64,000 nucleotides of DNA from Candidatus Peregrinibacteria bacterium (GCA_026395555.1 JAPLYO010000012.1:4817-68816), one strand, 5' to 3'. Positions 1 to 64,000 are shown, counted from the first letter of the stretch. Program-made: numbers and translations. Notes: generated by a model from the letters alone, not told the origin.

Positions 1-191
1 GTTTTTCTCCTGAATATATATACGCCAAATTTGACGGTAATGGTTGCTATATTCTTGGTGCCAAGTTGGAAGTTGTCGGTACGGGCAATAGTGATAAATC
101 ATTACCTGGATTTGATTTTTGCGCTGGCGCAGCGCCGACGAGTGGTGCCGGTTCAAAGAATTACTATTACGTTGTTGTGAAATATAAGTAG
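1..191 (+). CDS. Type IV pilin-like protein, C-terminal fragment (5' end outside window)
   Basis: Frame 3 is open from the window edge to TAG at 189-191. It translates ...DGNGCYILGAKLEVVGTGNSDKSLPGFDFCAGAAPTSGAGSKNYYYVVVKYK*. This parallels the C-terminal half of the complete pilin at 310-798 (..NKCYYIAATMEVPENNNGKG..PCAIDTAAKTNFYQVVNY*): a Cys-Tyr hydrophobic strand ending in EV, a Gly/Asn loop, a second Cys, and an aromatic/Val-rich last strand. Confidence 0.45.
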   Translation, partial: FSPEYIYAKFDGNGCYILGAKLEVVGTGNSDKSLPGFDFCAGAAPTSGAGSKNYYYVVVKYK

Positions 192-309
192 CATTTTCTT
201 GCTAAATTTTCTCAACATATTCTGATTCGGTTTCCAAAGCCAGTTTAGCTTGTAAAAAAGTGGCTATTTTTGTACACTTGAGATACTTATTTTTCTCACA
301 TATTTACGT

Positions 310-798
310 ATGAAAAAGCTTCTTCAGAGGCGACAGGGATTCACGCTCATCGAGCTCCTGATCGTCATCGTTATCATTGGTATTTTGGCTGTAGGATTCG
401 CTCCAACACTTTTGAATGCCCCAAAGAAGGCTCGTGATGGTGTCAGAAAAGGACAGATCGCAAGCATTCAGCAGGCGGTTGAGGCTTATGCATTAGACAG
501 TAGTACGGCTTCTTATCCGGCAGCCGATGCACAGGGTTGCGTCAATGCAACCGCCCTCAAGCCATATTTCCAGGGAGGTATCGCTCCAGTAGATCCATCT
601 GGTAACACCTATCAGAATGGAGCATGTACGACAAAGGGTTCATTTGCCTATGGACTTGATACTACCAACAAATGTTATTACATTGCTGCAACTATGGAGG
701 TTCCAGAAAATAACAACGGTAAAGGAGTTACTGCTGCCACGCCTTGCGCTATCGATACGGCTGCAAAAACAAATTTCTATCAGGTTGTGAATTACTAA
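310..798 (+). CDS. Type IV pilin-like protein (prepilin-type N-terminal cleavage/methylation motif)
   Basis: The N-terminus MKKLLQRRQG|FTLIELLIVIVIIGILAVGFAP is the classic prepilin motif: G-FTLIE followed by a roughly 20-residue hydrophobic helix. The globular C-terminal half has 4 Cys. A hairpin terminator follows directly. Confidence 0.85.
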   Translation: MKKLLQRRQGFTLIELLIVIVIIGILAVGFAPTLLNAPKKARDGVRKGQIASIQQAVEAYALDSSTASYPAADAQGCVNATALKPYFQGGIAPVDPSGNTYQNGACTTKGSFAYGLDTTNKCYYIAATMEVPENNNGKGVTAATPCAIDTAAKTNFYQVVNY

Positions 799-839
799 TT
801 TTATAGTTTCTTTGGGCGGTATGCGCGTGTCGTGTGCCG

Positions 840-863
840 CCCGAGTTGTTTCTCGGGTTTTTG
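840..863 (+). terminator. Intrinsic terminator-like hairpin downstream of the pilin gene
   Basis: CCCGAG (840-845), loop TTGTTT, CTCGGG (852-857), then TTTTTG. It lies between the pilin stop (798) and the first ATG of the giant ORF (891). Confidence 0.55.
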
Positions 864-890
864 TTCTTTCAGAAGTTTCATATATCTTTC

Positions 891-3800
891 ATGCCCCATT
901 TCTCGCTCAAGCACAGCATTGTTGCCGTCGTCTTGGCTGCCTTTCTGGCGGTGAATGTGGCGCAGGTTCCAGTAGTATTTGCCGACGCTATTTCGACGTA
1001 TAGCGTTGACGAGAAGAGTAGTGATTTAGGGCTTATGGGTGCGGATGTGAAGGACACTCGTGATTTAGTGGCGATCGTTGTCAGCGAAGATGCATGGAAT
1101 AATTCAGAGAAATATGTTGGATTGTCGGAGAAATATAACGATGTCGATAAGGGTAGATTGCAGGACAGAGTGAAGCGTTATGCGGAGGATGTACAAAAGG
1201 CATTACCGAAAACGAATACGATTATTATTCCTGTTTCCGCTGCAGCAGAAAGTGTTTTGAAGGTACAGCAGGTATTGGAAAAATTATATTTGGGAGGACA
1301 AAAAGTGAATGGCAACGCGACACAGTTGAGTGGCGTGGTATTGATAGGCAATGTGCCGCTACCGGTGGTTACCAAGGGTAGCCAGTCGTTCATTAGCATG
1401 CTGCCGTATACGGATTTCGTAGAGCCGAGTTATGTTTTTGATGCTGGTTTGCAGAAGTACGTGAGAAGTCCGTCTGCCCCTGCCGCTCCGAAAGCGGAGA
1501 TTTGGCATGGAGTCATCCATCCACCTGTTGCGGGTAATGAGGGCATGAAGCAGTTAGCGGAGTATTTAGATAAAAATCATTTGTATCATCTTGGTAACAA
1601 AGACTTTTCTGATTTTAATAAAAAAATTCTTTATAGTGATTTGGTTGCGGAGTCGAAGAATATGAACCATGCGAGCTTTCCGAGGTATCAGCAGTTCCTG
1701 AAGGATATGGAGGATCTTGTCTATAGTCGTTTCAGTGCGAAGTGGCTGGCGTCACTGCAAAAGCAGTTCGATGGAGCAACTCAGGCTGCAACGGGAGGCG
1801 ATCAGAGTAAAACAGCAGCTGGCATTACCGATATTCCCGATATTCAAACTGTTCAGCCCATTCAGTCATACCACATTACCTATCCTGAACTTTTTGGGAC
1901 GTTTCTCAATACCGTTACGGATTTTGCTACCGGCAGCGGACGGTGGAGTGAGGACGATATAGAGAGCATACCTTCGCTCATTGCCAAGAAAGATGCCTTT
2001 GTGATGGCGACGGTTCGAGATACGAATGATGCCATTGAGGCGAAAATTGATGCTGAGCTTGAGGCCGTACAGAAGCCACTTCCGCTCTATCATGATGTTA
2101 CGATCGACGGTGTCGTACGATATCAAAATCCGGGAAAAATTGGATTATTGAAAAGTATCGCCTCTACGTTGGCGGGAAATATTACCTCAAAAGACTACTT
2201 GATCGGAGATGGAAAATTTGTCTTCACCAATAACTCCATTATCGCAGGCATACAGTATGTGAATGGTGTTGCCTCGGGCGATATCACCAGGGCACAGCAG
2301 TGCTCGACCTATGGTGGAAGCGTAGAAGGGGGTCTGGGAAGTATGGTTGGAATTCTGCAAAATAATGGCGTGGTTTCACAAATGGTGCGCTTCATTCGCT
2401 CACTGAATCCGCTCACGATTAATGTGAGTGGTGCCACGGGTGCGGCCGGAGAGTCAGATAATGCCAAGAATCCTGGCTTGCTACCATCGTTAGGCGTGAC
2501 AACGAGAGCGCTGAGCTCGAGCGAGGCTTCGAAATTGAGCGGTGGAAATATTTTACATGGTGCGTTGGTGGAGGCCGACAAAGATTTGAACTTACCTGCG
2601 AAGTTTGCGCCTATTAGCCTGAATGCCGGAGATATTTTATTAGATCTTGACGGGGTAACTATCGACGAAGAGCATCCGATTCCCTCACTCCTCCAAACGA
2701 GAAGCGTTGGAGAAAAAGCTCGTGTTGGTCTTTATCGCGAAGGAAAAAATATGAGCGTTGAGACGCCTATTTTGGATGCTAACTCCGATGCTCTCGTTGC
2801 GGGATGCTATGGTATCAATTTCACGAATGAACAGAATGTTATTGCAGGGAAGGAGGCACGCCGATGCTTCCCATTGGCAGCCACCTATCCTACCGCCGAT
2901 CATGCAGGTACAACGCATATAGCCTCTATCGCGGGATTAAGCGACATGGATCGTGGCTTGAGCTGTACCTCTTTCCGTGGTCAGAAACAGTTTGATACTT
3001 TCATTACAGAGGCGAGAAAGTATATGAGTGATTCAAGAGATAATGGTCCTTCTGGACTTATCCTCCCCAATCTTCCCACTCAGGATCCCGCAAAAATTCT
3101 TCTGCTCGACAAGGCAAAATCGGGAATCTTGGGAGCGCCACAGGATTTTTCATTTCAACAATTCTTGGACCTGCAGGGCGTGATGAATCAACAAGATGAT
3201 AATGGTGATTACTATGATACCAATGGTAATGGAAAGGTCGATCAGATCGCGTGGATCGACTATAATGGCAATGGAAAACTGGATCTGTGGGTCAACCCAA
3301 ACGTTACGGGCAGTTCGGTGAATGTCGTCAGTCTACCAGGTGAAGATGATGTCTTGTCGTCTCTTTTTAGCAAACTTCCTGCGTCTTTGAGTGTCGAAGA
3401 GTACAAGGCAAAATTTCCGCAATTTTTCCAGGGATCAAAATATGTCGGACCCTATACTGGAGAGTTCGTCGGAGGTGATTTCGGTGTCGATGATCCATCT
3501 GAGCTGGGATATGGGTACAAGGCCGCCGGAACGAGCGAGGCGGAGCGTTGGAGCAATATTCAGAAAAAGTATTTGGAAATAGATTCCCCCGTCGTGTATG
3601 CCACTCCCCGCAGAGCTCCAACACAACAAGAGTATCGAGCTCATCTCCAGGCGATGCAGAAAAATCATCCAAGTCTCAAGATTGATGTCTTGAATTTACT
3701 GTATGGCGGCAGTTCTTGTATTACTTCCGGCACGGGATGCGAAGATGAACTTCTCCAAATTGATGGCTTGCGTAAGAGCACTTCTGACATATGGATGCGT

Positions 3801-6800
3801 TTCACTTCGCAAAAAGAAAAAGATATTTCCAGCGTTGGATATCACAAAGAACCGACCGCTGCGACGCTAGGCGCACAGTTCAAAGGTGTTCTCTCGACAG
3901 CGCTTCCTATCGATCGACCACGACATGCCACCTTCCTCGACAAGACCGGTTTGATGAAGACGTTTATCTATCCGAACGCCTTCTCGGTATCAACGTACGA
4001 TGAACTCATACAGTGGAGAGGCTTGAGCTTGGATCAGAAACATACTCGCGTTATGCAGGAGTATCTCAATCCGTCGATTGATGGATATGTGGACGACTCT
4101 CCACTTGGCTACGAGGCGATGTATTTCGTAGCAAATGGAAAGCCTACGTCCTACTCATCCGATTTTTCCGGTGAGGGAATCGTCTCTGAAGATGATCTTG
4201 AGTATACGACCATCATGGGCGGGGATAACGTAAAAGGCACTGGAAGTATCGTTGCTTCTGCGGCCAATGGTGTTTCTATCGACACTCAAGCAAATACTTC
4301 TTCGACCTCTTCTACCGAATCGAATTCTCAATCTTCATCGAGCTCTAAGGTTTCCGGGGCGGGAACGTCTTCCGACTCTTCCGATCCCGATGTTGTCGAT
4401 ATTGATAAATGGTTTCCCGCTATTGAAAAGTGGCTCGATAATCTCAAAAATTCGTTTAAGCCCTTAGGATTAAGTCTTACCGATACTGCTGGATACGATG
4501 CGCTCGTGGCTCCAGGATCACCACTTCAAAGTCTCAAACTTTCCATTCCAAAAACAAATCCTACTATCGAGGGGGATAGCGTTGTCGTGGATGTCATTGG
4601 ATTTGATAGCAAGGGTTCACTCGCGACGAATGACCACACCTCTCTCGTACGATTAGATGTTGCAGGCCTCGACGCTACACCCGAGAGTGCCAAGGTGATT
4701 CCAAGTGCGAGTGATATGCCTGACGGTGGCGTCTTCTTGTCTCAGGGATATGCTCATTTTCAGATTGTACCGGGTAAAAAACCCCAAACAATTGTCGTAA
4801 GAGCTCGCGCTTCTGTATCGGGTAATACCGTATCGAGTGATAGCGTAACGCTTAAGATTACCGAGACGGATATTACGACTGGTCAGGCCACTTCTTCTGA
4901 TGCACTTTCAGGCGTACCGCATAGCGTAAGTGTGAGCTCGGAGAATACTATGCTCATTTCTCCTGCCGTACTTCCTGCGCTGCCACAGACCGTTGCCGTT
5001 TCTCTTTCCGATATTTCCGGTCATCGCGTGGAGGGTCAGCTGGCTTCGTATGATATTACGGTCAGCGGACCGGTTTCTGTTTCCGGCATCGGAGATCTCG
5101 ATCCGAACCGTCCGGGCTATCAAGTAGAAAGCATGGGCGATCCCGTGCTCGTACTCCTCACGCCAACAGCAACATCCGGAGAGGTCACTATTTCCGCAGC
5201 GAGCTCGACCGATGACGGTTCCCCTATTACCGGGACGCTTACGTTACCTATTCGTAATGACCTCCATATTGATCTTTCGAGCAGTACATCTCAATTGAAG
5301 GCGGATGGAACTTCTGTTGCAGTTGTTACCGCGACCGTTCGCGATGCAGGCGGTGCAATAACGAACAATTTTTCCGGACCGGTTCATTTTTCTGTTGATG
5401 ATGATCATCTCGGAACATTCTCTTCGCAGACACCAACACACTTCTCCAAAGGTCAGGCTGTTGTTACCCTTCAGTCGGCTACACGCAGCGGCAATGTGAG
5501 CGTCATCGTTGATGGCTCAGGACTCGCATCGGCCAAAACTTCTATTGGAATTTCACCTCTACAGGCAGCCAGTATTCAGATCGTGAACGGTATAAAAACG
5601 CTCGCTCTCGCCACGGGCAATAACGTTGTCGTCAATGTCGTAGACCAGTATGGCAATCTAGCAACCGATAACTCCCTTCCGCTTGAGGTTCGCCTCACCG
5701 CCAAAACGGCGAAATACGGCAACTTGCGCTCTGCCAACGGTACACTCGGAAAGAGCCTTATTATCTACGCCCAGCATGGAACCGGCGCCTTTATGATTCA
5801 GGCGAGTGATACCTCCGGACCAATTCATATCGTCGTATCGTCGCCAGGACTTAATGGTGCGGCTCAAGAAATTATTACGAGCGGACAGTCGGGCAATGGC
5901 ATTATTTCCGGTCTCAATCCTAGTGTTTTGTATGCCTCGCTTCTGGGTGGCCCTTTTGGAAAAGTTTCAGAAAAAAACTACCTCGCGGGCGCGATGCTAT
6001 TCAGCGGGAAGATGGAGGCCGCCGCCGCCCTATCAACCGACGCAAAACCTCAACATAATCTCATCAGTATTGGGGCGTATGGCGGTGTGACTGTATATGA
6101 TTCTGCGGCGGCGGTACGGGTTCTTAACTCTGGAGAGGGTGAGCCGCTGCGCATGTCACTCACAACAAGTGTCGGTAAGAATACTGTCGGCGAGCTCATT
6201 ATTAAGCGCGATGGCAAAGCGTCTGACTATGTGAGCATGGTTGAAACTGAGGGCAAGGCTTATACCTTTGCTCCAGCTGGTGCTTCGAATTTCGATGGAG
6301 TTATTCGCGATTCCGACAAAGATCTTCTTCGAATTTATGGAGCCGGTGGTGTCCAGATTCTTGATCCAAGTATTACCGTTACTCTTTCGGCAGCGTCCGT
6401 CACTACCGGCAAATTTATTTCTCTTGATGTCAGTAGCAATGGCAATGTTATTGCTACTATTCGCGTTCCATTCGATGCTGTTAATCCGCTCGCGCTTCTC
6501 AACGCCCCACCTACATCGTATCAACAACTACCAACTGGCGTATGGCTCATAAATCAAATCCATAGTGAAAATTATATCTTTGAGCCTTCTTATACCGGAT
6601 TCTCATCCGGCGAGCCATCTGGATATAAACTCGTAAGCACCCTTACTACTGACGTTACCGCAGATGATACCATCGGCTCCTCATCTACATCCCTTGAAGA
6701 CGCGGCAACGACAAGCGGTATCGGATTCGCCGGAGACAACAAGCATATGCTTCTCTTGGCTGCCGGCAATACCGTCGGAGAGTCACACAAGCCCTATCCT

Positions 6801-9800
6801 TCTGAAATTGGTATTATCTTGGGTGACCCAACCGTCAGGCTTCCAAGCGCGAATACATCATCCGCACTGGGCTTCAGTATGGATCTCGGAAAGAGTATTG
6901 GATCTATCACGCAAGGCGCAAAAGTTCTTCTTCCTCTTGATGTTAATAATGATGGCAAAAAAGATCTACTCGTCGGCAATGAGGATGGCTCTATCCGTTA
7001 TTTTCAATATACGGGAGGTTCTGAGACGTATCGAGACCGTGGCGAACTACTGCGTGTCAAGCATGGTATTTATGATGCAGGAGTTGCCGATATTGACGGT
7101 GATGGCGATGAGGATATCGTTGTTGCCACCAAGGAGTCGTGTACCACGAAAGAAACATGCGTTGATATTTATCGAAATAATAAAGGTACGTTCACGAGAG
7201 AAAATCTTGGGCTTACTATCGAGCCAGATCGACGCGTTGCCGTTCTACGGCTTGTAGATATGAACGCCGATGGCGTGCCTGATCTTCTCGTATCGCTTAC
7301 TAATGGTGAAATTCGCGTATTCTACAATGATGGAAAAGGTGTTTTTGAGCATACCGGTCAGCTTATCGGTTCATTTAATGTTTCCCCTGGCCAGCGCGTA
7401 CTCCTCTCGGCCAATACTAGCATTGCTCAATCCATCGACACCGCAAGTGTTCCGAGCATCGCAAATGATCCAACCTTCACATCAGATATTCACGATACTT
7501 TTGCCGATATTTTTGCTCAGCCCGAGGGAAGTGCCAATGCTATGCTGGTTTATTTTGTTGCGAATGGTGCTGCATCTTTGAAGGGCGGACACGTCATGTA
7601 TCGAAAAATTGAGGTGCCTGCAGGTATCACCACTACTGATGCCATGGATAAGCTCAAAGGGGATCTTTCCGCGACACTCTCTCCGAAAGATGCTACCGGA
7701 ACCAAAGGCGACCTTTCTGCTGCCGGTAAGGGTATGGGCCTTCTCATAAACGAAAATAATAAAGACTCTAATCATGATGGTATTCCTGATTATATCGATG
7801 GCGTGCTTAGCAATCCTGGCGCTGCAATTAATGGTGTTATCGACAAGGCGAGTACGGCCGCCAATTCTGTAAAATCAACCATCAAAAAATTACGCTGCGG
7901 AGAGGGTTGTCTCCCGTTGCCGGTGAATTTTGCGTTCTTGGCACCAGGTCCGATCAATATTAAGGGAGTCGCCGCAGGTGATGATCCTGTAGCTATCCCC
8001 GTCTTTGGAGCCGCTGGTGGATGTACTCCATGGCCGATCTGGCCACCATGCCCATACCAAAATACATCTCAAACATTCCGTATCTATGTCTCGCCGACAC
8101 TCACTGGACAGGTCGGATTTGGTATATGTTTTGGTGGTTCGTACAAAAATGGTCAGTGCTACGCCTTCGCTCCAAATATTTCATTTATTCCAGAAGGCCT
8201 GTGTAAAGCGGTTTCTCAAAAAATGAGTGCCGTTCTAAAAAACGCCTCATCGTTCGGTTCCGGCGGAGGCGGTGGCAGTGGATTTACCTCAACCATCGCG
8301 GGCGGTGGCAAGAAGTTCCCAAGTACCGATACGACGAATAAAAATAGCAATACAGCGCTCTTGCAGGGTTATGGTGTTGAAACAAATGTAGCGGCAAATA
8401 TTCGCGTCCCTGGTTTCCCAGCAGCATTTACAGACTGGATCGATCGACAAATTGAAGAGATTCTGGATAAACTTACTGATCTTCCAGATCTCTATCTTAT
8501 GTATCCTCAGCTCAGCTCACTCGGTAGAGCCGTGATTCCACAGATGTCATCCGGCAAGATTGCTGGATACTCTACCTTCCTTGCATGGCTCAATAGTGTC
8601 CCTCTTATCAAGATCGAGCCTAAGCCTGTTCTCCTTATTCTTCCTTCCCTCACCAAGGGTCAGATTCTCAAGCTCCAGGCCAATCTTGCCGTATGGCTCA
8701 ATGATTTTAATCTTGAGATTTTCCGTCTTAAATCACTTTTTGGATGCGACAAGGAGACAAAAGATAAACATTTTGTTGATGTATGTGGACTCATTGACGT
8801 GAAATCAAATATCATCTTCAAAAAAATTGATGACAATTTCAGGGCTCTCAATGCCTACAAAGAATTTCCTAAAAAACTTCTTCAGTATCGCAATATTGAG
8901 GCGAAATATATTCGTCAAATCATCAACTATCTCACCACGGTGAGTCAGTTCCTTGGCGGATATGTTCGCCGACAGGAGAAACGCTTGGGAGCCTGGATTG
9001 ATATGGTTACATCGATTAAGAAGGTTCTGGCTCAATGGCAAGCAGTTATAGATATTACTCAGAAATATGCGACAAATTGTGATAGCTGTAAGACTGAGAG
9101 AGGCTCACTCTTCCCTATGCTCCTCAATGCCCTGGTCAATATTCCCGCGCCTCCAATTATTCCATTTCCAAAATGGCCTGATATCATTATGGATTTTTCT
9201 CGTGTAGAGACGGGCGTCAATATCGTCTGGCCAGATCTAACTTTTGCTCCAAAACAGATCCTCCTCCCAACACTTCCTTCTATCAAATTTCCGATAGATG
9301 CCAATCTCTTAGCTGAACTGGGTGGCGTAAATATCTCCAAGATCACTCTCGATCTCGGCGCGGCATTTGATTCTCTTATTCCCGTCTTGCCTGCGCTTCC
9401 TTCCCTCCCTTCTCTTCCAAATCTACCGGATCTGCCGCCTCTTCCTACCTTCAAACTCCCAGATATTCCACCTGCACCGAGAATCCCAGGCCTGGATAAG
9501 ATTAAAGGCGTTAATCTCAAGAAAGCGCTTGCGAGCATTAAGGACCTCTTAGAGGTCGTATGTCTTATCAAAAAAGGATACTACATTGTCGACGAAGACA
9601 GCGTTAAGAGCAATCTCAAAACGATGATTGAGCAGCTTACTCAGCGCTCACTTACGCCTCCTCTCAGTATTGATTTAGAAAAAACAGTAACCTATCCTCC
9701 GATAAAATACAACGCCGTTGAACAGATTATTCTCCGAGGAAAACTCAAGTTCGAGATTGGAACTGATGTGATTTATAACACGTTCAAGAGCTTTGCTGAT

Positions 9801-12800
9801 GACGTGAATAGCAAGACTACTGATCTCGTCCGAGGAGTAAACAGTCTCGGTCAAAATGTTGGCAATGCTGCTAATACTGCTGCGAAAAATCTTCAGCAGG
9901 GTGCAAAGAATGTTATCAAGAGTGGTGTTGATACTACTAAGGGCGCCATTAAAACCGGTGCCGATGCCGTCAACCAGCAACTCAAGAATGCTAATACTGG
10001 CGTGAAAAACACAACCACCGATGTCAATCAAGGTATCAAGAACAAGCTTGGTAGTTTCGATCCACGTGCTAGCCAGATACACCTCGTGGCCGAACAAATT
10101 CCTGTTGATATCTCAACATTACCGAATGCGAGCCAGAACGGTGACACGTATAGCGCTAATGCATCTGGCACATTGAGCCATCAGCTAGAGCGATATCTCG
10201 CCAATACATCTACCGAACTTTCCGATGGGCTCATCGCCTCTTCATCATCCAACTCTCCACTAAGCCGTTACACGGCTCAAGCGGGCGAGAGCGACATGGC
10301 GCTTATGGAAAGTCCAAAAATGGTTGCTCTAGCCACCGGAGATCCGAGTGGTGCAACAGCGGGGGCGGATACAAATCCACCCGCAACTCTCTCCTCAACG
10401 ATGGAAAATTACGCTCAGGATGTTGCTCAGCCTGTAGGTATATATCTCTCTAATCCTGCGACTGGAAATGCCGAGAAGCTTCTTGCTTATACGCTTGAAA
10501 CAGGTCGTGATCCTATCTTGAGCCAAATAGATGTCGACAACGATGGTGACACTGATGTTTTCTATAGCTTCGGGGGAGATATTTATTTCAAAGAGAATCA
10601 GACGAAACACACTTCCGACAACTTCAATCAAATTGATACCTCCAGCCCTATGGTATCATCGCTCAATGACCTCTTGCCGGTCGCGGGTGCCGTAACTGGC
10701 GTTTCATTTGATGACTCACAGCGCGATCTTATTACTCTTTCATGGAATGCTTCCGGTAGTGGCGTGATTGGATATGAACTTGATACATGGAGCATAGATA
10801 CCGATCTTCAGAAGAGACAGTATTTATTCCCATCTGCCAGTGGTCAAATCCCTTACAATGCTCATGTTGTAACGGAAGAGATCGCCGACAGCCCTTCACT
10901 GTCTGTCTCGCTGTCGCTTCCATACGGAAACACTTATTTCCAAATTGTACCGCTTGGAGCGAAAGGTGCCAAAGGTACGCCATCGTCTGTATACTTATTT
11001 GCACCTCAAATATGCGGAAATTCAGCCCCACCGCTTTCATCTGTAGAAGGTGGAGTTAGCGGCGATGGAACTGCAGCCGGAGCTACCACAGGTGAAGACG
11101 TGCGTAGTGTTGCCCTTGGCAAGACGCTTCGTATTAACCTATCCGGTATTATCGATGCCAAATCAGAAATCGTAAAATACTACGCCGATACTGATCTTTC
11201 GAAAGACTCCAATGGGGACGGTAATCCTGAAAACGATAACGATGTCAGCTCGACCCTTCCATCTCTTGAATTTGGTCCATACTACAAAGATGGCGACGTT
11301 CGAGTGAATATTTTTGCAGAAAATGCTCATGGCACGGTCAGCCAGCAGACACTAGGCATACGCGTTTATGTTCCGAACATTTACCTCAAGCACGCCTCCA
11401 CTCAGGACGGCAGTGCGCAGGGATATATCAGTCCGGGCGAGGGCGATGTCCCTTTTGCTCTCGTTCGAGAAAGGGGCGGTAGTGCCGAGATTATTGGAGA
11501 TTATACTACTGACTCTGTCGGCAACTTTTCCGTAAGCGGACTTCAAACTGCCGGCAAAACCGTTATCCGTAATATCAAAAATGAAGTTGTTGCTGAGTAC
11601 GAGCGTGAAACCGGAAAGTTCCACATCGTCAAAGAAGGATACACATTACGAGCACGCGTATCTGCTCCTGGCTACCTCGCAACCGTAGAGGTCGTAGATC
11701 CGAATGATGTTGTTTTGGCGAGCTCCTTCGCAGTTCCTGATGCGAATACTGACGTAACGATTGATCCTACCACTCTCTCCTATACCCCCATTACGACGAA
11801 AACCATGAAGGGCGTTCACATCGCCGATCGCGATGCGAATGATTCTATTCTTCTTAAGAGCATTCCCGCTGATGATCCTGCTTATTTCGGTGGAACAGAA
11901 GTAATCAGTCGAGACTCTCATGGCGATACAAGATTAGCACTCGTTGATTCAAGTGGACACATACTCATCACTGATTCACGAGTGTCGATTCGACTACGTG
12001 ATGTACCCGATATGCCTTATGCGTATGAGTTACTGCTAGACTCAAAAATTATTGGAGAGATATTTATTGCTACCAATATTCCTTCAAAACCTATCATTCT
12101 CGATCCGGCCGAGTTCTCTGTTCCTGCTAGTACATCTGTGGAGGCTCAGGTAGCTGCTATTCCAGCGGACTCCCTCCTTCCTTCATCAAACTTCTCTGAT
12201 ATTACCAAGGGAACGGACCTCTACAGGGCGGTATCCGTACTGCAAAATGATGGTATCATTGAAGGCTATCAAGAAAATGGGCAGCAGGTATTTAAACCGG
12301 ATCAAGCTATTCTACGCGCGGAATACACAAAAATCGTCCTCAAAGCTTTGTGTATCGTTCCGCGCCCAGCCGCCTACCAATCCCCATCACCATTCTCTGA
12401 TATTACCTTCAGTGAACCGCCATCATGGTTCTATCCTTTTGTAAAAGAATCATTCTTGCTCAACTTAATTACGGGATATGTCGGAGAAAAAAACAGCTCC
12501 GGCTTCTCTCCATTCAAACCTCTCTCCTACATCTCACGTGCTGAGTCGGTAAAGATTCTCATCGAGGCACTTCGTATGCTGCGAGTTATCCGTCTCGACA
12601 CTGTCACTGCAGGAGCGAATGATGCGTGGTACGCCCCATTCATGAAAGTTGCCCAGGATCTCACTCCGTATACTATCGCACCAACCTCCAAATCTTCCAC
12701 GAAGACCAAGGAGTCGTTCATCGTTACTCCTGTGGAGTCCCTCTCTCCGGACTATCGCATGACACGTGGGGACTTCGCTATCATGGCGGCTCGTGTTCTC

Positions 12801-17852: not shown

Positions 17853-18266
17853 CTATGTCTCTAGGTTGATGCTGTACACTTGGTCGTTTGTTTCGGAGAA
17901 GTTTTTGGGAATGTTCGGAATGCTATATGCGGGCGGAGGTGGCATCTGTCGTACTGGCTGACTCTCCATAACCTCCTCTCGCGCCTCCGATGCTGCGTAG
18001 CTCGGAAAGTGTGCCGGGATCGGTAGAGTGACCTGAGAGAGCGTCACGTTACCTGCCTGACCCGCCGACGAGGAACGAATTACGTCCATGGCGGAGTCGT
18101 GGGCCGTCTGTCCGAGGAAGGCGTTGATCTCACTCTCGGTTGTTCGGTAGACCCGTCCAAACTTGAGTGCTCGCAACTTCCCTTCCCTGATCCACTTCAA
18201 TACGGTGTATTGATGAACCTGGAGAATCTCAGCGACCTGCTTCGGGGTGTAGAATTTTTCATTCAT
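17853..18266 (-). CDS. Excisionase/MerR-superfamily helix-turn-helix DNA-binding protein with Pro-rich disordered tail
   Basis: The N-terminus FYTPKQVAEILQVHQYTVLKWIREGKLRALKFGRVYRTTESEINAFL matches the excisionase-family HTH pattern (t..eaA..Lgvs..tv..wi..G.l.a.k.G...ri....l..f). The C-terminal roughly 80 aa are low-complexity (..PPPPAYSIPNIP..). Confidence 0.75.
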   Translation of the reverse strand: MNEKFYTPKQVAEILQVHQYTVLKWIREGKLRALKFGRVYRTTESEINAFLGQTAHDSAMDVIRSSSAGQAGNVTLSQVTLPIPAHFPSYAASEAREEVMESQPVRQMPPPPAYSIPNIPKNFSETNDQVYSINLET

Positions 18267-18787
18267 GGATCCCTAGCATAGCATACGATATGTCAACTTC
18301 TCTATACTTTTTTACACTTTAGGCTGTTCTACTATACTTTTTTATATTCTTTTACACTTTATTAAAGTCTACGTTGTCCTACCTACCGACTCGGGAAACC
18401 TGAACTTTAACTAAACCCTATCAAACTTAATTTAATGTAACTTATTTAAACTCTTACTTTGTTGTGCCAACTTTAGCAAAGTTATTTATGGTTTACAATG
18501 TTTTTGTACACTTTTCTTAATTTGTTTAAATCTAATTATATTTATTATATTTCATGATTAAGCTTATTTGTTTACTGTTAAGCAAATCTAATACAATCAT
18601 ATGATATTTAATTACATCTAATGATACTTAATTTGTTCAACCATTGTGCAAAACTTTTTCATAACTTGTCACTCCAGCTATTGTGCGGTTTTTTGTATGT
18701 TTTTTAATGTTTATTGAAAAAATATCCCCGGTGTTCTCCATGACAAAATATCTCCGTAATAACGGATGAGTTTTTCTACTTTTTTCA
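18267..18787. other. Unusually long, very AT-rich non-coding spacer with short direct repeats
   Basis: No ORF of 60 aa or more lies wholly inside it; only the first 22 nt of the rejected + strand shadow ORF 18766-19020 reach into its right edge. Two 60-nt lines I counted are 20% and 25% G+C. CTATACTTTTTTA occurs at 18302-18314 and 18342-18354. TACACTTT occurs at 18313-18320, 18353-18360 and 18506-18513. The spacer lies upstream of the HTH gene (minus strand). Confidence 0.6.
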
Positions 18788-19396
18788 TTATGAAGCCCTA
18801 CGCATTAAAGCGTCGATACGTTCGCCAAAGAGTATCCGAAGTTGACGTGGCGATAGGTATCTTCCTTCTTCCATGTTCCTTTTATAAAACTCCTCAATCC
18901 GTGGCTTGCCCGTTTTCGATTGTTCGACTGCGGTTAGATACTTTGTCCTCCATCTCTCAAACTCACCCTTGTCACCTGCGGACATGCTATTGGGCGTACC
19001 ATCATTTTCTACATCGATGAGCTCTATTCTGCCAATATTCTCACGTGCGAGGCGCTCAAGCTCCATTATCATGGGATTGCGACTCCCTATTTTATCCGTA
19101 TATCTGAGTCGGGACCATTCCCATGATACTAAATCCTCTAATCTATATTCGAGTGGCGCTTCATCTTGAATATTACCAACATGGAGACGTCCCGATTGCG
19201 TATTTAACCCAATAGACCGCCCGAAATTAGCATATCCTCCAGTGAATGGCTCGGTCCCGTTGAATCCTATCCATTCAGCGCCCCGAACAATATTTTCTCC
19301 ATATTTAGCTTCATGCTTCCCGGGAATCCCCGCAAGTTCATCGGGATGGATTGTCTCATCGGTTAACTCGGTCTGAAGAATGGCCATTCGAGCCAT
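18788..19396 (-). CDS. Hypothetical protein (202 aa, soluble, charged)
   Basis: Clean ATG-started ORF (MARMAILQTELTDE...). I recognise no family motif. Confidence 0.55.
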   Translation of the reverse strand: MARMAILQTELTDETIHPDELAGIPGKHEAKYGENIVRGAEWIGFNGTEPFTGGYANFGRSIGLNTQSGRLHVGNIQDEAPLEYRLEDLVSWEWSRLRYTDKIGSRNPMIMELERLARENIGRIELIDVENDGTPNSMSAGDKGEFERWRTKYLTAVEQSKTGKPRIEEFYKRNMEEGRYLSPRQLRILFGERIDALMRRAS

Positions 19397-19455
19397 AAAG
19401 GAGAAATTACAAATAAGAGCCTATTTTAGGCATTTAATGCAAAGATGTCAACTCT

Positions 19456-22377
19456 CTACATAATCTTCTTCAGCCACTTTCCGGTGAGGGAGAGCTTGGA
19501 TTTGATGACGTCTTCGGGGGTGCCGAATGCTACGAGTTCGCCGCCGCCGTCGCCGCCTTCTGGGCCCATGTCGAGGAGGTGATCACAGCATTTGATGACG
19601 TCGAGGTTGTGCTCGATGATGAGAACGGTGTTGCCCTTCTCTACGAGACGCTGAAGAACCTCGAGGAGACGTCGGACGTCGTCGAAGTGGAGACCGGTGG
19701 TAGGTTCATCGAGGACGTAGAGGGTACGGCCGGTCGAGCGGCGAGAGAGTTCTGTTGCGAGCTTGATACGCTGGGCTTCGCCGCCGGAGAGCGTGGTTGC
19801 TGATTGACCGAGATGGAGGTAGTTGAGACCGACATCTACAAGAGTCTGCATCTTTGTTTTGATAGATGGTACCGCCTGGAAGAACTCGAGTGCCTCCTCT
19901 GTAGTCATATCGAGAACGTCGGCAATGTTTTTTCCACGGTAACGGATTTCAAGGGCTTCATTGTTATATCGTCGACCCTTACACTCTTCACAAGGTACGT
20001 ACACGTCTGGAAGGAAGTGCATCTCGATTTTCTTGATACCATCACCCGCACATGCTTCGCAGCGACCTCCTTTCACGTTGAACGAGAAGCGACCACTCTT
20101 ATAGCCACGCATGCGTGAGTCAGAGGTTTGAGCGAAGATTTCACGAATGTCGGTAAATACTCCGGTATAGGTGGCTGGATTTGAACGTGGTGTACGGCCA
20201 ATCGGAGATTGATCGATATTAATAATCTTATCAATATGCTCAATACCTTCGATGCGCTCATGACGACCCGGCTGCTCGTGGCTTCCATAGAGCTCCTGCG
20301 AGATCTTCTTTACGAGAATATCATTGATAAGTGTGGACTTACCGCTCCCTGAGACACCCGTAACACCGATAAGAGTACCAAGTGGAAACTTCGCTGTTAC
20401 CTTCTTGAGATTGTGCTCAAATGCACCAACAATTACCAACTGCTTACCATTTCCCTTTCTTCGAACTTTTGGAATTTTAATACTCTCTTTGCCGGAAAGA
20501 TATCTACCCGTCAACGAATTTGGATCATCCATGACCTCCTGTGGCGTGCCCTGTGAAACGACTCGTCCGCCATGTTTTCCCGCACCCGGTCCGATATCGA
20601 GCAAGTAATCCGCCTGGAGCATCATGTCGTTATCATGTTCAACGACGATGACCGTGTTGCCAAGCTCCTTGAGATGAACAAGTGTCTTAATTAATTTTTC
20701 ATTATCATTTTGGTGAAGTCCGATAGATGGCTCATCTAAGACATAAACTACGCCTGATAAACGTGAGCCGATCTGTGTAGCGAGACGAATACGCTGTGCC
20801 TCTCCACCGGAGAGCGTGTTCGCCGCACGATTAAGTGTGAGGTATGAAAGACCGACGTCCGTCAAAAATTGTAATCGCGAGTTCACTTCTTGGAAGATTA
20901 ATTTTCCAATATGCTTTTCGCTTTCCGTGAGCTCCAGTCCGTTGAAAAATGCCTTTGCCTTTGCGACAGAAAATTCCGTAACGTCAATAATAGACATATC
21001 GCCGACCTTCACCGCGAGAACCTCGGGGCGAAGACGCTTGCCATGACACATCGGACAGTCGAGAATGCGCATAAAGGTCTCGATCTTCTTTCTCACATAG
21101 TCTGAATCTGTCTCCAGATAGCGACGCTCAAGGTTTGGAATAACACCTTCAAATGTTGTTGTATATTCTCCACGGAAACCGGGAGAGAGTGCTGGCGTTT
21201 CGTCATCGTCACCTTCCGTAGGCTTACTCGCGCCAATGTTAATCGTATATTTCTTATCTCCTGTTCCGTAAAACACCAAGTCCATCGCCTCTTTCGAGAG
21301 ATTTTTTACCGAAGTGTTCATGGAAAATTTATAGGTTTTCGCTACCGCTTCGAGAATACGGTTATACCAGGTAAGGTGCGATGTTGTAGCGGACCACGGC
21401 ATAATAGCCCCCTCGGCGAGCGTTAAATCTTTGTTTGGAAGAACTAATGTCGGATCAATCTCCAACTTCGTGCCAAGGCCGTGACAGGTAGGACAGGCTC
21501 CATGCGGAGAGTTGAAAGAGAAAAATCGTGGAGAGATTTCCGGAATAGAAATATTACACTCCGGACAGGCAAATCGCTCGGAAAATATTTCTTCCTTTTT
21601 CGTGTCATTATCCTGAATAATCATAATTCCCTCTCCGTGTTTGAGTGCGATTTCTACGGAGTCGGCGAGACGGGATCGATCTGAGTTTGGAACCTCAATC
21701 TCCTCTCCTGTTGAGAGTTTTTCTACCGTTCTGCCGAAGTTTTTAATCACGAGACGGTCAACCACCACATCGATTGAGTGTTTTTTTGTCTCATCAAGTT
21801 CAGGAATCTCGAGGACGTTTACTACTTCTCCATCCACGCGAACACGGACGAAGCCGTCTTTCTTAATCTTTTCGATGGCTTTTTCGTGGCGACCTTTTCG
21901 ATCGCGAACAGCCGGGGAAAGAATTAAAATTTTCTTACCTTCTGGCATCGCAGCAACCGTTTCTACGATTTGGGAAGTAGACTGTCTGGATATCGCTTTT
22001 CCACACTCTGGGCAGTGAGGATGACCAATTTTCGCAAAAAGAAGTCTCAAATAGTCATAAATTTCCGTCACCGTTCCGACTGTGGAGCGCGGATTACGCG
22101 GTGCGGTCTTCTGGTCGATAGAAATAGCCGGGCTTAAACCCTCAATCGAGTCAACATCCGGCTTCTCCATAAGCTGAAGAAACTGACGTGCATAGGTCGA
22201 AAGTGACTCTACGTATCGTCTTTGGCCTTCCGCATAGATCGTATCGAAAGCTAAAGAACTCTTTCCGCTACCGGAAAGACCCGTCATTACCGTTAACTTA
22301 TTTCTCGGAATCTCTACGCTCACATTCTTTAAATTGTGAATTCGAGCGCCCTTTACAATAATTTTGTCATTTGTCAT
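19456..22377 (-). CDS. uvrA: Excinuclease ABC subunit A
   Basis: [67 protein letters not shown]; a second Walker [11 protein letters not shown]; zinc-finger Cys pairs (CPECG, CPxC, CEAC..CEEC); two LSGGEAQRI signature motifs. The track ORF extends to 22416, but the ATG at 22377 matches the canonical UvrA N-terminus. Confidence 0.95.
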
Positions 22378-22431
22378 GGTACCGAGCAGCGTAGCACGGT
22401 TTTGCGGAAGATTCAAGTCTATAGAGGCACT

Positions 22432-23316
22432 CTATCCTATAATCGCATCAACCGTGTCGGCGATGAGGTGGGACTCCTCACTTCTATCGCGAGTAGTAAG
22501 GTAACCAAACTTCTTATTATTCTCCTTCTTTTCGAAGAGATATGTCAGATAAATATACCCAACAATGAGGAATGGTACGAGAAGGAAGGTCCACTCCATT
22601 TCGAGGAAAACGTTGAAAATAGCGTGGAGGGTTGCGGCGATCAGGAAGCCCTGGATGAGGTTCTGTACGGCAAAAATCTTCTCGTCATCGATTCCGAAAA
22701 TCTTCTCCATCATTTTTGGCCAGATGATCTTTTTCTGTTGACGCAAGATTGGTGTTGAAAAGTAAGAAATACCATAATAGTATCCCATCATTCCCGAGAA
22801 AAGTACGTGAACGAAGGTAGAAAAAATCGAACGGAACACAAACGGCAACATGAGGTTTTGCGGCCCCTGATGCACCCAAATGTTATGGAAGTACATGATA
22901 TTTTCCGTGAAAGAAAATCCGAGCGCGCAAAGAATAGAAAGCTCGATAACATCATCAATATCATGAAACTCACTCTGACCCATCGCACGAACGGCAATAT
23001 GCTTCATAAGCTCCTCGATAACGCCGACAATGCTAAAGGTGAGTATAATACTTAGCGGAATACTCACGAAGCCTGTAGGACCGATCATGTTTGCCGTAAA
23101 TGGCTGCGTATAGCGAAAAGCATTGATCCATGGGAAAAACTGCCAGAGATATTTATAAAAAAGAATCGGAAAAACTGCCGTCGCGCCGAGGAAAAATGCG
23201 TAGAAAATTACACTTCTTCTATATGGGTTTTTCACATAAAAAATATATCCCCATACCGCCGCCGGCACACCTGCAAGGAGAATTGACCCGATTATTTGTA
23301 CGATTTGGGAGTTCAT
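22432..23316 (-). CDS. PrsW-family intramembrane protease-like protein
   Basis: Polytopic, with 7 or more hydrophobic segments. Motifs in PrsW order: VGVIEELMKH (EExxK), GFSFTENIMY, HVLFSG, ATLHAIFNVF. Confidence 0.6.
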   Translation of the reverse strand: MNSQIVQIIGSILLAGVPAAVWGYIFYVKNPYRRSVIFYAFFLGATAVFPILFYKYLWQFFPWINAFRYTQPFTANMIGPTGFVSIPLSIILTFSIVGVIEELMKHIAVRAMGQSEFHDIDDVIELSILCALGFSFTENIMYFHNIWVHQGPQNLMLPFVFRSIFSTFVHVLFSGMMGYYYGISYFSTPILRQQKKIIWPKMMEKIFGIDDEKIFAVQNLIQGFLIAATLHAIFNVFLEMEWTFLLVPFLIVGYIYLTYLFEKKENNKKFGYLTTRDRSEESHLIADTVDAIIG

Positions 23317-23406
23317 GTTTGTTTTATTTTTGATTCAGTTTGTTTTGTCATTATATCACAAAAAGCCCCTTAAAGCCAAGGCAAAGCTGATACGGCAAAG
23401 AGAGCT

Positions 23407-24582
23407 CTATTGATCGATTATCTGCCCTCCATGAACTTTCCTCACCGTTGAAGCTGATCGTAGCTTTGGAGAGGTAGGAAGAGGGTTGCCATCAGCAACG
23501 GTCATAATAATCTGCGTCGTCGAGGGAAGATTCGTCAGAAGTGGGGCGAGAACGCCATTGAAAATGGGTTCAAAAATATCGTTTTTACGATTTGAGTCGA
23601 GTTCGGAAAAAATATCATCGAGAAGAATTATAGGAGTTTCACCTGTTTTAAAGCTAAACCAGGCAATCTCAGCCTGCTTGAGCCCCATGAGTGCCGATCT
23701 GAGTTCTCCGCGAGAAGCGGTCAGTTCGAGTGGATATCCGCGTATTTTTAAGCGTAGATCGTCCCTATGTGGGCCGACGGAGGTGTGAGTTGAACGCGTG
23801 TCGCGTGAACGAGCCTGTACAAGAGTCTGAAGGAGAAGAGATTGTAGCTCATTTTGAAGCTGCGGCAAAGCTGAATTATGGAGGAAGCATGCGTACTCTA
23901 TCTCGTACAGTGCCGCTCCTACCTGTTCATAAAGCTGTTTTCGAAGAAAATCAACCAACTCAATTCGACTAGTCAGTAAAGCTGCTCCAGCTTCAGCAAG
24001 CGGTGGGTCCCATATATCGAGGTCGGCCATTGAGGCAGATCCTAGCTTTATCTGAAGCAGAAGAGCATTGCGTTGAGATAGAAGCTTCTGATATGTCTGA
24101 AGCTGCCTCATGTAACCGGGAATGGTCTGTATAAGGATCGTATTCAGATACTTACGGCGAAGAGCGGGCTCACCGGTGAGAATATGAAGGTCCTCTGGGC
24201 GAAAGAGAACAGCTTTGATGTGTCCTAAAAATTTAGGAGCTGAGATTTTGGTGCCATTTTTTTTCAGTACGCGCTGGTGCTGCGGTGCGTGAATCTCGCA
24301 CATCTCCAAATGTATAGCCTCGCTCGTTTTATTCGCTTGGTACTGCCCTCCCGAGACACCTCTTGCTTCGATTCGAAAATAGTCTTTATCAAACTGTTTC
24401 AAAAATTCACGATCACCGATACGAAATGATTTCGTAATTGCCATCAGATACATCGCTTCCAGAAAATTCGTTTTTCCCTGCGCATTTTCTCCGCTCAATA
24501 TGACGATTGGCTCATCAGGAAAAGCAAAATCGAGTCTCGCATAGTTGCGGAAATTTTCGAGATGGAGGGAGCTAAGTTTCAT
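23407..24582 (-). CDS. recF: DNA replication and repair protein RecF
   Basis: MKLSSLHLENFRNYARLDFAF...LSGENAQGKTNFLEAMY (Walker A); the SMC-like signature region; ILLDDIFSELD (Walker B). Confidence 0.9.
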   Translation of the reverse strand: MKLSSLHLENFRNYARLDFAFPDEPIVILSGENAQGKTNFLEAMYLMAITKSFRIGDREFLKQFDKDYFRIEARGVSGGQYQANKTSEAIHLEMCEIHAPQHQRVLKKNGTKISAPKFLGHIKAVLFRPEDLHILTGEPALRRKYLNTILIQTIPGYMRQLQTYQKLLSQRNALLLQIKLGSASMADLDIWDPPLAEAGAALLTSRIELVDFLRKQLYEQVGAALYEIEYACFLHNSALPQLQNELQSLLLQTLVQARSRDTRSTHTSVGPHRDDLRLKIRGYPLELTASRGELRSALMGLKQAEIAWFSFKTGETPIILLDDIFSELDSNRKNDIFEPIFNGVLAPLLTNLPSTTQIIMTVADGNPLPTSPKLRSASTVRKVHGGQIIDQ

Positions 24583-24672
24583 TGTCGCGAGTGTAGCATA
24601 TTTTGATCAGAGTTTGCATTGTGAGGGAAAGAAGCTAGAATGTGTGGGCTCCTATGTTTTAATATAATTTTC

Positions 24673-26454
24673 ATGCCCCCACGATCATCAAAACCAGCAG
24701 AAACAGATCCAATTTATGGCATGAGACACTCATGCGCGCATATGTTAGCTCAGGCGGTATTACAAATTTTTCCTGATGCGAAGTTGGGCGTAGGACCGGT
24801 TATTGAAAATGGCTTTTATTATGATTTTCAGCTTCCAAGGACGTTGACCCCGGAAGACATGAAGGACCTCCAGAAGAAGATGGAACATATCGGAAAACAG
24901 GGACAGACGTTCGTACGACAAGAGAAAACAATCGCCGAGGCAAAGGACTTTTTGAAAAGCATGAAAGGTGGCGAGCAGCCATTCAAGATTGAGCTTGTAG
25001 AGGATCTGGCGGCGAAGGGTGAGACTGGCGTAAGCTTCTATGAAAATGTGGATCAAAAAGGTGAGGTAAAGTTTGTCGACCTCTGCCGCGGAAATCACAC
25101 GGAAACGACTGGAAAAGTTGGTGCATTTCAGCTCACGAGCATCGCTAGTGCATATTGGAAGGGCGACAGCGAAAATCCATCAATGCAGCGAATCTATGGT
25201 GTTTGTTTTGAGACGGAGGCGGAATTAAAAGAATACCTCGCACGAATTGAAGAGGCAAAAAAACGTGATCACAAAGTCCTCGGAAAGCAGCTAGGATTAT
25301 TTGCGTTTAGTCCGCTTGTTGGTGCGGGTTTACCGTTATTCCTTCCAAAGGGCGCACGCTTGAAAAAAATACTTGAAGACTTCATTACGAATGAAAAAGA
25401 AAAACGTGGATATTCCTACGTCTGCATTCCGCACATTGCGAAAGACGCGCTGTATGTAACGAGCGGACATTTGGGAAAGTACGATGCCATGATGCCCGTC
25501 ATGGAAACTGAAGAGGGCGGAGATGCTCTCGTCATGAAGGCAATGAACTGTCCGCATCATTTTGAATTATACAAAGCAGAGGCACACTCATACCGTGAAT
25601 TACCGCTTCGTTATGCTGAAAATACGACCGTGTATCGCAATGAAAAAAGCGGTGAAGTGAACGGATTATTCCGAGTGCGTGCCGTAACGCAGGACGATAC
25701 GCACCACTTCGTACGACATGATCAGATTGGTTCTGAAATTGATATGATCTTGGGTTTGACACGTGTAGTCTACGAAAAGTTTGATTTCAAAAACTTCCGT
25801 GCTCGCGTGAGCATACGAGATCCGAAAAAGCCGGAAAAATATTTTGGTGATGATGCATTATGGAAACTTGCTGAAAAAAATCTTGTTGAGGGTGTACAGC
25901 GATGGGGCGCGGAGTATTTCATTGGTGAGGGTGAGGCCGCTTTTTATGGACCAAAAATCGATATCATGGTCGAGGATGCGTTGGGACGCGAGTGGCAACT
26001 TACAACCGTTCAACTCGACTTCACGCAGCCTGAAAATTTTGATTTAAGCTACACAGGAGAAGATGGTAAATCTCATCGACCTGCCGTATTGCATGTGGCT
26101 ATTTTTGGCTCACTTGAGCGATTTATGGGAATTATTATTGAGCATTATGCCGGAGCATTCCCTTCATGGCTCGCACCAGTACAGGTTCGAATCTTGCCGG
26201 TGAGCGATCAGTTTTTACCTTATGCGACTGAGGTTTTCGATGCTTTGAAGGCGCAGGGTATGCGTGTCGAGATCGACAGCGCTTCCGAAACGCTTGGAAA
26301 GAAAATACGAAATGCTGAGCATACTCGTGTGCCCTATATGGTCGTTATCGGCGAAAAAGAAACGCAAGATAAGACCGTCGCGGTACGTGATTATGCTACG
26401 AAAAAACAGGAGACGATGCAGTTTGCCGATTTCGTTACATTGCTTCGGGCTTAG
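24673..26454 (+). CDS. thrS: Threonine--tRNA ligase (N-terminal TGS domain absent)
   Basis: The editing-domain HxxxH motif (MRHSCAHMLAQA) sits about 17 residues from ATG 24673. Class II motifs are present (..YRNEKSGEVNGLFRVRAVTQDD.H.F; ..GEAAFYGPKID), followed by an anticodon-binding domain. The track ORF begins at 24640 with a non-ATG start. Confidence 0.92.
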   Translation: MPPRSSKPAETDPIYGMRHSCAHMLAQAVLQIFPDAKLGVGPVIENGFYYDFQLPRTLTPEDMKDLQKKMEHIGKQGQTFVRQEKTIAEAKDFLKSMKGGEQPFKIELVEDLAAKGETGVSFYENVDQKGEVKFVDLCRGNHTETTGKVGAFQLTSIASAYWKGDSENPSMQRIYGVCFETEAELKEYLARIEEAKKRDHKVLGKQLGLFAFSPLVGAGLPLFLPKGARLKKILEDFITNEKEKRGYSYVCIPHIAKDALYVTSGHLGKYDAMMPVMETEEGGDALVMKAMNCPHHFELYKAEAHSYRELPLRYAENTTVYRNEKSGEVNGLFRVRAVTQDDTHHFVRHDQIGSEIDMILGLTRVVYEKFDFKNFRARVSIRDPKKPEKYFGDDALWKLAEKNLVEGVQRWGAEYFIGEGEAAFYGPKIDIMVEDALGREWQLTTVQLDFTQPENFDLSYTGEDGKSHRPAVLHVAIFGSLERFMGIIIEHYAGAFPSWLAPVQVRILPVSDQFLPYATEVFDALKAQGMRVEIDSASETLGKKIRNAEHTRVPYMVVIGEKETQDKTVAVRDYATKKQETMQFADFVTLLRA

Positions 26455-26484
26455 TTTTTCCCGCTCTCGTATTGCCCTGAACTG

Positions 26485-28938
26485 CTACTTCATTTGTGGC
26501 TTATACTTGGGAATTTCATTATTGAAATCTCTCATCGCTGGGAATATAAGTCCTGGGAATAACACATCTCTGAAGAGTCCGAGCGAGCGATCGGCATCAT
26601 ATACGTCGTGCGACATGACTGTTTCTTGGCTTAACCAACCGATACAAAGGTTCTCTATCGTATAGAGTTGTACCTCAACTGTTTCCGTCACCATCTTGCC
26701 ATCCTTCGTTCGAATGTGATGTCTTGACCCTCGCTGACCCGCTCGATGATGCGCTGAAAGAATGGCCGTTACTGACGGTCTTTCCTTTTTTTTCAGGCGA
26801 TTATTACTCGGATCCTCCACCTTTACGGTCGTTCCACCTATTTCATTAAAAACAAAATCTAGAGCTCTTCTCCTCTGTCGATGAGCACTTCCCTTTACGG
26901 CAATACATGTTCGTGTACCGTCCGTCACCTCTCTTTCACCTTGTCGCAATTGTGATACAACTCTGGACTGGAATGTCTTCGAGTTCCATAACATTCCATT
27001 TTTTTCGAAATTTGGGCTGAAAAAATATACCGTCAAAGGCTCATCCTGATGATGAAGGGTGACTTCATATAGAGTCACCTCCTCGATTTTCTTCACTTGA
27101 TACCATTTTCCATCAATCTGACTTAATGGCTTTTCCTCGCCATCATCTTCTTCACCATCTTTCACTTCATGGTATTTGTACGTTGGTACTTTTGCCCTCA
27201 TAAAGTCGCGGAGGACCGGTTTACCAGACTCATCCACTTCCTGCAAAACTCGCCATCGGAGTTTCACCGGAACAATCTCTTCTGGAACAATTCCAAATCT
27301 CTCTCTAAATCGAGCTTCAAATGCGGCTGTTCTCTCCTCCAGCTCCTTGGTATCTCCCCCTGGTAACATGTCATGAGACTTATACCAAAACTCGAGCATC
27401 GTTCTGGCCTGATACCCCACAATGCGCTCAATCATTCCGTCTAAATCTTCGGCATTTGCTGCATACTCATGCAGCTGATACGTATCTGCAATCCACTTCC
27501 TCGCCTCGGGATTATCTTCCATAAATAATGATGGATTTTCGCACCATGCGAGAAGGTTTTTTATATTTCGCTCATTTTCGATTGTTGGAATATATACTGC
27601 CATTTGCTTCTCGGGCACCGCGTCCGGCACAAAGTGCAGCGCCTCGTCCTTGATCTTATCTATTGTTTTTTTACCCTCTTCGATTTCTCTACCAATTATT
27701 TTCCGCGCCTCAGCTACCGGCACGTTATCTAACTCCATTCTCCATAGAAGTTTTTTCTCGCCACCTTTTGCCTCTTCGACGAGCATACGAATTGGTACCA
27801 ACATCTCAGCCTTCGGAACGATAATTCGAGACATGGACTTCATGCTTACCATCGTGGTCTCTGCGAGGTCCATTTTGAACTTCGGATCTCTCTGTTCTCT
27901 GATGTCCTTGATAAAATGACGCGCGAACCAACTATGAAAACTGTTTCCATTCGTTACGCCAAATTTCGGCTCTCCTAGCGCCTCTTGTGACTTCACTCGC
28001 TGCTGTCTCCTCACCTTTTGGCGCTCTTCTCTCACCTTAAAAACCGGCTGCAACGACAAGAGTCTGTCCAGATTCTCCAGTCTGAATCCTATCTTTTCCA
28101 GATATTCAATTAATTGTTTTCGCGGTCCTTCTAATGTTAAAATTTTATCTCCCTGTTCGCCGAGCACGCGCTCAAAAAGAAAGTCCAATATTGTACGATT
28201 TTTCTTAAAAGCCTCTTCAAACTTTGCTGTACAGATGTCGCGTGTCTCCTGCGCGATCCTTTCCGTGAGATCTTCCATTATGTCTCGATCGCCCTTTATG
28301 ACATCAATGACATCAATATTCGGATATTTTTCCTGTAGCTTCTCTATAATCTCAAATACCTTTCGCTCTTCTCGCTCGGTTCCGTATACGTCGATAAATT
28401 CACCGAACTCTCGCTTCGCCCCTTCCACCTGCTCTTGATTGTCTCCTTCCGCTTTAAACGGCAGTTCGCCGGTAATTCCACCCTCTTCATTGAATCTGTG
28501 ACTTCTTCGCTCCTGCAGGCCACCAAAAAAACTCTCTAACAAGTCTCTAATAAGCTTGTTCGAGCTCGAACCGTCTGCTGCGTCTCCTCTTTCAAGGAGG
28601 TCGAGAAACTCATCAGGAAGCAGATGATGATCTCGAATTACCTCATCGACGAGATCGTTCATAATACCTTTCAGGGAAGCTCTTACATCTCCCGCTCGTC
28701 TCTTCACATTCATCGTCAATCCCTCAAAAATTCTATTTTTTCTCGCATCATCAAGCATGAGTGAGCTATAGGGCCTAAGCTCACGATCCTTGATTCTTAC
28801 TCCTGCATTGGGGGATTCCTGCTCAGTCTCGGTATCTATACTGGCCACCAACTCCTCGTCGCCCGCCGTAGATCTTGGAATGTCTGAGCTGCTTGTTGTC
28901 GCCATAAATACGTCGTTAACCATATGAGATCCTACCAA
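26485..28938 (-). CDS. Large hypothetical protein (817 aa; highly charged, no TM segment)
   Basis: Long uninterrupted ORF convergent with thrS. The first codon at 28938 is TTG; an ATG is at 28923. E/K/R-rich with a basic patch (HRQRRRAL..KKKERP..HHRAGQRGSRHH). I recognise no family. Confidence 0.7.
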   Translation of the reverse strand: MVGSHMVNDVFMATTSSSDIPRSTAGDEELVASIDTETEQESPNAGVRIKDRELRPYSSLMLDDARKNRIFEGLTMNVKRRAGDVRASLKGIMNDLVDEVIRDHHLLPDEFLDLLERGDAADGSSSNKLIRDLLESFFGGLQERRSHRFNEEGGITGELPFKAEGDNQEQVEGAKREFGEFIDVYGTEREERKVFEIIEKLQEKYPNIDVIDVIKGDRDIMEDLTERIAQETRDICTAKFEEAFKKNRTILDFLFERVLGEQGDKILTLEGPRKQLIEYLEKIGFRLENLDRLLSLQPVFKVREERQKVRRQQRVKSQEALGEPKFGVTNGNSFHSWFARHFIKDIREQRDPKFKMDLAETTMVSMKSMSRIIVPKAEMLVPIRMLVEEAKGGEKKLLWRMELDNVPVAEARKIIGREIEEGKKTIDKIKDEALHFVPDAVPEKQMAVYIPTIENERNIKNLLAWCENPSLFMEDNPEARKWIADTYQLHEYAANAEDLDGMIERIVGYQARTMLEFWYKSHDMLPGGDTKELEERTAAFEARFRERFGIVPEEIVPVKLRWRVLQEVDESGKPVLRDFMRAKVPTYKYHEVKDGEEDDGEEKPLSQIDGKWYQVKKIEEVTLYEVTLHHQDEPLTVYFFSPNFEKNGMLWNSKTFQSRVVSQLRQGEREVTDGTRTCIAVKGSAHRQRRRALDFVFNEIGGTTVKVEDPSNNRLKKKERPSVTAILSAHHRAGQRGSRHHIRTKDGKMVTETVEVQLYTIENLCIGWLSQETVMSHDVYDADRSLGLFRDVLFPGLIFPAMRDFNNEIPKYKPQMK

Positions 28939-29032
28939 CTTCTTCGTGGCCGCAATTATAACATATTTCCTGCTTTTGTGGCAAATCTGCTTTATGAACT
29001 TCGATACCCCTCATAAAGTTTAAATTTTACCC

Positions 29033-29061
29033 TTGCTTTTTTCTTGCAACATTTCTACTAT
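29033..29061 (+). promoter_or_regulatory. Putative sigma70-type promoter of the ATP synthase operon
   Basis: TTGCTT (29033-29038), a 17-nt spacer, TACTAT (29056-29061), about 40 nt upstream of the atpD ATG. Pattern match only. Confidence 0.3.
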
Positions 29062-29074
29062 CTTTCGGAACTAA

Positions 29075-30502
<1,428 letters not shown>

Positions 30503-30539
30503 TACTTTAGAAAATTTCTTTCTTCGAAAAAAATCCCCC

Positions 30540-30980
30540 ATGAAAATTCCTTTTTATCTCGTCACACCGGAAAAAATCGTCTTCCAAGAAGATGTTGAGT
30601 CGGCCACTATGCCTACGGTTGATGGAGAAATTACGGTTTTACCACATCACATCCCTCTTATTACCGCACTTGCACATGGTGTTATCCAGCTCAAAACAGC
30701 TGAAGAAACACATTATGTATCCGTTAGTCATGGTGTTGTAAAAGTTGATGCTATGGGAATCACCGTACTATCAGCACACGCCGAAAGAGCAGATGAGATG
30801 GTTATGGAACAGGTAGAAAAAGCTCTTGCCGATGCGAAGAAGCTCGCTGAGCTCAAGAAAGAAAGCGATGAGGAATATGTACAAGCTATGACCCTCGTCG
30901 CCAAAGAGAGCGCTCGACTCCATGCTCTCCGAAAACATCACACACGCATACAAGACATGTCAGGTAAATCTTCATCATAA
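30540..30980 (+). CDS. atpC: F1Fo ATP synthase subunit epsilon
   Basis: Immediately follows atpD. N-terminal beta-sandwich pattern (LVTPEKIVFQEDVESATMPTVDGEITVLPHHIPLITAL..G.I) and a C-terminal helical hairpin (EKALADAKKLAELKKESDEE). Confidence 0.85.
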   Translation: MKIPFYLVTPEKIVFQEDVESATMPTVDGEITVLPHHIPLITALAHGVIQLKTAEETHYVSVSHGVVKVDAMGITVLSAHAERADEMVMEQVEKALADAKKLAELKKESDEEYVQAMTLVAKESARLHALRKHHTRIQDMSGKSSS

Positions 30981-30989
30981 TTTGTACGA

Positions 30990-31235
30990 ATGGATAAAAA
31001 AGAGACGAAGGGAGAGCGGTCAGCGATGTGGTTAGCGTTGGATATAGCATGGGAACTCGGATACATCGTCGTCATCCCCATCGTCGTACTAGGATTCGCA
31101 GGAGCCTACGCAGATAAAAAATTCGGAACGTCGCCACTATTTCTCTTCATTGGAATCATCATCGCCTTCACCATTACCTCAATAGCAGCCTTCCGAAAGA
31201 TCAAAACCATAACTCAAGAAATTAACTCGATATAG
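30990..31235 (+). CDS. AtpZ/AtpI-like small membrane protein of the ATP synthase operon
   Basis: 81 aa with two TM helices. The pattern LALDIAWELGYIVVIPIVVLGFAGAYADKKFGTSPLFLFIGIIIAF resembles the AtpZ family. It sits directly upstream of atpB. Confidence 0.5.
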   Translation: MDKKETKGERSAMWLALDIAWELGYIVVIPIVVLGFAGAYADKKFGTSPLFLFIGIIIAFTITSIAAFRKIKTITQEINSI

Positions 31236-31236
31236 C

Positions 31237-32187
31237 ATGTCACAAGAAGTAGAAAACATTAAGGTCACTGAAACGGGAACAGTAAATGCTCCTGAAACTG
31301 CCAAGACTGAAACAGAAACGGGTTCAAAAAACTCACCCGCTGAGGCGAGCTCGTTTTCACCACCTACTATCTATTCTGAAACGGTCGGACATGTTGGAGG
31401 TTTCGAAATTCGAAATACCCTTCTTATGTCATGGATCTCGGTATTGTTCTTATGTATCGTCGCATGGAGATTTTCCCGAAAGTACATGGAGAGTGCCGTT
31501 CCTACCGGTTTCCAGAATCTCGTTGAGACGGTTATTGAGGGATTGTATGACTTCTTTCACTCGGTCACACAGGATACAAAACAGACAAAACAGTTCTTTG
31601 GTGTTTGTGCCACGATCTTCTTCTTTGTCGTCGTCTCGAACTGGTTCGGTATCTTCCCAGGAGTTGGACCGATTGGTATCTGGGAGGTCGAAGAGGGTCA
31701 CAAGATTCTTGTTCCGCTCTTTAGATCAACATTCTCTGATGTAAACATGACGCTTGCTATCGCCTTTATCTCGGTCTTCATGACTCAGGTATATGGCATG
31801 ATGAATCTCAAGTTTGGCGGATACTGGGGAAAGTTCTTCGTGAATCCCCTGAGAGATCCGATTGGATTTGCCGTTGGATTGCTTGAGCTTGTCTCTGAAT
31901 TTTCTAAGATTATCTCCTTTAGTTTCCGTCTTTATGGAAATATATTCGCGGGTGAGGTGCTGCTCGCGGTTATCGGTTTCTTGGCACCCTATCTTGCACC
32001 ATTTCCTTTTTACGGCCTTGAACTTTTCGTAGGTCTTATCCAGGGATTGGTATTCTCACTTCTTACATTGGTCTTCTTCAAAATGGGATCAACTGGTCAC
32101 GGTGAACACGACGAGGTTGCGCATACCTCAGATCCCTCAAGGGACGCTCCTGCTGGAGTGCAAAAACATGCTGTTACCGCATCATAA
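31237..32187 (+). CDS. atpB: F1Fo ATP synthase subunit a (with about 55-aa hydrophilic N-terminal extension)
   Basis: Polytopic. The conserved Arg motif SFSFRLYGNIFAGEVLL is present, and the gene has the expected operon position. Confidence 0.85.
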   Translation: MSQEVENIKVTETGTVNAPETAKTETETGSKNSPAEASSFSPPTIYSETVGHVGGFEIRNTLLMSWISVLFLCIVAWRFSRKYMESAVPTGFQNLVETVIEGLYDFFHSVTQDTKQTKQFFGVCATIFFFVVVSNWFGIFPGVGPIGIWEVEEGHKILVPLFRSTFSDVNMTLAIAFISVFMTQVYGMMNLKFGGYWGKFFVNPLRDPIGFAVGLLELVSEFSKIISFSFRLYGNIFAGEVLLAVIGFLAPYLAPFPFYGLELFVGLIQGLVFSLLTLVFFKMGSTGHGEHDEVAHTSDPSRDAPAGVQKHAVTAS

Positions 32188-32212
32188 ATTTATTATTTAA
32201 TACACCCAATTT

Positions 32213-32428
32213 ATGGATAAAAATCTTTTCGTAGCGCTTGTTATCGCTATTGGCGCAGCACTTCCAGCTTACTCAATCGGTAAGATTGGTGCACATGGTC
32301 TCGACGCTATCGGACGAAATCCAGAAGCAGCTCCAAAGGTTCAGACAGCTATGATTCTCGCTATCGCCTTCGCAGAAGCTATCGCTATTTACGCTCTCGT
32401 TGTTGCTCTTATCATCAAGTTCGTTTAA
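32213..32428 (+). CDS. atpE: F1Fo ATP synthase subunit c
   Basis: 71-aa helical hairpin: ..GLDAIGRNPEAAPKVQTAMILAIAFAEAIAIYALVVALII, with the ion-binding Glu in AFAEAIAIY. Confidence 0.9.
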   Translation: MDKNLFVALVIAIGAALPAYSIGKIGAHGLDAIGRNPEAAPKVQTAMILAIAFAEAIAIYALVVALIIKFV

Positions 32429-32495
32429 TACGACGCGAACGTAGTGAGCGTCATGCTCCCGTTCCAAATTTTCTCTTTTTTAATTATCTTTCCTC

Positions 32496-32996
32496 ATGGA
32501 ATTAATCTCAAAGTTAGGCATTAATCTCGGAATGCTTGCTGCACAGCTCGTAAACTTTCTTCTTTTACTTTTCATTCTTAAGAAGTTTGTTTATGGCCCA
32601 GTGCTCGAAAAATTAGAACAGCGTAGGAATATGATCGCTAAATCCGTTAGCGACTCCAAGGCTGCCGATGAGACACTTAAGGATATTGAAAAAGCACGTA
32701 GCGAGATGATTGAGAAGACAAAATCTCAGTCCCTTGCGATGATCGAGGCTGCTGCTGCGAGCGCTGAAGAGGCTAAAAACAGCATTACTGAGAGCGCACG
32801 CCGTGAGGCTCAGGCCATCTTTGAACAGAGTAAGCTCCAGATCGCACGAGAGAAGGAGAAGATGCTCAAGGAGGCTAGTGAAGAACTCGGAAGATTGGTC
32901 GTCAAGGCCGCCGAGAAGATCATTGAACGTGAGTTCACTCCTGAGGATCAGAAGCGACTTGCTATGCAAGCTACCGAACAGTTTGGACAGAAATAA
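32496..32996 (+). CDS. atpF: F1Fo ATP synthase subunit b
   Basis: A single N-terminal TM (LGMLAAQLVNFLLLLFILKKFVYGPV) followed by a long charged helix. Expected operon position. Confidence 0.8.
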   Translation: MELISKLGINLGMLAAQLVNFLLLLFILKKFVYGPVLEKLEQRRNMIAKSVSDSKAADETLKDIEKARSEMIEKTKSQSLAMIEAAAASAEEAKNSITESARREAQAIFEQSKLQIAREKEKMLKEASEELGRLVVKAAEKIIEREFTPEDQKRLAMQATEQFGQK

Positions 32997-33017
32997 TTTC
33001 CCCCTTAGATACTCTTC

Positions 33018-33407
33018 ATGAAACTTACCGCCAAACAGTACGCCGAAGTTCTCGTCAACGTCGTCTCAAAAGCACCTGCTGCCGCTGAACGATTCTCCGA
33101 GTCATTCTGGCTACTCTTAAAAGAAAATCGACAGGAAAAGCTTTTTAGCTCCATCATGCGTCATGCAAAAAAAATATGGAATGAAAAGCATAATATTGTC
33201 GAAGTAACAGCAACGGTCGCTGTCGCCCATGAAGAAGAGCAGCTTATCTCTCAACTTGAAAAAGTACTTGGGAAGAAAGTTCAACTTCATCTCAAGGTAG
33301 ATCCAAGTATTAAGGGCGGTATCATATTACAGGTCGATGACTCACGATATGATGCCTCTGTTTCCGGACGATTGTCGGCTCTCGCTCGACAATTTCAAGC
33401 GCTTTAA
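33018..33407 (+). CDS. atpH: F1Fo ATP synthase subunit delta (short, 129 aa)
   Basis: Lies between atpF and atpA. The C-terminal OSCP-like pattern is ..VDPSIKGGIILQVDDSRYDASVSGRLSAL. My recollection is that typical bacterial delta subunits are about 175-180 aa. Confidence 0.65.
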   Translation: MKLTAKQYAEVLVNVVSKAPAAAERFSESFWLLLKENRQEKLFSSIMRHAKKIWNEKHNIVEVTATVAVAHEEEQLISQLEKVLGKKVQLHLKVDPSIKGGIILQVDDSRYDASVSGRLSALARQFQAL

Positions 33408-33455
33408 ATTTACGAATATTTTACACCTATTTACTCTCTTTTACGCCCCTACCCT

Positions 33456-34967
33456 ATGCAAGACTCCGTACTAGACGCCCTCAAAAGGCACATTCAGGAC
33501 TTTCGATCTACCTCTACCGTTGAACACACTGGTACGGTTCTCGAGGTTGGTGATGGTATCGCTCGTTTGAGCGGCCTTAAGGACGTTAAATCGTCCGAGG
33601 TTCTCGAGTTTCCGAATGGCGTATATGGTTGGGCGCTCAACTTGGAAGAAGACACGGTAGGATGTGTTATCCTTGGTGATTCCAAGCAGGTAAAAGAAGG
33701 TGATGTCGTGAAGTCAACCGGACGGATTCTTTCTGTTCCTGTAGGCGAGGCGATGATTGGACGTGTCGTAAACGCCTTGGGTGAGCCACTCGATGGCAAG
33801 GGTGCTATCGCAAGCAAGAAACAGTACCCTGTGGAAAAAGTTGCTCCTGGTGTTATCACTCGTAAGTCTGTCGGCGTTCCGCTTCAGACCGGTATTCGTG
33901 CTATCGATGGCATGATTCCGATTGGTCGTGGTCAGCGTGAGCTCATCATTGGCGATCGTCAGACGGGAAAGACGGCTATTGCCATTGATACAATTTTGAA
34001 CCAAAAAGGAAAAGATGTGATCTGTATTTACGTAGCCATCGGCCAGAAGGAGTCAAAGATCGCTAAGATCGTTGCCGAGCTTGAGAAACATGGATCTATG
34101 GAGAACACTATTATCGTTGTCGCAGGTGCTTCTCATCCAGCTCCGTTCCAATTTCTCGCTCCGTACTCTGGTTGTGCCATTGGTGAGTACTTCGTCGATC
34201 AGGGAAAAGATGTTCTCGTCGTGTACGATGATCTTTCAAAACATGCATGGGCTTATAGACAGATTTCTCTCTTGCTCAAGCGTCCACCTGGTCGTGAGGC
34301 TTATCCTGGAGATATCTTCTACCTCCACTCCCGTTTGTTGGAGCGTGCTGTTTGTTTGAATGAGGAAAATGGTGGTGGATCGCTTACAGCGCTCCCTGTC
34401 ATCGAGACTCAGGCAGGTGATGTATCTGCTTATATTCCTACGAACGTTATCTCCATCACGGATGGTCAGATTTATTTGGAACCGGATCTCTTCTATAAGG
34501 GTATACGTCCGGCTATCAACGTAGGTCTCTCCGTTTCACGTGTAGGATCTGCCGCTCAGGTAAAGGGCATGAAGAAGGTTGCTGGTAAACTTCGACTTGA
34601 GCTCGCTCAGTATCGTGAACTTGCTGCGTTCGCGCAGTTCGGTTCCGATCTTGATGCCGCTACAAAACGACAACTTGATTTGGGTGCCCGTCTTACTGAG
34701 GTATTAAAACAAGATCAGTATGAGCCAACTCCTGTTGAGCAACAGATTACGATTATCTATGCTGCTATCAACGGTCATTTGAACGACCTAGAGACAACTG
34801 AGGTAAAGGCCTTCATGAAGGGCTTTTTCCACCACTTGTCTTCTGCTCAGAAGGTCTTCATGGATCAGTTTGCCGCCAAGCCAGAGATTACTCCGGAAAA
34901 TGAGGCAAAATTGAAGGAGATCATCAGTGGATACAAGAACGAGTTCAAGGCGAATAACGCGAAGTAA
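33456..34967 (+). CDS. atpA: F1Fo ATP synthase subunit alpha
   Basis: GDRQTGKTA Walker A; ..[39 protein letters not shown].. Confidence 0.95.
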
Positions 34968-34995
34968 GTCCCTTACATCATTCTAATTACTACCC

Positions 34996-35916
34996 ATGGC
35001 AGGAAGTCGAGAAATACGCAGAAAAATTAAATCTATCAAGGCAACGAAACAGATTACGCGAGCTATGGAGCTCGTATCTGCCGCTAAAATGAAACGTGCG
35101 GTTAACCATGCTCTCGGCATGCGTTCGTACGCCTCAACAGCCTTGATTATTCTCTCGCATCTTGCCGATAAAACGCATCCTGATCTTCATCCATTGCTCG
35201 AGGTACGCGATGAAACGAAGCATGTTCTCGTTGTTGCCTACTCATCAGATCGTGGACTCTGTGGAAGTTTCAATGCGTTACTCTTCAAAAAAGTAGTAGA
35301 GCATGAAAAAGAGTTAAAAAAAGAAATTCCCGGAGTAGAAGTTGATTACATTGCTGTTGGAAAACGTGTAAGTGAATTTTTGGCTCGCACAGGCCGAAAT
35401 GTCATAGCTTCTTTCACGGGCATGACCAATCGCCCAACACTTGAATCCACTCTCCCTGTAGGAAAAATTGCATTGGATGCCTACCTTGAAAAACGATACG
35501 ACCGTGTCGTTCTCGTATACCAGCACTTCATCTCTGCGCTTTTCCAGAAGCCTACTGCCTTTCAGCTGCTTCCGTTCAGTACCGAAACACTCGTCGAGAT
35601 GGGCGCAGAGCTCAATCTCTTCAAACACATGAATCAAGACGTTAAAGAAGAAGGCGAGGAATATCTCTTCGAACCTTCGGCCGATGTCATTCTCGAAGAG
35701 CTCCTTCCTCAGCTGACCCAAATGCAGCTCTTCCAGGCCGTCTTAGAGACGACTGCTTCCGAACACTCAGCTCGAATGGTCGCGATGCGTGCCGCCACGG
35801 ATAGTGCCACTGAAATGATGTCAGACCTCACCCTACACTTGAACCAGGTCCGTCAGGCTGGCATCACGCGTGAAATCGCCGAAATCTCGGCTGGTAAGAT
35901 CGCGTTGGGATTGTAG
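34996..35916 (+). CDS. atpG: F1Fo ATP synthase subunit gamma
   Basis: N-terminus MAGSREIRRKIKSIKATKQITRAMELVSAAKMKRA. C-terminus ..LNQVRQAGITREIAEISAG. Confidence 0.9.
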   Translation: MAGSREIRRKIKSIKATKQITRAMELVSAAKMKRAVNHALGMRSYASTALIILSHLADKTHPDLHPLLEVRDETKHVLVVAYSSDRGLCGSFNALLFKKVVEHEKELKKEIPGVEVDYIAVGKRVSEFLARTGRNVIASFTGMTNRPTLESTLPVGKIALDAYLEKRYDRVVLVYQHFISALFQKPTAFQLLPFSTETLVEMGAELNLFKHMNQDVKEEGEEYLFEPSADVILEELLPQLTQMQLFQAVLETTASEHSARMVAMRAATDSATEMMSDLTLHLNQVRQAGITREIAEISAGKIALGL

Positions 35917-35935
35917 TGTGCTTCTTGACTTGATG

Positions 35936-38900
35936 TTATTCTCCTCCTGCTTCTGCCTGCGCAGCTGCTTTTGCTTTTGCTCTGGCTACCAAGACTGGAT
36001 CCGGAGTTCCACTGTATCCTTTGAGGTTACAGCTGTTGACGATCTTGAATAGTTCTTCTTCACCAATGGAGTTAATGGCGCTATTAAGCTCTGGACCAAA
36101 CTCCTCGATAAAATTTTCAATTTCTTTCTGACCCTTTCCGTCTTTATCCTCCGAAGCTTTTTCAATTTTTTTAAATAACAACTTCCATCTGTCGCCTCTT
36201 TCTGCTTTCGCTCCAATCTTTAAAATCATATTTCTCATCTGATCTATATGGAATTTCGATGGCGTTAATGGATCTACTACCGATCCGTCATTCTCTAAAA
36301 CGTTGTCAGAAATAACCTGCTTTTTCGTATCGCTCTTCAGGAAGCGTCCTGTAATAATTCCATCAAAATTCACGTACGAAAGAATGGCTTTTTCGAGGAG
36401 AGTTCTGTTTTTCGTTGCAGCGAGCGTTCGTGACCATTCGCTGAATCCCGGGAATACGTTGAGATATCCCGGTGGTGAGAAGTACTTCTTATCACCTGCC
36501 GATGAGCCACACATATTTCTCACCTGCCGATAATCGAGACACGGCATGAAAAAGTGAGCGTCATCATGATCCATACCCTCGGCTCCTCGCGATGCCTTCA
36601 GAGTTCTCGTCTGCGTTGTATGATGAGGCATAATTTTTTTCCAGAAGAAGTCATGTACATTTTTTCCTGGACCAAACTTCTTTTTGCTTGTGTCCGAATC
36701 ATTATCAAAAAAATTCGCCATCACCTTGAAATCGCTTACCGTGAACGTTCTATTGTAATATGGCGGGACCTGACTTTGCATCGTCGTGAGCGTCAAAGGC
36801 TTATTCTCATCCTTTGCCTGCGTGAAGAAGTCGAGCCATGGCTGCTTATTGCAAAGGCCGTTCAAATCGGCAACACGGTCAAGCGTAAGGAGATTTGTGG
36901 CTACACCCATGACGATATAATAGAGTCTATTTTCTGCGTTCGACTTCCCCTCTTCGATAGCGTATCGGATAAACTCCTCATACTTCTGCGGATCCACCTG
37001 ATTTCCTCGCATATGTTCACTTAGTAACATTTTCATGCCACCGCTCAAGCCATTTGGGTCATTCTCGAGTGCCGCAGCATCGCTTTTGTACTTGTCCAAA
37101 CCAGACTTGTACGCACCCTTGTTTTTTGCCCTCCAGGAGTCATAAAGATTATCATCTCCCCAGATATTTTCGAAGGCCTCCTTGAGGTAATCCATACCTT
37201 TTTTGGGTATGCCTGATTCACTCATGCCTACGATAGCGTACGCGTTACCATCATTTGGAATCGGGATTTTCTTATCATTTGAAAGAGCAGGAATACGGTT
37301 AATCGCCTTCCAAGTACGTACATCGTCCCATCTCATCATACCTTTCTCGGTGAGAACCTCGATACAGGCTTTGATCTGATCCTGATTTGAACTTCCGTTC
37401 AAAAGTCCACGAATTTCGAAGTCACCCATGTGTTCCATGGCATGCTTGAACTTTCCGACCTCCTCGTGTTCGGTGTCTTCCTTGATACGCAACATTTCCG
37501 TACCAATGAATGGCAGATGCGAACCGAATTTAGCGAAGCGATTTTTCATTCTACGTTCCCATGTACGATTCCAGTACTCCCAAATGTGCTTGCCGAGCTC
37601 TCCGACATCCTGAGCACTTATAAACTGCGTCTCATTCCATATGTGCATGATCGTTCCCTCATGCGGAATGGTGACGTTTGCCTTTTGCTTAGCTGCCTCT
37701 GCATCCATCCAGTCTTTTTGCTGGGCCTCCTCTGGAGTTAATGCTGGGACTGCGTGAGCACCATGAGCATCTTCCTTTGCATGAGCGTCGTGAAGGGCGT
37801 GCTCTTCCTCCTCCAGCTCCTGCATATCGGCAATCTCATCTAGCTCTCTCTCGAGTCGTTTTGCGTACCTGTCTCGCGCCTCGATGCGCTTGCTCTCTGG
37901 AATCATGGCCGTCGCAGCTGTCGCGACGACGAGTGGATCATTTGAGCGCCAGTTGGCACTCATCGCATGTCGGAGAAGCTCTGCAGGGCGGTAAGACGCC
38001 CTACTAATACGCGTCATCTCAACATCATCCCCCTTCGTAATTTCCCTTACGGTAAGTACATTTTTTTGCTCAATAGGGCCATAACTTAGTTGCCCACCTT
38101 TCTGAAAATTGACCGGTGCCGCACCTGGATTTCCATGAATGGCCTTCCAATTATTATAGGCCTCCTGCGCCTCTGTGTTGGTTTTGAGATGTGGCACAAC
38201 GCCAAATCGCTTAATCCACTGCGCAAACTCTCCATAGGTGAGTCTCTTTTTTCCAATAGGATTCGTGAGCATTTGCCCGGCCACCGTGCCGTTTTCTGGG
38301 TATACGACATTTACATCCCGATCGAGCTCAATGAACCCATCCGGATGAATTTTCGCGATTTTTGCCATATTTGTTTCGCTGCCTTCTCCTTTTTTTATTT
38401 CATACTCCAGCTCCATCCCTTCCTTGATGGGAAGCTTCATCGCATCGAACTGAATCTCGTTATCAAGCTCTCCTTTCCCGTCAATAATCTGATGAGCCTG
38501 TGTATCTACTACCCACTTTTTGAAGCGACCAAACGTCTCTCTGCCCGCCCCGGTCACTACCACAAGAGGCATGTTTTCTACATCAAACATCTCACCGTTC
38601 CACTCAATCTTTTCTCCCGTAGGTTTATCGAGATATACGCCTTGAACCTCAGTGGTTACCCACTTGCGCTCAATAGTCTTGTCGTCGCGAAGTACCTCCA
38701 TCATGTATTGAATTTTTGTTCCCGGTTTGAGATTAATTCCGGATTGCTTGCTGCAGGCCACAATGTTTTGTTTGAGACTTATGCGCTTCATCGTCTCCTC
38801 CATGCGTGGAGCGAGCTCCTTGATGGTAATGGCATCGTAATTTTTTCCAATTTTTATCTGAATATCCTGAAGGAATCGAAGTCGCTCTTCGATATGACGC

Positions 38901-39925
38901 ATCGTATCTTCGGGAATTAATCTTGAAAGATCTACACCTGTTTTTTCTCTTGCCTCGGCCATTCCTCTCTTGATATCTTCGCGATTAATTGGTTTTTCTG
39001 ATTTGCGAATGGCATCTCCAAAACTTTCACTCAGCATGATATCGATAGCCTTTTCGATTTTTGGATCACCCTTTGCGACAGATTCTTTTGTCTTGTTTGT
39101 CAGCTCACCCCATGAGTCGAGATGCGACTTGCTCGCCTCGCCAAACTCTTTGATCATGGCTCGAACTTTCTCCGCATCTTCGGGTGAGTCGATTTTTGAA
39201 CTTAAATAATCCTGCGCCTCTACGCCTACAAACTCCGTAAGACTCTTGCGGAAACGATCTTCTTCGCTATCAAAAGCACTTACTCCTGCAATATCATGAA
39301 GAGCTTTTTTCTCGTTGAGAGGATTCTCCTTCATGAAGTTCCTGAAGTCTTTTGCGGACTTCGGATTGCGAATAAATTCTTTAGCTGCATTTTTATGTTT
39401 GTCACTATTGCTGTCGAGCGCACTGAGCGTGATATCAAAATCTGATGGAGAAATTCTTCCGGTGAGCTCATGCTCGGCGAGATCTCTGCGAAACAATGGC
39501 TCGTTGCCATCTCCTTTCGGCTCATGAGAACACTCGTAGAGTTTATTAAATCTATATGACGTAATTGAACCTTGCGTGAGGCGCAATGCAAGCGTGCGAT
39601 CCATAAACATACCACTTTTCGCCAATCTTTTTGCCTTTTCGTAATTCCCCGTGCTCAACTTCCCATCGCTCTTCATCTTATTCAAATTTTTCATGAGATC
39701 ATCGGCATTCGTCGAATTGAGCGAACCCATAATTTTATTCCCCATACTGTCCGTCATTACATCAAGCGGAGTAGCTGGCTTCTTGAGACTCTCGTCATCG
39801 TCTGTAGATTTTCCTCCCGATCCGGATCCACTTGAACCTGCAGCGAAAAAAGCCCTCCTGCCCGTGAACAATACGTTCTCGGCCTTGAGGCACTTCAGGA
39901 GCTGGTGTGTATACCAGTTATTCAT
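35936..39925 (-). CDS. Very large hypothetical protein (1,329 aa; soluble, no signal peptide or TM); last gene of the five-gene block
   Basis: Uninterrupted ATG-started ORF. Gly/Ser tract near the N-terminus (AAGSSGSGSGGKSTDDDE). His/acidic linker (ELEEEEHALHDAHAKEDAHGAHAVP). Ala/Lys tail (ARAKAKAAAQAEAGGE). I recognise no family. Confidence 0.75.
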   Translation of the reverse strand: MNNWYTHQLLKCLKAENVLFTGRRAFFAAGSSGSGSGGKSTDDDESLKKPATPLDVMTDSMGNKIMGSLNSTNADDLMKNLNKMKSDGKLSTGNYEKAKRLAKSGMFMDRTLALRLTQGSITSYRFNKLYECSHEPKGDGNEPLFRRDLAEHELTGRISPSDFDITLSALDSNSDKHKNAAKEFIRNPKSAKDFRNFMKENPLNEKKALHDIAGVSAFDSEEDRFRKSLTEFVGVEAQDYLSSKIDSPEDAEKVRAMIKEFGEASKSHLDSWGELTNKTKESVAKGDPKIEKAIDIMLSESFGDAIRKSEKPINREDIKRGMAEAREKTGVDLSRLIPEDTMRHIEERLRFLQDIQIKIGKNYDAITIKELAPRMEETMKRISLKQNIVACSKQSGINLKPGTKIQYMMEVLRDDKTIERKWVTTEVQGVYLDKPTGEKIEWNGEMFDVENMPLVVVTGAGRETFGRFKKWVVDTQAHQIIDGKGELDNEIQFDAMKLPIKEGMELEYEIKKGEGSETNMAKIAKIHPDGFIELDRDVNVVYPENGTVAGQMLTNPIGKKRLTYGEFAQWIKRFGVVPHLKTNTEAQEAYNNWKAIHGNPGAAPVNFQKGGQLSYGPIEQKNVLTVREITKGDDVEMTRISRASYRPAELLRHAMSANWRSNDPLVVATAATAMIPESKRIEARDRYAKRLERELDEIADMQELEEEEHALHDAHAKEDAHGAHAVPALTPEEAQQKDWMDAEAAKQKANVTIPHEGTIMHIWNETQFISAQDVGELGKHIWEYWNRTWERRMKNRFAKFGSHLPFIGTEMLRIKEDTEHEEVGKFKHAMEHMGDFEIRGLLNGSSNQDQIKACIEVLTEKGMMRWDDVRTWKAINRIPALSNDKKIPIPNDGNAYAIVGMSESGIPKKGMDYLKEAFENIWGDDNLYDSWRAKNKGAYKSGLDKYKSDAAALENDPNGLSGGMKMLLSEHMRGNQVDPQKYEEFIRYAIEEGKSNAENRLYYIVMGVATNLLTLDRVADLNGLCNKQPWLDFFTQAKDENKPLTLTTMQSQVPPYYNRTFTVSDFKVMANFFDNDSDTSKKKFGPGKNVHDFFWKKIMPHHTTQTRTLKASRGAEGMDHDDAHFFMPCLDYRQVRNMCGSSAGDKKYFSPPGYLNVFPGFSEWSRTLAATKNRTLLEKAILSYVNFDGIITGRFLKSDTKKQVISDNVLENDGSVVDPLTPSKFHIDQMRNMILKIGAKAERGDRWKLLFKKIEKASEDKDGKGQKEIENFIEEFGPELNSAINSIGEEELFKIVNSCNLKGYSGTPDPVLVARAKAKAAAQAEAGGE

Positions 39926-39974
39926 AAGTGTAGGGGGTTATTAGTCCTTCTACCTCTGTCCTGTCTTTGATTGT

Positions 39975-40002
39975 ATTTTACTATATTTTTCATGTATTGC
40001 AA
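39975..40002 (-). promoter_or_regulatory. Putative sigma70-type promoter upstream of the 1,329-aa gene
   Basis: On the minus strand: TTGCAA (40002-39997), a 16-nt spacer, TAAAAT (39980-39975). It lies within the only sizeable gap (121 nt) of the five-gene block. Pattern match only. Confidence 0.3.
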
Positions 40003-40046
40003 GTTTTTGGTTGGCTATGAGAAACTTCTGCTTTGGTACTTTGTTA

Positions 40047-42542
40047 TTATGGGGCGGCATTTATAGCGGCAACGAGTGCTGCCGCATCAGCATCTGGCAT
40101 GATCTTATCCCCGGCGGCCTGCCCTCTAATATGTGCCAGCGCAGCATTCATGGCTGCCGTTCTCTTCGCCTTGTCAGCAACGCCTTCAGCGACGAAGTGC
40201 TTCGCAATTTCCTTTCCTCTATCTGCGGCTGAAGCCATTCCGCCATCCTTAAGTTTGCGGTTAAATTCGTCAATTGCTGCGGCTGTTTTATCTGGGTCGG
40301 GAGTTGATCCACCCTTCAATTCACCCACTACTACTGCGACGACCGATCCCGGCTTTTTCATATCAGCACTCACTTCAGCTGGAGTTTGCTTAACGGGCGT
40401 AGCTGCAGCAGGCTGGTCACTTGGCATAAATTTCGGCAGAAGTTTCTCTACCTGTGGCATATCTTTTCTCTCTACCGCTTCTGAAAATTCCTTAAAATCC
40501 TTGTTATATCCTGCTGCACCTACGCGAACTAAGTCGGGGCTTGTATTTTTTATTCGTTTTACCGCTCCTTCGAGCTCCTTGAATTCTTCAGAGTCCGCCT
40601 TAGGATTATGTCTTAAAGACTCAATATCTGGATGACTCTTTAGCGCCAAGGTGAGCTGGTCAATCGATTTAACGTCTTTCATCTTCATTGATACCTCAAC
40701 ATTAACTCCAAAAGCCTTGAGTGCATCCGATCTTCGTGTCGCATCAGCATTACTCAACATTGTCTCCATAGCATATTTAGCCTGATCTAAACCAACACCA
40801 ATCTTTCCCATGTCCTGAAGTTCGTGATGGCCGGCGTGAGGTGTGGCGACCTGGAAGAGAGGAGCGTATTTGAATGGAGCCTTGGCGAGCCATGTACCGG
40901 CACTCTGTGCGCTGTCCATAATGGTTTTCGTGACGCCATCGGCGATCGTGTCGCTGCTAGCGGCCTGAATACCGATCCAGAGGAATACGATGCTTCCGAT
41001 AGCGACCAAGAGATCCTGAAAGGTATCAATACTCGAAGTTGGCGCATTACTTGCGAGGGCGCCCTGACCGTTATAGTTAATATTTTGCATCGTTGCTAGC
41101 AAGATAAATCCAATGGAAAGGACAAAACCAATAAGCATCGGGGATATCAGCGTTTTAATAATCTTACTCGTATGTCCTCCTGCTCCGGGAATCGTAAATG
41201 TCGCATTGAATACTATCGCCGGTGAAAAAATAATGATCATCCAGAGTACCGCAGCGCGGGCAAAAAGAATCACAATCAATACGATAAAGCTTACCGCGTA
41301 AATCAAAAACATAACTACTGAGAAGAGCATGTTAATTGTAAGCGAAGAGAGGCCGCCTTTGGCAGCTGCCGCTGAAACCTTCGGAAGATCCTGGATATTC
41401 ATAAACTTAATCGCAATAATCATCAGGGAGCTATCAATGTTCCAACTATTGAGATACTTCTTTACCTGAGGGTTCATCATCAAATTTCCATCCTTATCCG
41501 GAACACACATAGCCTTGCTATCGGCAGCGCTTCCAGCTTTCGGCGCATAAACCGCTTCTACTCCTTTGATACATTTCGCCTTATCTGCCGCTTTTGTTAT
41601 CGCAGAACACTGCGTAGCGATCGCCTTATCTTTTGCCTCTGTTCCAATTCCCTGAGCAAGCTGTCCGCTTCCTAGCGTGTCGCAAATAGGTCCTTGCGCT
41701 GCGTTTACTTTTAGAAGAGTAGCTTGCGTGAGCGCCGCGTCGGTTCTCCCAATAGAGAAGGCGAATGTCGTACCGACGTTAATCACATCAAGGACGACTT
41801 TTACGCCGGCATACGAGAAGTTCACAAGAATCAATCCAAGAATAATTTTTGGAAGAGCCTTTTTGAGCTCCAACATGGAGACGGTCTCACCAAGACCTAC
41901 GACGTTGTAGAGTGCGACGGCGAGCAAGAGGAGAACATAAGCGATATTTACGAGGTTTCTTACCTGAATCCACATCTCACTTAATTTCAAATCGATGGCT
42001 CCTGTATAGAGGAAGTCACTCTTCATAAGACCACCGGCAAACATAAGTAATGGCCAGAGTAGGTGCGAAATCATACTTAAAACGATGGCGAGAACCTTTG
42101 AGAGCATCACGATAATGTCATTATTCGGCAATACCTCTCCTACCGTCTGACCACCTAACGTTGTGAGCGGAGCAGCAGATGCGCTAGCCGAATTGGTTGA
42201 GGCACCGACCGCTGCGTTGTATTCCTGCTGGGCCGAGTTGTTTGCGGCATCGAGTTTTTGCTGTGCCGCCGCTTTTGCGGCGTCATCTGCTCCTGGTGCA
42301 GCTATCGCTTTGTCATATTCCGCCTGAGCCGCCGTCTTTGCAGCATCGAGGGTCTTTTGCGCCTCCGCCTGGGCTGCATCAGCCTTTGCGGCTGCTGCAG
42401 CATCGGCCGTTGGCGTTGGGGCCGCAGCATCCTGCGCATGCACCGTACTCGCCGCGAACACATTCGTGAAACTCGCGAGTGTCACCACGACGAGGAGGCT
42501 GAGGGCAAGTGTTCTGATGATGTGAGTGCGTGTGTTTTTCAT
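40047..42542 (-). CDS. Polytopic membrane protein with VirB6/TrbL-like architecture (831 aa)
   Basis: Signal peptide (LALSLLVVVTLASFTNVFAASTVHA). Ala/Gln/Lys-rich helical ectodomain (..KTAAQAEYDKAI..NSAQQEYNAAV..). About 7 TM helices with a 4-Cys loop between TM3 and TM4 (..GPICD..TQCS..AKCIKG..AMCVPD..). A soluble C-terminal domain of about 270 aa follows. Confidence 0.75.
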   Translation of the reverse strand: MKNTRTHIIRTLALSLLVVVTLASFTNVFAASTVHAQDAAAPTPTADAAAAAKADAAQAEAQKTLDAAKTAAQAEYDKAIAAPGADDAAKAAAQQKLDAANNSAQQEYNAAVGASTNSASASAAPLTTLGGQTVGEVLPNNDIIVMLSKVLAIVLSMISHLLWPLLMFAGGLMKSDFLYTGAIDLKLSEMWIQVRNLVNIAYVLLLLAVALYNVVGLGETVSMLELKKALPKIILGLILVNFSYAGVKVVLDVINVGTTFAFSIGRTDAALTQATLLKVNAAQGPICDTLGSGQLAQGIGTEAKDKAIATQCSAITKAADKAKCIKGVEAVYAPKAGSAADSKAMCVPDKDGNLMMNPQVKKYLNSWNIDSSLMIIAIKFMNIQDLPKVSAAAAKGGLSSLTINMLFSVVMFLIYAVSFIVLIVILFARAAVLWMIIIFSPAIVFNATFTIPGAGGHTSKIIKTLISPMLIGFVLSIGFILLATMQNINYNGQGALASNAPTSSIDTFQDLLVAIGSIVFLWIGIQAASSDTIADGVTKTIMDSAQSAGTWLAKAPFKYAPLFQVATPHAGHHELQDMGKIGVGLDQAKYAMETMLSNADATRRSDALKAFGVNVEVSMKMKDVKSIDQLTLALKSHPDIESLRHNPKADSEEFKELEGAVKRIKNTSPDLVRVGAAGYNKDFKEFSEAVERKDMPQVEKLLPKFMPSDQPAAATPVKQTPAEVSADMKKPGSVVAVVVGELKGGSTPDPDKTAAAIDEFNRKLKDGGMASAADRGKEIAKHFVAEGVADKAKRTAAMNAALAHIRGQAAGDKIMPDADAAALVAAINAAP

Positions 42543-42565
42543 TTTTATGTTATGTTCCTATTCGC

Positions 42566-43027
42566 CTATACATTTCCGAAGAAGGGAAACGTGAGAGCCC
42601 CACCCAATAAAGCGGCTGAGGATATACCTCCAAGAATAAGGGTATTACGTAGTATATGTGATTTTTTTTGAGGAGCCATTGGGGTAATGAATGTTCTTTT
42701 TGGCTGAGATCTTTCTATCTGCTCGAGACGTTCATCTTCTCTTCGTTTTGCCTCCTCCATACCTTTACCTTCTGCATTTTGCATTGCGAGATCGGTAGCG
42801 CTCTGTTGCTCATCAATCTCATTCATCGCATTGATTCTTGTCGCGCCCTGCCTCATAGCTGCTTGGGTTACTGCACTCCCTAAAACCTTGAGCTTTGAAG
42901 ATTGATAGAGTCCTTCTTCCGCCATGAGAGGAAGTAATACTTCTGTTTTTCTCGTCGTATTCATGTCGTCCCTATCCATCATGATGGTTTTTGCCGCGAA
43001 AGCCTTTTTGTTATTCAAAATGTCCAT
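42566..43027 (-). CDS. Tail-anchored hypothetical protein (153 aa)
   Basis: Charged helical body with a single C-terminal hydrophobic segment (LILGGISSAALLGGALTFPFFGNV*). It starts 3 nt after the upstream gene's stop. Confidence 0.55.
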   Translation of the reverse strand: MDILNNKKAFAAKTIMMDRDDMNTTRKTEVLLPLMAEEGLYQSSKLKVLGSAVTQAAMRQGATRINAMNEIDEQQSATDLAMQNAEGKGMEEAKRREDERLEQIERSQPKRTFITPMAPQKKSHILRNTLILGGISSAALLGGALTFPFFGNV

Positions 43028-43030
43028 GTT

Positions 43031-44626
43031 TTATTTTTTTACTCCTTCTATACGTTTAAGATCATCGATCCATTGATTAAATACTTCTGTATTTTTCAAC
43101 ATTTTCGAGGAGCAGACCGTGCTAGCATACTGCTCAATTTCATCCTTGTCTTTTCCGCTCTTGGCTTCCTTGAGCAGCGCGATCAATGTCGGATTTACCG
43201 GCTTACTGGCAATACGTGTTTTTGTTCCTGTATCATTACCCTCGGCAATTTTCAGCATGTCATCAATTCTCACATCCGCCGGTTCGTGCGCTATCTCCTT
43301 CTTTTCTCGTATCATACTTATCAGTTCGATCATTCCCGTCGCATTTTCTGAGGTCTTTCCTCTCATAGGATCTACAAAATATGTGTTTGTCACTCCTGGC
43401 TTATCGATAACAAGCTGACATACAGCTAATTTCTGCGCCTGAGTCTCCAGTGTTTTTGCGTCCGCACTTCCCTTGATCCACTCGAGAACGCTTGGGTTTC
43501 CCACAAGTGCACTACCGGCGAGAATACCTCCCACATCAGCAATCAACCACGGACTTTTGAGATACTCCGACAAATCATTTCTATAGGCGATCAGTGAGAG
43601 CGCTGCGTTCGCTCCTCTCCATGCCATCAACGCAAACCCACCTATGTAACGTGGTTCGAAAAATTTGATAGCGAGATTTTTATCCATATCCGCACGAATA
43701 CCCGTATCGATATTGGCGCGAATCATTTTTGCTTTTGCCTGACCAATTTCAATAGTGGACTCGAGATTCTTCTGCTGATTTTCGTCAAGAATAAGCCCCT
43801 TTGCCTTCATCTTTGCGAATAGTCCATCGTCCTTATCTGTCAGTTGAAGCTGCGTCAGATACCCAGAACTTCCTAATGAAGTAATGAGCCCGATCGCTCT
43901 ATCCGAAGGCATGGTATTAATAATATGTTCCGCAAATGTCTTTCTCTCAGATGGACTCATGGCATACAAGAGCGTAATTGCTCCTGATGCCTCAAGAAGT
44001 TTCATGCTTGCATCTGCACTAACCTCACCCGGAGTTTTTTCCGGAGGGATTTTGGCGATGATAAAATTATAATCGTCAGGCGTAAGCTTTGCATGTGTGC
44101 TTATTTTTCTCAGAATGTCGGCATATTTTGGTTCCTTGGAAATCTCCCAATATATTTCGCGTCCACGTTCGGCGAGATCGAATAATACATTGAGATCGAT
44201 CTTTCCCTTATTTGGCCCCTCCTTATCGTTTTTCCTGGCGGCCTCCACGAGAAAGGCGGTGATCATGGAGTAATATTGATTCACATCATCTTCGCAATTT
44301 TTGAAAAATCTTTCATTCCATAACGCTCTTCCTGCTGCATCTACATCGGATTTATGTGCTTCGGCTTCACAGAGAGCATAGGCTCGATCGATATACAATT
44401 TCATCGCGTTCAATGCTTTATTTTTTTGATTTCCATATGATTCTACAAACTCCCTTTTACCAAGATGCTGTTCGAGTAAATCGTCGATTTTTTTCATATC
44501 TTTCTCTTTTGCCGGCTCGACTGTTTCATGCTTCCACTTAATGAGCTCCACGCTTTCCGGGCGGTTCATCCAGTCGCTATTCTCCACTGGCGGTGTCGGT
44601 GATGATGATGGTACTTCTGGGGGCAT
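43031..44626 (-). CDS. Hypothetical protein (531 aa) with a central hydrophobic hairpin
   Basis: ATG-started ORF. The hydrophobic pair YIGGFALMAWRGANAALSLIAY ... WLIADVGGILAGSALVG is flanked by charged helical regions. Confidence 0.7.
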   Translation of the reverse strand: MPPEVPSSSPTPPVENSDWMNRPESVELIKWKHETVEPAKEKDMKKIDDLLEQHLGKREFVESYGNQKNKALNAMKLYIDRAYALCEAEAHKSDVDAAGRALWNERFFKNCEDDVNQYYSMITAFLVEAARKNDKEGPNKGKIDLNVLFDLAERGREIYWEISKEPKYADILRKISTHAKLTPDDYNFIIAKIPPEKTPGEVSADASMKLLEASGAITLLYAMSPSERKTFAEHIINTMPSDRAIGLITSLGSSGYLTQLQLTDKDDGLFAKMKAKGLILDENQQKNLESTIEIGQAKAKMIRANIDTGIRADMDKNLAIKFFEPRYIGGFALMAWRGANAALSLIAYRNDLSEYLKSPWLIADVGGILAGSALVGNPSVLEWIKGSADAKTLETQAQKLAVCQLVIDKPGVTNTYFVDPMRGKTSENATGMIELISMIREKKEIAHEPADVRIDDMLKIAEGNDTGTKTRIASKPVNPTLIALLKEAKSGKDKDEIEQYASTVCSSKMLKNTEVFNQWIDDLKRIEGVKK

Positions 44627-44646
44627 TTTATTCTATTTCTAAAAAA

Positions 44647-45204
44647 TTATAACCGAAGTAATCGTGTACAAATATCCATGAGACCTTCTTGTTTCCCCTC
44701 CCACTCCACAATGTGGCGCGTGAGAAATTCTCTGATCTCTGCGGGGTCTTGGTCCATCAGCTCGATACCAATATCTGGCATTAAGTGCTGATAGGTTCGC
44801 ACGTACAGTCTCGAGATGAATGGCCCATAATGGACAATCCAAAAACCCTTTATATTACTGAAGGGTATGCCATGTTCTCCCATCTTCACGCCATAATCCG
44901 AGAGCTTAATTTCTATCTCCTGCGTCGGCTCCATGTGGTCGAGGGCGTAGACGATAGCGGCAGTCATAATCGCCACCACGAAAAACCAGTTCGCCGTATA
45001 TGCTCCATAAAAAAGCAATGCAGCAATAATAACTGAAGCAACGATCATCCATATCTGTCCTTTCTCAACCTTGTGTCGGAGTGGTGCGCTCCAGGTAAAT
45101 ACCGCCTGATCAAATCGAGATGGATTTTGCTGTGCACCATTGGCTCGCATCTCCTGATGTTGTTTTTTTCGATTCTGGATTTTTTCTTTTATTTTCTTGA
45201 ACAT
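44647..45204 (-). CDS. Two-TM hypothetical protein (185 aa) with C-terminal soluble domain
   Basis: TM hairpin IWMIVASVIIAALLFYGAY / WFFVVAIMTAAIVYAL, followed by a beta-rich domain of about 90 aa. It is the first gene of the tightly spaced block. Confidence 0.6.
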   Translation of the reverse strand: MFKKIKEKIQNRKKQHQEMRANGAQQNPSRFDQAVFTWSAPLRHKVEKGQIWMIVASVIIAALLFYGAYTANWFFVVAIMTAAIVYALDHMEPTQEIEIKLSDYGVKMGEHGIPFSNIKGFWIVHYGPFISRLYVRTYQHLMPDIGIELMDQDPAEIREFLTRHIVEWEGKQEGLMDICTRLLRL

Positions 45205-45460
45205 ATTGTTTTTGTTTTTTGCTTTGGAATGCGCTGTTGCGGCTTTATTTGATTCTTTCCATTATATCACTTTTTTGTATTTTGAACAAGATAAGACCAG
45301 GGAGCCTCACGGGAATTCGTAAGAATTTATAGGAAACTTTTTCTTTTCCTACGACTTCATCGTAAAAGTCTAAACTTTGAAGCTGAAAGTTGTGTAACCG
45401 TATTGCTTTTTTATAGAACTAATGCCGAATTAGTCAATCTAAAATACCACGCTATAGTGA

Positions 45461-45736
45461 TTATTTCATACGGTTCCCCTTACTCCACGGATTGCATCGT
45501 ATGATCTGCCAGACTCCTTTCAAAAATCCAACCACCATTCCATCGGCTTTCAATCTCTCCTTCATATACTGCGAACATGTAGGCTCGAACTTACAGTACC
45601 CATAGGGGAAGAATCTCTTCAGTATACCGTGATCGGGCGAGAAAGTATGTTGATATATCTCGATACATATAATAAAAACATCTCGAGGAATGTGCCAGAT
45701 TCGAGTCAGTAAATTTGTATACTTGAGGCGGTTCAT
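45461..45736 (-). CDS. yidD: Membrane protein insertion efficiency factor YidD
   Basis: IYQHTFSPDHG....CKFEPTCSQYMKE..K.......G....I.RCNPWSKG is the YidD (PF01809) signature. The ATG at 45736 shares one base with the upstream TGA (TGATG). The track ORF starts one codon earlier, at TTG 45739. Confidence 0.8.
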   Translation of the reverse strand: MNRLKYTNLLTRIWHIPRDVFIICIEIYQHTFSPDHGILKRFFPYGYCKFEPTCSQYMKERLKADGMVVGFLKGVWQIIRCNPWSKGNRMK

Positions 45737-46965
45737 CAATAGTAGTTGCTAGGTACCTTCTTCACGCCATGATCGATTACCTCGAAATGAAGGTGAATTC
45801 CCGTTACTCCACGAACGTTTCCCGTGTGACCCATGCGACCAATAACCTCTCCCTGCGTGACCTTGTCTCCGACTTTTACCGTGAGATATGTCATATGACC
45901 ATAGAGCGTTTTTACTCCATTTCCATGATCAATAACAACGTGATTACCGTATCCTCCGGCCCATACTCCCATCGTAGCCGTTACGACTGTACCGCTTGCA
46001 GCAGCCCAAATCGGTGGCTCTGAACGATTAGCGATATCATAGGCGTAGTGACCTGAATGGAAGCCCTGCGTAAGTACACCGACCGTTGGGAAGATCATGA
46101 ACTTACCGGCACTTGGAGATGATGATGAGTTGGAGAGGGATGTTCTTTCAACATTTCTTGCCGGAGCATCACGACCAGTAGCTCTGGCGATCGTTCTTGC
46201 TGATGGTTGTTGTACTGTTGGAAGCGGCTTAGCATCAGGAACGAAGATAATCTGTCCCTGCGTAATTACTCCCCCCTGAAGGTTATTCATAGCAACAATT
46301 TTCTGAGCATCAACCTTATACAAGGCGGCGATCTTCTCTATGCTCTGCCCTGTTGTCACACGGTGACTAATACCGTCACTTGGTGGAATATTTAATTTTT
46401 GACCAATCTTCAAAACGCTCGTCATCGTTAGACCATTCTCCCATACCAATGTCTCCGCCTTAATATTAAAGCGCTTTGCAATTAATGAGAGATTGTCGCC
46501 TGTATCGACGGTGTATTGCGCTATGTCTTTGAATGATCGCTGCGTATGTGTGGTCTGTGGGTTCGCCTTTGTAAAGTATCCATCCTGATCGGCGACCAAT
46601 GTTCCCTCCTGACTAATCTGATTGAGGTACTCATCACCATATTGAGCATAGGAGACATCGAACGTACTACCGAGCACCGCCGTGACACTCATAATTCCCA
46701 CGGTGAGAACCGCGAGTCTCTTATAGAGCGTGGCTGCCGTTGGGGCGACCACTCGAGCCCGGTGCTTTGCCTTGAGATTAGAAAAAACATGGGATGCCAA
46801 CTTAATACCGGAATAGGTTCCGATAAGGCTGCTTGCCGCGAGGATGCCATCATACGACTTCTTGAACGCATGGCCAAGCATACTATTCTTACCAAACACC
46901 CTTTCGTGGCGTCGAAGACGAGCGGCAACTGCTACCTTTGATGTAATGACTGACGTGACAGACAA
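45736..46965 (-). CDS. LysM-domain M23 (LytM-type) peptidoglycan endopeptidase
   Basis: N-terminal TM (LAVLTVGIMSVTAVLGS). Two LysM repeats (YTVDTGDNLSLIAKRFNIKAETLVWENGL...IGQKLNIP; HRVTTGQSIEKIAALYKVDAQKIVAMNNL..GQIIFVP). M23 motifs HSGHYAYDI (HxxxD) and GVTGIHLHFEV (HxH). The start is uncertain: TTG 46965 or ATG 46881. Confidence 0.85.
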   Translation of the reverse strand: MSVTSVITSKVAVAARLRRHERVFGKNSMLGHAFKKSYDGILAASSLIGTYSGIKLASHVFSNLKAKHRARVVAPTAATLYKRLAVLTVGIMSVTAVLGSTFDVSYAQYGDEYLNQISQEGTLVADQDGYFTKANPQTTHTQRSFKDIAQYTVDTGDNLSLIAKRFNIKAETLVWENGLTMTSVLKIGQKLNIPPSDGISHRVTTGQSIEKIAALYKVDAQKIVAMNNLQGGVITQGQIIFVPDAKPLPTVQQPSARTIARATGRDAPARNVERTSLSNSSSSPSAGKFMIFPTVGVLTQGFHSGHYAYDIANRSEPPIWAAASGTVVTATMGVWAGGYGNHVVIDHGNGVKTLYGHMTYLTVKVGDKVTQGEVIGRMGHTGNVRGVTGIHLHFEVIDHGVKKVPSNYY

Positions 46966-47414
46966 TGTAGTCGGGTTAGTCTTTATGTTACACGATGTCG
47001 AGACAACGTGTGTACTTACGTACTAACTGTATAGCGGGTGATGATGTTTCGTCTAGGGGGGCACTATTGACTTTATTAAGAAAGGTTATATTTCGATATG
47101 TCAACACCGGGAACGAAGTGCGCGTTATTCTCTATTTTAAGCCATTTTATTTGTGCTGCATACCCGATACTTAATGCTACTTTTTGTATCTCCTTTTCAT
47201 TGACAATTACCAATTATTGCTGCGAATTAGCTATTTTTAGGGGGTTTGAATAACGTATACTCTGAATCTTTATTTTTACTTGTCAAATATCGAACTGACA
47301 TTTACCTCATGTTCTTCTTGATTATTCGGCATCAATTTGCTACCTTTTGCGCACTTTCTGCTTTTCTCTGCAATATGAAAAAAGCTTAAGCCTATATATT
47401 TAACCCAAAGAAAG

Positions 47415-48068
47415 ATGGCAGTTTCTCAAAAGGAGGTTCGATCCTCTATGCCCGAAGATGTTCGGGAGTACGAACTGATGGTCATTCTTCCACCGGATCT
47501 CACTGAGACCGATTTGAAGACCAAGGTTCAAGATTTTCAGGAGGCTTTGTCGCAGCACGGCGGCAAGGTTATTGACCAAGAGGTCACACCAGTCCGTGAT
47601 TTAGCGTATCGTATCGGAAAATACGATCGTGGTACGTATGCTACGTTCCATTTTGCTTTTCCCATTGAGCACGTTCAGGAGCTCGAAAAACTCATCCGTA
47701 TTGAAATGGGAGTTGTTCGACATATGATCGTTACTTGCCCAAAGAACTACGTCTTCAAGGGTCTTTTGGCCTACGAAGAAGAGGCTGAGGCACTCCGATT
47801 GAAGGAGGCTGAGGAGAAAAAAGCTAAGGATAATGAGGATATGGAGCGAAGAAATAGCCCACGTCCAGTCGCCGCACGCCCAGCACGAGCTGAAAAACCT
47901 TCAGAGGTACCAGCAAGCGCTGCAAACGTTACCCCAAAAGCTGAGGTCAAAGTTGAGAAAAAGGAAGAAGCTCCAGCTCCTGCACCAAAGGCCGCCCCAA
48001 AGGCAGACCTTAGTAAGGTTGATGAACAGCTCAAGGCCATTCTCGATAATCCAGATATTTCGATTTAA
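47415..48068 (+). CDS. rpsF: 30S ribosomal protein S6 with long low-complexity C-terminal extension
   Basis: REYELMVILPPDLTETDLKTKVQDFQEAL..HGGKV......RDLAYRI.KYDRGTYATFHF is the S6 core. ATG 47448 is an alternative start, preceded by AGGAGG at 47431-47436. The last roughly 100 aa are E/K/A/P-rich. Confidence 0.85.
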   Translation: MAVSQKEVRSSMPEDVREYELMVILPPDLTETDLKTKVQDFQEALSQHGGKVIDQEVTPVRDLAYRIGKYDRGTYATFHFAFPIEHVQELEKLIRIEMGVVRHMIVTCPKNYVFKGLLAYEEEAEALRLKEAEEKKAKDNEDMERRNSPRPVAARPARAEKPSEVPASAANVTPKAEVKVEKKEEAPAPAPKAAPKADLSKVDEQLKAILDNPDISI

Positions 48069-48093
48069 TTTTTACTCTTCAATTGCTTGAAAT

Positions 48094-48648
48094 ATGAGAA
48101 GCATTAATAAAGTTATCATTATCGGAAATTTGACACGTGATCCTGTCATGAAGACTACCCAAAGTGGTCAGCCTGTTGCTACCTTTGGTATAGCCACAAA
48201 TCGACAGTGGGTTACACGAGATAATCAGAGACATGACTCAACTGAGTTCCACGAAGTCGTCGCATGGGCGAAGCTTGCTGAAATCTGCGAACAATATATT
48301 CGCAAAGGCAATCTCGTTTATGTTGAGGGCTATCTCAAGACTCGCAGCTGGGATGACCCATCTGGTGAGGGCAAACGTTATCGTACCGAGGTTGTCATTC
48401 AGGATATTATCATGCTTGAGAAACGACGCGATGGTAACAGCCTTCCAAATGCCGAAGGAAATTGGGAGAGTGATGATATGGATCAGCAGATGGATAGTGC
48501 ATCCAGCCCATCTCAATCTCGATCTTCAGGATCTCCATTCGGAATGTCATCTGATGAGCCACCTCTTGATGAGCTCAATCTTGGGCTTGGCGGGTTAACA
48601 AACCTGTCCCTTGGGGGCGAGGCGATTTCTCAGGACAGCTCCTTCTAA
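48094..48648 (+). CDS. ssb: Single-stranded DNA-binding protein
   Basis: OB fold: INKVIIIGNLTRDPVMKTTQSGQPVATFGIATNRQW........TEFHEVVAWAKLAEICEQYIRKGNLVYVEGYLKTRSW. A disordered Ser/Asp-rich tail ends in ..QDSSF. Confidence 0.9.
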   Translation: MRSINKVIIIGNLTRDPVMKTTQSGQPVATFGIATNRQWVTRDNQRHDSTEFHEVVAWAKLAEICEQYIRKGNLVYVEGYLKTRSWDDPSGEGKRYRTEVVIQDIIMLEKRRDGNSLPNAEGNWESDDMDQQMDSASSPSQSRSSGSPFGMSSDEPPLDELNLGLGGLTNLSLGGEAISQDSSF

Positions 48649-48689
48649 TTTATATTACTTTTCTACACACACTTAACACTCTCTCTTCT

Positions 48690-48902
48690 ATGGCAACCTA
48701 CCAACACCGAAAAAATAGATTCACCGACCAGATCCAGACTTTTGCTGATTACAAGAACATCTGGCTCGTCCGTAAGTTCGTCTCTCAGTGGGGACGAATC
48801 GTTCCACGTTACTACTCCGGACTTCCAGTTCAGGGTCAGAAACGAATCGCTCTTGCTGTAAAGCGAGCACGATTCATGGCATTGATCCCATTCGTAAAAT
48901 AA
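48690..48902 (+). CDS. rpsR: 30S ribosomal protein S18
   Basis: ..DYKNIWLVRKFVSQWGRIVPRYYSGLPVQGQKRIALAVKRARFMALIPF. Canonical rpsF-ssb-rpsR synteny. Confidence 0.9.
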   Translation: MATYQHRKNRFTDQIQTFADYKNIWLVRKFVSQWGRIVPRYYSGLPVQGQKRIALAVKRARFMALIPFVK

Positions 48903-48923
48903 TTTTCTTCTCCGCGAAGAAAC

Positions 48924-48957
48924 TAAAAAACCGCCTCAACTATGGGCGGTTTTTTTG
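48924..48957. terminator. Bidirectional intrinsic terminator-like hairpin between rpsR and the convergent 177-aa gene
   Basis: AAAAAACCGCC (48925-48935), loop TCAACTATG, GGCGGTTTTTT (48945-48955). An A-tract and a T-tract flank a GC stem. The hairpin overlaps the last codons of the minus-strand ORF. Confidence 0.55.
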
Positions 48958-49473
48958 ATGCTTATGCTTCGCTTTTCCGTGCTTGGTTGGACTGATAATC
49001 TTCAGCTTATTCGCTCTTTGAGCCTCTTCTAAGGCATTTTTTACTTTTTCATCCAATTCGTTTTTCTCTGCATCCCGAATCAATATTTTCGCTTTATAAT
49101 GTATCTCATCTTGAATCGCTTTTTCTGTCGCTTTTTGTTCTGCATCTTTTGCTGCCCTTACCTGTACTGCCTCTGCTTGGTCGCGCTCTTTCTTGTAATC
49201 TAAATACCCGTACACTCCGCCCGCAATGAGTACAGCGACTAGAACGCTCCGTATAGCATTTCGTGTATCGTTACTTATAGTCCTTCTCTCTGGAACACTT
49301 CCTGTCTGAAGCATAACATCTTCAATTGACGTGCTCTGACGTGAAGGGCGCGCAGCAGGGAGCGAATGAAAAGATGGTTGCCGTGGAGCCTCGCTCGATT
49401 CAGGTCTTGTTGATGTATGTTTTTCTCCTGCCATGTGTCCATATTTTGTTACAGGTGTACATTCTACTAACAT
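48940..49473 (-). CDS. Hypothetical single-pass membrane protein with charged coiled-coil and basic tail
   Basis: TM segment IRSVLVAVLIAGGVYGYL, followed by KKERDQAEAVQVRAAKDAEQKATEKAIQDE... and ..HGKAKHKHQKNRP*. An alternative ATG is at 49434. Confidence 0.5.
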   Translation of the reverse strand: MLVECTPVTKYGHMAGEKHTSTRPESSEAPRQPSFHSLPAARPSRQSTSIEDVMLQTGSVPERRTISNDTRNAIRSVLVAVLIAGGVYGYLDYKKERDQAEAVQVRAAKDAEQKATEKAIQDEIHYKAKILIRDAEKNELDEKVKNALEEAQRANKLKIISPTKHGKAKHKHQKNRP

Positions 49474-49498
49474 TACTCATTTTGTCAATATCCCAAAA

Positions 49499-50008
49499 CT
49501 ATCTCCTACCTCTGCCTCCTCTTCGGTCGTGATTATCAAAACGAACCTCGTCAGCTTCGGCCTGAGTAGCGGCATCTCGCGTTTTCGTTAAAATTCTTTC
49601 TACTGCAGGTGCAACATCTTTCTCTTTTAGCTTTAAATAAGCCTTGAGATCGCGCTCGATTTCTCGCACCTTGTCGCGGTTCAACATGTCCTTCTGTTCA
49701 TCAAAAAGTACAAGTGTCTTTCCGGCCAATCTGATGGCGATAAAAAGTACCTTTGGCTCACCGTGGGTGGTGATCTGAGCCCTCACGTCCGTCTGAAACT
49801 GATTACATGCCTCGCAAATAGTAATATCGATATGCTTCACTGGTGGACGTAATTCAGCTTTAGGAATGAGCGACATTCGACCATGTGTTCGGACGATAAC
49901 CCTTTTTCCGGGAACAATTTCCTTCTCTCCACTCTCCAGATCGGGAAGAAGTCTTTGGATGGGATACAGGCCTAGATCGTTACTTTCCGGAAGATTTTCA
50001 CGTGCCAT
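49499..50008 (-). CDS. Hypothetical protein (169 aa) with C-terminal RGG tail
   Basis: ATG-started ORF that ends ..DNHDRRGGRGRR*. I recognise no family. Confidence 0.5.
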   Translation of the reverse strand: MARENLPESNDLGLYPIQRLLPDLESGEKEIVPGKRVIVRTHGRMSLIPKAELRPPVKHIDITICEACNQFQTDVRAQITTHGEPKVLFIAIRLAGKTLVLFDEQKDMLNRDKVREIERDLKAYLKLKEKDVAPAVERILTKTRDAATQAEADEVRFDNHDRRGGRGRR

Positions 50009-50085
50009 AATAATTATTAAAGGAGGGTGAGTGTACGCGAATTCTTTTCTTGATACAAATTTATGTATTTTGACGGTGGTTTGCG

Positions 50086-50115
50086 TTGATTCCAGCCTCC
50101 GCGGTCTGCTATAGT
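50086..50115 (+). promoter_or_regulatory. Putative promoter placing the purL ATG at or near the transcription start (leaderless-type)
   Basis: TTGATT (50086-50091), an 18-nt spacer, TATAGT (50110-50115), then only 8 nt to ATG 50124. No SD is present. Pattern match only. Confidence 0.3.
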
Positions 50116-50123
50116 GCGGGCGT

Positions 50124-52541
50124 ATGCAGGATATTCTTCCATTTTCGAAGTTGACTGATGAGGAACTCGTAGGGGTCCTGCAAAAACATAAAATCGGTTT
50201 AAGTATCGCTGAGGCTCGACATATTCCAGAGCTTCTTGGACGTGATCCTACGCTTACAGAAGCGATTGTTTGGGGTATTCAGGGCTCGGAGCACTGCTCC
50301 TACAAGAGTAGCCGCAAACATTTACGTGGTTTTCCGGTGAGTGCACCGAATGTCATCGTGCCGGTCGGAGAAGATTCGGGTGTTTTTAGCTTAACAGAAC
50401 TTGCTCGGCCAGATGGATCCATAGAGCGTTATGGCGTGGTGGTGGCTCACGAGAGTCACAATCATCCGTCTCAGATCGTGCCATTTGAGGGCGCATCTAC
50501 GGGCGTGGGCGGAATTGTTCGTGATATCGCCTGTATGGGCGGACGCGTCATTGGAACGATGGACTCTTTGAGATTCGGAGATATTACGAGAAATCAGTCG
50601 AAGTGGATCGCGGGAGGCGTGTTCAGCGGAGTGAGTGGCTATGGAAATCCTATTGGTGTACCGAATGTCGGAGGCGATGTGGCGTTTCATGCCGGTTATA
50701 ATGAAAACTGTTTGGTAAATGTCGTGGCTATTGGAACGGTACTGGAAAGTGAAGTCATTCACTCCTATGTTCCTGATGAGGCTGCTGATAAAGGATATGA
50801 GTTTGTGGCCGTAGGTAAGCCAACGGATCGAAGTGGTATGGGTGGAGCGAGCTTTGCTTCACAGAGTTTTTCAGAAGTAATGGAAGAAACGGGAGCGGGA
50901 TCTGAGCTCGCTTCGCTCGCTCTGGAGGCGAAAAAAAGTGCGGTTCAGGAACCGAATCCATTTCTCAAAAGGCATATTCTGGTTTCGACATATGATCTGT
51001 TTCGCGAGTTAAAAGAGCGAGGATGGCTCGGAAAAGTAGCGTTCAAAGATCTAGGCGCCGGTGGAAATATCTGCTCGACGGTAGAATTAATTGCGAAGAA
51101 AGGTTTTGGTGCGGAGGTGCATTTGGAACAAATACATGTCGCCTATCCTGCAATACCCGCAGCGGTTATTGCTTGTAGCGAGACCCAGGAGCGATTTATG
51201 TGGGCGTGCGATCCTGAAATCACGGATTTTATTTTGAATCATTACAACGTGAAGTGGAACTTGCCGATGGTTTGTGAAAATGCGCGAGCCTCGAAAATTG
51301 GCCACGTGACGCGAGGAAATTATATTTTGAAATATGAAGGCGAGGTAATGTGTGATGCAAAAGCGGAACATATTACGGAAGGATTTTTGTATGACAGGCC
51401 TTTTAAGACTGCTGAGAAAAAGCTCTTGGAACCCGTTTTTGAGATGCCTGCACGTTTGGATGAGGTGCTACTAAAAATGTTATCGAGTGAGAATATTGCT
51501 TCTCGAAAAGTGATTTATGAAAAATATGATAAGCAGGTTCAGGGCTTTGTTCGAATCGAAACCGGCGAGGCGGATGCGAGTGTGATGGTGCCGTTTTTGG
51601 ATCATGAAGAGTTGGGCGATGGAAAGTATGTCGGTTTAGCCAATGCCGTAGCGGGTAATCCGTGGTATGGTGATATCGATGCCTACTGGCAGGGTGCAAA
51701 TGCAGTTGTCGGCTCGATGCGTGCGTGTGCAGCGGTTGGCGCTTATCCTCAGGCTCTTACTGACTGTTTAAATTATGGAAATCCCGAAAAACCTGATCAG
51801 ATGGCGCAGTTGGTTGATGGTATTCGCGGTATCAAAGAAGCACTCGAGGGTGTGAAGTTGAAAAATCATCCTGAGTTTGCGACACCCGTCGTTTCCGGAA
51901 ATGTGAGTTTGTATAACGAAGGAGCAAGTGGTGCGATTCCCCCATCGGCTATTCTGGCCTGTTTTGGAAAAATTGATGATGCGAGAAAGGCCGTGACGAT
52001 GAAATTAAAAGGAGCCGGAAATGTGCTGTACATGATTGGCGAGCGAAAAGATGAGTGTGGCGCGAGTGAGTATTATCGCGTGATGGGGGCGGGTATTGGA
52101 GCGAATGTTCCGAAGCCGGATTTTGCGATGGTGGAGCGTGAAATTTTTGCGATGACCGATTGCGTCGCTAGTGGACTTGTAAAATCAGCGAAGGCGATTG
52201 GTATTGGTGGTGTGCTGGTTGCTGCGGCACAAATGTGCATCGGCGGATTCCATGATGGAAATATTGGCGTGGAGATTGATTCAGGAAAAGTTGCTGGCGC
52301 ATCGGGATTGCGTCTGGACAAGAGTTTGTTTGGTGAGACCGGAGGATTTGTGGTGGAGGTGGAGCCTGCTAGTCGGGAGGCGTTTATGAAGGCCTGCACT
52401 GCGCGCGGAGTGATGCCTATTGAGATTGGAAAAACCGTTGCTGAAAAAACTTTTGTATTGAAAGGTGGTAGTGATTTCAGTCTTCCACTAGAGCAAATTC
52501 GAAGTAGCTGGACGCAAGGACTGAGAGAGAAGCTGCAATAA
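50124..52541 (+). CDS. purL: Phosphoribosylformylglycinamidine synthase subunit PurL (FGAM synthase II)
   Basis: ..GIQGSEHCSYKSS..; ..VVVAHESHNHPSQIVPFEGASTGVGGIVRD.. (the diagnostic SHNHPS motif); duplicated AIRS-like domains. Confidence 0.92.
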   Translation: MQDILPFSKLTDEELVGVLQKHKIGLSIAEARHIPELLGRDPTLTEAIVWGIQGSEHCSYKSSRKHLRGFPVSAPNVIVPVGEDSGVFSLTELARPDGSIERYGVVVAHESHNHPSQIVPFEGASTGVGGIVRDIACMGGRVIGTMDSLRFGDITRNQSKWIAGGVFSGVSGYGNPIGVPNVGGDVAFHAGYNENCLVNVVAIGTVLESEVIHSYVPDEAADKGYEFVAVGKPTDRSGMGGASFASQSFSEVMEETGAGSELASLALEAKKSAVQEPNPFLKRHILVSTYDLFRELKERGWLGKVAFKDLGAGGNICSTVELIAKKGFGAEVHLEQIHVAYPAIPAAVIACSETQERFMWACDPEITDFILNHYNVKWNLPMVCENARASKIGHVTRGNYILKYEGEVMCDAKAEHITEGFLYDRPFKTAEKKLLEPVFEMPARLDEVLLKMLSSENIASRKVIYEKYDKQVQGFVRIETGEADASVMVPFLDHEELGDGKYVGLANAVAGNPWYGDIDAYWQGANAVVGSMRACAAVGAYPQALTDCLNYGNPEKPDQMAQLVDGIRGIKEALEGVKLKNHPEFATPVVSGNVSLYNEGASGAIPPSAILACFGKIDDARKAVTMKLKGAGNVLYMIGERKDECGASEYYRVMGAGIGANVPKPDFAMVEREIFAMTDCVASGLVKSAKAIGIGGVLVAAAQMCIGGFHDGNIGVEIDSGKVAGASGLRLDKSLFGETGGFVVEVEPASREAFMKACTARGVMPIEIGKTVAEKTFVLKGGSDFSLPLEQIRSSWTQGLREKLQ

Positions 52542-52560
52542 TCGCTCACTTTTTCTTTCT

Positions 52561-53700
52561 ATGTCTACTCAAGCTCAACTCATTCGCAAAAGACCCATCA
52601 AAAAGGTCGTCGTGAAGGTGGGAAGCGCGCTTTTGACGAAAGATGATAATACGCTGAATGATGCGTTTTTGGAGAGCTTCGTGGATCAGGTTGCCACACT
52701 ACAGAAACAAGGCATTCAGGTTTTAATTGTTACATCGGGAGCGGTGGCGGCTGGACGTAGCGAGGTGACGTTGAAGAAAGAATCTAAAACTATTCCCTAC
52801 AGGCAGGCACTTTCAGCGGTGGGTCAGATTGTACTCATGGATAAGTACCGAGAACTTTTTGCAAAATATTCTATTTCGGTAGGTCAGGCATTACTCACGG
52901 ATCATGACTTTCAAAATAGAGAAAGCTTCCTCACGATGCGAAATACATTGGATCTGCTCATGCAAATGGGCGTCGTTCCGATCGTGAACGAGAACGATGT
53001 GGTTACGTATGTTGGTTTTAAATTTGGAGGAAATGATCCACTGGCTGCAAAAGTTAGCTCAATGTTATGTGTTGACGCCATGGTGCTATTAACTGATGTC
53101 GATGGGCTTTTTACCGCTAATCCTCATACAAATCCGGATGCCGTGTTATTGACGCAGATCGATGATGTGACGGACGAGATTAAATCTTATGCCTCTACCA
53201 CGGTCTCTAAAAAATCTCTTGGAGGCATGATTACCAAAATTGAGTCTGCCGAATACGCCCTTCATTCAGGCATATCAACCGTTATCGCTTCTGGCACTAT
53301 CCCCAATATTCTCACTGATGCCGTTTCAGGAAAACCATTTCGCGGAACAGTCATCGGCAATGGTGGCGATGATCGATGCGGTGGACGATTGATGTGGATG
53401 CGTTCTAAGACGAAAAACAATATTTATATAGTAGTTGATGATGGATGCGCTCGCGCCCTCTCTAAGGGCGGCTCGCTCCTCGCTGTGGGCATCAGAGAAG
53501 TTTACGGCGAGTTTGAACGCGGCGACGTAGTGGCTATTCATGATAAATATGATGAGTTGGTTGCCTTTGGCCAGATCAACTACGGCTCACGCGATGTCGA
53601 CCAGATGAAGGGTCGCAAAACAGAAGAATTGGTGAAGCTGCTTCCGACGTTCATTGAGGACGAGATTATGCACCGAGACAATATGGTGATCGTAAGTTAA
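52561..53700 (+). CDS. proB: Glutamate 5-kinase with C-terminal PUA domain
   Basis: KKVVVKVGSALLT..; ..VTSGAVAAGR..; ..VPIVNENDVV.......GGNDPLAA..; ..GGMITKIESA... The PUA part is ..VVDDGCARAL.KGGSLLAVGI..V.GEFERGDVVAI. Confidence 0.9.
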   Translation: MSTQAQLIRKRPIKKVVVKVGSALLTKDDNTLNDAFLESFVDQVATLQKQGIQVLIVTSGAVAAGRSEVTLKKESKTIPYRQALSAVGQIVLMDKYRELFAKYSISVGQALLTDHDFQNRESFLTMRNTLDLLMQMGVVPIVNENDVVTYVGFKFGGNDPLAAKVSSMLCVDAMVLLTDVDGLFTANPHTNPDAVLLTQIDDVTDEIKSYASTTVSKKSLGGMITKIESAEYALHSGISTVIASGTIPNILTDAVSGKPFRGTVIGNGGDDRCGGRLMWMRSKTKNNIYIVVDDGCARALSKGGSLLAVGIREVYGEFERGDVVAIHDKYDELVAFGQINYGSRDVDQMKGRKTEELVKLLPTFIEDEIMHRDNMVIVS

Positions 53701-53799
53701 TGCGCCCAAAACGCTACTGGACAAGCCCATATCTTTCCTCTATACTCCGCCAGGTTTGACGGTCTAGAGGCCCCATTTGAAGCCCTTAACAACGTAATT

Positions 53800-55341
53800 A
53801 TGCGAGCTTTAATTAGCGTTTCGGATAAGACGGGAGTAGTCGAGTTTGCGAAGGGATTAGCTTCGCATGGAGTGCAAATTTTATCTACAGGAGGGACTGC
53901 ACGAGCTTTGCGTGAAGCTGGTTTGAACGTGACTGATGTGAGCGAGGTTACCGGCTTTCCGGAGATTTTGGATGGAAGAGTAAAAACATTACATCCGAAG
54001 GTTCATGGAGGGCTATTGGCCGTGCGCGACAATCCTGAGCACATGCAGATTTTGAAGGAGCAGGGCATTGAAACCATCGATATGGTCGTGGTGAATTTGT
54101 ATCCGTTTGAGAAGACCGTGGCGAAAGAGGATGTGTCCGAGGATGAGGCGATTGAAAATATTGATATTGGTGGACCGTCGATGATCCGTAGCGCGGCGAA
54201 GAATTTCAAAAGCGTGACGGTAGTAGTGGATCCTTCTGACTACGATGACGTTATTGCTGAGATTTCTGCGGGAGGAGATACCACCTTGGAGTTCCGAAAA
54301 AAATTAGCACGAAAAGCATTCACAAAAACATTTCAATACGATGAGGCGATTGATCATTACTTCCGAAAGCAGTTGGGCGAACCGGAGTTATTGGATCTAC
54401 ATTATGAAAAAGTAATGTCACTACGATACGGAGAAAATCCGCATCAGAAAGCAGTATTCTTCCGAAATCCAGAAAATCATGATTCGAATATTACGAATGC
54501 GCAGACGCTTCATGGAAAGCAGTTGTCATTCAATAATATCGTTGATGGCGATAGCGCATTAGAGTTGGTGAAGGAGTTTGAACGGCCTGCAGCGGCGATT
54601 ATTAAACATAATAATCCGTGCGGCGTTGCGACGGCCAATACGATCGAAGAGGCCTTGGTTGCCGCGTTTGAGGTTGATACCATGTCTGCTTTTGGTGGAG
54701 TCTTAGCACTCAATCACGAGTGCACGTCGGCTGTTGCCGATTTTGTTCTTGAAAAAAAATGGTTCTTGGAAATTATTATTGCTCCATCTTTTGCTAAAGA
54801 AACATTGGAAAAATTAGATAAGAAAAAAGACTTGCGACTGCTCGCAACGGGACCACTTGTAAAAGATCTTCAGAGCCGTGATATCAAAAAAGTAGCCGGA
54901 GGCATTCTCGTTCAGACGAAAGATACCTATATCGTCAATGAGGGTGATCTGAAAGTTGTAACGAAAAAAGCGCCAAGCGCTGAGGAGATCCGGGCGATGC
55001 TCTTCGCTAATGTTGTCGTGAAGCATGTACATTCCAACGCCGTAGTGTTTGCAAAAGTACAGGGCAATACGGAGGTGGCCACCGGAATCGGCGCGGGTCA
55101 GATGTCCCGTGTAGATAGTGTGTTTATCGGCGCGACAAAAGGTGGTGAAAAAATTCCGGGAAGCGTGATGGCTTCTGATGCCTTCTTTCCTTTCTCTGAT
55201 GCTGTTGAACAGGCTGCGAAATATGGCGTGACGGCGATCATTCAGCCGGGCGGATCCATTCGTGATGACGAGGTATTCAAAAAATCCGATGAGCTCGGTA
55301 TGAGTATGGTAACGACCGGATATAGATTCTTCCGTCACTAA
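53800..55341 (+). CDS. purH: Bifunctional AICAR transformylase / IMP cyclohydrolase
   Basis: MRALISVSDKTGVVEFAKGL...GVQILSTGGTA..L...G..V..VS..TGFPEILDGRVKTLHPKVHGGLL (MGS-like cyclohydrolase domain); ..IIKHNNPCGVA..; the C-terminus is ..GMSMVTTGYRFFRH. Confidence 0.95.
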   Translation: MRALISVSDKTGVVEFAKGLASHGVQILSTGGTARALREAGLNVTDVSEVTGFPEILDGRVKTLHPKVHGGLLAVRDNPEHMQILKEQGIETIDMVVVNLYPFEKTVAKEDVSEDEAIENIDIGGPSMIRSAAKNFKSVTVVVDPSDYDDVIAEISAGGDTTLEFRKKLARKAFTKTFQYDEAIDHYFRKQLGEPELLDLHYEKVMSLRYGENPHQKAVFFRNPENHDSNITNAQTLHGKQLSFNNIVDGDSALELVKEFERPAAAIIKHNNPCGVATANTIEEALVAAFEVDTMSAFGGVLALNHECTSAVADFVLEKKWFLEIIIAPSFAKETLEKLDKKKDLRLLATGPLVKDLQSRDIKKVAGGILVQTKDTYIVNEGDLKVVTKKAPSAEEIRAMLFANVVVKHVHSNAVVFAKVQGNTEVATGIGAGQMSRVDSVFIGATKGGEKIPGSVMASDAFFPFSDAVEQAAKYGVTAIIQPGGSIRDDEVFKKSDELGMSMVTTGYRFFRH

Positions 55342-55821
55342 TTAGTCTTTCTCGGCTCGTAGAATCCCATCTTCTCCGCGAACGAGCCTTTGTGTTGTTT
55401 TCATGGCTTCTTTCGTGACCCTCCGAATGCCTTCTATTTTTGATGGTGGATTTATTAACTGTTCGTAGTCGTCGATTTCCTGCATGAATAGACCGACACT
55501 TCCAATATCTTTTGTGGATTCCCTGTAGAGATAGGGTACAAAAGGATCTGTGTACATCTGGCACGTAACTTTTCCGTCTTTATATGTCATGATTGCTCTC
55601 ATCTTTTGAACATTTCCCACCAATCCTGAACACGGTTTTTCGAGTACAAGGCGCTGAACTTCGATGGTTCCCTTTTTTTGACTCCCCTTTGCTTCATTAC
55701 TCGTATCGCCCTGCTGCCATCCTTTTTTCGTTAACTGAAAATATACTTCAATAAAACTCGTTGGAAGCACGATGCCGTTCTCGCTTGATTTGTCGCCTAG
55801 ATGCTTGTCTGAATCGGACAT
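55342..55821 (-). CDS. Hypothetical protein (159 aa)
   Basis: ATG-started ORF whose stop directly abuts the purH stop. I recognise no family. Confidence 0.5.
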   Translation of the reverse strand: MSDSDKHLGDKSSENGIVLPTSFIEVYFQLTKKGWQQGDTSNEAKGSQKKGTIEVQRLVLEKPCSGLVGNVQKMRAIMTYKDGKVTCQMYTDPFVPYLYRESTKDIGSVGLFMQEIDDYEQLINPPSKIEGIRRVTKEAMKTTQRLVRGEDGILRAEKD

Positions 55822-55922
55822 TTTTGTATTTTTTATTTTTTATAAGTATACCATAGCTTTAAGAATAATTCAAATTAGCTTTACATATAGCTGTAATTTC
55901 CATATAATGCCTAAAATTACCT

Positions 55923-56948
55923 ATGACATCTTACAAAGATTACACTATCGCGACGCTTGGAAGTCACTCAGCTCTTCAGATTCTGAAGGGGGCAAAAGAC
56001 GAGGGGTTCCGGACGATTGCTGTGTGTGAAAAGGGTAGAAGTGAGCCATATACGAGCTATAAAGTTGCTGATGAGATTATTGAGATTGATAAGTTTTCTG
56101 ATTTTTTTACGATCGAGGAGGAGCTAAAAAAGCGAAATGCTATTTTGATTCCTCATGGAAGTTTCGTGAGTTATATCGGATCCGAAAAGGTAAAGGATAT
56201 CTCCATGATGCACTACGGCACGCGAGGCATTTTGCAGTGGGAGTCTGATCGTATGAAATCGAAAGAATGGCTTGTGGATAGCGGCCTAAACGTACCGAAA
56301 ATTTTTGATACCCCCGAAGAGATTGATCGACCGGCGATCGTAAAGTTCCACGGCGCGAAGGGTGGTATGGGATATTTCGTCGCAAATACACCGGATGAGT
56401 TCTATGACCGAATCCGAGAATATCCTGAGGAAAAAGATTATGTCATTCAGGAGTATATCGTGGGCGTACCGGTCTATACGCATTATTTTTACTCCCCAAT
56501 CAATGACGAACTCGAGATCATGAGTTTCGATAAACGGTATGAGTCAAACGCAGACTCTATCGGACGTATCTCTGCAAAAGATCAGCTGGATGCCAATATT
56601 CGTACGAGCTATACCATCGTTGGCAACATGCCCATCGTTGTTCGAGAGAGCATGCTTCCTGACTTCTTCGCTATGGGACGCAGGGTTGTGGAAAAATCAC
56701 GCGGCCTAGAGGGCGTAGGACCTGCCGGCTTGTTTGGACCATTCTGCTTGGAGGCGATCGTCGATCCAAATCTTAAACTCTTTGTCTTCGAGATCTCCGC
56801 CCGCATCGTCGCCGGCACCAATCCTTACGTCGATGGTTCGCCCTATACGTGGCTTCGTTATGACGTTCCCATGAGTACCGGTAGGCGCGTTGCACGAGAA
56901 TTGAAAGAAGCTGTCGAACAGGATCGATTGAAGGAGGTTTTGGGATAA
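55923..56948 (+). CDS. purP: Archaeal-type 5-formaminoimidazole-4-carboxamide ribonucleotide (FAICAR) synthetase PurP (ATP-grasp)
   Basis: IATLGSHSALQILKGAKDEGFRTIAVCEKGR...Y........DEIIEIDKFSDF is the N-terminal PurP domain pattern. An ATP-grasp half follows (..VKFHGAKGGMGYF.....EF......; ..YVIQEYIVGVP.Y.HYFYSP; ..FCLE......L.VFEISARIVAGTN). Recognised from memory of the archaeal PurP family. Confidence 0.8.
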   Translation: MTSYKDYTIATLGSHSALQILKGAKDEGFRTIAVCEKGRSEPYTSYKVADEIIEIDKFSDFFTIEEELKKRNAILIPHGSFVSYIGSEKVKDISMMHYGTRGILQWESDRMKSKEWLVDSGLNVPKIFDTPEEIDRPAIVKFHGAKGGMGYFVANTPDEFYDRIREYPEEKDYVIQEYIVGVPVYTHYFYSPINDELEIMSFDKRYESNADSIGRISAKDQLDANIRTSYTIVGNMPIVVRESMLPDFFAMGRRVVEKSRGLEGVGPAGLFGPFCLEAIVDPNLKLFVFEISARIVAGTNPYVDGSPYTWLRYDVPMSTGRRVARELKEAVEQDRLKEVLG

Positions 56949-56959
56949 TATGCCTCGCC

Positions 56960-58045
56960 CTATTCAATATGCGCCGCTTGCATAAGCTTTGTGAACGCGG
57001 CATTTGGAAGTCCGTAGCTGGGCACTATGCTACGGAGCCATTGAATATACTTTTCACTTCTTTGCGCGATAGTCGCGTCTATGATGGCACCCCAGGCGTC
57101 AGCAACTTCCAAATCTTGCGGTATGCGATTTGCAAGTGGAACGAAATACTCGCTCGGTTCTGTTATTTTTTCGAATACTACTTTCCAATTCACCTTACTA
57201 TTTTCCTCAAGAGAGAGCTGGGGAACGAACCGGCTTATCATTTTTATGATGAATGCATCTCTTTTTTCTCCTGGAATTTTCAATATGGTATTCACCGTAT
57301 ATACGTTTGGGTATGCCTCAAAAAGCATGATCGCCGATCGCTCGTCTTCGCTCTGAATGGCGTAGCGCATGAGCATCATTCCCACTTCTTGTGGCAGATT
57401 ATTCCTGTCATTATTTGCCTTGAAATGGCCTAAAAGCTGTACTCGCATTTCCGGGCTCACGTACTTTTCCATAAAGCGATACTCGTCTCCCGAAAGCATA
57501 TTCTGCACGATTGGTGAGGTAAGCGCTCTGAAAAAAGTTTCTGCATCGCTCATATAATGAGATATAATCGCTCTCATTACCCGCATTCGCACTCTCAGGG
57601 AGAGAATTTCTTTTGCGGGAAGATTATGTTTTCCGAGATATTCTTCAAATGCCTCAATATTTTCCGGTAATGGATTTTGCCCGATATCCTTAAGAAACAT
57701 AGACTCTTCATCGGTAAGTGGCACATCTTCCGGAGCTGTTTTTGATTGTATACCGAGCTGGTTTGCCATACCTCCCACGATACGTAGCTCCACTCTTTTC
57801 GCGTCGCTGAGATAGAACGGATCAACTTCCGTGAGCCTCATAATTCGACCATGAACAAAATCCCGCACATCACCGCTAACATCCCCCTCGGTTACGCCCT
57901 GAGGATAGCCGTGCAACCTATAGTGCCCTATGAGTATTTCTGTTGTCGTATGAGGGTCAAAAGGCCCTGATGGTTGATTTGTCGAAGCGCGCATAAGCGT
58001 TGTATTTTGTCTTTTAATTATACCATTTTTTTTAATTTTCGTCAA
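56960..58045 (-). CDS. Hypothetical protein (361 aa) between the two purP paralogs
   Basis: Long ORF on the opposite strand. The start is TTG 58045 or ATG 57994. It looks helical and I recognise no family. Confidence 0.6.
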   Translation of the reverse strand: MTKIKKNGIIKRQNTTLMRASTNQPSGPFDPHTTTEILIGHYRLHGYPQGVTEGDVSGDVRDFVHGRIMRLTEVDPFYLSDAKRVELRIVGGMANQLGIQSKTAPEDVPLTDEESMFLKDIGQNPLPENIEAFEEYLGKHNLPAKEILSLRVRMRVMRAIISHYMSDAETFFRALTSPIVQNMLSGDEYRFMEKYVSPEMRVQLLGHFKANNDRNNLPQEVGMMLMRYAIQSEDERSAIMLFEAYPNVYTVNTILKIPGEKRDAFIIKMISRFVPQLSLEENSKVNWKVVFEKITEPSEYFVPLANRIPQDLEVADAWGAIIDATIAQRSEKYIQWLRSIVPSYGLPNAAFTKLMQAAHIE

Positions 58046-58144
58046 TTCTGAAGCTGATATTTTAGTATAATTTGAGGGGCTTTGATGGCCGTGCCCTCCC
58101 CATTCTGCTATACTGCGCCCACAAGATTATTACATTTTCATCCC

Positions 58145-59407
58145 ATGGCTTCAAAAATTACGCAGAAACATATTCAAGAGCTCGTGGCGAAGTATGACCC
58201 ACGTAAAATTACTATCGGCGTACTCGGTGGGCATAGTGCTCTCGATGTGTGCCAAGGGGTCAAGAAGTTCGGCTTCAAAACGCTCGTAATTGCCCAAAAA
58301 GGCCGTGAAAAAACCTATACGCAGTATTATAAAGTTCGATCATTTTGGGAGGATAAAGAGCCAGAAGAGGAGGAGACGGAAGAGGGTGGTTGCTGCGGTG
58401 GTGGCGCCTGCGGATCGGGAGGTGGTTGCGGAGATGATGAGGACAAATCTGGAGACTTCCAGGTGGGATGCGTGGATGATGTTATCGTCGTCGATAAGTT
58501 TTCTGATATTACGAATCCTGCGCTCCAGGAGCGACTTCGAAAGATGAATGTGATTTTCGTTCATAACCGATATTTCTGGGTGTACTGCGATTTCGAAAAA
58601 ATTGAAAAAGAATTCTTTGTGCCAATTTATGGAAATCGTGAGGCGGTTAAGCTCGAAGAGCGCGATCAACCAAAGAATCAATATTGGCTTCTGAAAGAGG
58701 CTGGAATCAGAATTCCTAAGATTTTTGGATCTTATAAAGAAATTGATCGATTGGCGATCGTGAAGGTGAATGAGGCGACTCGTGGCTACGAGCGTGCATT
58801 TTTCTTGGCTTCTACTCCGGAGCAGTGTCTGGAGACGGCGAAAAAAATGATAAAGGAGGACAAAATTACGATGGAGGCTTTTGAGAAGGCTACTATTGAA
58901 GAATATGTTTTGGGCGCACATGTGAATTTGAACTTCTTCTACTCGCCACTTGTCGGTAAGAGCGGACGATTAGAATTAATGGGAACCGATACGCGACGAC
59001 AGACGAATCTGGATGGATTCTTGCGGCTTCCCGCTGATCAGCAGCTAGAAGTTCTGAAACTCCAGCAGCCAAAAATGATCGAGACTGGACACTATGCCGT
59101 TACGATGAAGGAGTCTCTCGTAGAAAAAGCCTACGAGATTGGAGAAAAGTTCGTGAAGATTATGGCGAAAGAAGTTGCTCCCGGAATGGTTGGACCTTTT
59201 GCCCTTCAGGGTGCCGTTGTCGCTGAAAATGGGAAAGAAGAATTTGTAATTTTTGATGTAAGTATGCGTATTCCTGGATCGCCTGGTACGAAGTCTACAC
59301 CATATAGCTCTTATCTCTTTGGCGACTCATTGAGCTATGGCGAGCGAATTGGCATTGAGTTGAGAAGTGCAATTAATACGAATAAGTTAGATAAACTTGT
59401 AAGCTAA
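58145..59407 (+). CDS. PurP-family ATP-grasp paralog with about 45-aa acidic Cys/Gly-rich insertion
   Basis: ITIGVLGGHSALDVCQGVKKFGFKTLVIAQKGREKTYTQYYKV[...]VDDVIVVDKFSDI is collinear with PurP at 55923-56948. The ATP-grasp half is conserved (..IVKVNEATRGYERAFF..; ..TIEEYVLGAHVNLNFFYSP; ..FALQGAV......FVIFDVSMRIPGSPG). ATG 58145 is preferred over the track start at 58082. Confidence 0.7.
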   Translation: MASKITQKHIQELVAKYDPRKITIGVLGGHSALDVCQGVKKFGFKTLVIAQKGREKTYTQYYKVRSFWEDKEPEEEETEEGGCCGGGACGSGGGCGDDEDKSGDFQVGCVDDVIVVDKFSDITNPALQERLRKMNVIFVHNRYFWVYCDFEKIEKEFFVPIYGNREAVKLEERDQPKNQYWLLKEAGIRIPKIFGSYKEIDRLAIVKVNEATRGYERAFFLASTPEQCLETAKKMIKEDKITMEAFEKATIEEYVLGAHVNLNFFYSPLVGKSGRLELMGTDTRRQTNLDGFLRLPADQQLEVLKLQQPKMIETGHYAVTMKESLVEKAYEIGEKFVKIMAKEVAPGMVGPFALQGAVVAENGKEEFVIFDVSMRIPGSPGTKSTPYSSYLFGDSLSYGERIGIELRSAINTNKLDKLVS

Positions 59408-59413
59408 TTTCTT

Positions 59414-60769
59414 ATGAAATTTCCTAAAGTTATCATTCTCGCGGCAGGGCAAAGCAAACGAATGGATCCACTTCCGGATAAGAATTTTTTGAAGTTCTGC
59501 GGAAAGCCGTTATTGCAGTGGCAGGTGGAGCAGTTGGCACGTGCCGGATTTCGTGATGTTGCCGTGATTGGAGGGAGACATAATCTGGATGAGCTACAAA
59601 AAATGGCTTCGGAATTGAAAAAACCTTTTACCATTCTTGAGCAGAAAAAATTAGAAGAAGGCATGGCCGGAGCGGTATTGTCAGCGGAAAAATGGATTGG
59701 TGATGAGGCTTTTTTGGTCGTGAGCTCGAATGACATTGTGGATGATTCCATTTTTGAGGTGCTGAAAAAGGCGATGAAAGGTGACAAAAAAGTTGCAGGA
59801 TTTTTGGTGGCAAAAAAAGTGACGGAATATTTTCCTGGTGGTTACTTGAAAGTAAAAAATGGCGCTATCACGGGCATTGTTGAGAAGCCAGGCGCTGGAA
59901 AAGAACCGAGCGATCTGGTAAATATCGTGTTCCACCTCCATGCGCAACCGGAGAAACTTTTTGCGGCGTTGAAAAAAGTGAAGACAAGTCGTGATGATCG
60001 ATATGAAGTTGCAATGGATTCGTTAATTCAGGCAGGAGAGAAGTTTGTGGCACTGCCTTATAGCGGCTTCTGGCAGCCGGTTAAGTATCCCTGGCATTTA
60101 ATATTAGTTTGGAAAAAATTATTTGAGATGCTTATTGGAAGAACGAACGGAAAGAAAAAAGATATTCAAAAAATTTCAAAGAAGTCTTCGATAGCCAAGT
60201 CAGCGGTCATTCGTGGAGATGTGATTATTGAGGATGGAGTAAAAGTTTTCGATCATGCTGTTATTCAGGGACCAGCCTATATCGGCAAGAACGCCATAGT
60301 GGCCAATAACGTCCTCGTACGCGACTCTCATCTCGGAGAGGGGTCAGTTGCCGGATATTCGACTGAGATCGCTAGGAGCTATCTTTCTGATCGAGTATGG
60401 ACCCACACAAATTACATTGGGGATAGCGTTATCGGCTCAGGCAGTTCTTTTGGCTCGGGATCGGTTACGGGAAATTTGCGATTAGATGAAGGTCCAATAT
60501 CGGTCGTGATCGGAGAGGATAAAGTGGCTTGTGGTAGCAATAAATTAGGTGCCATTATTGGAGAAAATGTACGAATAGGTATTAATGTAAGTCTGATGCC
60601 TGGAGTGAAAATTGGAAATAACTGCTTTATCGGAGGAGGCATTTCGGTGGCAAAAGATGTTCCGGATAGTAAATTCGTGTATGGAAAATGGGAGTTAACG
60701 ATGAAGGATAATACGGCAAAAGTAGATCCATCGGCTCGTGAACTGATGATGCGAAGATTGAAGGGGTAG
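59414..60769 (+). CDS. Sugar-phosphate nucleotidyltransferase fused to a left-handed beta-helix (hexapeptide-repeat) domain (GlmU-like architecture)
   Basis: N-terminus KVIILAAGQSKRMDPLPDKNFLKFCGKPLLQWQVEQLARAGF.DV.VIGG (NTP-transferase G-x-G-x-R loop). The C-terminus has repeated [LIV]-G-x-x-x-x hexapeptides (..IIEDGVKVFDHAVIQGPAYIGKNAIVANNVLVRDSHLGEGSVAG..IGENVRIGINVSLMPGVKIGNNCFIGGG..). Confidence 0.8.
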   Translation: MKFPKVIILAAGQSKRMDPLPDKNFLKFCGKPLLQWQVEQLARAGFRDVAVIGGRHNLDELQKMASELKKPFTILEQKKLEEGMAGAVLSAEKWIGDEAFLVVSSNDIVDDSIFEVLKKAMKGDKKVAGFLVAKKVTEYFPGGYLKVKNGAITGIVEKPGAGKEPSDLVNIVFHLHAQPEKLFAALKKVKTSRDDRYEVAMDSLIQAGEKFVALPYSGFWQPVKYPWHLILVWKKLFEMLIGRTNGKKKDIQKISKKSSIAKSAVIRGDVIIEDGVKVFDHAVIQGPAYIGKNAIVANNVLVRDSHLGEGSVAGYSTEIARSYLSDRVWTHTNYIGDSVIGSGSSFGSGSVTGNLRLDEGPISVVIGEDKVACGSNKLGAIIGENVRIGINVSLMPGVKIGNNCFIGGGISVAKDVPDSKFVYGKWELTMKDNTAKVDPSARELMMRRLKG

Positions 60770-60795
60770 TCTGAAATATGCTAACGTATTGTCAT

Positions 60796-61584
60796 ATGAA
60801 GGTATCTATCATCACCGTCAATTTCAATCATAAGTACTTCCCGAAGTTGCAGGTAGAGGCATTGGAAAAAAGTGTCAGCAATTTTGATTATGAAATTGTG
60901 TATGTGGATAACGCCTCTGATGATCCGATAAGTGTAGGGTTCCTGGAGCAGGCTGCGCAGGAAGGCCGACTGAAGCTTATCAAGTCTGCGAAAAATGTTG
61001 GATTCGCAGGAGGAAATAATTTGGGGGTAAAAAACTCAAGTGGTGATATCGTATTTATTCTTAATCCCGATACCGCCGTCTATCCGGATACGCTGCAAAA
61101 GATGGTGGACTACCTCGAATCACATAAGAATATTGGCATGCTTGGGCCACAATTAGTATATAGCGATGGAACGATTCAGGAGTCATGCCGAAGAGATATG
61201 AGCTTCTTGGATTTGGCGGTCAAGCGAACATTTTTGCGATACTTGCCGTGGTTTCGAGGAAGAGTGAAGAAGTATTTGATGGGAGATTTCCAGCATGATC
61301 GTACGCAGGAGGTAGAATTAATTACCGGGGCGGCGATGATGCTACCGCGGAGAATTTTTGATGAGGTTGGAGGTTTTGATGAGCGATACTTTTTGTTTAT
61401 GGAGGACTTTGATTTGTGCAAAGAGGTGAGAAAAGCGGGATACAAGGTTGTCTATTATCCCGAGGCAAAAGTAGAGCACTATCACAAAAGACTCAGTGGT
61501 GGAAACTTCTTTAGCATGTTGATGAAACGAGTATTCTGGCTGCACGTTCAAAGTGCTACCAAGTATTTTTGGAAGTGGAGGTAG
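60796..61584 (+). CDS. Family 2 glycosyltransferase
   Basis: MKVSIITVNFNHKYF.....L.........YEIVYVDNASDD......L........L..I....N.GFAGGNN.G.......I.FILNPDT. The later FLFMEDFDLC matches the GT2 (GT-A, DxD) pattern. The track ORF starts at 60778. Confidence 0.85.
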   Translation: MKVSIITVNFNHKYFPKLQVEALEKSVSNFDYEIVYVDNASDDPISVGFLEQAAQEGRLKLIKSAKNVGFAGGNNLGVKNSSGDIVFILNPDTAVYPDTLQKMVDYLESHKNIGMLGPQLVYSDGTIQESCRRDMSFLDLAVKRTFLRYLPWFRGRVKKYLMGDFQHDRTQEVELITGAAMMLPRRIFDEVGGFDERYFLFMEDFDLCKEVRKAGYKVVYYPEAKVEHYHKRLSGGNFFSMLMKRVFWLHVQSATKYFWKWR

Positions 61585-61594
61585 TCGAATAGTT

Positions 61595-62320
61595 TTATTT
61601 TTGCGGCCGCGTAACGACAATGCCTAGCTTGTCGGCTATATATTGCGGAACCGTTTTTCGCTCTTTCCCTAGAGCGCTTAGATGATCTAAATATTTCAAT
61701 ACCAGTGGCTTCTCCTCGCCATCTATCTGCTGCATAATTCCATGTGGAACTATACGACTACTATCTGGTCTTCGAATACTGTATGTTCCCTCGTCCTCAC
61801 CAACCGCGGCATCCACATCCATTTCTCGCTCCAATCGCGTGACAAGCCCCTGAAGTTCTACCGGTCCGATATTTTCGTCTACACTATTTGGCTCGTCACT
61901 GCTACGACTCGCCGTACCACCTTCGATAAGTATACTTCTGCTAAACCCAATCAGCCCTCCCTCGCATCGATCAAGATCATTGATACATTGTCGAACCTCG
62001 GCGCGAAGCGACATCGGATCATCATGGCGCAGTATGATTGTAGTCATGAGGCGCACTCCGCTTCTAATCTGCATCACATGCCCAACATAGGCTCTGCAGA
62101 CGCGCTTCATGAGGCCAGGATTTTTCGCTAGGTTTGGATATTCATCAGGTTTTATTGAGGGTGTGTCGTTTTCGCCTCCCGTTGAGGATAAGGATTTCCC
62201 TCCTGATTTTCGAGGCGTAAAGAGATGAGCTGCCTCATAAACTCTTGCACCTTCGTTCATATCACCATCTTGGAGATCTTTGTCTGCGGAATCATCATTC
62301 GGAGCTTCTGGTGCTGACAT
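61595..62320 (-). CDS. Hypothetical protein (241 aa, acidic N-terminus)
   Basis: ATG-started ORF. I recognise no family. Confidence 0.5.
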   Translation of the reverse strand: MSAPEAPNDDSADKDLQDGDMNEGARVYEAAHLFTPRKSGGKSLSSTGGENDTPSIKPDEYPNLAKNPGLMKRVCRAYVGHVMQIRSGVRLMTTIILRHDDPMSLRAEVRQCINDLDRCEGGLIGFSRSILIEGGTASRSSDEPNSVDENIGPVELQGLVTRLEREMDVDAAVGEDEGTYSIRRPDSSRIVPHGIMQQIDGEEKPLVLKYLDHLSALGKERKTVPQYIADKLGIVVTRPQK

Positions 62321-62390
62321 ATATATAAAAATAATGAAGACTGAACTTTATTCGCCTTCACTACTATTGTCAATTATTCGTTTTATGTCC

Positions 62391-63020
62391 TTATGTCGTT
62401 TTAGCTTTGGCGAGCTGGCGAATAACCTCAGGATAGTACTGCTTTTCGAGAGCCTGAACCTTTTGCTTGAGGGTGTCGACGGTATCCGTTTGGTCGATTG
62501 GAATGGATTCTTGGAGAAGGATCTCGCCGGCATCTACGTCGGCGGTAACGCGGTGAATCGTCATGCCCGTCTCTTTTTCATGGGCGGCAAGCACGGCCTC
62601 GTGAACCGATTTTCCGAAGAATGAAGGACCGGAAAATTTCGGAATAAGAGCGGGATGAATATTGATAATCTGGATATGCTTTTTGTTGAGGTTTTCGATG
62701 AATCCCGGCGTAAGAATGCGCATATAGCCCACGAGGACGACGAGGTCGGGATTGAGCGTTTCGATCGTTGAAAATAATTGAGCATCAAACTGCTCGCGCG
62801 TACGGGGAGCGTGAGTATGGGGATCGTTCTTACTTATGTATATCGCCTCGTAACCCTGCTCTTTGGCGCGCTGAAGTGCGTAGCAGTTTTTCTTATTGGA
62901 AATAACGGCGGCGAGTTCGATGCCTGGCATTTTATCAGCTTTCATTTCGTCAATAATCGCCTGAAGGTCGGTACCATTCGTCGAGGCGAGGACGACGATG
63001 CGGAAAGGCGTGGATTGCAT
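62391..63020 (-). CDS. purN: Phosphoribosylglycinamide formyltransferase (folate-dependent)
   Basis: RIVVLASTNGTDLQAIID.......IELAAVISNK....AL.RA...G; ..VVLVGYMRIL...F........IINIHPALIPKF.G; ..GMTIHRVTADVDAGEIL.Q. Confidence 0.9.
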   Translation of the reverse strand: MQSTPFRIVVLASTNGTDLQAIIDEMKADKMPGIELAAVISNKKNCYALQRAKEQGYEAIYISKNDPHTHAPRTREQFDAQLFSTIETLNPDLVVLVGYMRILTPGFIENLNKKHIQIINIHPALIPKFSGPSFFGKSVHEAVLAAHEKETGMTIHRVTADVDAGEILLQESIPIDQTDTVDTLKQKVQALEKQYYPEVIRQLAKAKTT

Positions 63021-63026
63021 GATGTA

Positions 63027-63941
63027 TTATTCAAGGAGATGTGACTTCTTTAGTGCGGGGAGGCCGAGCTTGGCGCGAATTCGCATGCCGGTAGGCGTGA
63101 CGGCGAGGCCACCCAGGGCTGTTTCTCTGATCTTTGGTGACATAAGTTTTCCGATGTTCCACATCGCTTCGACGACTTCGTCGAATGGAATGTAGGAGAC
63201 GATTCCGGAGAGCGCGAGGTCGGCCGCACCGAGTGCGTGCTGTGTTCCGAGTGCGTTACGCTTGATACATGGAACTTCCACGAGGCCGCCAAGTGGATCA
63301 CATGCAAGCCCCAGGGCTGATTTCATAGCCATTGCTGCAGCCGTTAATGCCTGTTCCGGTTTTCCGCCACGCATCTCTACCGCCGCTGCTGCGGCGCATG
63401 AATTCGCTGCTCCTACCTCTGCCTGACAACCTGCAGCTGCTGCTGAAAGCGTCGCGTTCTCTGCGATAATAATTCCAATACCTGCTGCGGTAAATAATCC
63501 ACGCAATACCTTCTCCTCCGAAAGCTTATCTACTTCTTTAATTGCCATAATTACTCCCGGAATCACACCTGATCCACCCGCCGTTGGGAAGGCTGCAATA
63601 CGGCCCATACAGGCGTTTGTTTCACCCGTGGCGATCGCATATGTCATTGCTCGAATCGCAAGTTCATTCAGGTAGGTCTTTCCTTTCTTCCTCTGAAAAT
63701 ACTTCATCAACTTTCCCGCTCCACCTCCGGACATTCCACTCAGTGATTTTTTTGGCTCGAATATACCACCATTAATCGCTTCCTTCATGACCGCGGCAAC
63801 CTTCCTCATCTTATCCATTACTTCTTTGCGGCTTGCATCTGCTATTTCCATCTCATATCGAATCACCACTTCTGACAATGGTTTTTTAAGCTTTTTGGAA
63901 AGCTTGAGGAGCTGTGCCCCGTTTTTGAACATGTATGACAT
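63027..63941 (-). CDS. sdaAA: L-serine dehydratase, iron-sulfur-dependent, alpha subunit
   Basis: ..AFPTAGGSGVIPGV..; ..AAAAGCQAEVG.A..CAAAAAVE..GG..; ..GLACDP..GLVEVPCIKRNA.G...A..AA..AL.G. Confidence 0.9.
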   Translation of the reverse strand: MSYMFKNGAQLLKLSKKLKKPLSEVVIRYEMEIADASRKEVMDKMRKVAAVMKEAINGGIFEPKKSLSGMSGGGAGKLMKYFQRKKGKTYLNELAIRAMTYAIATGETNACMGRIAAFPTAGGSGVIPGVIMAIKEVDKLSEEKVLRGLFTAAGIGIIIAENATLSAAAAGCQAEVGAANSCAAAAAVEMRGGKPEQALTAAAMAMKSALGLACDPLGGLVEVPCIKRNALGTQHALGAADLALSGIVSYIPFDEVVEAMWNIGKLMSPKIRETALGGLAVTPTGMRIRAKLGLPALKKSHLLE

Positions 63942-63942
63942 A

Positions 63943-64000
63943 TTAGTGCGCTAATTTAGTTAAAGATCGAACGAACTCAATGCCGGGAATTTGCTCAAGA
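63943..64000 (-). CDS. sdaAB: Probable L-serine dehydratase beta subunit, C-terminal fragment (5' part outside window)
   Basis: The minus strand is open to the window edge and translates ..LEQIPGIEFVRSLTKLAH* with its stop at 63943-63945, one nt before the sdaAA ATG. This is the usual sdaAB-sdaAA order. The fragment is too short for motif support. Confidence 0.35.
   Translation of the reverse strand, partial: LEQIPGIEFVRSLTKLAH

Follow-up and report, generated by a model that had tools for sequence, protein, structure and literature searches.

Here, we show using gene-order comparison, dN/dS analysis, and profile and fold searches that five adjacent genes of a Candidatus Peregrinibacteria genome belong to an operon that is vertically inherited throughout the class. 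Their order is repeated in about 100 independent loci, far more than chance could account for. Judged from sequence features, the operon may encode an undescribed cytoplasmic-membrane complex built on two of its products, D and E, a reading to which we give nearly even weight.

The genes lie in a 64,000-nt stretch of DNA, which was analysed as a whole and is called the window below. They appear there as five minus-strand ORFs, A to E, of 185, 531, 153, 831, and 1,329 aa, that together span positions 35936–45204 with intergenic gaps of 20 nt (A–B), 3 nt (B–C), 23 nt (C–D), and 121 nt (D–E). A preliminary description of this DNA had given five co-directional genes with these limits and spacings, and the ORF listing agrees with it exactly. 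Its account of the neighbours, with atp genes on one side and LysM-M23/yidD, rpsF, and ssb on the other, also holds. The features referred to in the text are the following:

ending at 35916, plus strand: atpA and atpG (ORF listing)
35936–39925, minus strand: gene E, 1,329 aa, cytoplasmic (ORF)
36014–37699, minus strand: E residues 743–1304, conserved C-terminal domain, the part best conserved across clades (invariant columns)
36560–36571, minus strand: DHDD cluster of E, D1119–D1122 (coordinates checked)
37955–38716, minus strand: E residues ~404–657, a small beta-barrel plus a following helix, repeated three times (AlphaFold, pLDDT 70–87)
40047–42542, minus strand: gene D, 831 aa, probable membrane core of the block (ORF)
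40953–42134, minus strand: D residues 137–530, conserved TM core including the central loop domain between the TM groups (conservation)
41946–41972, minus strand: D motif W191-IQV-R195-NLV-N199 (coordinates checked)
42566–43027, minus strand: gene C, 153 aa, tail-anchored, TM at residues 129–148 (ORF and hydropathy)
43031–44626, minus strand: gene B, 531 aa (ORF)
44647–45204, minus strand: gene A, 185 aa, core member (ORF)
45461–45739: yidD-like ORF
45736–46965: LysM-M23 gene, then rpsF and ssb

Gene order was counted over 95 non-redundant related loci, with testable cases as denominators. E lies directly downstream of D in 65 of 69 loci, at a median distance of 59 nt, and A lies upstream of D in every testable locus (56/56). 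Co-occurrence in relatives thus bears out the earlier proposal that the five genes are one unit. The order A-B-(C)-D-E is maintained at 24–50% protein identity in L001, L004, and L005, and is also found in 31 species genomes and 80 metagenome loci; A, B, D, and E, with C as an optional member, occur together and in this order across Peregrinibacteria, Peribacteria, and genomes labelled 'Gracilibacteria'. D and E are not neighbours in L116 and L117, the two loci that diverge most. Neither D nor E was found on any of the viral contigs, and tblastn with the TM core of D matched none of 72,556 plasmids. Purifying selection acts on every one of the five genes, with dN/dS values between 0.04 and 0.2 (A, 0.04–0.07; E, 0.06–0.08; B, 0.10–0.18; C, 0.10 between close relatives), and the constraint on E and A is comparable to that on atpA and atpG.

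Does the conserved order reflect a single machine? It could partly reflect the inertia of small, highly syntenic genomes, as the flanking rpsF-ssb, purL, atp, and M23-yidD genes are also syntenic over part of the clade. Taken further, there would be no machine at all, and unrelated lineage-specific genes would be held together by the general synteny of genomes that rarely rearrange; the fast evolution of B and C and the dispensability of C are compatible with this. However, the flanks change while A, D, and E stay together: atp adjoins the block in just 16 of 48 loci, and M23-yidD is inverted or displaced elsewhere. The genes are also tightly packed, both in the window and, to judge from the D–E distance, across loci, and all products but E are anchored in the membrane, with topologies that complement each other. 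We therefore consider an assembly of unrelated genes very unlikely.

The same counts define the limits of the block. The M23 enzyme, which the preliminary description had tentatively drawn into the system, is the nearest upstream neighbour in only 8 of 45 loci, and several lineages have it on the opposite strand, so that neither M23 nor yidD is retained as a member. A link to ATP synthase was likewise rejected on the adjacency of atp given above. A co-directional ssb or rpsF is the upstream neighbour in 29 of 45 loci, and the position of the operon directly after rpsF-ssb(-rpsR) in most lineages suggests constitutive expression at a housekeeping level.

What are the five proteins? Scans against Pfam, NCBIfam, PADLOC, and PHROGs gave no match at curated cut-offs for any of them, in keeping with the earlier remark that no family could be recognised, and no gene was found to match a known, unrelated function. 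The PADLOC and PHROGs scans held no meaningful match that would identify a defence system or a mobile element. Neither PDB sequences nor PDB folds gave a significant match for the proteins of the block; single-sequence and profile searches of the PDB with A, B, D, and E returned only coiled-coil or low-complexity noise. When the D, E, and A families were scanned against Pfam member by member, only a weak PH-like signal in A appeared. Relations to flotillin/NfeD, YidC, ComEC, and terpene cyclases (DxDD) were also considered and dropped, the relevant Pfam models giving no match. A literature search for this five-gene block found no description.

Protein A has a short cytoplasmic N-terminus, two adjacent TM helices at about residues 46–91, as its earlier designation as a 2-TM protein implied, and a beta-rich C-terminal domain of ~95 residues (hydropathy). 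Recurrent sub-threshold Pfam matches point to a PH-like type for this domain: DUF6232 matches 7 of 17 family members (best E-value 0.007) and DUF5673 matches 2 of 17 (best 5e-5), all below the curated cut-off; A of the window itself reaches 12.9 bits with the DUF6232 model, whose cut-off is 27.4. In its layout, with a small beta-rich domain after two TM helices, A resembles membrane-anchored bacterial PH-like proteins (Pfam DUF5673, DUF6232, bPH), but every match to DUF5673 and DUF6232 stays below the cut-off. To our knowledge these families have no known function, and they therefore leave the module unexplained.

B and C are the variable part of the block. B is present in every locus, occupying a slot of 490–660 aa after A, but is divergent and fast-evolving, with no invariant column among 19 orthologues and no match in Pfam, NCBIfam, or the PDB. 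It is mostly helical, lacks a signal peptide, and has one central, moderately hydrophobic segment (residues 327–349 in the family average). The hydrophobic stretch on which it had been called a hairpin-TM protein thus exists, but in the window's sequence it stays below the Kyte-Doolittle threshold of 1.5, and a single TM is also possible; B probably either spans the membrane once or forms a re-entrant hairpin. C has its one TM at the C-terminus (129–148 of 153), which agrees with its description as tail-anchored. It behaves as a variable accessory member of 129–622 aa, missing in some lineages (L004, L016, L022, and L032) and reaching 535–622 aa, again with a C-terminal TM, in others (L005, L029, and L036).

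D carries a signal peptide (residues 6–34) followed by an Ala-rich helical region, about seven hydrophobic helices in two groups (137–254 and 396–530) separated by a hydrophilic central domain (255–395), and a hydrophilic, poorly conserved C-terminus of ~300 residues (531–831). Hydropathy and an AlphaFold model with a mean pLDDT of 70.6 agree on this topology, which had been proposed from the first (signal peptide, Ala-rich ectodomain, about seven TM helices, large soluble C-terminus). Sixteen residues are invariant in 118 sequences, and several of these are polar and lie inside TM helices (R195, N199, N241, D252, R429, and S440-P441); the central domain holds two invariant cysteines, C287 and C346. 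The family comprises 723 clusters at 50% identity (E ≤ 1e-30) and has no Pfam entry.

This architecture raises the leading specific rival to an undescribed complex, namely that the inner-membrane core of the class's T4SS, in a divergent form, is encoded by this block, with D as its 'missing' extended-VirB6 channel subunit, A, B, and C standing in for VirB3- or VirB8-like small subunits, E acting as a lineage-specific cytoplasmic adaptor, and the powering VirB4 and coupling ATPases encoded elsewhere in the genome. Extended VirB6 proteins have 700–900 aa, at least five hydrophobic helices, and central and C-proximal hydrophilic domains (PMC12857230), and D has this architecture, which is a resemblance and not homology. 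The likeness is close to TcpH of the Clostridium perfringens plasmid pCW3 (a monoderm MPF_FA T4SS): the two proteins have 831 and 832 aa, and both show a hydrophobic segment at the N-terminus, hydrophobic helices in two groups with a hydrophilic domain of ~130 residues between them, and a long, poorly conserved hydrophilic C-terminus. In addition, a 2025 survey of Patescibacteria found VirB4 in 18 of 20 classes, and reported VirB6 as 'absent' from the GTDB class Gracilibacteria, 'suggesting extreme sequence divergence', with TrsD and VirB3 unlinked from virB4 (PMC12102498); a separate, unrecognised VirB6 locus is therefore to be expected there. Weak precomputed matches to TrbL_3 (PF19590) also occur on 3 of 30 D homologues (P0026, P0029, and P0030), all in the same module.

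Similarity searches did not extend this resemblance. The TrbL_3 signal was not reproduced, as D and 26 homologues had no TrbL-type match at E ≤ 10 in hmmscan, and nine further family members had none at E ≤ 1. D has no curated-threshold match to the VirB6/TrbL models PF04610, PF19478, and PF19590, the first of which the preliminary description had put forward as a check on the 831-aa protein; nor was a match to an unrelated transporter family seen. We also built profiles of TrbL (7 sequences) and TcpH (4 sequences) from plasmids and compared them by hhalign, with reversed-sequence decoys and atpB as a negative control. The D profile (118 sequences) reached a probability of 0.2% against TrbL and 1.6% against the TcpH family (score 27, against 22–24 for reversed decoys), values on a par with the decoys, but the positive control, TrbL against TcpH, itself reached only 1.3–12%, so that power is low and a remote link, for instance to VirB6, could be missed. 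As Pfam and hhalign miss TcpH, an accepted VirB6-like protein, the negative VirB6 results carry little weight. A Foldseek search of the D model against the PDB gave no match at E ≤ 0.001; 44 matches appeared at E ≤ 10, none of them a T4SS chain, so that no likeness to a solved VirB6 structure such as R388 TrwI was seen, with sensitivity limited by the use of a whole-chain, medium-confidence model. PDB profile searches likewise returned no T4SS chain. The proposal that D is VirB6-like is favoured by architecture and by weak TrbL_3 matches on three distant homologues; sequence, profile, and fold comparisons gave no significant similarity.

The gene content around D also differs from that of an MPF_FA T4SS, in that no VirB4, T4CP, VirB8-like, or hydrolase genes lie alongside it. 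A phmmer search (E ≤ 0.01) of all ORFs of the window and of ~110 related loci, extended by up to 10 kb on either side, found no homologue of VirB4 (TcpF, TrbE), T4CP (TcpA, TraG), VirB11, VirB3, VirB8, or a hydrolase. By hhalign, A, B, and E stay at decoy level against VirB3/TcpD/TcpE, TcpC, VirB4, and T4CP, and A, B, and D do so against TrbD, TcpD, TcpE, and TcpC. Moreover, D is chromosomal, class-wide, and vertically inherited, unlike TcpH-type systems, which belong to mobile elements, and it is coupled to E; we know of no T4SS that has a non-ATPase cytoplasmic subunit of some 1,300 residues, let alone as its most conserved part.

The chromosomal T4SS of Patescibacteria, which comprises VirB4, TrsD, PrgI/VirB3, VirB6, and VirB2-like pilins and is essential in Ca. 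Southlakia epibionticum, offers another comparison. Like the block, it is a conserved, chromosomal, non-conjugative membrane machine of the same phylum, and the class of this genome is reported to have dispersed T4SS genes and no detectable VirB6 (PMC12102498). However, these systems are defined by VirB4, the hallmark ATPase of all known T4SSs, which is absent from the window and from the ~110 related loci with their flanks, and other patescibacterial VirB6 proteins were found with an ordinary VirB6 HMM (PMC12102498), whereas D is not. Taking both sides together, we regard a T4SS core as unlikely, with a substantial residual probability. A further likeness is to the firmicute type VIIb core. 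In both cases one very large subunit is accompanied by small single- or double-pass proteins, by a bitopic protein whose TM is central, and by a polytopic protein whose ectodomain is helical. The type VIIb core consists of EsaA, EssA, EssB, and EssC, the last being a membrane-anchored FtsK/SpoIIIE ATPase; E, in contrast, lacks a TM and a conserved P-loop and is matched by nothing in Pfam or the PDB, and thus is no EssC-type ATPase. No WXG100 gene was seen.

E, the largest protein, has neither a TM segment nor a signal peptide by hydropathy, in accordance with the earlier statement that it lacks a targeting signal. A short conserved N-terminal helix is followed by a Gly/Ser linker, a helical region, the three repeats with small beta-barrels, a linker rich in acidic residues and His, and a C-terminal domain of ~560 residues that is strongly conserved. 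Among 21 orthologues at 21–52% identity, 24 residues besides the start Met are invariant and are concentrated in 766–1160; they include E810, D868, N876, E983, G993-K994, R1107, K1110, and the cluster D1119-H1120-D1121-D1122. The AlphaFold model covers residues 130–1329 and was made with only nine close homologues (a renewed search started from a diverse alignment found these nine again and no more); its mean pLDDT is 53, with only the beta-barrels confident and values below 50 over much of the conserved C-terminal domain, the DHDD stretch included. The only Foldseek matches of the beta-barrels are weak, to triple-Tudor or SH3-like barrels at E ~0.04, and E has no match in Pfam, NCBIfam, the PDB, PADLOC, or PHROGs. 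Split E genes were also considered as possible UGA recoding, which was rejected because the splits are frameshifts.

The statement that none of the five proteins has a Walker motif needs amendment, since a literal Walker-A string, GSGSGGKS, is present at residues 33–40 of E (nt 39806–39829). We reject it as a coincidence, as it sits in the Gly/Ser linker and is absent from orthologues, and the conclusion that E is no ATPase therefore stands. Together with the lack of T4SS ATPase homologues nearby, this upholds the view of a block with no ATPase.

Is E a component of the complex or its cargo? The preliminary description saw in E a partner or substrate handled by a channel. In its strongest form the block would be a device for host interaction or predation, with D as an export channel and E as a secreted cargo or effector. 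An epibiotic, predatory life with elaborate surfaces is described for cultured Absconditabacteria, a group that the Vampirococcus paper places with Gracilibacteria and Peregrinibacteria (PMC8080830). D and E are nearly always neighbours (65/69), and the short conserved N-terminal segment of E, after which comes a flexible linker, might serve for targeting. However, E is the most conserved protein of the block, with 87–89% identity where D has 60–63%, and its ATP-synthase-like dN/dS is the opposite of what is seen in effectors and adhesins. It has no signal peptide, the block offers no ATPase to export a folded protein of 150 kDa, and it often lies directly downstream of ribosomal protein genes. 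A predation device with E as its cargo is thus hardly likely at all. That E is the most conserved of the set argues for a core subunit and against a secreted substrate.

How might an undescribed complex built on D and E work? Most of its mass would be cytoplasmic, comprising the whole of E, two thirds of B from its N-terminus, most of C, and both ends of A, and the topology of D suggests that its central and C-terminal domains face the cytoplasm as well. D would form the membrane core; the Arg, Asn, Asp, and Ser-Pro residues that never vary within its TM helices recall proteins that pass or act on substrates inside the membrane. E may dock on the cytoplasmic face of D as a catalytic or substrate-handling subunit; its invariant acidic, His, Arg, and Lys cluster, including DHDD, resembles a metal-dependent active site. 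As such a machine would have no NTPase of its own, the membrane potential might supply its energy, or else a partner whose gene lies elsewhere. The roles of D as a conduit and of E as a catalyst are suggested by conservation patterns. A more far-reaching version, to which we give less than even weight, is that the machine is wholly new and unrelated to any secretion system. A seven-TM D with a polar intramembrane path and a 150-kDa enzyme E of novel fold would then be fixed in the core genome of the class, with a housekeeping envelope or uptake function indispensable to lipid- and cofactor-auxotrophic cells.

In conclusion, a block of ~9.3 kb, a sizeable outlay for genomes that the literature calls small, is conserved about as strictly as ATP synthase in a whole class of uncultured, host-dependent, ultrasmall CPR bacteria. 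None of its ~3,000 residues can be assigned to a family, and D alone accounts for more than 700 clusters at 50% identity. About 100 orthologous loci are ready for structure prediction and co-evolution analysis. If D is a divergent VirB6, it would fill a gap in the 2025 literature, in which Gracilibacteria have VirB4 but no detectable VirB6, and would reveal a T4SS core that has parted from its ATPases and gained a new giant subunit. Otherwise, the block would represent a new membrane machine together with a new large enzyme fold.

The compact module of minus-strand genes A to E is a conserved, constrained, co-directional and tightly spaced set that encodes four proteins anchored in the membrane and a large cytoplasmic one. 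The ORF listing places the five genes exactly where the preliminary description had them, with intergenic gaps of 20, 3, 23 and 121 nt, and the sequences of D and E are deposited in identical form as entries of one Candidatus Peregrinibacteria MAG:

44647-45204, minus strand: A, ORF of 185 aa
43031-44626, minus strand: B, ORF of 531 aa
42566-43027, minus strand: C, ORF of 153 aa
40047-42542, minus strand: D, ORF of 831 aa (hypothetical protein NTX63_01185)
35936-39925, minus strand: E, ORF of 1,329 aa (hypothetical protein NTX63_01180)

Hydropathy and the AlphaFold model agree with the architectures proposed earlier for A, C, D and E. In A, a short N-terminus and two TM helices precede a beta-rich C-terminal domain, and the A family gives repeated sub-threshold matches to the PH-like membrane families DUF6232 (7 of 17 members) and DUF5673 (2 of 17); C is tail-anchored. 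The helical B lacks a signal peptide, and the TM hairpin once assigned to it is one central, moderately hydrophobic segment with no clear hairpin; no invariant residue was found among 19 orthologues. In D, a signal peptide leads into an Ala-rich helical ectodomain that is variable; two groups of TM helices follow, with a hydrophilic domain of 140 residues and two invariant cysteines between them, and the C-terminal 300 residues are poorly conserved. Across 118 sequences, sixteen positions of D never vary, among them R195 and N199 (motif WIQVRNLVN), N241, D252, R429, S440-P441 and P468, and most invariants lie inside or at the ends of TM helices. E is helical in its N-terminal third; three small beta-barrel repeats, its sole confidently modelled part, resemble Tudor/SH3-like barrels in weak Foldseek matches to the PDB and are followed by an acidic/His-rich linker, while its invariant residues (E810, D868, N876, E983, G993-K994, R1107, K1110, D1119-H1120-D1122 and N1156) are concentrated in a C-terminal domain of ~560 residues. 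The topologies put most of the five proteins' combined mass in the cytoplasm. The earlier claim that no Walker motif is present fails to the letter, as the Walker-A string GSGSGGKS occurs at residues 33-40 of E, but holds in substance: the string is part of a Gly/Ser linker and lacks conservation, and we dismiss it as a working Walker A.

None of the five proteins reached a curated cut-off in Pfam or NCBIfam or had a meaningful match in PADLOC or PHROGs. Pfam scans of all sequences aligned for D, E and A found no family except the PH-like signal of A, the full set of PDB sequences returned coiled-coil noise only, whether searched with single sequences or with profiles, and Foldseek against the PDB gave nothing at E<=0.001 for the models of D (mean pLDDT 70.6) and E (mean pLDDT 53.4). 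We found no description of the module in the literature. On the evidence obtained, we provisionally place it outside every known kind of system.

The gene order is well conserved. In three other lineages (L001, L004, L005), D homologues at 28-50% identity stand in the same order as in the window, with a ~183-residue 2-TM protein, a ~510-residue protein, a variable tail-anchored protein, the ~800-residue polytopic protein and a soluble protein of 1,300-1,500 residues. When one genome per species was scanned, E turned up in 31, almost all of which carry the label Peregrinibacteria, Peribacteria, Gracilibacteria or Patescibacteria group, with D and A in place wherever contig extent permitted, and a D-seeded metagenome scan added 80 further loci with the same arrangement. 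Across 95 non-redundant loci, E lies directly 3' of D in 65 of the 69 testable (median gap 59 nt) and A is found 1.5-3.6 kb upstream of D in all 56 testable; the A-D interval always contains a B-like protein, which is 490-660 aa long and has a hydrophobic segment near its centre, and often also a tail-anchored C of 129-622 aa, which is missing in some lineages. An exhaustive profile search at E<=1e-30 collected 723 clusters (50% identity) of the D family, the best 150 of which match the 753-position profile over nearly their full length and comprise proteins of ~600-920 aa. Neither D nor E was found on the viral contigs searched, and the TM core of D had no tblastn match on plasmids.

Several loci depart from this picture. 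The most divergent, L116 (D at 9174-11480) and L117 (D at 9797-12049), retain A, the B-like protein and D; no recognisable E was found next to D, and an ORF of 1,245-1,396 aa without similarity to E lies ~4.7 kb downstream. In L033, L034 and L036, E is broken into 2-4 pieces by frameshifts, which rules out UGA codons as the cause; these split copies are assembly errors or pseudogenes. The E-bearing L034 (contig PLCH01000003.1, 3.4 kb) is deposited in a 'Chitinophagaceae' MAG, most likely through a binning error, since the other 30 loci are labelled Peregrinibacteria, Peribacteria, Gracilibacteria, Patescibacteria-group or unclassified 'bacterium'. D is a single long ORF in L106 (9707-12175) and L112 (256-1921) only when UGA is read as Gly (table 25), so the family reaches recoded Gracilibacteria/Absconditabacteria-type lineages.

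Comparison of the window with two Peribacteria relatives gives dN/dS values of 0.04-0.08 for A and E and of 0.09-0.21 for B, C and D; atpA and atpG come out at 0.02-0.06. These ratios are approximate because dS is saturated. On shared contigs E is 87-89% identical and D 60-63%, making E the slowest-evolving member of the module. This conservation speaks against E being a secreted substrate, and we consider a role as cargo of the module most improbable.

In the window, the module is flanked by housekeeping genes:

29093-35916, plus strand (opposite to the module): atp operon
45461-45739, on the side away from atp: yidD-like ORF
45736-46965, same side as the yidD-like ORF: LysM-M23

Beyond the last two lie rpsF, ssb and purL. 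Unlike the module order, the flanks vary across related loci. Upstream, the module most often adjoins ssb or rpsF, encoded on the same strand (29/45 loci); the M23-yidD pair adjoins it in 8/45 and is inverted in other lineages, so the M23 enzyme is not part of the module. ATP synthase is likewise ruled out as a part, since atp lies convergently downstream at just 16 of the 48 loci. As the order of A, D and E is kept while the flanks vary, A-B-D-E forms the core and C is accessory; that these are unrelated genes held together by synteny seems very improbable. The usual place right after rpsF-ssb(-rpsR) suggests that the module is constitutively expressed. A promoter-like site in the D-E gap (39975-40002, minus strand; TTGCAA, 16 nt, TAAAAT) could be an internal promoter for E, in a region where such sites occur at chance level.

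A comparison of the window with L005, L029, L030, L031 and L036 shows that the atp operon has been rearranged. Its order is beta-epsilon-I-a-c-b-delta-alpha-gamma in the window and closer relatives, and other lineages have the usual ...alpha-gamma-beta-epsilon order; where adjacent, E is convergent with the last atp gene in both arrangements. A further orphan family of 300-400 aa ('X'; L004 6852-7754, L007 6246-7454, L008 14260-15450, L026 2390-3613, L005 4056-5207) borders the module in a number of lineages: some have it upstream of A, and the closest relatives of the window carry it between E and atpG. The window itself lacks X, PDB sequences gave no match to it, and its L004 and L005 members carry no precomputed Pfam assignment.

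Other loci in the window also drew our attention:

310-798, plus strand: type IV pilin-like gene (N_methyl and T2SSG)
834-13157, plus strand, downstream of the pilin-like gene: ORF of 4,107 aa with FG-GAP, Ig-like and SLH matches
13154-17454, plus strand: four co-directional ORFs, no Pfam match
26485-28938, minus strand, between thrS and the atp operon: ORF of 817 aa, no Pfam match
53800-55341, plus strand: purH
55923-56948 and 58082-59407, plus strand, adjoining purH: two paralogous DUF1246+DUF1297 genes

The stretch 310-17454 (plus strand) forms another block of unknowns and is probably a surface or adhesion locus. The domain combination DUF1246+DUF1297 is of the PurP type, that of archaeal-style purine synthesis enzymes.

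Could the module be a strongly divergent T4SS core? D corresponds to the 'extended VirB6' of monoderm T4SSs, defined by 700-900 aa, at least five hydrophobic helices, and central and C-proximal hydrophilic domains (PMC12857230), and resembles TcpH of pCW3 in layout and length. Three distant D homologues, all within this same module, have weak precomputed matches to PF19590 TrbL_3. Moreover, in a 2025 survey that covered 3,035 Patescibacteria genomes, VirB4 was present in 18 of 20 classes, whereas in class Gracilibacteria VirB6 homologues were 'absent ... suggesting extreme sequence divergence' and TrsD and VirB3 were unlinked to virB4 (PMC12102498), as would suit such a core. However, hmmscan at E<=10 did not recover the TrbL_3 matches, and hhalign of the 118-sequence D profile gave 0.2% against the TrbL profile and 1.6% (score 27) against the TcpH family, with reversed decoys at 22-24 and an ATP-synthase a-subunit control at ~20. 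Compared with VirB3, TcpD/TcpE, TcpC, VirB4 and coupling proteins, A, B and E scored no better than decoys. These negative profile results carry little weight, since TcpH itself has no Pfam match and TrbL against TcpH reaches only 1.3-12%. No T4SS homologue was found within 10 kb in ~110 related loci or in the window, and the module locus lacks the hallmark T4SS ATPase. Judged by architecture D would pass as an extended VirB6; the homology searches gave it no such placement, and the profile comparisons had little power to decide. We therefore regard a T4SS core as unlikely, though a serious contender.

Our general model, held tentatively and at slightly less than an even chance, is that the module proteins assemble into a single cytoplasmic-membrane complex that has no NTPase of its own. 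D would be its core, where invariant polar residues within the bilayer would suit a conduit or an intramembrane active site. E may be the cytoplasmic catalytic or substrate-handling subunit, as suggested by its constraint, the strongest in the module, and its invariant acidic/His/basic cluster. A and B could serve as anchoring or regulatory subunits, and C as an optional tail-anchored adaptor.

T4SS core or not, the module is a well-defined, testable target, for which ~100 orthologous loci have already been gathered. It offers a large orphan membrane-protein family together with an orphan 150-kDa protein that is constrained like ATP synthase.
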